Assembly: GCA_964187785.1 (NCBI GenBank) | Contig: OZ076413.1 | Coordinates: 29,264,001 to 29,328,000, forward strand | Source of the DNA: Amphiscolops sp. MND2022 | Lineage: Eukaryota | Direction: 5' to 3' | Length of the DNA: 64,000 nt | Part shown: one piece after another, positions 1 to 64,000 of the stretch | Layout: the number at the start of each line of letters is the position of its first letter | Numbering within the stretch: position 1 is the stretch's first letter | Program-made: the position numbers and the translations under genes | The notes under the pieces: generated by a model | Database searches by the model: none | Seen by the model: the letters and a program-made list of their open reading frames with translations, nothing else | Told to the model about the DNA's origin: nothing

Positions 1-2030
1 TTTTAATACAATAGTTCATAAAAATTGGTACAATTTGCGATCAGCAACAACTTTTACAATTATTAGTTGTTTTTGGAAAATCATCTATGGTAGAGGCGAA
101 TTTTTTCGACTCTGTGCCGAAAACATTAAAGGACGGTAGGTCATATGTAAACAGCTGATAATCAGCGACGCTAGTTCAGTGTCTCCCGTCTGACCAGACC
201 ATGTGCTTCTATGGATGGTCCATGCATGTTCCGCGTGAATTCAATTCATGGTTCATTTACATGGCCAGGCTGTTTTTCGCATGCAATCGCATGGTCCGTG
301 CAAGATCCATGCATGATCCATTCATGAAATCCAAAATCTGAAAAAAAACAAAAGTACCTCAGAAAAAGCTTTAAAGACCCTCGGAAGTACCAATGGAAGA
401 AAAACCACTCTCCTGAAAATGTATTTCATTCGTTTCGATTTCCGAATTTTTTGTCTCTGCTCGTTCAAAATTTATCCAATTTCAGCTGATCATGTTTTTT
501 TCACGTGATTCTTGCTAAAAGGGAAAACGAAAAATTGCAAATTGAAGTTGAATTATAACATTTAAAACCACTAGAACAATATCTAAATTTACTGTAGAAT
601 TCTCGTTGAATAAGATTTGAAATCGCAGTATTTTTGTAGAATAGGGCCTAAAGCCACTGGAATAGGATCTGAAATTACTCAAATTTGACATTTGACTCGA
701 ATTACTCGAATAAAATCACTTGAAAAAATAGAAACACACTAAAAAGTCATTAATCGCTCAAATATTAGAAAACCAAGCAAATAAAAAAATTGAGAGTTCA
801 AGTTTCCTTCTGTTCAGGTCATTTTCAGCCTCGGCTCGTCTCGTCTCGTCACGACAAGTTTTTTGTTCAACTTGAAAAATATTACCAGAGAAATACCGGC
901 GTTATATTTTATGACAAAATTTGACGACAAAACTTTTTGTGGATTTTAAATGAAGATTTTGAAAGGTTCGACTCAAATTCTGAACTTTATATAAACTTAT
1001 GCAATTACCGTCAATCAAAGACTGAAACTGACTTTACGACAACATTTTATGATTTACCAGAGTTCGAACATTGTTTTTGTTTATTGTTTGATCACGAAGT
1101 TTCAAGTTTTATCACAAATTTGACGGAATCGAACAATCAACTTATGAGTGCTTGTTCTAGAGACATCTCTATGAGCTTAAATTGGGTATACACTGTAAAA
1201 ATGCAAGCCAATATTTCCTTCTTAAAAGCTTCGAGTAAAAGTATCAGCATTCAAAATTGCATTCTAAGTGTAACTCAACTAGCATAGAAGCGGTCAATAT
1301 CCGCACCTGTCAGAATTGCTTGATTGATATGTGAATCGATTTGTGATCTCATTTCCACAATTCAAGAAAAAAGTAAAACTTCGTTTTCTGATTCGGAAAT
1401 TCTTATAGGAACATTATAATGATTCGCAGATGTTTTGAAGGTAAGGAACCTCTTTTTGCCTGTGTTGCCATTAAAATTGCCAGCTTTTCTTCAAATTCTT
1501 CAGCGTTTTTACAGTGTTTATTTTCGAACAACAGAACAGATAATGTTGGCTGAAGAGTTTTCGTATGCCAGATCTGGACCTTTCTCTACTTCTCAGAATG
1601 ACGACTGGATGATAGCTCCAGATCCTGCACATCGTAGAATGACGGCAATGACACTGAACTCTGATTATGAGGCTGACATACGACCACATTTGAGACGAAG
1701 GTATAAATCTGTAATAGAGTTAACAAATCAGATGAAAGATGAATACAAAGACTTAATTTCCACTTATTAGAACGTCACCGTAGAAATATTTAAAAATGAC
1801 ACGTTTCGAGTCATCAATCTTCCGTTACCAAATCAGCTATTCGAAGTCCTGTTGTTCTTCTATTATTTTCTAAAAGAATCAAAAATTTCCATTTTGGAAC
1901 AATTATATTTTTCTTCTTTTCCAACAGTTTCTGCTTGAAACAACTAGATTACCGGAAAGTGCAACCTACTTGGACAACTCGTTTATATTATATGTGCGAC
2001 TTGTGGCTTCGAATCCACTGGACCGTTTTT

Positions 2031-2569
2031 AGTCGGCGCCTTTTCCCTTAAGGAAAAAAGCCCGACTCTTACAGTGAGTAGTTTTTTTTTGTTTTTTTCA
2101 GTTGACAATCTCACTCTGAGTGGTCCACTTTTCTTACAATTTGTTCATCTTTCATATTTGTTCATCTTCCATCTTCGACCCAGCCGGAGTGCGTGGGTTC
2201 GATTCTCGCACTAAACCATAAATTTTTTAATGCTTCCAAAAGTACAGGTGAGACCAAAGGCCCCCCCCCCCCTTTGGGTTTTTTTTCGGCACTATGCGAC
2301 TTTTTTCGAAAATTTTTGAAATTTATCAAAGGGTACCCCCTTGCATTTTTTTTGAAATTTTCGGTTTGTAGAAAACGTTGAATGAGCCTGAATGGCCTTT
2401 TTTTGAGTTTTTCGGCATTTTGCGACTTAAAAAATACTTTTTTTTCGAAAAAAAATTTCAAAAATAATTTTTTTGAAAAAATTTTTTTTTCCAAATTTTT
2501 ACAATAGTTGTTCCTTGAATATTTTTGAGCCTAAGATATGGCGCCGACTTGGGACGTTCCCGTCTTGTT
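2031..2569. mobile_element. DINE-1/Helentron-like non-autonomous element (family H), copy 1
   Basis: Terminal hairpin AGTCGGCGCC...GCCCGACT (2031-2067), GGGTCCCCCC core repeats, and a subterminal inverted GCGCCGACT followed by GACGTTCCCGTCTTGTT. Confidence 0.6.
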
Positions 2570-3002
2570 CTTTTTTCGTCAGACTACAATCTCACTCTGA
2601 TTGGGCCACTTTTCTTACAATCGAAACTACTAAAACTACTAGCATAAGGCCGAGTCCGGTCAGCGGAAATTAGTGCAAAAGGGTCCCCCCTTTCATATTT
2701 TACTATTTTACCGTAGCCTACAAAACCGGACGAGAGTAAAGGGTCCCCCTTACAATTTTTTTTCGGCATTGTGCGACTTTTTCAAAATTTTTTTAATGTA
2801 TCAAAAGAGTCCCCCTTTCGAGTTTTTGATATTTTGCAACAAAATATATGTTGATGAAGCCCAAAGGGTCCCCCCTTTTACATTTTTCGGCACTATGCCA
2901 CTATTTCTGAAAGAAAAAATATTCAAAAATTTTTTTGAAAAAAATTTTTTTCGCTTCTTGAGCCTTAGATATAGCGCCGACTTTAGACGTTCCCGTCTTG
3001 TT
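2570..3002. mobile_element. Family H copy 2, head-to-tail with copy 1, lacking the hairpin
   Basis: Same core and GAGCCTTAGATATAGCGCCGACTTTAGACGTTCCCGTCTTGTT end. Confidence 0.6.
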
Positions 3003-3267
3003 TTGTTTACACAGTCTGACAGACCAAAGGTCCACAAGAACAAATGTCAAACGTGATAATTTCTTGGAATTTTTTTGCATTTTTGGAGTCATTCAGATGC
3101 TTTTATATTCACGTTTCTGTCCAGAAGAGTACTTTATACTCCAGAATAGAATACTTTATGACCTTACAAAATGAAATAAAAACATTGATTGTATAACTTA
3201 GTATTCCACAAAACCAGCCGCTGATCAAGTAATGTCGTTTCGCTCTCCACTTAAGGCCCTATCGGTA

Positions 3268-3698
3268 CCCAGTCAGTGTTCGAAGCCATGGAACGCTTGC
3301 CATTTCACGCAGTTTTGCTTATTTGTTTTCCATTTTTGAAACTCGAAGGAGGCCGCGTCCTAGTCGTGGATCTCGTCAAGTGCGATACTCTGTATCTCAC
3401 GAGCTGAGTTCCTCCCCTAAAATACAGCATTGTGACTTCTGGCATGCAATTTCTGTGAACTATGTGCACAGGTAGCTCCCATGTCCGACATTCTTTTACT
3501 ACATTTTTTCTCTTGACCTTTGTCAAGAAACTTGTAAATCTTGAAACCCTTACCAAGATCATGGTGAGCCTTTTCACGATCTTGCATGGTCATGGTATTC
3601 TTGCCAAGATCTTACTATGATCTTGGCAAGATTTTGGCAAGGCTAGAAAGGAGCTTGCCATGGATCTTGGCAAGGGTACCATGGCTTCGAACACTGGG
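3268..3698. mobile_element. CCCAG...CTGGG non-autonomous TIR element (CMC/EnSpm-like), TA TSD
   Basis: TIR CCCAG(TCAG)TGTTCGAAGCCATGG / CCATGGCTTCGAACACTGGG, TA on both sides, subterminal CAAGA/TCTTG repeats. Confidence 0.75.
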
Positions 3699-3872
3699 TA
3701 TGTGAACGTAGCTCATTACAATTTTATAATTCAACAGATTTCAACTTTGGAGTTTTCTTGAAATCTTATATGGATACTTTTCAGACTGTACAACTACGTA
3801 GCTCACACCTCTGAGGTATTTTCAAGTCACGTGGCGTGTGACCACCCCTCGAAGTGGGCGCAATCAGTGTGT

Positions 3873-6800
3873 ATGTCACAAAGTACCCACACCCGTAGCA
3901 AGAGTTCTGGGGATAACCTTTTCATGAAAATTATTTCCTTTCTTCTCATCGCACAGCCGGGATCGTTTTGTGGAAAGTTCATACCTGGTCTTGTCAAGTG
4001 GGGAACAATTTTGATAGGTAAGAATCTTCGGTTGACTTTACAGACTCGACAAGTATACCAAACCCATTTCAGTGAATGCAATCATGAACATCTTGTTGTG
4101 AAAACCCTTCTACCAAATGGAAAACTTCGAACTTTATCGAAATATCAAAAGTACCACAATTGCAGTTATAACTAAATCGTTAGAGCCCGACACAGTTGAT
4201 CTGTTAAAATTTTCAACTGGTATATAAAATCCTCATTCGTTGAATTGGAAACACCAATAACTCAGGCGCTATTACTTAAAAAAGTGTTGTTTTCCGTCAG
4301 TTGTCTCGGCTGAAAGTTCCGATGTTTGGTCACGTGACCGAATTTCAGCGCCTATAATTGAGATATTTCTGATCAAAAATGAACATTTTAAAAAGGGAAC
4401 GTTTTCGCTGAACTTAGTGACCGCAAACGCATTTTTACCAGCAATACTGTAACCTATAGTTTAGCTCTAACGATAGTTTCTCTGTGATGCAACCTTTTTC
4501 AACTAGTATAACAGTTTTTAAAAAAGATAAAGATAAAATTTGAAAGCGTTGATCTTTGTTCGCAAATCTTTGAAGCTAAATTTGCTCATGAATCTTATCA
4601 CACTTAACCTAAAAGCATCAATCTTGTTGAAACATTAAAGCCTATTTTATTTCCAGCGTTATCTTCTGCCACGCTGTACACGGTTGAGATGCTAGTGCTC
4701 CATGCGGAAGCGGAAGGCCAAAAGGGGACCTACTCGGTACTGGTTGGTCTCCGGATATGCATGACGTTGATCATCATCACCCCCAACATCATGTTCAGGA
4801 CGGAGTTGAAGAAACTCATGATCAACGAGTCATCCAGGGACTTGTTGCTGAGTGTGAGACCAGCCAAGTACGTCACCATTGCGTCATTGTTTCTCATGAT
4901 GCAACTTCTTCTGGCTGGAAGCTGTGGCACTCTGGTAAGACAACCATTTTCCATTCTTCTTAACCCCCAAATGTTATTATGCAATTTTCAAATTTTCAAT
5001 CTTTTTTTATAAATTTTCGAACATGGTTGTAAATTTACATTTAGTCGCTTATGTACAATAGAATTGCAGGAAGAATCTAGAGATGGCAAGATCTTCTGAT
5101 GGCATTCGTTATTTCTAACCATGGTTATAAAAACTCATGAGATTGGGTGGAAACCATTTTTTCTGAAAAAAATAAATACGCTTTTAAAGTTCGAAACATT
5201 TTTTTCTGCATTAGGAAACATCCTGGGTCATCAATGGAAAATATATTGTCTTTTAAAACATAAGAAAAGCAATCATCACTTCGAAAGCAAAGTTTAGAAA
5301 AACGGATAGAAACTGCAGAAACAGCAATTACAAAGATTTTCGAGACACCTTAGAGACCACTTTGGCAGCACAATTTGACGTTGAACTTCCTGGAAGATCG
5401 CGTGGAAGATTTGAATATCTTTTGGAATTCAAGAGAAAACTTCCTATACTAACAAGAATACAATTCTCTCCCGAAAAGCCTCAAAATGTTTCAATATTCC
5501 ACTTTTTTCATTGACTTAGCAACACGAAATGAAATCCGTAATCTGTTATGGGCCACTGGTTTACACAGCAGATAAGAGAAGCATTGAAAAATCTCAAAAA
5601 GATTCAGCGACACACAATGATAACATTTTTTCAGAAGAAAATATGACGCTGTTGAGAACATTTTTCACCAAAATTTTGTTCGTCTTGTAAAGGTTTTTGG
5701 TTGGACCTACCGAGAAACTCCCGTTGAAACCCCTAACAACTTCTTTGTATCAAACCAAGCGATAGAAGAAAGGATTCAAATGACAAGGTTTCAAAGAATT
5801 TGCAAGATCGTGCCAAGAAACTCAAGAAATCCCAAGATTCTTATCAAGAGTTTCAAGAGAAATCAAGAATAGGCAAGAAAATGCAAGACGATTCAAGATT
5901 CCCGTTTAGAACCCCAGTCATCATAAACCTGTAAAACCTTCAGAAGTCTCGGCAAATGAGCTGATAAATTATCCAAAAATATCCAGCATTATGGAATTAC
6001 GATCTAAAACTTACAAGTTTAAGACCCAAATCTGATCATGAAAGACATACGTATATCATGTTGCAGCTGACTATGAAGGAGCTCGACAAAAGCAACTCAA
6101 CAGAAATCGAGTTGGAGATGAACATGAGTCTGAGCACAGTGCATCTCATCAGCTCGGCCGTGACTAATATGTGGAATTACGTCATCGCCATCATATGTAT
6201 GATGATCTGCGGCCACTTTATCAAAGGTTTGCTGTCTGTCCGAACAATTCAACAACTCACAGTAGAAATTTTCAAAACTTCATTTTCCGCCCATATTTCA
6301 TATGGGAAAGGAAAATATTTAAATCAAAAGGTTTTTTACACAAAATTTGGCAAGCATCAAATTTATATTTAACTTTAAGGGTGTTACCCATAAAATTCAA
6401 CTCATATCAAGTTAGCTTCATTCGATTCGTATTTGTGGAGGATTCCAGACTTTTTTAGTTGACCCCAATGATCCAGAATGGCCCAAAAACAACCCGAAAA
6501 GGACCCCGAAACAAATTTTGCAAAACTTTCCATTTTTTTACGTTTTAATACATTTTTGTCAATGTTTCAATAGATGTCGTGTATTAGAATGATGGAAAGG
6601 TTCAACAAGACAAGTACTCGTTGTCCAGTAGTCGTTTATTAAGAGATAAATGCTTTTTTTGCAAAGAAAAAGACCCAAAATGACAAAAAAAACAAAAATT
6701 TCCCGAGTTTTCGTCACATTTCTGACAGACTTCGTGGATTGGATTATTTTAAAGGGTCAACACGGAAAAGGTTGGTTGTCGAGTAGTCGTTTTCGAAGAG

Positions 6801-9800
6801 TTTATTGCATTTTTTAAAATGAAAATGTCTTATATTGACTCCAAAAATGACAAAAATCTCAAATTTTTCTAATTCTCAAAAATTTTATGCATTTTTTTCC
6901 AAATTATCGACGGACTTTGTAGATTAGAACGTTGGAAAGGGTTAACAAGGAATGAATGTAATGCCCAGTAGGCTTTTGCAAAGAGTTTATTGCAGTTTCC
7001 TAAGTGACAATGTCTCAAATTGACACCGGAAATTACAGGAAACCTAAACTTTTCCAATTTTCAAAGATTAAATGAACTTTTTTTAAAATCTTCAACAGAC
7101 CTCGTGGATTGGAATGTTTTAAAGGGTCCACAAGGAAAAAGTTTGTGGAAAATTACCTTTTTTGAAGAGAACGTTGCAGCGTTTGGCTTCAAAAACACTT
7201 CAGAATGACTCCAAATGCGTCAAAAAATTCTTCGTACTTTTGCAACTTGTGTATTTTTTGAATCGTTTTGGTGGCAGAATGTCAGCAACGTTCAACAAAG
7301 ACTGAACCCACAATCTGGTAGGCTTTTAAAGGAATATTTGCAGACTTCAGTTGGAAAATGGCAGAAACTTGAGCGGAAAAATTCGAAAATTTGGAAATTT
7401 TTGCTTATTTCCGACATTTTCAATGAATTTTTATTTGAGATTGGAAAATTTCGGTAAAACAAAACCTTCGAATTACTCGAGATATTAAAATTAGGTCCGA
7501 AGCACCTTTTCCAAGTAATGCTTAATTTATGATCAAAAGTTTCCTCAGAATGACCCAAATATTGGAAAAACTGAGAATTTTCAAGTTATTTTCACATTTT
7601 TAGGCAGTTTTTAGTTCAAATTTTGAGCTACTTCCTTGCATAGAATGGTATCTCCTGTAGACAATTTTGAAGCGAGAACTGCATTTTTTGGAATTGGCCT
7701 CAAAAACACCCGAAAATCCAAGAAACAACAAAAAAACACGTTGTTTGACAAACTAATCCCAAAGTTTTGTTCAAACCACTAAGGTCCTTGAATAGACTAT
7801 CCAATGTTCTGAGCATATAAACAATAAAGTATTCAAAGCGCAACTGAGGGAAAAAGTGGGATGAAGTTCATCGCGTTTACAACAAAGTCGTCAAACTTTC
7901 TTTATTTTTGACAACATAGACTCAGTTTTAGACACTTTCCGAAAATTTACTTCAATCAGAAATATCATAGACTCAAGATTGAAACGTGTAGCTACCGGTA
8001 GTGTTTTGGAAAGACATCAGACAAGTTTATTTGCACAGCTTTCAAAAACTGAACTCGAAAACGTAAATTTCGAACTCATTTGTCGAATATTTAAAATTCA
8101 CAATTCTCCGAGGAAAATCATTAGATATATAGTACACCTTCCAAAGGAAATAGTTTCGAGATACTTCGTTATTTAGAATGGTGTAAACATTCAACAACAA
8201 CTAAACTCGGTGTCCAGTAGGCCTAATTTTGAAAAGAGATCTGGAGATTCATGTTAGAAAAGTTCCTCAAATTGACCCCAAAATTGTCAAAACTATTTCC
8301 CATTTTTGACACTTCTGTTGAAACTATGTGCAATAATATAACAAACCGGGATAGCTCAACTTTCTTAAATTTCAAACGACCTAGTTTCAAGTTTTAACAT
8401 TTTCTCAGTGCCAAAAATTACCTCAAGAAGTACGCTTGAGACTATGAAACAACTTTTTGCCCAACAGGAATTTTTTTATTTTTCCGGCAAAGTTCCTTCA
8501 TGGCGAAACGAATTTCAGCTCACACAACTATTTTTCTCAAGCCGAAAACAGCTATGAAAGCAAGCGGTATGCTATGAAAGCAAAGAGTTGAAAAAACTGA
8601 AAGAAGGTAATTTCTACAATCAATGAGAAACCTCGTCAGTTCCATAAGATCAAAAGTAACAAACACGTCACCCTCAAGACTCGGGAAACTTGTTTCTTTT
8701 ACAGAAAACCTCAAAAACTAAAAATTGCGGATAATGTTTTTCGAAAATTTTTTCCAAAAAATTCATTGAACATTTTCTCTTTTCTCAGTAAGTCGCATAG
8801 TGCCGAAAAAACGAAAAGTGGCCAGCTATCGCAGAATTAATTAAAAAGGGGTTTCCTTCAAAATGAGCTACGATGAATCAAAGCTTTCTCTTCTTCGAAC
8901 TTTTTGCATTTTTATAGTGCAATGGCTATTCTTGAGCCTCAAATTTATGTAAATGTAGAAGAGTTTGGGCGGAAAATATCTCGCTGCTCAGCGGGCGTTT
9001 TGTTTTCAAAAGTTCCGGAAAACATGTGGGTTCTACAACTTCAAAATTTTCCTTAATTTGTGAATTTGTATGAAGAATATCCAAAAAAGTGAGTTGGGTT
9101 TGATTTTTAGCCAAATTTGCGCTACTGTTCACATTTTTCAATCAGAATTATTTTTGGAGAGAAACGGTTATCAACAAGACAGGAACGTCTAAAGTCGGCG
9201 CTATATCTAAGGCTGAAAATGCGCAAAGTTTTTAAAATTGTAAAATCGGGGACCCTTTAGACTTTTTCAAATCCAGTTTGTTGCAACATATCAAAAAAGT
9301 TGAAGGAGGGAACCTTTGGTGACAAAAAAAATCGAAAAAAAAGTCGCACAGTTCCGAAAAAATTCAACGGGGGGACCCTGTAGTCCCGTCCGGTTTTGTA
9401 TTTTACGTTTAAAATTGAGTACACGAAAGGGGGGACTCTTTGCACTAACTTAGATGCGTTCCCGCTTGCCGGTCCAGTAGTTTAGTAGTTCTATAAAAAA
9501 TGTCCACTACGCATACATTCTGTGGTCTGACGAAAAAAAAAAGAAACAAACTTGCCACTGTAATAGTCGGGCTCATTTTGATAAAAGGCGCCGACTAAAA
9601 AATTATTCAAAGGCGCGAGAGAACTCTGACAAAGCAACTGACGTTTCAGGTATTACAGGTTCAAAACGTTTCACTGTAATATCAGAACTTACTCGACTAA
9701 AATATTTTCTATAGGATTTTAATGGACATCAATTTCGAATATAAGGGACATCAAGTCGGCGGTTTTTGTACTACTGCCCTATCAAGATAAACAAGCCGGG

Positions 9801-12507
9801 ACCAGCCCAAGTCGGCGCCATATCTAAGGCTCAAAATTAGCAAAAGGACTGCAAAATGTCAAAGTACTTGTGAATTGGAGACCCTTTTATGAAAAAAAAT
9901 GAAAAAAACTGAAAGGAGGGCCCTTTGGTCTCGTCCGGTATTGTATGTTACGCGGGAAACCTTTTTGGTTCAGTTCCTTGGGCCAACAGGTACAATTTGG
10001 CGTCTTCCTAAAATTTTGTAGAACTTTTGGGGTAGAACTATTTTGGTCACTTTACAAAAATTTACAAAAATAAAAAAACACACTGACGAAAAGCCATCAC
10101 TATAGTCGACTTTTTTCTCTAAAAAAGCGCCGAGTAAAAACTTTAATTAAAACAAAGAGTGAACATTATTTTTTAGAACTGGCTCGTTTCAAGAAGGACC
10201 TGAGCAGCGATCGGGTTTTGTGTGAAACCAAAGTAGCTCTATCTCCCTCTGGCGGAATTTTTGTGCGCAACGGCCACCCGAAGTTGAACAATGGCATTGT
10301 CCACTTCAATCACGGCAAGGCATTCTATTGAATTGCAGAAATTGAGATTCTGTACAGTTTCAGTAACGTGGATGTCGAAATAATGTTTAGGCGACAGGAG
10401 AATGCAACTGAAACCGGTTTTAGAGCCTTCGGACATACTCTCTCGTTATTTTGACCTTCAAGTACGTAATATTGGTGAACAAAGTTTTTTAAATCCTTAT
10501 TATATGAGCTCATTTACTTTGGGTTTCGCAACTCCAAAAACACGTCTGCAGCCAAAAACCCCAATTATATATAAATTTCATCTTTACCAGCGGTCTTCTT
10601 AAAGCCCATAAAGAGCAAACTCTTTTTTCTGAGCAATTCTCATAAATCTCACATTGCCCAAAAATGTCCCCATTAGACTTGAAAAACGTTTTTTTTGTCA
10701 TAAAACGAACAAAAATACCATAGAGGGGGAATTCTTTTGTGGAATGGGAAAAGGTCTGAATAATGCGCCAGGTATTTTGACAATGAAATTAACGTTATTA
10801 TCGGCTGCTTTACGTTGTCATTTCTATTTTAGAAAAAATGCACTATAAATTTGAAAAATTCAGTTAAAGAAATGATTCTTAAAACCTTTCCTCTTTTTTC
10901 CGGTTTCCATTTTTAATGGTGGACGATCTTGCAACCGCAGAAATGATTTTTTCTCATTCATTTTCAGATAAAGCTACATGCAGCGTCGAGGGCCTTCCAG
11001 AAGTGGTTCCTCATCAACATCACTGGAATTTTCCTCTCGGTCGTGGAAGTTTTCTTCTCCATTCTGGCTAGCCATGCCAGCTCTTCCGAGTTCACCGGCC
11101 TCGTCATTTTCGCAGGTCCGCTTCTCTGGGTTCCTGTGCTGCTAAAGCCAGTGATGGAAATCAATGTAGAAGCTGCCTCGCTCATTCAAGTATGTTCATT
11201 TCGAACACAAGCAAAATTAGTCTTTTTGTTATTGTTAGATATTTATCAATAATATTACAAAAATCGTTAATTTTGACGAAAAGAGTGCAAATTATTATGA
11301 TTTTCCCTACTCAACGTACGTTGCTATATGCGCGTTCAAATAGCTTGAATTATGGAGTTTCCTGAAGAGTTTCATTCACTCGAAAAGCAGTTGGAAAGAT
11401 TGGTGAAAAGATACAACAAAGATCTTTTTAAATTCATTTTTTCCACCGCATGAAAAGTTTCAATATCTCTACATTGTTGTGAACGCATTTTAGTTGTTAG
11501 ACATTTTCAACGCAGGATAAGTTCCAAACTGAAATGTGTCTGATAAAAAACCTGCCGAAAATGAGCTTTCAGTGATACAACTTTAGCATATGATTAGTAA
11601 TTTTACGGAGTTGTTTTTAGTGGATATATCCTCTAGAAGAACGGATTACAGTTTTCCAGAGATTCACACATCTACCTCTATCATTTCATGTAAGTTATCT
11701 GAACTTCACCCTTGTTGAATCTTGAATTGATTAAATTTCAGCTGCATTTGAAAATAGAAAAAATGCGTAATAAAGTTTGCAAAACTCTGTGGCTTCGACT
11801 TGCCGCTATCGAGTTTCAACTTTGGAATGCAAATTTTAACTTGATGAAATTTAACTGCATGAAACGGTGAGTTTTTAATACATAGAAGATTCCGTGAGAG
11901 TTTTATAAAATCATGATAAAAGTGCGAGGCAGCTTACAAAACCTTTGAAAAGTTCAAACGGGTCCAACCAGGTCATGCCATTGCAACCTTTTGTCTCTCA
12001 CTAGGCTAAATGCACTACACGGGCTTAAATGTTATTCTTAGTATTAATTCATGATTATAAACCAATAAAGCTGTTTTCGTCGTTAAATTGCACTGCGATG
12101 TTCAGGTTTTTTCGTTTGCTCTACGTTCAGACCACGACATGCATACAAAAAGCAAACCCTTCAAAATGTTCCCCTATAATTTATTCAAAAAATTCATTTT
12201 GAAATAAAGACGCCATTTTGTAACACTATAATTGCCGAAGTCAACCAATCATAATTTATCGTTTCCAGTGTTGATTCTTTCAACAGTGGGGCTACCTTTT
12301 TTCTGCATAGGTACCAAACTTACTGTTTCTGAACAAAAATCAAGATTCAGAACCCTTGTCTGTAAATATCACTTTCAGATTGGTTTATCTGATGTGTTAA
12401 TGTTTTAGGTTTATGGAGTTAATTTGTCCAGGAACTCAGTGGGAACATTTTTCATCATATTAGTTGTTGGCTTCATTGGAAGACTATGGAATTTACTTAA
12501 GCTTTAA
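3873..12507 (+). CDS. Gustatory-receptor-like / DUF3537-type 7TM ion-channel-superfamily protein, 393 aa, 8 coding exons
   Basis: Exons: 3873-4017, 4657-4934, 6067-6226, 10177-10314, 10391-10461, 10968-11189, 11621-11689, 12409-12507 (1182 nt = 393 aa + TAA). Intron phases are 1,0,1,1,0,0,0 and all match; splice sites are GT-AG except one GC-AG (10315-10390). The protein has seven hydrophobic segments plus an N-terminal S0-like helix, a long charged TM4-TM5 loop, and the C-terminus HLPLSFH|VYGVNLSRNSVGTFFIILVVGF. The start ATG is inferred; the frame is open back to 3786. Confidence 0.8.
6280..9170 (+). repeat. Large AT-rich interspersed repeat (family M) with ~190-bp internal subunits
   Basis: 6280-6510 aligns with 29290-29520 and 8900-9060 with 32930-33060; begins with hairpin CCCATAT-TTC-ATATGGG. 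Confidence 0.7.
9173..9596. mobile_element. Family H copy 3 (opposite orientation), in intron 3 of the 7TM gene
   Basis: AACAAGACAGGAACGTCTAAAGTCGGCGCT at 9173 and hairpin 9565-9596. Confidence 0.62.
9790..10135. mobile_element. Family H copy 4
   Basis: AACAAGCCGGG...AAGTCGGCGCC start and hairpin 10104-10135, about 40 nt upstream of the exon 4 acceptor. Confidence 0.55.
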
Positions 12508-12665
12508 CACATGTTTTGCTTATTTTCATTTTCGCAGATATCTTAGACTTCTAGATGGCACACGGATGGGGTGCATGTCGGAATCAGAAGTTTTCCTACC
12601 CAGTGTGAAGTCTGTAGGAACAAAACAGTTTATTCAATTGGAAACTTGAAAGTACAGAAGAATCA

Positions 12666-12865
12666 NNNNNNNNNNNNNNNNNNNNNNNNNNNNNNNNNNN
12701 NNNNNNNNNNNNNNNNNNNNNNNNNNNNNNNNNNNNNNNNNNNNNNNNNNNNNNNNNNNNNNNNNNNNNNNNNNNNNNNNNNNNNNNNNNNNNNNNNNNN
12801 NNNNNNNNNNNNNNNNNNNNNNNNNNNNNNNNNNNNNNNNNNNNNNNNNNNNNNNNNNNNNNNNN
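12666..12865. other. Assembly gap (200 N)
   Basis: Run of exactly 200 Ns; adjacency of the flanking contigs comes from scaffolding. Confidence 0.99.
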
Positions 12866-12910
12866 CGCCCTTGAGAATCAAACATGTGCCTCACTTTATT
12901 TCCTTTTTTC

Positions 12911-15721
12911 TTAGAAACACAAATTGAATAGATCTTTGTTATCAACTATATATAACTTTGTCAAGGTCACGATATAGTTCTTGACAGTTATTGCCGGCAG
13001 ATCTTTCAGGTCCATAGGGATGAGTTTCAGTTCCATTAACCAGTTATGTGCTATGCGTAGCGAGTTTGTCAGAGGTTCACGCTTTAAAGTGGTTCTCCAG
13101 TAAATAGATGGCAGTAGTTGTTTTCTTCTGAACCTAGTTACGTGTATTCTTTCGGGCATACTTCCAAGATTCAAAAGCTGTGACGGTGATTCCAATCTTA
13201 TTTGCATAAACAGTTCTTTTATCAGTTCCACGAGAAACAGCTCAAAAACAGTGAGAACACCTTCTTTTGTAAAGATTTCAGTTAGTGAATCCGTCCTTTG
13301 CATGAAAAAGATTGCCCTCAGGATTCGTCGTTGTGCCTTTTCAATTTTTACTAAGTTCGTTTTCGCGGCAGAGCCATATACAAGTATTCCGTACATAATT
13401 ATTGATTTAGCAAACGAATTGTAAAACAAGAGTAAACAACTTTTTGGATAGAGATGACGAACACGATAGATTATTCCACAAAATATATTGAATTTTTTAA
13501 CAACATAGTTGATGTGATCTCTAAACTTCAAATTTTTGTCTATGTACACTCCTAGATACTTACATGCATTTTTGTACTCAACTTGTTGTCCGTCTATTTC
13601 AACTTTTTCTGGTTTTCCCAAGTCGAAACAGATGCTCTCGCATTTGTCTATGTTAACAGTCAATTTATTGGAACAGAACCAATTAAACATACAGTCAACA
13701 TCTTTCCTAATTAGATTATCAACTCGTTTTCCTGCTTTAATTACAGTTGTATCGTCAGCAAACATTGCTAACTGACTGTTTTCAACGCACTTATCGATGT
13801 CATTGATATAAATGAGAAAGAGAAGCGGACCTAAAACTGAACCCTGTGGAACCCCGGTACTTAACATTTTTACTTGGCTTTTCATCCCATTAATTATGGT
13901 ATATTGTCTTCTTCCATGGAAATAACTTTCAAGAATTTGCAATACTTTTCCTATGAAGCCATATTTTTCAATTTTATCTAGCAATATGCTATGATCAAGT
14001 GTATCAAACGCTTTTTTCAGGTCATTGAAACAAGCTTGGCCGGTTGACTTTTTATCAATTTCATCTCTCAAATACTCAGTGACTGAGATAATTGCGTTAA
14101 TACAGGACATTTTTTTTCTAAAACCAAACTGCTTTGACAGTATTTCATTTTCATTGCAAAAGACTACCATTCGTTTGAACAAAAGATGCTCATAAACTTT
14201 AGAAAGAGATCTTAGTAGGATAATTGGTCTATAGTTTTCAGGATTCGAATAATCACCTTTTTTGTATAAAGGTAATACTTTCGCCAATTTTAAAGACAAT
14301 GGGAATACACCTTGATTTATTGATTTATTAAAAATGTCAACTAAAAAAGGGTTGGAATATTAGCGAGCAACGTTTTAGAATTTCGTTGCTTATTCCATCG
14401 TGACCGGCACTTTTTTTGTTCTTAAGTTTTCTCAGAACCTTCGAAACTTTATCTTCGTTGGTATGTGATAGTACCATTGTTCTTTTAAATCGCTCAATTT
14501 TACATTTACGTTTTTGATTCGGTATTTCAGATGATAATGCCGGACCGATTAAAGGGAAATAATTGTTCAATGTTTCTGAACTCGGTGTCTGTGGAATGCT
14601 ACGTTCTTGTCGCTTTTGTTGCTTCAATGTGTTGTAAATTATCTTTGGAGTTGGTTGGTGACCTAGTCTCTTCAGATTAGCATCACGTTTTGCTGCTCGT
14701 ATTTTTGTGTCACTTCATTCCGTTGTTTTCTATAGGCTGAACGATTAGTCTCATTGGGATCATCAATCCATTTTTGGAATAGTTTATCCCGTTTCGTAAT
14801 AGCTCTCTTTTTTTTGATTCCTGATCCATTCAGGAGGTCGCTTGTTTAGCGCAATGTTCTTTTCCGGAGCAAACTTTTCAACACACTCCATTATTGTTTT
14901 CGCTAACAATTCAACTTTGTGATTTATGTCGATTTCATCAGGTATTCGCTGTAGATTATTCAGCAGGAGGAATAAGAAGTTCGGCGCCTTTTCACCTTTG
15001 ATTTTCCCTAAATTGCGGTATTTAGTTACTGCTGTTAAATTTTGAGGCAATACTGAGGATCCTCTGAGTAAAATATCTGCAGTAACTGTGTAATGATCAC
15101 TAATTGTGGTGGGTATAGTGTTCGTTTTTAAAAAGCGTGAAAATATCATACGATCAAGACAGCTCCTTGAATTAGGGGTAACTCTCGTCGGCAGTGTATT
15201 CTGAATTTCAAAATCATATGCAGCCAAAAGATTCTCATATTGTTTTTTTTCAGCGCTTTCTTTCAGTGTGTCAATGTTAAAGTCACCGAAGATCAATGTG
15301 TCGGCCCTCTGGCTTTTCAAAAAGGATAGGATGTTTTCGAATTCTTCAAAAAAATAATTTAGTTTGACACTGTCAGGTCTGTATATTAGACAAAACTTCA
15401 TTGTATTAAAGTCATAAACTGGACTTCGAACAGCGAGCACTCTAGCTTATTATCAATTTTCAGCGGTTTGTTTTTTATTGAGTTTTCGAAACAGAAAGCG
15501 ACTCCTCCTGATCGTCGCTTACATTCAGTTCTCGCAAAAGACCTAATGGGTTGATAGCCTTGCAAATCGTATTGATCCATATCTTCATTTTCACCTATCC
15601 ATGTTTCCGTTATTAGAAATAGTTTTGGTTTTTTCTGCAAAGTGTTAATCATGACATTTAGCTCATCAAGATGCAGCTTCAAAGATCTTATATTCATTCC
15701 TAAAACTACTTCATGTTTCAT
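12911..15721 (-). pseudogene. LINE ORF2 (endonuclease + reverse transcriptase), frameshifted
   Basis: Fragments 15398-15721, 14784-15440, 14337-14627 and the 462-aa RT at 12911-14299. Confidence 0.9.
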
Positions 15722-15870
15722 TGGGGCAATGATTTGGTTCTCAAAACAAAAAGAGTTTGTTGCGTTTTTCCGAGAAGATTTGCAGTCAAACTGTTTTTTT
15801 TTAGTTTTTTGGGATTGTCGTTGAACCGTTTTCTTATTTTGTTTTTTGTTAGTTCAAGTTTGACCGCAAA

Positions 15871-16701
15871 CTATACGCCCGAAGCGTTTGTTGTTGGAGA
15901 AACCTCTGTCAATCGCAAAGATTTTTCCTCAGCACCAAAATCGACAGGAGATTCTCTGACTCTTTTAGGATTGCTCGTTGATGACTGATGTGGTGTTTTT
16001 GGCGGATTATCATCGGCTGGATTCTTCTGCTTCCGTTTCATTTTGAGGATAGCACACTTTTGTATGTCATCAACTGCTTTAATGCTGTTTACTGTAACAG
16101 TTTTGAAAATTCCATCGTCATCTTTTTTGAACACTTTCACATCACAGTTGTATGTTGTAGTTATCAATCCAAGGCTGTCGGCGTGCGCTTGAATCTCTTT
16201 TTGCACCCGCGGTAGACGTTCTTTGATGTAAATACCTTTTCCATTTAGAGAGTTTGATTTTCCTGCCAACCAAGATTTTCGTCCCAAAATTTCTGCTTTT
16301 TCGTGGAAATACACAAATTTGACAATAATAGTTGGAGGAAATAGCTGTGACTGTGATTTCCCTAGATAGTGGCAAGCTTTGAAATTGCAGGGGTCTGTAT
16401 CGAAGTTCAGAAAATATTTCAAAAAGTCGCAAACCTGGTGTGAAAGAGGAAGCATTGGGTCCTTTACCGGCATGTTCTCCAAGATTAAGCAATTTTTTGA
16501 AGAATATTTTTCCCCTGCTGTAACTCTAAGTTCAAGATCAGATACATTATTCTGTAACGTTTTCATTTGATGATCTTTAGCAGTAATTTCTGAGCATAAA
16601 TGTTGAAGAATTTGTTTAAGTTTATCATTCTCAAGATTTTCTATTTCAGATAATACATTGAACGAATCCATATATGGTAACTCGAACAGTATAGCGTGCA
16701 A
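15871..16701 (-). CDS. LINE ORF1 protein (coiled coil plus RRM-like region), 276 aa, apparently intact
   Basis: Uninterrupted ATG-to-stop ORF with a heptad-rich N-terminus, IIVKFV and IYIKERLP motifs; directly upstream of the endonuclease. Confidence 0.8.
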   Translation of the reverse strand: MHAILFELPYMDSFNVLSEIENLENDKLKQILQHLCSEITAKDHQMKTLQNNVSDLELRVTAGEKYSSKNCLILENMPVKDPMLPLSHQVCDFLKYFLNFDTDPCNFKACHYLGKSQSQLFPPTIIVKFVYFHEKAEILGRKSWLAGKSNSLNGKGIYIKERLPRVQKEIQAHADSLGLITTTYNCDVKVFKKDDDGIFKTVTVNSIKAVDDIQKCAILKMKRKQKNPADDNPPKTPHQSSTSNPKRVRESPVDFGAEEKSLRLTEVSPTTNASGV

Positions 16702-16793
16702 AAGATTACGTAATAATAAGAATAAGACTACAAATGTAACGACCGACTGCTCAGCTCAACATTAGTTCTCTTGAAATAGTTGTTACGAATTTC

Positions 16794-16863
16794 AGCAAGA
16801 TTTTTATCAAAAGCTCCAAGAATATGAATACATATTCTTGGAGCTCTTGATAAAAATCTTGCT
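16794..16863. repeat. 70-bp hairpin palindrome
   Basis: 33-bp arms, 4-nt loop, one mismatch. Confidence 0.9.
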
Positions 16864-16896
16864 TAATAAAATTCTTGATAGAATCTGCTTGATAAA

Positions 16897-17283
16897 ATTC
16901 TTCAAAATGTTGATTATAGGAAAACACAAAGTATTGAATTTCAGGAGGTGATAGCTTGGTTGGTGGCGTGAATTGATGTGGCATAACAAGTACGCTGATC
17001 AAATCGCAGTTGTCAACCATTTTTTATTTATTCCCATTAACATTTGTCAACTTTTCTCTAGAACTCATTGCAAGATCATGCAAGATAGTATACTATCTTG
17101 CATGATCTTGCAATGAGTTCAAGAGAAAAGTTAACAAATGTAAATGGGAATAAATAAAAACCGTTTACAACTGCGATTTGATCAGCGTACTTGTTATGCC
17201 ACATCAATTCACGTCACCAACCAAGCTATCACCTCCTGAAATTCAATACTTTGTGTTTTCCTATATTCAACATTTCCAAGAAT
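16897..17283. repeat. ~387-bp imperfect palindrome with no spacer
   Basis: Centre GATAGTA|TACTATC at 17090/17091; arms ~193 bp with scattered substitutions and one indel. Confidence 0.93.
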
Positions 17284-17893
17284 CATCGTGTAACTAGTAG
17301 TACGAACAATAGCAAAGCAATTGCAGTGTAACTTACCAAGACTCCGAGTGAGAAGTTCAAAAGATTTGTGTAAAGCGAGAATAAACAAGATCTTATCAGG
17401 ACTTTCAAGTGTAAACTGTAACGTTTTGGATGATGCAAGATCTTGACAGGAGGTTCAAGCTATTTTGTACTGGGATAGCAATCTGGTAGCTTTAATGCGT
17501 GAAGGTGAGGCTCATATTCGTGGAACCTAAAGATATACATTGAACAAAAATGAAAGAACTAATTATTGAGAATATCAATGATTATCTTCAAATATATTCT
17601 GAAGATGTCCGAAGATCTATTCTTTCAGAAACAAAAGTACTTGCCGGAAGGAATGACCAATTTGGTAAATTATGTATCCATGCACCAAGTGTTTTCCGTC
17701 ATTGTTAAAGAGGTCTCAAAGTTCTCCTCAATTATGATTGAAATCAATCAATATGGTTATGCGTTGACAACAGAAATCAGACATCATTTCGAGAAAATAA
17801 CGGTAAGGTAGTAGGTTATTTCGTAATTTAAATTCCAAGCATGATTTTATTCGATACTATAAAGGCAGGCAATTATTGCTAACCAGGGTTGTT

Positions 17894-18377
17894 AGTCGGC
17901 GCTTTTATAAATAAAAGAGCCCGACTATTACAGTCACTCGTTTTTTTTCTTTTTTTCATTTAAGACAGACTCGAAGCGACAAACGTTAACGTTCAACTAA
18001 AGGAAACTAAATACCAGGGAAACGCATGTAAATTATTCCAAAGGATCCCCCTTTGGTTTTTAACTTTTTAAACGTTACCTACAAGCCCGGACGGGACTAA
18101 AGGGTCCCCCCTTTCGATTTTTTTTCGGCACTGTGCGACTTTTTTTCGAAATTTTTTTAGTGTCCCCAAAGGTTCCCCTCTTTGATTTTTTTGTTATTTT
18201 GCTAGAGAATGCGTGTTTATAAATCAAAAAGGGTCCCCCCTTTTACATTTTTCGGCACTGTGCGACATTTTCCGAAAGAAACTTTTTTTCGAAAATTTCA
18301 AGTTTTTTTACAAAAAAAATGTTTTGCGCTTTTTGAGCCTTAGATATAGCGCCGACTTGAGACGTTCCCGTCTTGTT
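17894..18377. mobile_element. Family H copy 5
   Basis: Hairpin 17894-17926 and terminal motif ending CTTGTT at 18377. Confidence 0.65.
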
Positions 18378-19178
18378 TTTCTACTATGATGATTGAGTTG
18401 TCAGTCATACTGATCAATAATAGGGTCGAGTACTGCAAATAATTGACTACCAAAGCATTCAAAAATAGCAAATTTTTCATGAAGAAGATCTCGCACTGAG
18501 TACGAACGTTCGGTTCCACCAGCCGTTTTATTTGCAAATTATAATTACCTTCTTTTTGAAGTGTTGAATTCGGAGCGAGAAAAACACCAAGATATTCTAT
18601 GGAGGTGGAAAGCATCATTTGTTGATCTTCGACGTGTATTTTGAGATTTTGATGATTTTATCCATCAATGGATGACAAAAAATTGAAAACTCTGTTTTGT
18701 ACGCATTCGATTATTCGGTTATTCGATTGTTTAAAAATCTACAAGTTGTTGTTCAATATTCTTTGCATTTCATCCTAACTGACCTGCGCGTTTTTTGAAT
18801 TTTTCAATGAATTTGATTTAAAAATTTTAAATAATCAATATCTCCACAATTACGCGTACCAGAGAAACAAACTATAGGGGTTTCAAAGGTCTGGTATTGG
18901 GCTTTCATTTTGGTCAGGTGAGCTTCTGTTGCCGCGCGCCCCTTCCTTCAGAATTTGAGACTCTTTTTCAGGAATCGACGCTTCGCGGTAGTTCCGCACT
19001 TCGTGCGGCCCGCTGCGCGGGGGTTTGTATTAACAAAAGGATATTAATGGGGTTTGTTACACAAGGACTTGTTGTGGAAGCGTATGTGGTGGGTTTTTTC
19101 TATCTATCAAAGACTTGGATTTCGCCAAAAACTGAATTTTGGAAAATTATAACCATTTTTTGTCCAAAAAACACATTA

Positions 19179-20020
19179 CCCAGGTTTTCGATCTTTACGA
19201 ATCTGTGCAGATCTGCAGGATTTTTTCTGCAGGGTTCTGCAAAGATCGTTGCACTGAATCCTGAAGATCCATACAGATCTGCAAGATCTTTACAGAAGTG
19301 TGCAGATTTTCTTTAGGATTTTTGCAGGAATATGTTTTTCTGCAGCTTCTAAGGAACCATTATACTGCATTTTTGGACTTTTTTAACTACTTTATCCAGT
19401 ATTTTAGCTGACCAAGGCTCGGTCAGTTGATGCTCTAGATCACTCAAAATTCTCGAGAAGGAAAATTTGTCCCCATCACAGTAGTTTTGGTGACTGGAGA
19501 ATGCGCCGTATTGGTTATACACCGTAATTTATCCATTTCACTTGAACATTCCAGAAGTTGTTGAACTTTGAGAAGCTCGTTTGCCTTATTGACTTCGTTT
19601 TGACAGATGAAATTTGACATGTGGCAACCTTCTGGGTTAGTAGATGTGTTGATAAAGTGTTGTTGTTGTAATATTTCGGGAACATGGTTTGTTGGAGTAA
19701 TTTTAATAATTTCTGGTAACTCGGAATACGTTATAGTACTTTACTGGTCCTTGTTTGGATCTGTAAAGATCTGTGAAGATCTGCAAAACTCTACAGATCT
19801 GCCAGATACAGTGTAAAGATTGCTGCAGAAAAATGTTTCATCATTTTGACATAAATGAGATTTCTCTCGGATTTTAAACATTTTTATCATTCGTTTGACA
19901 TTGCTGTGGGGTTTCTATTGTGTTTCTAAGTAGGTCATTTTTCTTCGAATCTGCGCATATCTGCAAAGATCTGCAAAAATCCTACAGATCTGCACAGATC
20001 GCAAAGATCGAAAACTTGGG
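19179..20020. mobile_element. CCCAG...TTGGG non-autonomous TIR element, TA TSD
   Basis: ~45-bp imperfect TIRs (CCCAGGTTTTCGATCTTT / AAAGATCGAAAACTTGGG) and AGATCTGCA subterminal arrays. Confidence 0.75.
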
Positions 20021-20849
20021 TATTCTCAGCTTTGGAGACATATTCACTTTTCTAATGCTTAAGCCTTTCAAATCAATCTGGGTACCAATGAATTATTGAA
20101 AAAAAACTGTGCTATAGAATATGGCCTACTGGCAGAAGGAATCCGAAAGTGAACAATAAGTAGACTGCTCTAAAGTACCACTAGGGTTAAACCATGGCAA
20201 GCATTTCATCTTCATGAGGAGAAAATAATTTCGTATCGGCACATAATGTCAAAATACATTCATTTGGGTGAGATGCATCGTTTTATGCTCTTAGCATAAG
20301 AATTCAAGAGGAGCCCTAACACAGTCCTTTGTGGATCACTCAAATTCAATTCAATCCCTTCAGATTTACATAAAACGAGCGTGACTTTTATTTCTGTACA
20401 ATATAACTTTATATCAATGAAACAGCTTTTTCGTCAACATTGAGTTCATTTAATCTTCCGAAACGGATATAATGTGATATCAAATCGTAGAGTTTCGAAC
20501 AAACTTTTTGGTCAAATTAGGTATCATAACTATACGATCTCTCTTGAGAAAACATTTATTCCTTTGGACTTCCCGTGAATTAAAAATACCTGTTCTTTTT
20601 GAGGTATTTTTGAATCAATGAAAATTTCATTAGTTTATGCTGGCGAATTTTGCTTGGATAAATAAACATGTTGCGAACCTGAAATAGGACTGTTGAGTAT
20701 TCATGAGTCAAGTTCTAAAATTACAATCTGTATGAACTGAATTTATTAGATGAATGCTGACCGGACAAAACAAAAAATTCGACTGACACCTGTCACGTAG
20801 CAGATGAGATCTTACATATTCTTGCGACTTGACAGGGTCCTAAAATAGT

Positions 20850-21480
20850 ACGAAAGACGAAAAAAGAGAATCCAGAACCCCGACATGCCCCAACAACCCG
20901 GATGAACATTTTTATGTCCTTGAGAGATATATCTGTAATGGAGTGCGCCGGCACAGAATGGAGAGCGTCCTCGACCTATGAAAACTCTCCCTATGAGACC
21001 ATTTTTGGGGGTAAAAACATGGGCTAAGGTTTCTGTATGACAAGGGGTTCCTATCGACTCGAGGCAAAATAGTACCGAGGAAAATTAAGCATTCTTCCAG
21101 TTCTAGATCTTGGTGTTTCAGCGGGAGGTTACAATCCATAGAAACAGGGCAAATTAGGGATCTTAAATGGTAGAAGTTGGGTTCAGAAATGGAACTAGTT
21201 GCAGTTTTTGAAACTACGTAACGTAAGAGTACTGAGAAGTTGACGCCGCCAACTTGCCTTTGCGCGGGAAAAAACCTGCAGGAATGTGATCTTGATCCAC
21301 AAAAACGGACTCCCATCTCCCAATAGGAAAATTTTGTCTCTTTTGAGGGTAGGAGTGGAACTTTCCGTAGAAGTGGGCTCCGTTTTTTGTACGTCCTCAG
21401 ATCTATCCCATTCGGCAGTGGCAACTGACAACGGGCATTTTGCATGTGTAGAATCACCGTTCCACTAGCATTTTCTTCCA
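20850..21480 (-). pseudogene. SGNH/esterase-type LINE ORF1 remnant
   Basis: KIFLLGDG(S) and FLGTILPRVD segments in different frames resemble SGNH blocks; no ORF2 is adjacent. Confidence 0.45.
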
Positions 21481-22199
21481 CGGGCAAATAAATTGCACAT
21501 AGTAGCTTGAGAGCTTAACAACTCACAACAACTACGAAATCAAAAAACGCAGCATGAATGGCCGCGCAGCACAAAAGCTGGTGATTCATGTACGGAAGTA
21601 AAGTAGTAAAGCTGTTGAATTGCTACAGCATTCGCTACATATAATGGCGTCTTGTTAAAATCTAACAATAAAACAATACACTGCATCAAATGTGAGACTA
21701 GCACCTGCCAATTGAGTCCGCTCTGAATCGTAGAAGTGGAGTTCGCTCTACACGATCTTATATGTCCTCATTTGTCCGTTATGTCTGCTCAGCTTTCTCG
21801 CTTTCAAAATGTCAAAAACATCAAAAATAGCAATCAGTAGTACTCAACTGTTTGTACTGGCTGCTTAGAGTATTTCGAAGACTTACATCAAAAAATCAAC
21901 ATCATGCATGCCTTAGAGGGTTTCGTTTCAAGAGCCAAGAAAGGTTTGTTCAAAGTAAGAAAGGTAAAAACGGAAACAATGATATTATGAGCTGCTGAAG
22001 TCCGACACTGGTTACGTGCAAACCCCAAACCGAGCTGAAGTAACAATTTGGAAACAACTTCAAATAAAAGTGGAAGGCCAAAAAAAATCAACTTGAATTT
22101 CACCCTTCCGAGCTGAAAAAAGAAAATTCACCCTTCCGAGCTGAAAATGGTTTTTCCTTTACTTGGAACATGGGACCCCCATTTATCCACAAAAATTTT

Positions 22200-25100
22200 T
22201 CTCAAGTGTCATAAGGGGGAAATGTGTTCCATGGAAAGTTATTAAGTTTCAAACAACGTTTGTTGAATGATAGAGGTCATAAGGTTATCGTACAAGAAAA
22301 AAGGGGCTAGATAATCTTACCCTATTTAAGGAACCTTCTATACAAGTCTTTTTCTGGGACTTGTTGTTGAACAAGAAAAAGTAGAGGTGGATCTTAGAAA
22401 ACATTTGATATCTCATGTAGGTTCCATTATGGAGTCGTGGAGTTGTTACGATTAGAGATTCAACATCAGTCGTAATTATGGGAAGTGGAAAAATTTAACC
22501 AAAAGATATTACTAATATCTTTTGGATGAAACTTTCCACTTCCCATAAATACGACTGATGTTTAATCTCTAATCGTAACAACTCCACGACTCCATAATGG
22601 AGTAAACATGGCATCATTGAATTGATTTTAGAGGGACAATGAGTCAGCTTTTGATCACTCATCATTGTGAAACAATTTCATTTGGGGTTCACGACATTTT
22701 CCCCACGGGCGGAGTCTTTTCTTCGTTGAGATATTCAAGTTCGTCCAAACTATATTTGAGCCATTTTAAAGCATCAGTAGAAGCTTTGCGCCGCGGTCTG
22801 CGACCACTGCCGAGACTTGGATTATTGTTGTTTTCTGAAAAATCTTCTACGAAGGCATCATCATTTTGAAGCTCTTCTGCAGTTTCATGAGGCTTCAATT
22901 CTCCTTTTGTTGTCAGTTCGAGAGGGTACAAATTATAAGGTGCTCGGGTAATGTCACAACCTTGGGTTTTCACTCGAGGCGATTTTTATTGTCCGTCAAC
23001 TCTTTTGTACAGTTCTTCAATTGTTCCCAATTTCCATTTTGAGCGGGGTGTGTCATCGTAGACTAGTACTATATTTTTTTCCGCGGCTGTTGTTTATGAC
23101 GTCTTCCGTTTATCGGCTTCGCGGCGTTTTCTCAGAAAACTCAAATTTTCTGTCATCCATCTCTTCAAAGACTTTGCTGTAGTTGTGTCAAATAAAACAG
23201 ACTTCGATTGGCCTGAGTGCGTTCGAGGTCTTTTTCGATGAAGTCGTCAGTTTATTCAAGCGTGTGTAAAGTTGATAAAAGTCCTCCGTTAACGATATGT
23301 GACGGTGTCATTGCGGTTGGTGATCTAGGCGTTGTGTCGCCTTCTACATAATGTAAGGGTCTGCGGTTAACTGTATCTTCGTTTTCCTCCAGAATCGTTG
23401 GGAGTTCGGTTTGTGAGTCTTTCGTACATTCCTTTTCACGCTGATGACTTTCCAGGAATGTGTATCAATTAAATTTGGTGCTGCTGCAGTGCTTGCTGTT
23501 GAAGGACTTCATCTTCCAAAACTGACTTGGTTGCTGATTCTCCTGCATTGAAAACATTGCTTTATCCGATGCAACTGTTATTGGAGCGGTTTCCCCGCCC
23601 AAAAACAGCGGAACGCTAGTAAAAATTGTTTATCTGTTAGCCCTGTCACAAGTTTCAGGTATGCTGCAAGCGTGAGGCAGAAGGCGAAAACTGCCATGTA
23701 GACTTTCGATTGGTCTGCGCCGTTGGATTTGACGAAGAAGTGACCTGTATAGTCAATTCTGACAACATTGAGAAGTGGTGCGGAGTTGATTGGATTACTT
23801 GGTAGCGCTGATTTGTTTTCACTGTGTTGCAATTCCACGGGTGTTGCAGGTGTTCCATCAAATTTCTCGAATAATAGCGTGTCATGTCGTTTACTGTCAC
23901 AGGTGTCTCGCCTGACGATGCGGATTTGTATGTTGTGAAGTTGCAGAAAATTGCAGATGGGGCTTGCTATCGCAGAGGGCCGAAAAGTGTCGCGAACTAT
24001 CTGTAATATGTCTTTTTTGACCAAACTAATTGCTTGTGCTGCTTGATTGGTTCCAGTGACAACTGATCTTCTTAGGAGGTCCACCGTAGTCCAAGGATGT
24101 GGGTATCTCGTTTTGCGGGCAATTCCTTGCTGTTCCACGCGATTCGTTATGTTTGGGTGGTTTTTGAAGTCCAATCGCGAATGTTCATCGATGCTTTTCA
24201 AAAATCTTCCTTATCCTCTCGAAATAAACTATCGGTTTTCCTTCTGTGTCGGTTCCAATGACAGGATTGTCCACAAGTATGTTCTTTCCATTGTTCAGTG
24301 CTGCGTGCTCCAGGTTGTATTTCTGTAGGTTGGTTCACTGCTCTGGTTCTGTGATGTGTTCTCTGTCTGTAACAAAAGAGCTGTTTGTGTTCTCGGATGA
24401 TTACTTATTTTACCACTGAGTAATAAAAGTCTGATGCGATGAGGCGGTCGATTTCTCTTCCATCGTTGACTGGTTACAGAAACAGCTAATCGTTCAGCTG
24501 TTCTTCTCTTCTGTTTCGGTAGGGCTGCCAAAAGTTTGGTAAAAATCTTGGGCACAACAATTACTTCAAGGTGAACATGTGTTTAATTGTGTTTAAGGTG
24601 ATGGGGCAAATGTGGTAACATTTTTTTCTTCCGATCCAAAGTGTGAAATACTAGGTCGTTGATGTCATGTTGTATGTTGCTGAAGTCTCGGTGCTAAGTG
24701 GAATGTGCAAAAAATGTCGGACTTCAGTCGTCCACTAGAACTGTTGCTTTCGCTGTTCTGTTTCCATTTGCTACCGTTGCCAAAAATGTCTTCAGGATCA
24801 TGCTCTGATTGGCGAAGGTGACGTTTGATTGTACTTCTGTGGTTATTGCTGTGTCTGGTTCCCGCCACACTTCCGCCACGTTCTGCAAAAAACTTTCCAT
24901 CTTGGGGTTTTTTCTGACAATTGAAACAAAGTCCTTTACGTTCGACAACTTCGAGGCGGTCTTTTCTGTTGACTTATTTTAGGCAGTTGCTGGGGCGTTG
25001 TGATGACTGACAGAAAAAACACGCCGCTGCTGTTTTTTGTCTTGTGTGGTCTTCCGTTCCGTATCCAGTTCTGTGTTGTTTTTTTCTGAAATTCGTGTTT

Positions 25101-26371
25101 GTTTGTTGAAAAAGGCTGCTATTGAATGGGATTGCAATTTTTCTTTTGAGCTTATTTCTTGGGTTTTGTCTTGTTTCATAATTGTAATTGTCTTTTGAAA
25201 TTTTTAAGAGATCGAATGATAATGCTGTCTTTCTGTGATCTATGGCTAAACATCTTTTAAGATCTCCGGAATCCTTATTCAACAAAAGTAGAGCTAGGAG
25301 AACCCCAAATTTCTCTTTCTTCTTGTTCTGGGCTTCGAGTCCACATATGTGTAGATCCAAGTTGTCGGAAAACTGCTTCAAGTGAATGTACCATTCTGAC
25401 TTTGGGTCCAAGTTGAGTAGTTGTCTGTAGTGTGCTTCGATGAGCCGATGTTTGTAACCAAATCTGTCCTAACAGATCTCCAATGCTGAGTTGTACTTCG
25501 CAGCTGTCATTTGCAAGTTGGGGATGGATTAGTGTTGATGATTTGTCTTCCATAGTTATCTATAGGTTACTGAATTTCTGAACTGACGTGAGCGTGGCGA
25601 GTGGATCAATATTGGGGTCGAAGAATTCTCAATAAGATGGAAAGCTCAAAACATTCCCTTTAAAGATGACATCTCTAGCTTCGGGAAACTTGTATTTGTC
25701 TGTTGGAGGGTGCTGTTTCCGTAGATGTTTCTCCTTCGCTGTGATGATTCATCTTTGGTTGTTGAGTTTTTTAAACTGTCTTTTCTAGCTGAAAAAGCCT
25801 TTTGTGAATTTTGTCTGTGAAGGAAACTGTTTTTTGGATTTCTTCTTCCAAATGTTCCAGTATTTGAGGTCTTCAGTTTTATGGTTTTTCTTCAACAGAT
25901 TTTCTTTTTTCGATTTAATTTGTTGTTTAAGTTTTGCCAGGGCTTCCAGTGTGGTAGCGTTTCACGTCTGGACACCATTTTACAATCTTACTTGTCGAGA
26001 AAATAAGTATTATAAATGAAAGATTGCGTTGTGTTGGGTGTTGATTGAAACAAGGGAAATGTGTTCGATGGAAAATCATCAGGTTTTGAATAAGTATATT
26101 CAAAGTATAAAGATGATAAAGTTATCGTTGAAGAAAAATGGGCTGGGTAATCTTATCTTACTCTGTTTTTTGGGAAACCTTCTGTCCAATTCCTCCTCTG
26201 GTATTTGTTGCCGAAGAAGAAAATTTATGTTGCCCTTACTTTGGGAAACAGTTGAAATTTCTTGTAGGTTTTCTTCTAGAGTCGTGTAGTTGGTGAAGAT
26301 TAGATAGTTTCATTCAATTTGGTTTTTCCTCACGCATAATTAGGAGTCAGTTTCACTTGAACTTCACGGCA
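22200..26371 (-). mobile_element. BEL/Pao LTR retrotransposon copy A (gag-protease-partial RT-integrase; decayed)
   Basis: 5' LTR 25978-26371 is followed by PBS TGGTGTCCAGAC. The 3' LTR (~22200-22696) starts TGTCGTGAAC after a PPT and its far end is truncated. Gag LEAQNKKKE, integrase IDYTGHF and the BEL-type C-terminal RAPYNLYPLE motif are present. Confidence 0.88.
22423..22601. repeat. 179-bp palindrome inside the 3' LTR of BEL copy A
   Basis: 89-bp arms, 1-nt loop at 22512, 6 mismatches by eye, no indels. Confidence 0.93.
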
Positions 26372-29289
26372 GTCCGACTGCTCATCCACTTTGGGTCTTG
26401 TTGTTGTAGAAAAATTCAAAGGGAACAAGAACTACATCTTCATGTCAGAGCATGGGAAGCGGTGATGATCAAAAAAGGGAGACTAACGTAATAGCGGTTG
26501 AACGTAAACCTTCAAGGAGCAAGGTTTGAGCTGGGCGAATGTTTAAGATTCCTAGGCAGGGGAGTCTTTGAAACCTCAATCAATCAAAACAATATAGTCA
26601 CAGAAAACTATCTATCAAAATGTTCCTCCAGATTTGATTATTAGGTCTTGAAAATAAAGTTCGAAATTTCCATTCCAAAAATTGCGTGTTCGGACTGCCC
26701 CGAACTTGTCGAAAATAATTAGAGAAGGCTTTATGAAGTAGAACGCAACTATTATAGTGGCCTTTCGTCCTGTTCTTCCTTCGATCCGGTCGAAGCGATC
26801 GTTCTACAAATTTGACAATTTGGTCGAAAAGGTCCTCCCTTTCAAATTTTGACAAATTTATTTGAATAAAAACTCATTTGATGCTTATTTTGATTACAGG
26901 ATGACTTTTTTCATGATTTTGTCAAAAACGCTGACCCTTGTGATTGTTTTTTTTGTTGATGTTTTTGGAAAATGTTACTGCACAAAAGGGTTTTCATTGT
27001 GGTGTTTGATGTTTCTCGTGGGAAAAGAAGCCTGAATGTTTTGGTTTTTTGACTTTTCTACTGAAAATGAAAGCAAAAAAGCAATGTAACGGAAAGCGCT
27101 AAACGTTTTGAACGAGACAATGGATTGGAGTCCTCCTAAGGATAGCCGGTCCCGAGGAGGAGAACTGTCTTCTAGGGATACTGTCTGACCTGATTCCAGT
27201 CTGTAATTGCTAAGACTCACAGGAATTACGCTTTTCCCTTCGTAACCGCTGCGTAAATAGCCTATAAAAAAGGACAAGGTTGCACAGAACTGAATTTCTC
27301 CAGATGGGAATCTGATGTAAATAGCATCTACATGGGTAGCCCTCGAGCTATTAATTCATCAAACAAATATGGTAAACACTGCAATAAGGTACTGAAGTCC
27401 AGTTTGGCGAGTTGGTTGGGTCTCTGGATGGCATGGCACCAGCGCTCGAGCTGGGCACAACCCCGGGTATGGATATTGCAATCACACCGTCATGCTGCTC
27501 TTTGGATAAACTCTGGCTGACATCGAGAATTTCAGCGCATGGGCTGTCAAATTTCACCAATTCGTGACACCACACGAGTTCTTGTACGTTTTTTGCTCTC
27601 TTCCGCCTCGCTGGGCCCTGCTTTTACCGTTCCTCTATGCTTTTTGCGGGCAGGTACTTCGTAAAGCCATGTTCAAGTGCCAAAAATTTCGTTGATCACA
27701 GGGTGACGTTACATCCACTCCCCGGGCTTCTGTCTTGTCGTCCCCGGCAAGCATGCCAGGCCCTCGTCCAGGAACAGGATACCGCCCATGCTGTGGATAC
27801 GTCTTGGAACCAGAATGCAATCTCGTAGAACAGCTGTTATGGAAACGTCGCCGTCTGGGATCCTGAGTAATTTTACTACAAAAGCTAGTAGTTTTACAAA
27901 AAAACTGAGACGTTTTTAGAACCAGCTCGAGAACTACAAATTCAAACAGAGTCTCTGAAGCTTTGAAGTATTTTTCTCTTTTGAGTCTTAGAGGGTGGCC
28001 GACTTATGCTGTTCCCGAGTTCTTAGTAGCATATACGTTATACAAGAAAACTTACACCAGTAAAATAACCAACGTTTTTTTGTCACTTTGGTAAGGCACA
28101 GAAGTTTGAACTCACCCCCGTCGTGTTGATAGCAACACCTAGTTTAAAAGAAAAACTCCTTCAAACCTTCATATTACTGGACTTTTCATTTTTACGGTTA
28201 TACCAGGAAAGTTCGATAATGACGTAATCAATTTAAACAAAGAGCTTTTTCATCGATATTGACGTTTTAATCCAAAATAGTACTTGAAACGTTCAATTTG
28301 ATAAAATAGAGAAGTTCGAAACTGAATAATAATTTTCAAGATAGTTTGCTTTAAAAAAGTGATTACGTGGATGCGCTTTGTTTTAGGCTAACTCATACAA
28401 AAAACCGATTATCAAGAAAACTTCACAAGAAAGCAACGGGGACTATCAGTCTCAGTTTCTTGTTCCGTTGCGGTTTTTATGCAACATAAAAATTTTTCAA
28501 TGAAACTACAGCATGAGCAATAGAAGTTTAAACCAATTTAACAAAAAGTTGGTATAGTGGAGGTTTCCAATTGATCTAACTACTCCATTTGCTGAACTAC
28601 GGTTGCAGAACGTCTTTGATTATGAAACACTTAATCTTTCTTTCTTCCCAGAGTGGCCCTTACATTTCGTTGAGAGTGTTTTCTGGAGCCGTCTGATTTT
28701 ATCTGTCTGCTAGATTTCAATTAAAATCCGCTTCATGTTTTATCGCTTAGTAGTTCAGAATTGACAAGATCAAATCAACCAGCGGAGAAATTTCCACTCG
28801 CTTAAGATTTGATTGCAGTTTCTGGTTCGAAAAAAGCGAAAAATTTATTTGTGTTTCAACTCTTAATCACAGTCATCGGCTGTTTCGTTTCATTGCTCAG
28901 AGTTTAAAAAATTAATAGAAGGTAAGAATTTCAACTATTGCTTGTTTGGAACATTACTATTAGTATAGAAAAAGTTCAAGCATTTAAAAATTATGCTGTT
29001 CTTTTTGAGTTTCGATCAAATCTAATCTCCCGTCTATAATTCTGAAATCGATCAGCTCGAACTAAACTTTTACGACCTGCGTGAAAAACCTAACATTTCA
29101 TTGAATTAAATTGAAACTCTTTGTTGCAGCAGTTTTCTTTTATCTTGATATTTTCATACACTTCGAAACGAGTTGTATTTCATCTACAGGTTGAATTTCA
29201 AAGATGGGAAGCGGGAAAATGAAAAAGTTCTAGCGAAGGCAATTTTCTGTCAGCAAACATCTACAAGAGGCGCAGTGACCTTGTGATAT

Positions 29290-32200
29290 TTTATTTTCCG
29301 TCCATATTTCATATGGAAAAGGAAAATATTTAAATCAAACGGTTTTTTTTAACAAAATTTGCCAAGAATTTATTTATATCAAAGCTAAAGGGTTTCACCC
29401 AAATAATTCAGCTGATGTATAATTAGCATCATGCGGTATGTATTTGTGGAGACTTTTGGACTTTTTTGGTTGACCCCGAAGACCCCAGAATGACCCAAAA
29501 ATGACCCGAAAATAGTAAAAACTGCAAAATTGTCCAACTTTTACCGTTTTTATGCAATTTTTGTCAAATTTTCGATAGATTTCGTGGCTTTGAATGTTGA
29601 AAGAGAAAAATGTCGTATTCCAAGAGGCTTTTTCAAATATATAAATGCAACTTTAGAAAGAAAAAATGCCTCAAATTGCGATTGAAATTGAAAAAACTTC
29701 CAAAAAGTTCGGATTATTAGAGTTTTATGCAATTTTTGTCAAATTTTTGATACACTTGCTAGCTTAGACAGTTAAAAACATTCAACAAGGAAAGATTTTG
29801 TTGTCCAAGAGGCGTCGTCGAAGGTATAAATGCAATTTGATTTGTAAAAATGCATCAAATTCAGACCGAAAATGACAAAAATCCAAGAAACTTCAGATTT
29901 TTGAAAAATTCTTGCAATTTTTGTTCATTTTTCATATGATTTGGTGGCTTAGAATGTCAAAGACGTTCAAAAGAGAAAAAAATTCGTTGCCCGAGAGGCT
30001 TCTTTGAAGATATAAAAGTAATTTCTGCAAGAAAAAATGCATCAAAATCAGACCGAAATTGGCAAAAATACTTGAAAATTCAGCTTTTTGAAAATTTTTC
30101 GCAGTTTTTATCTATTTTTTCGAAAGACTTGGTGGTTTAGAATGTCAAAGACGTTCAACAAGGAAGCAATTCGTTGTCCGGGGGTTTTTTGAAGAGGTAA
30201 AAGCAATTTGTGCTGGAAAATGCATCAAATTCACACCAAAATTGGCAAAAAAAACTAAAAAATTCAGGTTTTTGAAAATTTTATTCAAGTTTTGTGTATT
30301 TTTCTAAAATCTTGGTGGCTTAGAAAATTAAAGACGTTCAACAAGGAACAAATTCGTTGTCAGAGAGGCATTTGTTAAAAAGTAGACAATGTTTTCTACT
30401 GAAAAAAACGCACAATTTGCGACCAAAAATAACGAAAACTTCGAAATGTACCATTCTTTCACCATTTTATGCAACTTTTGTCAAATTTCAAGACATTTCG
30501 TGGATCGAAACGTTGAATACGATAAACAGCGAATGATTTTGTTTTCCAATAGGGTTGTTTGCGTGGATAAATGCAGTTTTGTAAAAAAAAAAGCAACAAG
30601 GACCACGAAATAGTCAACAGATTTTACTTTTTTTACATTTTTGTATTTTCCAACGCAACTTTTGTGAAAACTTCAACCTTTTCATGGATCAAAACACTGA
30701 AACGGTTCAACAACAATTGAAGGCGTTCTCGTGTAGGCTTTTTGATGGGATATGTGCCAGTTTCTGATTTAAAAAATTAGGCATTAAGTTGCCACAAAAT
30801 TTGTCGAAAAGTCCGAAAAATTCCAGTTTATGTAGGTTCTCCATGTTATTTGAGTATTAAATCAAATTTGGAAAGATTTCGTTGTCCAAGAGGCGTTGTA
30901 GAAGTTATAAATGCAATTTGATTTGTAAAAAGGCCTCAAATTTGGACAGAAAATGACAAAAATCCCAGAAACTTCAGATTTTTGAAAAATTCATGCAATT
31001 TTTGTCTATTTTTCAAATGATTTGGTGGCTTTGAATGTCAAAGACGTTCAAAAAGGAAAAATACATTGCCCGAGAGGTTTCTTTGGTGATATAAAAGTAA
31101 CTTCTGCTAGAAAAAATGCATCAAAATCAGACCGAAATTGACAAAAAATACTTGAAAATTCAGCTTCTTGAAAATTTTATGCAATTCTTGTCTATTTTTC
31201 GAAAAACTTGGTGGCTTAGAATGTCAAAGACGTTCAACAAGGAAACAATTTGTTGTCCGGGGGGCTTTTTGGAAAGGTAAAAGCAACTTGTGCTGGAAAA
31301 ATGCATCAAATTCACACCAAAATTGACAAAAAAAAACTTTGAAAAATTCAAATTTTTGAAAATTTTATTCAAGTTCTGTGTATTTTTCTAAAAACTTGGT
31401 GGCTTAGAAAATTAAAGACGTTCAACAAGGAACAAATTCGTTGTCAGAGAGGCATTTGTTAAGAAGTAGACAATGTTTTCTACTGAAAAAAACGCTCAAT
31501 TTGCGACCAAAAATAACGAAAACTTCGAAATGTACCATTCTTTCACCATTTATGCAACTTTTGTCAAATTTCAAGACATTTCGTGGATCGAAACGTTGAA
31601 TACGATTAACAGCGAACGATTTTGTTTTCCAATAGGGTTGTTTGCGTGGATAAAAGCAGTTTTGTAAAAAAAAGCAACAAGGACCACGAAATAGTCAACA
31701 AATTTTACTTTTTTTACATTTTTGTATTTTCCAACGCAACATTTGTGAAAACTTCAACCTTTTCATAGATCAAAACACTGAAAAGGTTCAACAACAACTG
31801 AAGGCGTTCTCGTGTAGGGTTTTTGATGGGATATGTGCCAGTTTCTGATAAAAAAAACTAGGCTTTAATTCGACACAAAAATTGTCGAAAAGTCCTAAAA
31901 AATCCAGTATATGTAGGTTCTTCATGTTATTTGAGTATCATTTTTGAGAATATTGGTAAGTTATATGGTTCAAAAGATTCCGAGGTGATAGAGTCAGGTA
32001 TGTAGTTTCCTTTCCGAGGAGAAAATTACAGTGTTTTACATCAAAATTTTCAAATTTGTCGTTTTTCCTGAAGTTTGTGTTCAATTTTCGAAAATTTCTT
32101 TGACCAAAAAAGTTCAAAACACTCAAAAACGATGAACCTAGCTATGCAGCATGCTATTTTGAAGAGAGTTGCAGTACTTAGTTTCAAAAAAAACTTCAGA

Positions 32201-34740
32201 AAAGGCCCTGATTAGTCCGATATAAAAAGTCTAAATTCAACGTTTCTTATGCAAAGTTCGAAATTTTTTGAGAAGTTTCCATCGTTGAAAGAAGAAGAAA
32301 AACCCTCAAAAGCGAACGAATGTGTTGTTCAATAGGTTTTTTGCTGGTGAATTGCAGTTTCACGTTAGAAAAAATCCTCAAAATCACCCCAAAAAAGTCG
32401 AAAAAAAGTTTGGAAGTTGTTTGACAAATTAGTGAATTTCTATTGAAAATTACCAAAATTTCGTAATATTCTAAAAGTCTAAATTTTTGAGTAGGCATGC
32501 AGAATTTTCAAAAAAAAATCTACAATTGTGTATGCAAAAAGTTCGTCAAAATTATTTGAACTTTAGGGAAAATCCGTTTTTTTGTTTTTGAAATGTTGAT
32601 ATACTTTTATGTAAACGTTTCGAGGAGCAATTTTCTAATTAAAGAGTGAGTGGACCCGTTATCCAAAAAGAGTTTTTGAAAAGACATTTACAGTTTCTTA
32701 TAAAAGTTCCTCAAATGACTGCAAAGTTGTCGAAAAGCAAAAATCTACAATTTTTGACATTTTTGGCAACTTCACGCAAATTTAAAGAAAATTTGATTGG
32801 TTAGGTTACACACAATCTGACGAAAAAACAAATGAGTGTTTGGTGTCTTCTTAAAGTCTTTCCTTCTGAAATGGCATAACATTATTCAAAAAGTGTCAAA
32901 CCTTTTTCATCAAACCTCTAAGCGTTTTCATAGTGTAATGGCTACTCTTGCGTCTCAAAAAAATATCATTGCTTGAACAGTTTGGACGGAAAATATCCTG
33001 CTGGTCAGCGGGTGTCTTGTTTGCATACTGTTGCAACTGAAAATTTCCAAAGGGGACTCTGCAGGACAAAGACTTTTTCCTACCTGACAATATCACAAAA
33101 ACACAAATTTGTGATTTTTCCGACAAAAGTTTTATTGGAAAAACGTTGCACAGTTCCTAAATACCCACAGGTGTGTATTCTGAAGGTAAAATTACGGGGG
33201 AAAACGAGACAGTGAACCTCTTGTGAAAATAAAAATTTTCAGATTTTCAAAAAAACGCAGAGCGTCGGAAAATGTCTTTTTTGTTCTGAAAACTCAATTC
33301 TCACATCTGACCAAAAACAATAACCATGGAGGTCAACACCAGGACTCGGAAAACAATTTTCTTCAACGGCAAACCTCCAGGACTCAAAAATCGCGTGAGT
33401 TTTTTCGTTTAAAAAGTTTTGACCAAGAAAGTTGAAAACACTCAAAAACGATGAACCTAGCTATGCAGCATGCTATTTTGAAGAGAGTTGCAGTACTTAG
33501 CTTCAAAAAAAACTTCAGAAAAGGCCCTGATTAGTCCGATATAAAAAGTCTAAATTCAACGTTTCTTATGCAAAGTTCGAAATTTTTTGTGAAGTTTCCA
33601 TCGTTGGAAGAAGAAAAACCCTCAAAAGCGAACGAATGCGTTGTTCAGTAGGTTTTTTGCAGGTGAATTGCAGTTTCACGTTAGAACAAATCCTCAAAAT
33701 CACCCCAAAATAGTCGAAAAAAAGTTTGGAAGTTGTTTGACAAATTAGTGAATTTCTATTGAAAGTTACCAAAATTTCGTAATGTTCTAAAAGTCTAAAT
33801 TTTTGAGTAGGCATGCAGAATTTTCAAAAAAAAAATCTACAATTGTGTATGCAAAAAGTTCGTCAGAATTATTTGAATTTTAGGGAAAATCCGTTTTTTT
33901 GTTTTTGAAATGTTGATATACTTTTATGTAAACGTTTCGAGGAGCAATTTTGTAATTAAAGAGTGAGTGGACCCGTTATCCAAAAAGCGTTTTTGAAAAG
34001 ACATTTACAGTTTCTTATAAAAGTTCCTAAAATGACCGCAAAGTTGTCGAAAAGCAAAAATCTACAATTTTGGACATTTTTGGCAACTTCACGCAAATTT
34101 AAAGAAAATTTGATTGGTTAGGTTACACACAATCTGACGAAAAAACAAATGAGTGTTTGGTGTCTTCTTAAAGTCTTTCCTTCTGAAATGGCATAACATT
34201 ATTCAAAAAGTGTCAAACCTTTTCCATCAAACCTCTAAGCGTTTTCATAGTGTAATGGCTACTCTTGAGTCTCAAAAAAATATCATTGCTTGAACAGTTT
34301 GGACGGAAAATATCCTGCTGGTCAGCGGGCGTCTTGTTTGTATACTGTTGCAACTGAAAATTTACAAAGGGGACTTTGCAGGACAAAGACTTTTTTCTAC
34401 CTGACAATATCACAAAAACCCAAATTTGTGATTTTTTCCGACAAAAGTTCTATTGGAAAAACGTTGCACAGTTCCTAAATACCCAGAAGTGTGTATTCTG
34501 AAGGTAAAATTACGGGGGAAAACGAGACAACGAACTTTTTGTGAAAATAGAAATTTTCAGATTTTCAGAAAAAACGCAGAGCATCGAAAAATCTCTTTTT
34601 TATTCTGAAAACTCAATTCTCACATCTGACCAAAAACAATAACCAAAAAGGTCAACCCCAGGACTCGGAAAACAATTTTCCTCAACGGCAAACCTCCAAG
34701 ACTCAAAAATCGCGTGAATTTTTTTCGTTTAAAAAATTTC
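29290..34740 (+). repeat. Family M copy expanded by tandem duplications (~1084-bp and ~1319-bp periods)
   Basis: Duplicated spurious ORFs at 30389/31473 (offset 1084) and 32247/33566 (offset 1319); recurrent GACGTTCAACAAGG subunits. Confidence 0.85.
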
Positions 34741-35017
34741 TTCAGCAATTTCCACTAGGTCGCACGGTACCGAGAACCCCATGAGGCAGGCGTCTATGCT
34801 CGCTAAACGCTTTCTTCCTGCTAAAAATCAAAGGAGGCGCCTTCAGTTTGGAAAAACTCAGAAAAAAGTCGCATAGTGCCAAAAAACCAATGGAGGGGAC
34901 CCTTTGGACTCTCCTTCCCCTTGGCAAGAATAAACTTTTCGTCAAGTGCTGGATTTGAACCCACATACACGCAGAGGAACTCACTCACCACGGGAAACTT
35001 ATGTTCATCTCCAGGCC

Positions 35018-37166
35018 ATGGGCACAAAATTGGTCGAAAAAGTGTTGTCAGGAACTGGTGGAGGAAAAGAAAAAAGTCCGCCTCCGAACCCAAAATTTTT
35101 CGTTGCTTAGGAAATGAAAAACGGTTGGACGAAAATTCGTCCCAAGAGACGATTCGTCCCAGGTGAAAGTTCGTCCCAAATTACCAAAAGCAACAATTCG
35201 TCCCCAGCGAAAGTTCGTCCCATTTTGAAAAGACGACAATTCGTCCCATTTGTAAAAAGCGACAATTCGTTTAATTGGTGTTTAATTGATCAGTTAATTA
35301 ACAACCTTTTAAAGAGTGAAAATAATGAATCGAACAAATAGTTCTATTAGTAGAAATGATTGAGTATTGCATTTGTAAGAAAATCCAATTCGGGGCTTGG
35401 AGAGAGTTTTACCTCCGATTGGAAGCTTAGCAGAAAAAAGGTTGTTTTAGTGAGTTAGCCCATTCTCGTGGAATTATGGTAAGTTTCTTGCTCCAAATAA
35501 TGCTCTATCGGCTCGTGTCTTCCAAAACTTCGAGTAAAGTGACAATACAATTACTTCTGTATCGCAAAAATAACACTAGTAATTCAAAACAATCAAACTA
35601 ACTAATGTTCGTCAGGTTCTATATACGACTCTCAATAAAATGATACGACAACAATCGAATCCGTGACTCAGCCAGGTACGTTAGGCGCACTTCTATTCGC
35701 TTTTAGTGAAGCTCCAACTTCAACCAAATCACAAGTCCCGGACTTGTCAGCAAATCTACTGAGCTTTCGACATGTAATCTTCTAGAAGTGTCTCTTGTCT
35801 CCGCGAGACTCAACTTTCTTCTAGCTCTCTTACTCGGTTGAGAAGCGCGAGTGTTATTACCAACAAGTATCTTGTCTCCGCAAGACTCAACTTGCTCACA
35901 GTTTTCTAACTCGGATCTGTCTATTCCAGTATTTTCCAATTCCGCCTCGATTATATTTGTTCAACACCCGCATTTTTGTTGTACCGATGTCGCTCTTTTA
36001 TTTGCATGCCTTTGACTTCATGTAGCTCCCTTCCTTTTATGGCATGGCAGCGCCTTAGATATTTTTCGGTCAAACATTCTTCGCCGCCAACGACAAATAA
36101 TTCAACAATAGTTGTACAAAGTTCACATATCTATAAAAATTCAAGTCACCCGAGATTTTTTAAATGTCGCGACAATTGTTCAATGACCTTCAACTACATG
36201 GTTTACGTGCTCTCTACGAGTAAGGGGTAATTTTCTATTGTTCTGAGCACGGTGCATCGCGAATTCTCTTGCCTGACTGAAGTGCATAAATTATCACTTA
36301 AAGATGCCGATTTACATATTCTATCGCAAATTGTTCCAGATGTTCCGGGATTACATCTAAAATGACCTTGAGGTCCTTCGGTGACCTTGAAGTTATTTGT
36401 CCTCATCTAATGTCGCTACACGCCAAGTTATATCGTCCTAGGGTCAATAGTATTCGAGTTACATGTTACGCGTATAGTTTGTTTACTTAAGGCGGCTACC
36501 CCCGCATGGGTTACAAATACGATTCCTTTCTTGGTGGTAATCGACTACATTCATTATTCCAGTTCGTTTGAGGTATCACAAGCCAAGGTCAAATGTCCTT
36601 TATCGGTCGGGCCCGTGCGTCCGGTCCCGCGGGTCTTAAACAAACATTACTCCGCGCGTGGTGGACCGATTAATGTATCTTCCATGTATATTACTTAGGG
36701 TTGCTAGGTGAACATCTTTGACAAGTTTCGTGATCCTCGGGTCAACGGATGGCTATTTACATAACATTCGGGGTTTGTTTACTTAGGGTCCGTGCTCCCT
36801 CTACGCGCGTCGTATGGTTCCGAAAGTATACGCAAACGGCCTAATATCCTATGGGCTATCAATTCTATGAATTATATGGCCTATTCCGTGTTCCCTCTAC
36901 AATAATTGTGATAATTGGCTACTCTTTAATAATTGGGACGAATTGTCGCCTTTTCGAAATGTGACGAATTGACGCTTGGGACGAATTGCCGCTTTTTGGA
37001 ATTTGGGACGAATTTTTCGCTAATGACGAATCGCCGCTTGGGACGAATTGTCGCCTTACGATGAAAAATAATAAGCTCTTTTTCATTCCAAAATTTCTCG
37101 ACGTTGAACTTGCGTGATAATGTATTTTTTAACGTCATTCGTTTCCGCAAAAAAGTTTTGGGCCCA
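35018..37166. mobile_element. ~2.1-kb TIR element with inverted TTCGTCCC subterminal arrays
   Basis: TTCGTCCC repeats at 35135-35270 and GGGACGAA repeats at 36935-37050; short terminal IR ATGGGCACAAAA / TTTTGGGCCCAT. Confidence 0.55.
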
Positions 37167-38452
37167 TCTCTAGCATTTTAACTACTTTTCAAATCTTCTA
37201 CAAATTATGAAAATTGTGGTGGAGGGTAAAGGTTCACAGTGACTCGCCCGCACATGTCTTGAAGAAAATGAATTATTCTTGGCTTCAACGGAATGAGACA
37301 CTTGATCACATGAATATGGAAAGCTTTTACTGCCATTTACTCGCCTTTATTTTTCCAGGTCTGAAGTACGTCCTGGTTTGTTATGAAGTTCCGTCGAAGA
37401 TGAATCATGATTAGTTCTGTTTGACTCATTACAGACAAAAAAGTCAAGGAAAATAAAAGTAGAAATTGAATAATTAGTTGAAAATTTTATACAAAAAAAA
37501 CTCTTATATTTTTTGAAATGATGCTTCAAATTTCTTAACTTTCAGAGAAAGAGGAGCTTGTAGATTATCGAAAGCAAGAAGCAGTTCAGCTAAAAGCTCT
37601 CAAGACTTTTTATAATTTTGCGACTATTTGCATTGCCGCCAGTATATATCATACTATGATTAATCATTGATGATGATTGGTAACGGTTCGTTTTTAAAAT
37701 AACATTATTTAATGTGCTTTTCAGAGGTTCCAGGCTAACTTGGACATTCATTTTTCGTTTGTTTTTCAACATGTAGCCTCAAAATTACAGTCGCGAAATT
37801 CTCTATAAATCAGTACTTGATATTTCAAAATCCTTCAGCACAATTTTCTAAATTAACTTCATAGTAACTCACTTCCTTGAAGTTAAAAATTTACAGTAAC
37901 ATCAAATGCATAAGCATTGATGATTTATTCTTTTTCATTTCACATCTTTTATTAATTATGAGCAGAATTATAGATTACAGCTCGAAATAGACAGACAAGA
38001 AAATTCGTGTATAGATCGGATTTTCCGAACCAAAATCTGATTTTGTATTGATTTTTGTTGATTATGACCTAGAAAACAAAACAAGATGAAACGTGATTGA
38101 ATGCAGTCTGAAATTAACCGAACCAAAGTTTGAATTTGTTTTTAATTGATTAATTGGTTACTTTTCGATTGAATTGACAAAATCAACCAATCATTTGATA
38201 ATGACCTTAGAACTTTTTTCAACCATTTGACCATTTGCAAATTATATTGCTTGAAACTACGTCTGAATATAAATTAAATTTTCACCGGTTTAAACTTACG
38301 TAACTTCCACTTACCGAAATCTTTTAATTACAAAAACTCCAATTGAATATCACAAGTTTCATATCAGTTTTTACCAGATAACTGCGTTGGCTGTTTAATA
38401 ATTTCAAAACTTTGTTTGACAGATAAAAGAATAATCGCAACAGTTTCGTGAT

Positions 38453-41400
38453 ATGTTGGCTGTGCGGTCTAGCCCAACCCCGTTATTGGAGTTACCCCGT
38501 TATCCAGTTCGATTAACCAAATCCCTTGACATTTTGGCAGATAAATATCCGGATTGTTTGCCAGAAAAAAGTCAAATTGCAACCAAAGTTCCGTTAGACA
38601 GTAGACCAACAAGCAATGGGCCCCAAGATGACGAAATAAGGAAGTCTCAGAAGACTAAACGGAAGTCAATGTCATTCAACGTGTTTAGAAAACTTACCCA
38701 AAAGGTATTGCTTGACGATTTACTTGGAGATATAATTTCCTTCAGCTCTGGAATGTCACAATTTTAAGAACGTTAACTCGAATTATCGAAAAAAACTGAG
38801 AACTCTTTACTGTAGCGACAATTCTAATTTGATGGATCAAACATCAAATATTTTTTTTCTGGTAATTGGAACAACTTTACAATTGCTAACAAACCTACTT
38901 TTTTAGCAATGAAGTCAAAATCTTATCTCTGAAAACGAGGCAAAACATTTTAATACTTTGGAGTGAGCTAATTCAGCCGAGCGTTCATTAAAAATATGAC
39001 GTAATGAAATCGTCCTCGAATATGCAATGTTTCATTCCATTGTCTAGTTCATGTACTATGATGCATAATAGGTAACACGTTGCCAATATTCCTGAAAAAC
39101 ACTGGTGGTTATTCTAGCAAAAATTTCGAGGCTGCCCAGTGATTGAAGACATGGTACGTTTGCCAAGAACCATGGTAAATTGCTAGCTAGCATTGCCAAG
39201 ATTTTACCATGATCTTACCAAGATCTTGCCAAGGATACCATGATTATGCAAGATCGTGCCAAATGTGCCATAGTTTACCATGATCTTGGTAAGGATGCCA
39301 AGATTAACCATGTTCTTGACAAGCATTCCATGGTAGCAATTGCGTTTTTTGGTAACTCTCATTTTATAATTCTATTTGTTTTATTGCACCGGTTTATATT
39401 GCATTCTCGAACTTCAGTAATTTCAACGCGTTACCCCAATAGGTGAGGTATTAGCAAGATTAACAAATCATAGCAAGAAAAGTTGGTTTTCACACCGATA
39501 TTGCAAACCCGCAAGTTGCAACCCGGGTCGACCCTCCATGGATATCTTAGTAAGATCTTGGCAAAATCTTAGCTAAGATCTTGTCAAGATATCGGCAAGA
39601 ATTGCAAGATGTCATGGTAAAATCTTATCAAGAGAGCCATGTTTCCAAGAAAAGTTTTATTGTAAAATCCTATTTGGAAGGAAAAAAATCTGAAAGGGAG
39701 TCAACAAAAATCAACATTTCTGCAGATTTATATTGTTAGACATTAAAACTTCTGTTAGCAATGTATAAAATTTGGTTGAAGAGATATTTATTTAGGAAGG
39801 CTGGTTCTTCCAATTGCAAAATTGTCGCCAAGAATGGCGTCAGAATAGCCTTGAGCTGAATCATCACCCAAATAAGTGCAATGACCGCCGTTTCTAGGAG
39901 TAATAATGCTGCTGGAACAGGCTCAAAGAAAGCTGTAAATATGATTTTTAAAAAAATTTCCGCATTTTAAGGTCTTTCCTTTGTAACTTTCCGATAGTGG
40001 ATCTGGACGTTTGAGAGCATATTTCTCCATCTCTGGAATCGACAGGAATGATAAATTATAAGTTTTGGAAAGCCTTTGAAATGACCTTTCTTTTGGTACA
40101 TTTGCATTTCTCAGTCTTGAACAGGTGAGCAGTTATTAGGATTCTCGTCAAAATTTCGAAAGCCAGAATGCGTTATCGTTATTTTTCACGCATATTTGCA
40201 TGCAAAATGTTTTCAGCAGGTTTAAGCATTTTGATTATAAAAACGAGTAGAAATAGTCGTTGTTGGGTGAAATGAGCCTTTAGATTGAATCTCGGCTGCT
40301 TGTACCGAAGGTATAGTGTTTTTTATAATCTTAAATTTTTGTCCATCGTGATAAGATACGATCTTGGAATAAGTAGTATCTTAGTAAAATCTTTATAAGA
40401 ATCTTGCCATTGGATCCATGGCTGCCAAGATGTAGTAAGAGTTTGGCATGATCTTGCCAAGACAGCCAAGATGCTAGTAAGAGGGTCAACCCGGGAATAA
40501 CTTGATTCGGAGTTTGCTTTGTATGATAATTAATGATAATAGTAACATTGCCTTGACATGACAATGTCTCATGAAAATTCTGTGAGACAACCAATCGAAA
40601 AATCTTTACATCAGTTTTCTAACATTGCTAATTTAATTCCGGGAAAATTGTGAATCGCAAACTCCGTCCTTTTTCCCAGCATAATTTCACTTAGTGAACA
40701 AAATAAAACTTTGTTTTCAAATGAGTTTTTAGCGCGTTTTTGCGCGATGATTAAAACATGGCTCAATACCAGTTACTTTTGAATTATCAAGTGACGTTTT
40801 AATTTTGCAGAACTCATCTGAAGACGAAAAGAAACCTGAAGGTGTGAACAGCAATGCGAGCAAAAATGGACCCAGTCAAGAAGATCAATCAAGTATTTCG
40901 TACAAGCCGGTGAAACGGAAGTCTTTGCTTTCTATAGGAAGGCGCCATTTCTCGCCCCAAATTGCTGACCATTCTGAGTCAGAAGACTTAACAACTATGC
41001 ACTTGATGCAACCTAGAAGAATATTTCAAGCCAAGAGATCTGCGGGCAAGAGAAAAACGTCCAAATCAGCCGATTCATGGGACTTGCAGGTTTCAGAAGA
41101 CAGTTTGAGTTCTATCGTGCAATCGGATGGACTAAGCGACTTGATGAAATCAGCAGGTACAGATTCGAAACTCTGTCATTCTTGATGTATAATTCCCATT
41201 CCTTTTTGCCATGTGTATCAATCAGTGCAGTTCGATAGGGTTCGCTGGGAGGCAGAAATTTTGTCGTGGGGGAAATTTCGTCCTCAGAAAATTCGTCGTA
41301 TTAGCAAATCCAGAAATTTCGTCGACAGAAATTCCGTCATATTGATTAGAATTAACAGCTTTCACGAAAAGAGATCGTTTAAATTATTCAATTATTCAAC

Positions 41401-44400
41401 TATCAAAATGAGATCTTAAGAACAAGTTTCATTTTGACACCAAAATTGAGTCAAAAGGCAACGGGATATTTTCCATCCTGAACTATTTTACCAACCAACT
41501 TTCGAAAAATTGTTCAAAAATTGCACAGAAGGTTTGAATATGCATCGAAGTAATGTGTTGAAAAATTGTGATATAGAAGATTTTCTATGAATAGTTAAAA
41601 TTTTTGTTTGCGAAAATCATAATTAAAAGTAGTCAATGATAGCAATTATTCCATAATTAATAATAGACGACTCCTAAAAGATTAGATAAAATGTTACATC
41701 TGGCGACAAAATTTCTGACGACGAAATTTCTGGTAATCACTCCGCTGCGTGTCTGAAAAATATTACGGAATCTATGAAATGACTTTCTAATGGCTAATAA
41801 CTGGAATCATAACAGAAATAGCTAAACTTGGATTCCAGACGTAGTAGTTGATGAAAAATTGCTGAGAGTTAAATTTCATAGCAAAATTTTGACATTGGGC
41901 GCGAATTTGATATTCAGAGAGTATACCTACCATCTGTGTTTCAGCTCTCTTGAAGTTATTCCACAGTTTCCTGGTGAGTGAGTTTTCGGATGAAAATCTG
42001 GATTTCTGGCTCGCAGTGGAATACTACAGAAACATCGGCAGCGTAAAGAGACGGAAGGAGACAGCCTTGAAAATCTACCAAACTTTCATATCAGAGGAGG
42101 CTGAAAAACAAGTCAACTTGGACTACGTTATCCGAAAAGAAATAAGCGATTGTCTAAATGACCCCTTCAGGTAAATTCGACTTCTGTTTCAGAAAATTCA
42201 ACAAATCTAAGATAGTCAATTGGCTCTGTGACATATGTAGACATGACCTCTAAACTTTCAACCGTTAATACGGATATCAGACAGAGAGACATTTGGTGCT
42301 ATTGACCAACAAAACTCTAAATGCTGTCTATTTATGTTACACATGTATGAAACCAATTAGTATACGATTTGATGCAGTGATCAGATGCTTTGATACAATA
42401 GTTAACTCTTAGAATAGAAAACACCGTTTTATCTAGTTTCCTGAGATTACAACATGGCGCAGTAACAAGATTTTATTCTTTTAACCGTGTGACATCGAAT
42501 TTTAACCATCCAAGAAAACATGGCCACCGCAAGAAGTAACATACAACTACCCTATCTTGAAGACACCGGACTCGACTGCAAAAAACTATATACACCGAAA
42601 GAATGGACGGAACGACTACGACATTATATCAAAAGAATCTATGATATAGATATAAAACCGGCATTATCCGGGGAAACAATACCCACAAGCAATAGATAGA
42701 CGGAAAAAGAACGAGAACGGAAAAGAAGACAAGATCTTATCTGGGGAGCCGGACCATCTGCCATCGAGAACATAACCAAAGGGGAATTTAATACAGACCC
42801 GGACACCATCGACACAGAAAGGCTGCTACAACTATTCAAAGACTATTACATGCCCAAACGGAACACATACCATAGCCGCGGAGATTTCTTCTGGGCAAAA
42901 CAAGAAGAAAATGAAACCCCGGAAAAAAACTGGAGAAAACTAGTCTCCCTCGAAAAAAAATTGCGAATTCAAGGACATCAAACAAGAAGACCTACTTATT
43001 TCGAAATTCATCACCAGTATTAACGACAAAAAACTACGGGAAAAACTTATCCGCGGAACAACACTGAACCTCAAAACAACAATGGATCTGGTAACCCAAG
43101 ACAGCTACGGAAAAAGGCACAAACAGTCCACGATACCCACAGCACTCGTAAAAGAAAAAGAAATAAAGCAGGAAACAATACAGAAAATACACAAAAAATA
43201 CCAACCAAACAAACACACAAATACCGGGAAACCAACACAAAAGAAAAACGATTGTGGATTTTGCGGACAACAAAATTGGACCCCACTACACAAATGCCCG
43301 TCAAAAACGGCAGAATGCAATAACTGCCATAAACTGGGACACTTTGTAAGAGTATGCTGCAGCAAAACCGAACACACGAGGAAAAGAGTAAACTACACCG
43401 AGGAAATCTACGGCAACGAAGAAGAAAGTGAACCCGAAGAAATCAGACAAATAACGCAAATCAACCGAATACAACCGAATAAAAACGACCACTACGAAAT
43501 CAATTTGAAAATTAACGGGAAATATCAGAACTTCACAATCGACACCGGATCGCCCGTAATTATAATGCCGAACAACCCAACACTCTATAAACAAAAAGAT
43601 ATCCAACCGCTACAAGAAAGATACCCAGACGTGAACAAAAATGAAATCAAATTCCTGGGTAAGATCTGGGCAAACATCGAATACAACGGCAAAACTACAA
43701 AATTACCAATACTCATCACACAAAGAAACGACATTACACCTTTTTTAGGTGTAAATTGGCTAAAACACCTACCGATCACCATTGACAAAATCTCATTGGA
43801 CGAGAAGACTAGCCAATCAGAAGACATACACACAAAATTAAACAAATTATTTGAAACGAACCGCACAATCAAAAACACGAAAGTAAAAATCCAAAAATAA
43901 CCCTGATGTTACCCAATCCAACAAAAAGCCAGACCAATACCATACCACCTACAACAAGACGTGAAGAACGAATTGGACCGATTAATAAAATCCGGACACC
44001 TTGAAAGATTGGAAACAATCGAAGAAGACTGTTTTGTATCCCCCGTAGTAATTACGGTAAAGAAAGACAAAACAGTAAAAATCACCCTATACGCTAGAAA
44101 ACTAAACGAAAGTTGCGTAAAGAAAAGACCCCACATGCCTAACATGGAAGAACTATTAAACCAAATATCCACCAAACTATCAAGAAACGACCACGACCCA
44201 ATTTGGATCTCCGTGATTGACCTTGATTATGCATACGGACAAATGAAACTAGCCCCGGAAACCAGTAAACATTGCAATTTCGCCGTGACAGGCGAAAACA
44301 TGAACGGATACTACCGATTCTTGAAAGGTTTCTACGGTCCAGCCTATATACCAACAATTTTCCAAGAGAAAAAAGAAAGAACACTCGCACACCAAACACC

Positions 44401-47400
44401 CGTTTGATTAAACGACATCATCATAGTAGCCCGGGGAACAAAAGAAGAACATACCGGAAAATTATATTCGGTTTTAACGAAACTAGAAAATGAAGGATAC
44501 AAAGCAAGCAAAAAGATATCAAAATTCTACCAAGAAGAAACGAAATGGCTCGGACTCACAATCTCACAAGACGGAATTAGACCTAACAAAGAAAAAACTG
44601 ACGCAACAAATAAATTGAAACACCCTACAAACACCAAAACACTGAAGTCCTTCGTCGGTGCCATCCAATATTTTGCAGAAATCATACCGAATCTCTCCGA
44701 AAAAACCGACAATATGAGACAACTACTTAAAAAAGAATCAAAATGGAACTGGACCGACGACCGCGATACGGACTTCAAGAAAATAAAACAAGAACGAACA
44801 TCTCTATCGTGCCTAGCCCACCATAACGGAAATAAAGAAAACATCGTCACCACCGACGCATGCATCACGCATGGCATTATGGCAAAAGCAAAGTAACGGA
44901 GAATTAAAACCTATCGCATTCGCCAGCAGCTACATGAATGATGCAGAAAAGAAATACTCCATCGGTCAATTGGAATTATTAGCCGTTGTTTGGGGCCTAG
45001 AGAGATTCCGATTCTACCTATACGGGAAACAAATCCAATTATTCTCAGATCACCAAGCACTGGAACCACTTTTGAAACGAAACAAAACTAACAAACAGTA
45101 TAGCGCCCGACTAACAAGATGGCTAGATAGACTAAACCACTTTGACATCAGCCTAAAACACACCGCCGGGAAAGAAATAAAATTCAGGGACTCCATTAGT
45201 CGTAATCCTACCGAAAAGCCGGAGCGGAAGAAAATTACGAAGAAGAATTTTTGATCAACGCCATCGCGCAACTAGCAACGGTAAACGCCCGTATAGGACG
45301 GATTTTCAACCAATCAGAAACCAAGAACGCGGTCAACAAAACGAACATGCATGGTACGCGCACGCTAATTTATACGCGACGCTGCAAAGCAAACAATAGC
45401 CACATTGATTCTCACTACCACTCACTACACCCGCTTGAAAACGAAAGTGATTTCAATTACCAAACACAACCGTCTAATTGCAAAATTACCGCAAATCATT
45501 CAAAAATGAACAATAACAACGACGAGAACCAAAACGCCAATTCCGAAATGACCGGCAAAAACGTTACCATTGGGGTGCAGATGACCATTGGCAATAATCA
45601 ACAACAGAGATAAATCACCCGAAACTATGGAACTGGTGAGAAGACGAACCGAACTGGCGAGACCCGGAGCAATGAGTCCACAATGGAATAAAGGCCTGGG
45701 CAGAGAAATATATGTGCCAAGAAGACCAGAAGAAGACGAAAGAAGGGAAATAAAAAGAATCGACATTCAGCTAAAAAGAAAGCAAGAACAGTCACAGATC
45801 GGCAGCGGATACTTTAGAAATATTGGCGATGAAACACTGCAAAGATCAGAAAACACGGAACAAGGAAGTAACAACATTGAGAACAGAGACACAGAATCAA
45901 CCACATCATCGAACACCGAAGAAGCCGTGACAACGCACGAACCCGGAGCTTATCCCGCAATACCCGTCCTGGAATACCGCGACGGCCCCATCGAGGACAT
46001 AGCTGTCCACTACGTCCGGATAAACCGGGTGGTCGAACAAAAAGCCGCCAGAAATAAACAACAGGAGGACAACACCAGAGCAGCCGAACTGGATTTCATG
46101 TTGGATCTGAAACCCTGATTAAAGAAACGGCCACAGAACCAGACCTGATAAAATTGAACTGCTGCCTCGAAAAAAACAACAGCCAACAAATCCCAAACAA
46201 CTACAAATCCGTAGCCAAAAAACTAACCAACAGATGGGGCATCGTCATGGCAGATGACCGCATCATCGTACCGAAAACGCTACAAAACGCCGCCCTAAAT
46301 GCTTTATACTTCGGACACCCCTGAATTAACAAGATGTGCAACAATGCAGCCATATTCTGGTGGCCGAACACGCGGGTCGACATCGAAAGGAAGGCAAAAA
46401 CCTGCTCAGCTTGCCTCAACGCCGGTAAGAATTTAAATTTTCATCCACCCTCCACCGAAAAAAAAACAAAAATCGAAACACCGAAAAAGCCGGGTGAAGA
46501 AATCCAAATCGATTTTACCGGTACCCTACATTACAAAAACCTACAATCTAGCCCATATATCCTAATTCCAGTAGACAAAACCAGCCGGTGGCCAGTAGCA
46601 AAAATATGTAAAAGTACAAGCCACCAAACCGTCATTACATTCTTAAATGAATATATAAATGTACACGGAGTACCGAAACGAAAAAAAAATCCGATAGGGG
46701 CGGTGCTTTCATCTCAAAAGAACACAAAGAATTTTGTAAATCGCAAAATGTATTTTGCGAATACGGCACCGCGAACCTGCATACCGGAACCGGATTGGTT
46801 GAACGGAACATCCAATCAATAAAGAAATTAATACTGGCGAACCTGGAAGACGAAATAAGATTACGCGAAAGCGTAAACAGAGCACTATTCGTGCTAAGCT
46901 TTAGGGTACACTCCGGAACAAAAAAACGCCGTTCGAAATTCTTTTCGGACGGGAACCCAGAACTAAATTATCTAACCTTAAAAATGCTGTTTCAGTAGAC
47001 TCAAAGGACCTTTCAGTCTACATCACCCGAAATGCGGCGGGAGAAAAACAGATCATCTGGTAATGTGGAAGAAAAAGACCGTGGATCCAAAATTCAGACG
47101 GGGAATGACGTTCCAACAAACCAAAAAACCGACTGGTTCGGTTAGTATGAACAAATTCAAATATCTTTTCAAATTCTACGAAAAGAATTATTAAAAAGGA
47201 TCGTTGGACAGTAAATTCAAAAACAAATGCAAACCGCAATATCAGGTTCGGACCACACCGTAACAACAAACAAAAATAAAATAATACATAGAAAGCTAAT
47301 ATCCAACCCGTTACCCTTTCAGCAGACGATCACCGCACCCACAAAACGAATTACCACCCGACAAAACGAACAACCATCTTGCTCAAAGACCCTGGATGCA

Positions 47401-50068
47401 ACAACCGTCGGTGGAAACCCGTGTATCTACACGAGGAAAGAAAATCCACGCCCAATCAACCACGAGAGGAGCGAAGACTGGCTGAAAAAAAAGAACAGCC
47501 CAGAAACAACAAGGGCCAATTCACATCACCAAACAAAAGCTCGGGAGAGAAGGAAACGGACCTAAATTTGAGCATTGTGTCAGACGAAGAATTTGACTGC
47601 TACAACAAATCCGACGGAAAACCGGTCCATACCAACATTGATGATGAACTCCAGCTGCTCCCAAAAGACAACAAACTAACACCCGGCCAAGGTATCTATA
47701 AAGAAAAAAATAAAATAACTGAACCGCAACCATCGGTTAGAAGATCAAGTAGATTACCATTTGCAAAACAAACCGAAAAACTATGCGGAATACCATATCA
47801 AACCAGTAACAATAAAAAGAAACAAATTGTATTACAGGAAAAGACGACAACAACAACAAAGGACAATGAAGAAGAAAACCACCGCTCAGTCCGGAAAGAA
47901 ACCAAGGAGATCCGTACTTTACGGTACTACAACAACTACAAGCAACCCACAACCGATCAAATCCGGAGAGGGGGTAATGTGACATATGTAGACATGACCT
48001 CTAAACTTTCAACCGTTAATACGGATATCAGACAGAGAGACATTTGGTGCTATTGACCAACAAAACTCTAAATGCTGTCTATTTATGTTACACATGTACG
48101 AAACCATTTAGTATACGATTTGATACAGTGATCAGATGCTTTGATACAATAGTTAACTCTTAGAATAGAAAACACCGTTTTATCTAGTTTCCTGAGATTA
48201 CAACAGGCTCTTTCCAAAGAAAACCAAAAGCAACTAAGATTTCGAAAAATGCAATAAAGGTCAGCAAAAGTTTGTAGGACTACGATGTGATCGAAATTTG
48301 TTGAGAAAAAACACATGAGCGCAACTACAACAGCGAAACTGCTCGACCGACGTTGACTTGACACGATCGGCGTGACTCATATTACTCCCTTGATATCTCG
48401 TCCAAAAGTTGCAAAAAATACCAAAAATATAATTTTACAGATTTTTCAACGAAAACCAAAAATGTTTTCTCTTTTCGCAAATACCGCCTCAATAATTGTA
48501 CCTTGCTTCAGAATGCGAAGCGTACTTTAGTTGTATCTCCTGGTTCTGCATTCTTTGAGCTTGGCCCTACTAGAAAACTTAAAATTCATTTACGAAATTA
48601 CTCATCTGGCTAAAACTATCAGATGACACGGAACCATATTTTTGTCTGAAAGTAGTGTATTGCTTGAACACTATGTGCGATATATGTAACAATTAAGGTC
48701 TCAAGAGAAATCAAAAGAAGCAACTTGGTCGAAAAACAGCATTGAAAGAATTTTCAGAGAACCGCTGAAATTTGGTGCCAAAAACTTTGTGTTGGTGGAA
48801 ATTTTCCATGAATCTACTACTCCAGAAGAAAAAATAGATATGCTCAATGAACATTCAGCTGGTCGAAAATATTAGCCGGGAAACTCATCGGAAAGCAACT
48901 CGCCGAAAACTCTCCGGCGGAAAACTCGTCGCAAGAACAGAAAACAATCTCAGACAAATATAGCGTTAACTCTGTGATCTTACTGTGTTATTAAGTTCCA
49001 ACTTATTATGAAGTATTAATTACGCTATTAACTTTAAAATGAAATATTCCAAGCAATTATATATCTAGAAAAGCTATATTATGCCTGACACTAAAAATTT
49101 CACGCGTCAATTAAAGAAAATTAATCCATAATTAGCACAATTAGCACCGGCTAATCCCTGTTTGTGATCTGCAGTTATTCGACGAGTTAATTTTCGACCA
49201 GTTTTCCGCTCTTTAATTCCGACGAGTTGTTTTCGATGAGTTGCATTCGGCGAGTTGTTTTCGACGAGTTTTCCACATATCGAGCATCATAGGCGGTTCA
49301 ATCCGAAATATGCCGTTAGAACACCCCAAATGTCGATTATAGCAGTGAAACATCATTTTCCAGGCATTTTAAACCAAAAAACCTAATAGACCGAAGTTTT
49401 TATTCCAGCTAAAAGGCGGCCCAAACTTATTTTCAACAATTTTCACCAATGGCAGGAAATTAGGTCAATCATTTGACGTCTTGCCATTTTTCTACTTGGT
49501 ATGTCAAGGTAGTACCTGGAATCGGCAGAACATAATCTTGTTCACAATTGACATCTTTTAGCAGTGTGTTTGTCAAAAAAAGAATCAAAATGTCATGTAG
49601 GAGTGCGCAAAGTATTGAAAAGAAACGGCAAATAACCTCCAACTTACAACACATTTTTAGGAAAAGTTAGAATTAAGAAAAAAGACCCAAATCTGAATAT
49701 ATCCCTCCGCTATATATTTTCATGCAGGAACCAACGAAGAAAACTTAATTCCATGAAATTCTAGCATGGAACCACATCATGGTTTCATGCTTACAATCTA
49801 ATGGAGACGACATGAAATCATTATGTAGAACCACGTGATTCCATAGATGCAACCGCATGTAACTCCATGATGAGATGGACCTATTGAATAGCTTGGATAT
49901 TAAAATGAGTCGGTGGCTTAAAACATTTTCTGTTACAGAGAACTTTTCAACTGTGCACAACTATCTATCTTCTACCTGATGGAAGGAGATTGCTACAAAC
50001 GATTTCAGTGTCGAGCTGAAGCCAAACAGAAATCCCAAGCCTTGTTCCGAACAAATTCAAGTAGCTGA
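38453..50068 (+). CDS. RGS: Regulator of G-protein signalling (RGS domain) protein, 317 aa, 4 coding exons
   Basis: Exons: 38453-38704, 40811-41156, 41945-42170, 49939-50068 (954 nt), phases 0,1,2, all GT-AG. There is an in-frame stop upstream of the ATG. RGS motifs are FLVSEFSDENLDFW, QVNLD (catalytic Asn position) and FNCAQLSIFYLMEGDCYKRF. The N-terminal ~200 aa are Ser/Lys-rich. The symbol names the family only; the orthologue is not assigned. Confidence 0.92.
39135..39335. mobile_element. Truncated left end of the 3268-type CCCAG element
   Basis: CCCAGTGATTGAAGACATGGTAC resembles the TIR of 3268-3698 and is followed by CAAGAT arrays. Confidence 0.55.
39522..40495. mobile_element. CCCGGG-ended non-autonomous TIR element, AA TSD, in RGS intron 1
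   Basis: TIR CCCGGGTCGACCCTC / GAGGGTCAACCCGGG, AA on both sides, CAAGAT arrays inside both ends. Confidence 0.72.
41253..41732. mobile_element. Small TIR element with AAATTTCGTC arrays in RGS intron 2
   Basis: CAGAAATTTTGTCG / CGACAAAATTTCTG inverted ends. Confidence 0.45.
42227..42454 (+). repeat. 5' LTR of the Gypsy element
   Basis: Direct repeat of 47978-48205 with 3 substitutions by eye; followed by the PBS. Confidence 0.95.
42520..47560 (+). pseudogene. Gypsy gag-pol polyprotein, frameshifted and with stops
   Basis: ATG at 42520, then ORF-track fragments 43082-43900 (Zn knuckles, protease), 43961-44407 (RT), 44615-45254 (RNase H), 46334-46998 (integrase) in changing frames. Confidence 0.9.
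47978..48205 (+). repeat. 3' LTR of the Gypsy element
   Basis: Preceded by the PPT and followed by the TSD GGCTC. Confidence 0.95.
48855..49280. mobile_element. Small TIR element with AACTCGTCG / CGACGAGTT arrays in RGS intron 3
   Basis: Inverted arrays at 48855-48935 and 49175-49280, including CTGGTCGAAAAT / ATTTTCGACCAG. Confidence 0.45.
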
Positions 50069-50288
50069 AATGCGAAGAATTAGAAGATCTTCGATGTCAT
50101 TTTGATGTTCGCTGGATTCACATGAAACAAATCAAGAAGAACAGTAATGTTTAAATAACTTTTGTTTAGTTTTTTTTTGCTAAGTATGTTGTTGGATGTT
50201 AGCTTAGTACAATAGATCTTAGACAAAAGTCGTCTTCACTTTTGAAATTGGTATAAGGTCTGCATACAATGCATTGTATAAGGTAGCA

Positions 50289-50446
50289 ATTCGATTCCTT
50301 TCAGAGAAACCAACGAAGTGAAGTTATAGAAATCATTATTGAAATCTGTCAAAAAAGAAAAGCCACTAGTGGCTTTTCTTTTTTGACAGATTTCAATAAT
50401 GATTTCTATAACTTCACTTCGTTGGTTTCTCTGAAAGGAATCGAAT
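50289..50446. repeat. Perfect 158-bp palindrome with no spacer
   Basis: 79-bp arms are exact reverse complements around CCACT|AGTGG (centre 50367/50368). Confidence 0.95.
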
Positions 50447-50468
50447 AGTTTGCGTCTATTATCGAATA

Positions 50469-51105
50469 GTACGATTCATAGGTATTAGGCCATATAGATG
50501 CAGAATTCAGTTCGGAATTGGACGAGGCATTGATCTAGATACAAACTAGAATAATTCTACATTTTCTCTAAAAGTGATCTGAAAAGAAGCGTTTTGTAAC
50601 AAGATTTCTCGAAAAAAAAGACATGAAATCAGCAAAACTACAGTGCGATTCATAGGTATTAGACCATATAGACGCAGAATTTAGTTCGGAATCGGACCAG
50701 GCATTGATCTAGATACAAACTAGAATGATTCTACATTTTCTCTAAAATTGATCTGAAAAGCGTTTTGTAACAAGATTTCTCGAAAAAAGACATGAAATCA
50801 GCAAAACTACAGTACGATTCATAGTTATTAGACCATATAGATGCAGAATTTAGTTCGGAATCGGACGAGGCATTAATCTAGATACAAACTAGAACAATTT
50901 TACATTTTTTCTGAAATTTATCGGAAAACAAGCGTTTTGTAACAAGGTTTCTCGAAAAAAAAGACATGAAATCAGCAAAACTACAGTACGATTCATAGGT
51001 AATAGACCATATAAGTGCAGAATCTAGATCGAAATCGGGCGAAGCATTGATCTAGATACAAACTAGAATAACTCTATATTTTCTCAAAAATTGATCTGAA
51101 AAGAC
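50469..51105. repeat. Tandem repeat, ~174-bp unit, ~3.7 copies
   Basis: Units starting GT(A/G)CGATTCATAG at 50469, 50643, 50812 and 50986. Confidence 0.9.
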
Positions 51106-51569
51106 GCGTTTTTCCGCAACTCTATCAAAAACCATCCCCAAAACCATCAAAAACCCACCTAGTGCTAACGAAACTCCTACCTATCTCAGCGGCTTCAGGA
51201 AACGCGGTGCCGAAAAGCGTCCTTAATGCTACCCGGGCCATTAAGGTAACCCTCAGATTCTGAGGCTTAGAAAAAGAGACAGAGACAAAAACTGACACGG
51301 TAAGAGAAAATTTTCGACTTCGAACGAAATTTTCAACATGGCTCATCATGGATGAATCATGGGTCAAAATCATGGATGATGATCCATGGGGCCATGTCCT
51401 GCCATGGGCCATCCATGATTTTCCATGAAAGTCGAAGTAATATGCCGAAAAATCCATGATCATGGATGATTTTCCATGAACGAGCCATGACAGACAACCT
51501 GGGCTACTATAGTTTGCGTCTTTTACGAAAGCGCTAGCTAATATACTTTCCATTGTTGTTCACCTAACT

Positions 51570-52135
51570 TGACTATGGCTGTTTTTCAAAACCTAAAAGG
51601 GGCCTTTTTTCTTCAAAATAGATACGAAAAAGAGGAGAACGTCGTCTCAAATCGGCACCCTCTTAACACTCAAAAAGCGCAAAGTCTCAAAAATTGGCGC
51701 AGAGTGGCTATCTGCAAATTGTCATAGATTTCAGAGATCCAAAAAAACATGAGGGGGCACAATGTGCCCCAATTTTTTGAAAACATCAAATAAAAGCCAT
51801 TTGGTGGTTTAAAAAGTCACAAATTGCACAAAACCTTTTAAAAAAAGAGGACCCTTCAGGCTCGAAAAACGTCTTTTCTCAAGTTAAAACAGGAAACTCA
51901 AACACATTGGAGAAATATTATTTTTTCAAACCCTTTGTTTTTTCTGTTTCGCACATTGCCGAAACATTTAAAGAGGGATCTTATGGCACCTTGTTACTAT
52001 ACTTTAATTCATCAACTACAAGATTGCAAAAAGTAGATCTTTCAAAGTGAGAATTGTCGTATTACAGAAAAAGAGAAAAAAAAACTTGCCAATGTAGTAA
52101 GAGTCGGGCATTTTTTCTTACAAAAAGCCCCGACT
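51570..52135. mobile_element. Family H copy 6 (partial)
   Basis: Hairpin AGTCGGGC...GCCCCGACT at 52102-52135 with degenerate core upstream; left boundary approximate. Confidence 0.45.
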
Positions 52136-52986
52136 TGAAACAGAGCGCCAAAATTCTCGAAGTCCCAAAGTTACCCTTTTGGCCCAAATAACGCATCTAT
52201 CTGTAAGAATCTTTTTTATCTGGAAACATCAAATACCAAAAAAATCAATTTTTGGCTATTTGAAATCATTTCCCAAGAACGTACATTTCCCAGAAACTAG
52301 CTAATAGGTTCGCAAAACGCTATTAAATTTGAAAAAGAATTCCACTACATTACCGACACCATCACGTTGTATTCAAACTTTGTTTTCTCAACTACTCATC
52401 TGATTTAAACACCGCTTCTCAAATAGGACACTGAAGATGACGCTAGTTTGTTGTTTACATTGCGAATGAGGGTAATTTGCATTAAAATGGCGGCAAAATC
52501 TCAGCTGCTTTTAAAACTAGAAGTGATGCATATTGAAACTTGCATAACTTCAAGGCTTAAAAGTGCCGCCAAAACTTTCATTATTCTTTCAAGCAGCTTG
52601 ATAAAAGTTGAATACAACTGGGAAATATTTTCGCATGGAAGTTTCCGTAAGAGTTTTAGAAAATCATAATGAAAGTTGCTGGCAACATTAAAGTACATGC
52701 AACAAGTTCAAGCAGTTTGAACAAGGGTAACTAAAAAGGTCTCGTGTATTTTTTGTGAACAGTAATTTAATTCAGCGCGAGAACTGAAACAGGCACTCCT
52801 GCTTCCAGGTCACGTACGCTAACCTCAAGATGTAGTTTCAGTCAAAATTTGTTGAATTTAAACTTTTTTATTCAAAACTACGCAGATTCACTTTATTAGG
52901 AATATAAAAATTAACACTTTCGCTGCATTCCAAAGTGCAGGACATTTTTTGTAACAAGTTGAAAAATTTGCCAAGTTACAAGAAAG

Positions 52987-53250
52987 AACAAGACGTGAAC
53001 GTCTAAAGTCGGCGCTATATCTAAGGCTCAAAAGAGCAAAGTTTTAAAATTGTTAAATCGGGGACCCATCAGTCTTTTTCAAGCCCATTTCAGGCCCATT
53101 GGAGACATCAGGAACTTTTCGAAAAAAAAACAAACAATGAGAATTTTGACAAACTCATAGTGCCGAAAAAAGTAAAAGGGGAACCCTCGAGCTTTTTAAA
53201 CATCCATTCAGTTGCAAAATACCAAAAAAATGAGAGGGGAGTCAATAAAA
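52987..53250. mobile_element. Family H copy 7 (partial)
   Basis: AACAAGACGTGAACGTCTAAAGTCGGCGCTATATCTAAGGCTC at 52987; right boundary approximate. Confidence 0.55.
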
Positions 53251-53399
53251 AATTTTCGAGAAAAAGTCTAACTGTGATAATCCTCTTCTGCGGTGAATTA
53301 GAAGTACTAGCCAACATAAAGGGATTGATTAACGAAAACTCCCAACTCGGTGTATCTTGTTATTTGTTTTTAGACCTCATAGATGTTTTGAGAATATTA

Positions 53400-54350
53400 A
53401 CCACGATTTAGCTACAACTCAAGGTGGAAACTACTCAAAAAGAGGTATTTGCTTGGAAGGCTTCTGCCTAAAAGATCGTACACAGTGTGTTGTAGTAAAA
53501 ATTCATATTTCAAAGACTACTGGGATCATTCGCGGCGGGATTTATTGTGCGCCCTTCTTATGCACATTATTATCACAATGAGTTACGCAGCACATTTTAC
53601 AAAACTGTGCCTTTCGTCTTTGCCAAAGGTATAGGAAGTGTTTAAGTTTATTATAAAGGTAGTATTTTGACACTCCGAGAAAGAAGTGAGCGTATAAAAA
53701 CTGACGCTTTTTGTTAGAAAAACCTATTTCGTGCAGTTTTTGAACTGTCGAGAGGAAAGTGTTGAAGTGACTGATGCTGGTATATATCCGAATAAACGTG
53801 TTGAAAATCTTGTGGCTCTACTGGTTGTAAATTTAACGTTTGGAAGTCGTGTTCAGGGAGTACTTGAAGAACCTCCGAAATTGTATCACTGAAAACTTGG
53901 TAGATCAATGATGTTCAGGCATTATTACACATACAAGAAACTTTTCATTCAGGTCTGTTTTTTTCACCTTACGACACAAAATGGATAAAAGAGCTTTTTA
54001 GTAGTGCGCAAAAGGTACCTCGAAAGATTTTCTTCAAAAAACGAAGCTCTCCACCCAAAGAGTTGTCATCCGAACGAAGCGGCATAGTGAACGTCTATGA
54101 CATTTATGTTCTTGAGCTCTTGAAGTATGCCATTGAAGCGACCGGATGCAGTTTCCACAAACATGTGGGAAGTTCATTCACACCTAAAACTTCTTCGACG
54201 TCAACACGTTGTCGTTTTTCTCACTTGCTTCGTATACCGCATCTACGCCGGGAAATAAGTGCCAACTGTTTGATTCAATATAGAATATTATGTCTGAACC
54301 ACTTTTTTTCAGGAAAAACGTTCGGTACTCAGTTTTCAGAGGTGCAAAGA
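53400..54350 (+). mobile_element. Heavily decayed CR1/L2-type LINE 3' RT fragment
   Basis: KIFFKKR...GIVNVYDIYVLELLKY aligns by eye with the RT C-terminus at 12911 (AIFF...GVLTVFELFLVELIKE); a degenerate GVPQG-like segment lies near 53520. Confidence 0.65.
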
Positions 54351-54499
54351 AAAAGAGCTTCTTGAAAGTCCCGGAAAATCTGGAAGAGAATCAAAAGCCA
54401 AAGCCTAGCTGGTATTGGTTTTGTTTGAGGAGGTTCCCGTCTTGGTTTTCTGCTTTTGAAGGGCCCTGTTGTGCTAAAAGTATCTAAAGTACCTTCCCA

Positions 54500-57400
54500 C
54501 GAACATTTTTCAATGTAACGTCAACAGAATAACATGGAAAAAGATTTTATTCTTTGTTTGTTGCGTGTTCCCGCCTCGTTGGCGGTGACAAACCAGACCG
54601 TTGTGACAGTGACATAACCAGCTGTGTAATTGCTGATTGAGAGTATGCCACAGAGAAGTACTGAAAAGGCTGGTGTTCCATTCGGTGAAACATACTTTTT
54701 ATGACAATCCAAAGATGTTCAATTGCGTCCAGAACAGTCGTAAAACTGGGCCATGACAATACTTTGCCCTCGTTTATTTCTTCAAAACTGGAGGAACACG
54801 ATCTACAGTAACAACCTCTAATGGAAAAAAATATGAACGTTTGACATACTCAACTTCGAGGAGGGAAATACGATTAAAACTTCAGATCTTGTTCCCCTTA
54901 GTTCTTATTTTATGGAGATTACCTTATAGTGGGTACAAATTCGGAGATTTTTGACGTTTGAGCTGAAACATATGAAATTGTGAATGTTGAGGTCGTATTT
55001 CCCACTGATGGTCTTGTGTAGGAAAGCTAAATCTTGAAGTACAAGGTGACCCATTACAAAAAATTTCTTTTGAGAAATTCTAGTTGTTTCTTTTGACTGA
55101 TTGAGGGTACCAGGTTTGGGAACCATAGAGATGTATACTGTGGACACAGAGGCGATAATATAAAAGTGATGTGGTGGGAGAGACATTTTGAGGGATGGTG
55201 ATTTTCAGGTACTGAAAAGGTTTGCGAGCTTCTACTAACTTTGCCTGAAAGTGGGATTCCCATGAGATTGAGCGTTGATTATAAATACTCAAGTCTTTGA
55301 TAGATATTTCCTTTCCTTCCAACATGACAGTAGCACTTGATTTATTTCGTCCATCAAAGTACACTTTTGCATTCATCAATATTGATACACAAGCAATTTT
55401 CGATGACGCAATCCTGAAAGTTGACACTGTCATTTTGTAGGTCAGGGATGAATTGAGATAGTAGTTTGCTATCAACAGCAAACAGCGAGCATGACGATTT
55501 TGTGATTTTGCCGGGTCGTTGAGAAAATTGATTAAAAAAAAGAGGGGACCAACAACGCTTCCCTGTGGCACTCCGCTGGGTACTTTCGACAAAAGTGATA
55601 GAACGCCGTTGATTGAGACTTGCTGGAACTTTGAGGAGAGATATCACTGGAATAGTTCGAGGAAATCACTATGGAATCCAAAATCATCTAGTTTGTGAAA
55701 GAGGAGTTGATGAGGGATAAAATCAAGATCGAAAGCTTTCCGAAAATCAAGATATACAGCTTAGCTTGGATTGTTTGAGTCCTTTCGACTACAGAGATCA
55801 TCTAAAAACGGCAGAAGCTAGATTACTGTTGATCGTTTTCTCAGGAAGCCGTTTTGTTCGGTGCAACCTTTTTTCCTCACATGGGAATGTATTTAGCGCG
55901 AGAGTAGTATCTTCTCGAGTATAAATGACAGCTGAGGCAAAACACTGATAGGTCGAATATTCTCAAGACTTTCGTCTGATTTGTAAATTGGTGTTATGGT
56001 TGAATTGTTCAAGAGACTTGGTTACTCTTTGGATTTGATGATCATTTCAAATAGTTGAGTGACCAATGGTGCTAATTTTACTGAGCAGCAATTGAAGGGA
56101 AAAGTTGGGATTGCATAGGAGCTTCTGCAGCCAGTTAGGCCTTTAACAACAGTTCGGAAACTTCATTTATGCTAATTTAGGTGCGCAAAAAAATTCAGGT
56201 TTTGCGGATTGGGTATTGATGTGAGCAGATCCGTTTGATAGAAAGAGCAAAAAAGAAAGAGTTTAAGAGACTTGCTATTGCTTTGCTCGAGTTCGCTGAT
56301 AAGTTTTGCCAATGCATTTGGTGTGGTAAGTGATTTGACGAGAAGGAGGGTAGACATTTGAAACAGGTACGCGTTGAATGCGGAGAAAAGCTGTCGATTA
56401 GAAATGTCGTGTCTAACTTAATAGACTGGTTGGCATCACGGAGATTTGAGAGGTGTTTAAGGTTCTGGTTGTTTTTGGGAGCAAGACGTGATTTGTTCGG
56501 CAAGTGGATTGTACAAGAAGAGTAGTAATAGCAGAACTGCATCCAGGGAGACGTTTTCATGGAGCAGAATTGAACGCAGGCATCGAAAATTATTCTGTGC
56601 AATAGCTCAAAACATTCTTCCAAGGATATTTACAACATGCTCGAACTGGAACAAGCCAAGAGTGTGTTAAAGATTGGAAATCACTTGAGTACTAGGTTCA
56701 ATCAAGGGTGGTGAACAGAGCGAATAGAACATAATAAACTGAGTATAATTTCCCATCCACGAACACCGAAAAAACGTTTCGGCGGGGTAGACAGAAAAAC
56801 ATCCGGAGTGTTTCTCGATATTTTCGTAGATAGACTCCGTAGCTAGGAAGGCATTGGATTAGTCAGATTTGGCGGTCATAGTTGCCCAACATTCGTCCTA
56901 AAGATTCAGATCACCTAATACAGTGAACGAATTAGTGAGTTGGTCTTAGAAATGGTCATGACAGGTAGTATTGCACGCGCTGAGTTCACCTGCTTGGATT
57001 CTGTAGGGAGATTTGGACAGAGGGCTGTACATCAACAAGAACATGAAGGAGCTTTCTCTGGCTAAAAAAGAGATGGCAACAGAACAGTCGTTGCGATTTT
57101 TATCTTGAGAGTACTTCAAATTCAAAGCAAATAATCTGCTCAGAGCAGTGAGAAAATCACCGTGTTCTCCAATGTCACGATCTTGTCGTGCAATGAGGCG
57201 ATCGTTGTTTCTCAAAGGAAATACTTCTGAATCAGAATTGCGTCTGTACAACCACGTCCCTATTGAAAAAAAAACCATCGGGTGAATGCAGACTCACAAC
57301 GTTGGAATTTTCGGCGATGTTGTACACTTACCAGTTTTCGCACGTTAACAAGGCTTGCTGTGAATTGATGTCATTTCTGGAATTCAACCTCATCACCATT

Positions 57401-57850
57401 TGACGAACGTTTTAGCCCTCTGATACGAACTTCCTCCAGGGGGACACCTTCACTGATCAGCTGATAGCGTTTTTCAAGAAGTTTGCGTTTAGTGGGTCAT
57501 CCTTGCTGAGTGATTTGGAAATGAAGGTTTTGGATGGTAGTGTTTTAGTTTGTGAGCTCTTGATAAGCATTTTCTCACGTCCCGTCCCTTTCTGATGAAA
57601 AGCAAACAAGAAGGGGCCTTGGTCGGGTTGATTTTTTCTTGTACTGCCCATGTTTTTGTGTGTTTTCGAAATTGAAGTTGGAATTATCAATTTCAGGACA
57701 TCTTGTAACTTATCGTTATGTGCCACAAAAAGAATGTGCGCGTAATCTTTTTCCTCCATAAGACCAGTTATTACAACTTCTCTAGATATTGCACCCTCAA
57801 TTTGGTTACCTTTTACGCATTCTAAAGGGGTCTTTGGTGTGACTTTCATT
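54500..57850 (-). mobile_element. Decayed CR1/Jockey-group LINE (ORF1 remnant, endonuclease, RT)
   Basis: ORF1-like 57457-57849 (EVVITGL), endonuclease-like 56946-57278 (RQDR...HG), RT SGVPQGSVVGPLFF at 55592; many stops and frameshifts. Confidence 0.82.
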
Positions 57851-57859
57851 TGGTCAGGG

Positions 57860-60800
57860 TGTTTGGAATGTTTTTCTCGGTATTGTTTACTGTTCGATTT
57901 GTAATTACAGAAACGTACTTAGCTTCAGAATTGAAGACATTGCCTTTGAGGCAGGCATTACACATCCCAGACCACCAGTCACAGTGTGGTGACATCTTGC
58001 TCGGACAGACCAACACATGTACCAAGATACCAAGTAGAGCAGTTGTCACATGCTATGCCACTTTTGTCAACTACTTTCAAGACCTTTTTGCAACTTCCGC
58101 ATTTGGAGGCTGATGGTTACCATCACAAGCTGAAACTATTTATTAAACTTATCACAACATCTTGGCTTTCTTTGCTCCTGTTCCACATCGCTCAGCAAGA
58201 TGAGAACATGAGCGGGGAACTAAAGGAAATGGGGACATACCCGAGGCACGTTTTATACAGTAAATCTTTTCCGAGTCAGGAATGACATCTAAAAGACGGG
58301 ACAATTGTTTAAAAAGTATACCTTAGTTAAAATTCCGGAGAAGTATTCGATAGTATTCCTTAGATACAGTTTGGTCCCACGCCCAGACAGTGATGCCATG
58401 GTTCCTTGGGAGACAGCTAAGCAGCTTATATTGAACTCCGAATTGAATTGACTCACAATTATGAGTAATCGAAAAATGAATCATTGTTTCTCTAGAGCCA
58501 ATTCAAAGACGCCAAACTGATTTCTCTTGAATGACACTTTTTACTCTCCATAATTTTAATTGAAGTCTATTCTCTTATCTTTAACAACTCAACGATTCCA
58601 GAAGTGGAGCGACAAGAAATTTGAATAGCCTTATAAGGTAAGATCCACATAAATTTTTTTGTCAACAAGTGCCACGAAAGCATTTAGAGAGAAGGTTTCT
58701 TGAATAGAGTAAGGTTACAAACCTCCTTTTTCATGAACGACAACTTTTATCAATCTTATCATTTAATTATTATTATTTGAAAACGTATGAATTCCCATCG
58801 AACATAATTCCTCTTTTTTATCGCAACTCGACACAACGCAATCTTTCAAAAATTAGAATTATTTTCTCGACGAGTTAGATTGTAGAATGGTGTCCAGACC
58901 AGGATCTCCGACAGCTGCAATTCAGAGGGAAGCCATACAGCCAACAAAAACACCATTGAAGAACTGCAAGTACTACGACTAAAATTGTCTAGAACATCTC
59001 ATAAAGGTTACATGCGACGGTTAAGAAACCAAGCATTAGAATTCTTAAATTACTACAAATAGAAAATACCACACTGGAAGCGCTGGCAAAACTTAAACAA
59101 CAAAATCAATCGAAGAAAGAAGACCTGTCAAAGAAAAAAAAAGAAATTGACGCACTCACCTCATTTGAGAAATTGGAAGAAAATATCGAAGAATCTATTA
59201 CCTTCACTGAGGAAATCGACAATTGTGTTTTTGAACTAGACAAGATGGTAAAAAGACTTTCAACAGCCAAAGATGAATCAACCCAGCAAACAAAAAATTA
59301 GATGGAAACTGCGTTTCCAACAAAAAACTACAAGACTCCTAAAGCTAGTGTTGCAAACGTTTAAAGGAGATGTTTTGAGCGTCCCATCTTATGTTCAAAG
59401 CCATTATTGACTTTTTCACCACACTAAAATTAGTTCAAACGTTCAGTTACCTCAAAAAAATTCTGGAAGTAGAACCATCAACACTAATCGCCAACTTGGA
59501 AAAGACAGCAGCAAACTACATCTCAGAATTGGAGAGTCTTAAGGAAGGATACGGTGACAAACATCGCATCTTTGATACACACTACAGAGAAACTACCTAT
59601 CGTGGACCAAAGGACAGAGAGATACATCACTTTAAGCAGTATTTCGACACCTTGGAACTACACATACGAGAACTCGAAGCCCAAAACAAGAAGAAAGAAT
59701 AATTCGGAGATCAGCTAACTCTACTTTTGATGGACAAGCCACCCTGAGATCTGAGGCGATAATTAGCCAGAGATAACGGAAAGACAACATGGACTCGATG
59801 ACATCCTTACAGCCCTTAAGAAAAATTTACAAGCTAATGAAAAAGACAAAACCACGGACGTAAACTCAATGACAAAATTGCAACCAATCGACAGCAGCCT
59901 TCTACACCGACCGAACACAAAATTCAAAAACACAACACATTACTGAATACAGAATGAAAGGCTACACAGGACGAAGGAAACCAGACGCGGAGTGTTCTTT
60001 CTGTGGATCGTCCACATTTAGCGACTGCCTAAAATACACCAACGTTAAGGATCGCCTCGAGGTAGCCAAACGGAAAGGACTATGTTTCAATTGTTTTAAA
60101 AAACACCAAGATGGATAGTCGTTTGGGGCTCAATGCGAAAATGAGACTTGCCGAAATTGCTGTGGAAAGCACCACACAGCACTTCACAAGGAAGGCAATG
60201 GAAAAAAGAAGAAAGAAAACACAGCAAAGACCACAGAATTAGAATCAAACTTCACCTACGCCAATCAGAGCGGGATCCTAAAGACATTTATGGCATCACT
60301 GGAATCAAAACAGTGAAAACAGCGGTTCTACAGGACGACGGAAGCTCGGACACCTCTTGCACTCTCAACCTAGCACAGAAGCTTCAGCTAACTACGACAT
60401 CACACCAACGACCTAGCACTTCATACTTTGGATCGGAAGAAAAAACGGACAAATGTTACAACATAACAACATAAGCCCCATCACGTAAAGACAAATGAAG
60501 GACATGTTCACCTGAAAGCAATTGTTGTACCCAGGATCTGTACACCAAAAGTTTGCCAGCCCTGTCGATACAGAAAAGAGGAACAACTGAAGGTCAAGCC
60601 TATTGTGGAACCAGTCAACGAAGGAAGAGAAATCTACCTCCTCATCGCATAAGACTTTTACTACTCAGTGATAAAAGATGGAACCATCCGACTAAACAAC
60701 AGAACAGTACAAACCAAAGTGGGATATCTTGTCTGTGGTGGCCAACCCGATGATCAACAGATTGACTATTAGTTCACGACGACAAAAACAGCTCTCATTG

Positions 60801-63290
60801 TTACAGACAAAGAGCACTTTACCATCCCATCCACAGCAGCTCTTCGAATGGATACAAATTGAGTCCTTTATTTGCCGACTCAGATTAATCAATAAGCCGA
60901 TTATTCACACACTTCAGTCCAAGCCGAAGGACATTTTACAGATTTTCCAAAGACATGTATGCATCAGCTTGACAACCAACTACAACTACAACGACGACAA
61001 GTGCAGGTATCTTCTCTGGCATGCCGTCTACAAAAATAACTCGATTCACACCAAAGTTAAGATTGTCTTCGATGCCAGTTGCAGAGACAAATGATTAGTA
61101 ATCCCGATTAACAACTTTTCTAGGAAGGACCCAATTTAACAAACAGCCTAGTTGAAATACTCAGATTTCGCCTACATCGGATTGTTTCGACAGCAGACAC
61201 CGAAAACGCTTTTCTCCTAGCAAAAACCAAAAAAAGGATCAGAAATATTTGCGATTCTACTACCTACGCAACCCCGAAGACAAAGATAAAGGATCTGGAC
61301 AACTAGCCGTCTACCACTTCAAGGTTTACATTTTCGGACCTCGATCTATTTTCATCCTCGCAGCCGTTTTACAGCAGCAACCACAGGATAACGGCCTGGA
61401 GCACACAGCACTGTACATTGGAAGGAACATACTTGTGGACAACCTCGTCACAAGAACCGACACAGAAGAAGAATCAAAAGCTTGTTTCGAAAGGACATGG
61501 AAGATCTTTCAACAAGCATCAATGAATACTCCCGAAAGGACTTCAAAAGCAACGAATTGCCGGAAAACGTGATACGCACGTCCAAGAACTACAGGGGACA
61601 ACCAAAGAAGATCAGTTATCACTAGAACCCTTTAAGCAACACTCGGATGCAGTTTGAACAAAAAGGAAACTTTTCAGTTAATTCGCGACACCTTTCGATC
61701 TTACGGACTTTTTGGATGGACAGCCACAGAAACACTTAAAACCAAACTCTTTAGGAGAGACCTTTGGGAAAATACTTGGACATGGGACGAAAAATTACCG
61801 AAACAGAAGAAAGAAGAATGGACTGCAATGCCGCCGATTTAGCCAATGCAACAACGTTTCTAAGACCAAGTCCCATACCGATTACAGAAAAAATCACCTG
61901 GACATATGTGTGGATACCTCGTTCTCAGCATACGCAGCAGTTGCCTACCTGAATGGGGAACTTCACATGGGAAGACCAGACTTGCCCCTGTATCACCAAA
62001 GTCTATACCCGAATTCGAGTTGATGGCAAGGGCTTTCGGGGGTGACTTTTTTTACTAGGATCTCTTCAACACCTGCCCATTGTGGTAGAAACTACAATCA
62101 ACCAAGCACTGAAATCTTTTGTTCGCAACCGAGGGAACGTTATCAATAGCTACAAATGTAGTTTTTTCTTCATTCCAACGAACTTCAATCCAGCCGACAT
62201 TACTTCCCACATAAGTCAGTCAAAACAATCCCGACAACACTTTAGGTGGCACGGCCCTTCGCTTAGGGTCTTATAGGAGTTGAAGACAACTCATCAACAC
62301 CTCTCGGGACTATTCGAAAATGCAGCTTTCATCCCTACAAAGCAAGAAGAACGAACAGAGTGTATATCCGAAGGAACCCTATAGAGAAACTCAACAGATA
62401 AGACCCCATACAGCAAGACAGAGTAGCCCCGAAGATACTCTTACCACAGACCACACTCAAAGAAAAAATCTCTGCCCGGGCGGAGTTTGTCGTGAACACC
62501 AAATTGAACTGTCTCACAATTATGAGTGATCAAAAGCCAAAGTAACGACGCCAAGTTTATTTTCTCTTGAATGAAATTTTTCACTCTCCATAATTACAAC
62601 TGAAGTTTACTCTCTTATCTATAACGACTCAACGACTCCAGAAGGGAATCTACGAGAAATTTAAACATCCTAATAAAGCAGAATATACTTGAATTTTGTT
62701 TGGCAACAAGCGCTACAAAAGGATTTGGATAGAAGGTTCTTCGAGTAGGGTATGGTTAAAACCTTTTTTCTTGAACGACAACCTTTGTCAGTTTTTCTTT
62801 TAGTTACCATTATTAGAAACCTTATTATTTCTCATCGAACATAATTCCCACTTTTTATCGAAACTCAACACAACGAAATCTTTCAATCAGAATAATTATT
62901 TTGTCGACGAGTGAGGTTATAAAACAGCTGGTGTGGGATTTCACGGATCTTGATGCTCTTGCATCCAGTCGCCTGAATCAAGGCTCCTCATGCAACCCTA
63001 GAACAACTGCCAACGACGCTGAAGCACATAAAAGTAGGAAGTATCGCGAAGTGATAGACACAGGATACATTTTTCAATCGGTAGCAATGAACGTTCAGAG
63101 GTCTTTTAGGCAAAAGCAGTGAATCTTTAATCACGCGTATCTGAAAAGGTCGCATGACGATCATCGAGTTGGCAGCTTTTTAAAACGAGGGATCTCAAGG
63201 GCTCTTAAGATCGACAATGCGGCCTGTGTTCTTGGAACTGAGCGAAAGAGTTGCGTTTGAAAAAATATATTACCTATATTTGGTATTTTT
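57860..63290 (+). mobile_element. CRE/NeSL-like non-LTR retrotransposon 3' fragment (Zn knuckle + restriction-like endonuclease), split by BEL copy B
   Basis: Left part 57860-58426 reads LRQALHIPDHQSQCG and RPDSDAMVPWETAKQL. Right part 62930-63290 reads VWDFTDLDALAS...AEAHKSRKY...YIFQSVA and NAACVLGT. The frame is continuous once the BEL element and one TSD are removed. Confidence 0.72.
58427..62924 (+). mobile_element. BEL/Pao LTR retrotransposon copy B (gag-protease-RT-RNase H; integrase missing)
   Basis: Diverged LTRs at 58427-58887 and 62488-62924, PBS TGGTGTCCAGAC at 58888, TSD CAGCT (58422-58426 / 62925-62929). Contains gag LEAQNKKKE, Zn knuckles, QDDGS, KVKIVFDAS and CVDTSFSAYAAVAY. 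Same family as copy A. Confidence 0.9.
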
Positions 63291-63299
63291 AAATCCTGG

Positions 63300-64000
63300 A
63301 TATCGTCACAGCTTTTTTAACCTTGGTTCTACCATTCTACCTGGAGATTTGCTGGTATGGGGTTTCCTCCTTTTGTTGCAGACCCCAGGTATGTCTTCTT
63401 CACGTAGCAGAAATTTGAAAAAAGATGAAGGTCGCCCCATCGTGAAGTTTTTACGCAGACAAACAAACAGTGGGCTGATGGCGAATAAAGATTCACTGGA
63501 TGGTTGTGAAGAGAAAATCATAAACAACGACGACGACGACATCACTTTGTTGAGGGCGCGAGTAGCCAAAGCGTTGAGATTGCGACCCAATATCAAATCT
63601 GTGGCCATGGTAAATGATAAAGTTCTCAGTTATAAAACTGATTAATCTAAAATTACTTTTGAGAAAGTGTTCAAGTATTTGAATGATCCATGTTTCAAAT
63701 ATCCTGCTTGCAAGACGAGCTTAGATTTTTGTCAGGAGGCTCTCTCACCTATACACTTGATTGTAGAAACTTACAGCGTAAACGTGAAAAAAGTTGCAAC
63801 ACTGATGATTCTGATAATGTTGAAAACGAATGGAATCTGCACCCAAATGTGAGATCAATCGACAACCATTTTGAGGAGTTGGAAAATTTGATAGAGTTTT
63901 TTGGAGTCAATAAACCCTCCCCAATTTGCTGCTCCGAAACATGGATGGTTGAATCACCTTTATGTCTTAGATAATTAAGCAACAATGAAATTCCAATCAG
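63300..64000 (+). mobile_element. CR1/L2-type LINE, ORF1 end and endonuclease start (continues past the window)
   Basis: RPIVKFLRR ORF1 motif, then HPNVRSIDNHFEELE...ICCSETW endonuclease motifs. Confidence 0.78.

Follow-up and report, generated by a model that had tools for sequence, protein, structure and literature searches.

The window analysed in this study is a stretch of 64,000 nucleotides from Amphiscolops sp. MND2022 (contig OZ076413.1, positions 29,264,001 to 29,328,000), and it carries on its + strand a nine-exon gene that spans 1543-12507 and encodes a protein of 475 aa (Table 1). The gene model was derived from alignment to two acoel orthologues from Symsagittifera roscoffensis and Convolutriloba macropyga (P0002 and P0006), both of which bear the annotation "uncharacterized". 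The window protein is 38% identical to each of them in colinear order, and its C-terminal ~300 aa align to both without gaps. All eight introns of the window gene match the annotated Convolutriloba gene in position and phase. The splice sites are canonical except for the GC donor of a 76-nt intron, and once this intron is spliced out the 475 codons contain neither a stop nor a frameshift.

Table 1. Exons of the corrected gene model and the one intron with a non-GT donor.
Feature	Position	Strand	Content and support
Exon 1	1543-1700	+	Proposed ATG 1543; cytosolic N-terminus; matched at 1666-1731 by P0002 and P0006 in tblastn
Exon 2	3785-4017	+	Remaining N-terminal region, start of TM1; tblastn match 3783-4019
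Exon 3	4657-4934	+	Rest of TM1, TM2, TM3; GT-AG sites
Exon 4	6067-6226	+	Extracellular TM3-TM4 loop with NST and NMS sequons; TM4; tblastn match to P0002, E 2e-11
Exon 5	10177-10314	+	First part of long cytosolic TM4-TM5 loop; tblastn match 10176-10322
Intron 5/6	10315-10390	+	76 nt, GC-AG; sole non-GT donor in the gene
Exon 6	10391-10461	+	Second part of TM4-TM5 loop, ends ...SDILSRYFDLQ; tblastn match 10390-10467
Exon 7	10968-11189	+	TM5, short outer loop, TM6; phase 0 at both ends
Exon 8	11621-11689	+	69 nt; reads WIYPLEERITVFQRFTHLPLSFH; most conserved segment of the gene
Exon 9	12409-12507	+	VYGVNLSRNSV followed by TM7(b); stop TAA 12505-12507

The ATG at 1543 is presumed to be the start codon. 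Exon 1 ends in a conserved SDY-EADIRPHLRR(R) motif and has a phase-2 donor (AAG/GTATAA, the slash marking the splice boundary), and Convolutriloba has an intron at the equal place and phase. Exon 2 is bounded by the acceptor ttttcag/A and the donor TAG/GTAAGA; its phase-1 intron is common to Convolutriloba, as are the phase-0 and phase-1 introns that flank exon 4 on its 5' and 3' sides and the phase-0 intron that begins at the donor of exon 6 (CAA/GTACGT). The sequence matches are strong along the gene: exon 3 is 40% identical to P0006 (tblastn, E 1.4e-12) and matches P0002 in phmmer (E 1.7e-10), while exon 7 is 51% identical to P0006 (tblastn, E 1.6e-20). Exon 8 (acceptor tttttag/TGG, donor CAT/GTAAGT, phase 0 at both ends, intron positions matching Convolutriloba) reaches 70-78% identity to the orthologues in tblastn and corresponds to TM7a, the short helix ahead of the last TM that DSSP places at 324-335 in the model predicted for P0006. 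Exon 9 is 44-47% identical to the orthologues (tblastn), the phase-0 intron directly 5' of it is common to Convolutriloba, and the protein ends at the membrane with no C-terminal tail. The last three introns are all phase 0: the first lies ahead of TM5, the second follows TM6, and the third separates TM7a from TM7b, 14 codons ahead of the latter. We estimate the chance of three successive phase-0 introns at about one in ten, which makes this run weak evidence.

A preliminary description of the locus, made without orthologues, had proposed an eight-exon gene of 393 aa. A spliced + strand gene is indeed present and five of the proposed exons are real (3873-4017 and what are now exons 3, 4, 7 and 9), with canonical splice sites and orthologue tblastn matches at E 1e-5 to 1e-20, but the start and the other three exons did not survive. 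The ATG at 3873 is internal, since the open reading frame runs upstream to exon 1; 3873-4017 is the 3' part of exon 2, and the gene begins ~2.3 kb upstream of this ATG. The former fourth exon, for which no single canonical exon of the required 110 nt exists, is in reality the pair of exons 5 and 6. The exons proposed at 11742-11867 and 12269/70-12310/11 were rejected: each is in frame only by way of a non-canonical donor (CGG/TG and AGG/TA, respectively), neither has a counterpart in the orthologues by tblastn, and their real GT donors throw the last exon out of frame. The true exon in this region is exon 8, which had been overlooked. The claim of a phase-0 run in the last three introns fails for the junctions on which it was made but holds in the corrected model.

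The junction between exons 5 and 6 (donor ACG/GCAAGG) bears on whether the locus is intact. Reading on through exon 5 leads to an in-frame TGA and the frame shifts before exon 6, the bridging intron is just 76 nt long with a GC donor, and just downstream of the gene there is a LINE element as well as an assembly gap; it could be argued from this that the locus is a pseudogene or a mis-assembly and that the open frame is an artefact of picking a rare GC donor to skip a stop. The four sequencing runs that contain the locus also look genomic, with no splice joints seen in them, and a look-up of sequencing runs listed none of the RNA-Seq type. However, the codon at the 10314/10391 junction is interrupted by a phase-1 intron in the Convolutriloba gene too, and joining these positions gives a gap-free alignment of equal length to both orthologues. 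All other splice sites are canonical, no further stop or frameshift occurs in the 475 codons, and the genomic contigs of the four runs agree with the assembly across exons 5-9 and contain no indel at the exon 5 region. We regard a defective or mis-assembled locus as quite improbable.

The protein crosses the membrane seven times, with its N-terminus in the cytosol and its C-terminus outside the cell. By hydropathy, seven segments are present in the window protein, as had been described for the shorter model, and in P0002; TM3 of P0006 falls below threshold. The three loops assigned to the cytosol contain 23 K+R residues compared with 3 in the three outer loops. This distribution and the sequon in the TM3-TM4 loop bear out the N-in topology proposed earlier; the NST and NMS sequons are both present in that loop and a sequon is kept there in both orthologues. 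The TM4-TM5 loop is long, as expected (81 aa), IL1 and IL3 measure 26 and 47 aa, and the cytosolic N-terminal extension with its conserved basic motif is 126 aa long in the window protein and ~215 aa in the orthologue. That the protein is a G-protein-coupled receptor, rhodopsin-like or of another kind, is highly improbable. Its seven hydrophobic segments are the one point in favour; against this stand the N-in charge distribution and glycosylation sequon, GPCR structures that reach TM-scores of only 0.1-0.2, and GPCR Pfam families that gave no match.

Searches at the level of sequence gave no link to the GR/OR channels. No Pfam family, including 7tm_6, 7tm_7, Trehalose_recp and DUF3537, was matched by the exon pieces, P0002, P0003 or P0005 in hmmscan, profile searches of PDB sequences returned no GR/OR, and a profile run against 5.8 billion proteins recovered family members only. 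These sequence and profile searches found no relatives outside acoels; the family is small and to date known from this group alone. It also looks single- or low-copy and not like an expanded repertoire. The earlier prediction that similarity annotation would leave the gene uncharacterised was correct, as the orthologues carry that label alone. The VYGVNLSRNSV segment is coding and conserved, as VYGQKLNRTSV and VYNQRLNRTSV in the orthologues. The TM7 motif (T/S)Yhhhhh(Q/K/E)(F/L/M), which is called diagnostic, though not definitive (PMC7746228), is absent in the window protein and the orthologues, and its insect form TYhhhhhQF, reported missing before, is also missing from the corrected protein. 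The window TM7 reads ...SVGTFFIILVVGFIGRLWNLLKL and at best has the T of the motif and an F for the Y; the orthologues read ...SVAA(L/F)I(S/T)VLL(I/V)GLVGRIWSLA.L and keep neither.

Evidence other than plain sequence similarity, from ESM-Atlas features and from the fold matches of one predicted structure, leads throughout to the insect OR/GR/GRL superfamily of seven-transmembrane ion channels (7TMICs). Among the 100 nearest neighbours in the ESM-Atlas, for which named clusters were shown with one row per set of families, all the named clusters listed for P0002 and P0006 carry 7tm_7, Trehalose_recp, DUF267 or DUF3537 (scores 0.93-0.96, 198-217 of 256 features in common). Exon 7 of the window gene alone finds the same families more weakly (0.81-0.86) together with one unrelated Tmp39 cluster at 0.80. 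An AF2 model was built for residues 190-563 of P0006, which is the orthologue and not the window protein, from an eight-row alignment (model 1; pLDDT 48, pTM 0.32). In Foldseek against the PDB its best matches are BmGr9 and Gr43a, with TM-scores up to 0.53. When 48,161 chains were ranked, each of the top eight was a GR or OR with ~300 residues aligned, whereas unrelated helical proteins align over at most 183 residues. Among the 30 best matches in AFDB Swiss-Prot, 27 are GRs, ORs or Grl65a from flies or mosquitoes, and against the AFDB clusters GRs of mites, tardigrades and insects were found. DSSP of the model gives TM4 and TM5 helices of 47 residues and a split last helix, and 7TMICs are described as having long TM4/TM5 helices and a split last helix (PMC9998090); the predicted orthologue structure is thus in keeping with an Orco/GR-like fold, in which long TM4-TM6 helices make up a cytosolic anchor and TM7 is split into 7a and 7b. 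An ESM-Atlas shape search with the model gave nothing meaningful. A second model, of P0002, did not reproduce the match, being extended and matching helical hairpins only (Orco was its top Foldseek match, but at TM 0.19).

It could be that the acoel proteins are a lineage-specific seven-pass family whose likeness to GRs and ORs reflects generic features of N-in 7TM proteins and not common descent or mechanism. In sequence the family resembles none of the 7TMIC families and it has no TM7 motif, the pLDDT of model 1 is 48, and the P0002 model is not compact. The structural matches are, however, family-specific and full length, no GPCR or other 7TM family is found among the good structural matches of model 1, and the named ESM-Atlas neighbours listed for both orthologues belong to 7TMIC families throughout, so that we consider a generic resemblance unlikely, if the least improbable of the alternatives. 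The most likely fold of the protein is that of the insect odorant and gustatory receptors, and the gene probably adds a new, cryptic member to this known 7TM ion-channel superfamily. Our favoured reading, for which we have fair confidence, is that of an intact and unannotated gene whose product passes the membrane seven times and most likely has the 7TMIC fold.

Several known groups resemble the family. Insect GRs (Drosophila Gr43a, Bombyx Gr9, Gr64a; 7tm_7/Trehalose_recp) have, like the window protein, seven TMs, an N-in orientation, a long TM4-TM5 loop, a split last helix and a C-terminal part that is best conserved. Gr genes carry a run of 3' phase-0 introns with one immediately before the TM7 exon (PMC9998090, PMC7746228), and the window gene shows a similar arrangement. 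Unlike insect GRs, the acoel family has no profile match, only 6-10% identity in structural alignments, no TYhhhhhQF, an N-terminal extension of 126 aa to ~215 aa with a basic motif, and apparently a low copy number. The cryptic Drosophila Grl proteins and other "structure-only" 7TMICs share with the family the absence of the TM7 motif, a restriction to particular taxa and the annotation as uncharacterized, and they can be recognised from predicted fold and topology only (Benton & Himmel 2023, PMC9998090). Plant DUF3537 proteins (PF12056) share the 7TM N-in layout and appear as ESM-Atlas neighbours at 0.93-0.94, but have a long IL3 (PMC7746228); with an IL3 of 47 aa and no PF12056 match at E values up to 1-10, the label "DUF3537 type" given earlier is not supported. 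Non-insect animal GRLs such as Nematostella GRL1 are low-copy members of the superfamily, as the acoel family may be, and cnidarian "Gustatory receptor" clusters have the fold of the family's nearest Atlas neighbour, the kinship of that neighbour being unproven; these GRLs retain the TM7 motif at least in part and can be picked up in sequence searches that start from insect GRs (PMC7746228), and neither holds for the acoel family. GrlHz (GrlHolozoa) and PHTF are conserved, low-copy proteins with the 7TMIC fold and extra N-terminal regions, as in the acoel family, and a non-chemosensory role is suspected for both (PMC9998090). PHTF has a first intracellular loop of >300 aa and a broad, highly conserved eukaryotic distribution; membership in it was rejected on the 26-aa IL1 and the acoel-only relatives. 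GrlHz homologues can be detected by BLAST across Holozoa, whereas the acoel family matched acoels alone.

By analogy to 7TMICs, four copies of the protein would together enclose a central pore with TM7b, the last helix, as its lining, and the long cytosolic parts of TM4-TM6 together with the short helix TM7a would form an intracellular anchor that joins the subunits. Channel function, tetramer assembly and ligand gating are inferred from this analogy. Because the family looks single- or low-copy and its cytosolic N-terminus bears a conserved motif, a role that is conserved and may not be chemosensory, like the one proposed for GrlHz or PHTF, is at least as likely as that of a tuning chemoreceptor. 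We tentatively propose, at somewhat less than even confidence, that the family is an unrecognised branch of 7TMICs restricted to Xenacoelomorpha, single- or low-copy, with its own conserved cytosolic N-terminal motif and without the TM7 motif, that serves as a conserved non-chemosensory channel of a standing like that of GrlHz or PHTF.

The superfamily that includes the insect receptors for smell and taste is ancient and very patchily distributed, and sequence searches often fail to reveal its members; acoels are a debated, early branch of the bilaterians. No report of GR-type genes in Xenacoelomorpha was found in the literature searched. The gene described here was missed or left unnamed by annotation, and reading exons from the sequence only gave plausible but false exons that the gene structure of an orthologue put right. 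If true, a cryptic, conserved acoel member would provide a data point on the diversification of the superfamily in early bilaterians, and the acoel family would offer a low-copy, experimentally tractable representative for the function of non-chemosensory 7TMICs.

The gene on the forward strand of the window is probably a new member of a known superfamily, 7TMIC, to which the insect ORs and GRs, the animal GRLs and the DUF3537 proteins belong. In the corrected model its nine exons (see table) encode a product of 475 aa that contains no stop and is 38% identical to each of two orthologues from acoels, P0002 from Symsagittifera roscoffensis and P0006 from Convolutriloba macropyga. An exhaustive phmmer search with a 92-aa exon piece (4659-4934) matched five proteins, including P0002 (503 aa, E 1.7e-10, annotated 'uncharacterized protein'), P0003 from C. 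macropyga (499 aa, E 3.0e-7) and P0001, an ORF fragment from the window itself; P0006 (563 aa) was recovered by a follow-up search with P0002. Searches of the large databases found only acoel proteins as relatives of the gene, and a profile search of 5.8 billion proteins returned family members alone and nothing from outside the family. The databases hold one Symsagittifera gene and one complete and one truncated Convolutriloba copy, and a paralogue search confined to the window found none; this does not amount to an expanded repertoire of chemoreceptors. P0003 (LOC142340491) is nearly identical to P0006 as far as TM4, beyond which its sequence is unrelated and of low complexity. Either this copy is a truncated duplicate or its gene annotation is at fault. 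In P0002, the annotated Symsagittifera isoform X2, the TM5 exon begins without 11 residues that are present in the window (10968-11000, IKLHAASRAFQ) and in Convolutriloba (MKLNACSLAFQ); the cause is either use of another acceptor or a slip in the annotation.

The preliminary description had proposed eight exons and 393 aa. Five of these exons (3873-4017, 4657-4934, 6067-6226, 10968-11189 and 12409-12507) have clean AG/GT boundaries, join in frame and were recovered when P0006 and P0002 were compared with the window by tblastn. The others fail: those at 11742-11867 and 12269/70-12310/11 have no orthologue match by tblastn and are in frame only with a 'TG' and a 'TA' donor, respectively, the true GT donors (11866 and 12310) put the last exon out of frame, and between 10100 and 10480 no one exon with canonical sites supplies the 110 nt that the fourth exon needs to give 393 aa. 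The gene is therefore real, but that model cannot be spliced. Joining its exons at canonical sites gave stops or a frameshift, and a rescue model with an acceptor at 12432 was abandoned when comparison with the orthologues placed the true exon at 11621-11689. This overlooked exon encodes WIYPLEERITVFQRFTHLPLSFH and is 70-78% identical to the orthologues by tblastn. The earlier reading had been misled by the stretch at 11742-11866 in intron 8, where an open frame of 42 codons is flanked by a good acceptor and by GTGAGT, a strong donor; as an exon it has no orthologous match and its inclusion shifts the TM7 frame. It was also determined by tblastn that the reading frame runs on 5' of the previously chosen ATG, to 3785 and then into an exon ending at 1700, and that the homology changes frame between 10177 and 10461, where both parts are bridged by an intron of 76 nt whose donor is GC (ACG/GCAAGG ... 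tttag/GC) and the alignment length is exactly that of the orthologues.

The Convolutriloba gene (L001) was fetched and its exons were mapped for an intron comparison. Each of the eight window introns, including the one at the GC donor, has an equivalent in Convolutriloba that falls in the same column of the alignment and agrees in phase (2, 1, 0, 1, 1, 0, 0, 0), and the Convolutriloba gene has three extra introns. This agreement lends strong comparative support to the corrected junctions, which are purely comparative predictions, and argues against a pseudogene. A GC donor in L001 (CAG/GCATCA, 10105/13303) is the sole junction that fits the annotated Convolutriloba protein at the first intron. 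GC-AG introns may therefore occur relatively often in these genomes, which makes the GC donor of the window less odd. The locus is present in four public runs, whose contigs span exons and introns at a flat depth of 6-9x with no splice joints, so these runs behave as genomic DNA (one sample) and may be what the assembly was built from; none of the runs listed was labelled RNA-Seq. The run contigs agree with the assembly over exons 5-9 except for a few single-run variants. One change, 12434 A>G in one of the four runs of the same sample, would turn N into S in exon 9 (SRNSV to SRSSV) and is probably an allele.

The introns of the gene contain dispersed repeats; the copies of one of them in introns 1 and 4 have arms up to 91% complementary and give rise to spurious ORFs rich in G-P-P motifs. 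Downstream, beyond the assembly gap, the gene is adjoined by a LINE-type element with a third ORF of 276 aa that has no family. Farther on, the LTR element matches a gag-aspartyl protease weakly, and also RT RNase H (E 6e-25) and fragments of the integrase core.

Features of the locus (nucleotide positions in the window) and of the 475-aa protein (residues, TM segments from hydropathy)
Feature	Position	Strand	Remarks
Exon 1	1543-1700	+	corrected model
Exon 2	3785-4017	+	corrected model
Exon 3	4657-4934	+	corrected model
Exon 4	6067-6226	+	corrected model
Exon 5	10177-10314	+	corrected model
Exon 6	10391-10461	+	corrected model
Exon 7	10968-11189	+	corrected model
Exon 8	11621-11689	+	corrected model
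Exon 9	12409-12507	+	corrected model
Dispersed repeat, ~430-620 nt	2080-3010 and 9170-9845		two tandem copies in intron 1, two opposite-orientation copies in intron 4
Tandem array, ~185-nt units	6553-7146		four copies, 62-78% alike, within the 3950-nt intron 4
Assembly gap (N)	12667-12865		after the stop codon
Non-LTR (LINE-type) retrotransposon	12911-16701	-	RVT_1 (E 1e-31) and endonuclease/exonuclease/phosphatase domain
Degraded LTR retrotransposon coding region	43082-48056	+	several ORFs; strong A-over-T skew
TM1	residues 127-145
TM2	residues 158-176
TM3	residues 203-221
TM4	residues 261-279
TM5	residues 361-379
TM6	residues 391-409
TM7	residues 457-475
TM3-TM4 loop			NST and NMS; both orthologues also have a sequon there
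TM4-TM5 loop			81 aa
TM5-TM6 loop			11 aa
TM6-TM7 loop			47 aa
K+R, three loops assigned to cytosol			23
K+R, three outer loops			3
C-terminal tail			none; chain stops at the membrane

The layout of the protein is N-in, C-out, as in ORs and GRs. Its seven hydrophobic segments, the sequons of the TM3-TM4 loop and the long TM4-TM5 loop had all been described previously and are retained in the corrected product. The N-terminal 126 aa are assigned to the cytosol, and a motif in the N-terminal region, (S)D(H)Y-E-D-RP-LRRRLY, is common to all three species. Exon 8 is the most conserved stretch, followed by the start of exon 9.

No Pfam family was found for the exon pieces or the orthologues, and full-length or C-terminal family profiles found no GR or OR among PDB sequences; the matches of this search to MJ1247 and an ABCC transmembrane hairpin were rejected as chance (E ~1). 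In the language-model comparison for P0002 and P0006, the named clusters displayed for the nearest 100 neighbours all bear 7tm_7, Trehalose_recp, DUF267 or DUF3537; they score 0.93-0.96 and have roughly 200 or more features in common with the query. Exon 7 of the window gene by itself returned the same families at 0.81-0.86 together with one unrelated Tmp39 cluster at 0.80, and is only a lead. The TM7 motif is the single hallmark of animal GR/GRLs in primary sequence (PMC7746228), and the window protein lacks it, as had been observed. A run of 3' phase-0 introns is a pattern of Gr genes (PMC9998090), which the three 3' phase-0 introns of the window gene fit in phase, homologous positions not being implied; the earlier claim of three such introns holds for the corrected model and not for the junctions then proposed. 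By our own estimate, three consecutive phase-0 introns are not a rare event.

AlphaFold2 was run on an orthologue rather than the window protein (P0006:190-563, eight-row family alignment). The helix arrangement of this model is specific despite its poor confidence (pLDDT 48, pTM 0.32). In a Foldseek search of the PDB, BmGr9 and Gr43a ranked highest (TM-scores up to 0.53); of the 30 best matches in AFDB Swiss-Prot, 27 were GRs, ORs or Grl65a from flies or mosquitoes, and the AFDB clusters gave GRs of mites, tardigrades and insects. A shape search of the ESM-Atlas with the same model gave meaningless matches only (TM 0.2-0.35). DSSP assigns 47 residues to each of the TM4 and TM5 helices and finds, ahead of the last TM, a short helix that exon 8 encodes, an arrangement that corresponds to the split TM7 described for the superfamily (PMC9998090). 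A second model (P0002:130-503; pLDDT 47.7, pTM 0.26) was extended and matched only helical or coiled hairpins, its first Foldseek match being Orco at TM 0.19; it is uninformative rather than contradictory, speaking neither for nor against the fold, and the 11 residues missing from P0002 may have harmed this prediction. The evidence for the predicted fold comes from one low-confidence model of an orthologue. The core idea of the preliminary description, a divergent GR-like 7TM channel left uncharacterised by annotation, is supported. Its 'DUF3537 type' label is not, since there is no PF12056 match and IL3 (the TM6-TM7 loop) is short.

The family resembles the 'structure-only' Drosophila Grl lineages in its mode of recognition and differs from them by being in acoels. 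No paper combining 'gustatory receptor-like' with Xenacoelomorpha was found within the literature library searched, those in the same library pairing 'gustatory receptor' with Xenacoelomorpha were on other topics as judged by title, and the 7TMIC survey preprint contains no mention of acoels. By analogy with solved ORs and GRs, a tetramer would be expected, with a pore lined by TM7b, one of the two parts of the split last helix, which bears a conserved G-x-x-G-R-(I/L)-W near its outer end. The subunits would be anchored to one another by exon 8 (TM7a) together with the parts of TM4-TM6 that extend into the cytosol, and a place in this anchor would account for the small exon being conserved best. 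Channel conduction and ligand gating are proposed on the same analogy, and the protein is at least as likely to have a conserved role of the kind suspected for GrlHz or PHTF as to act in chemoreception.
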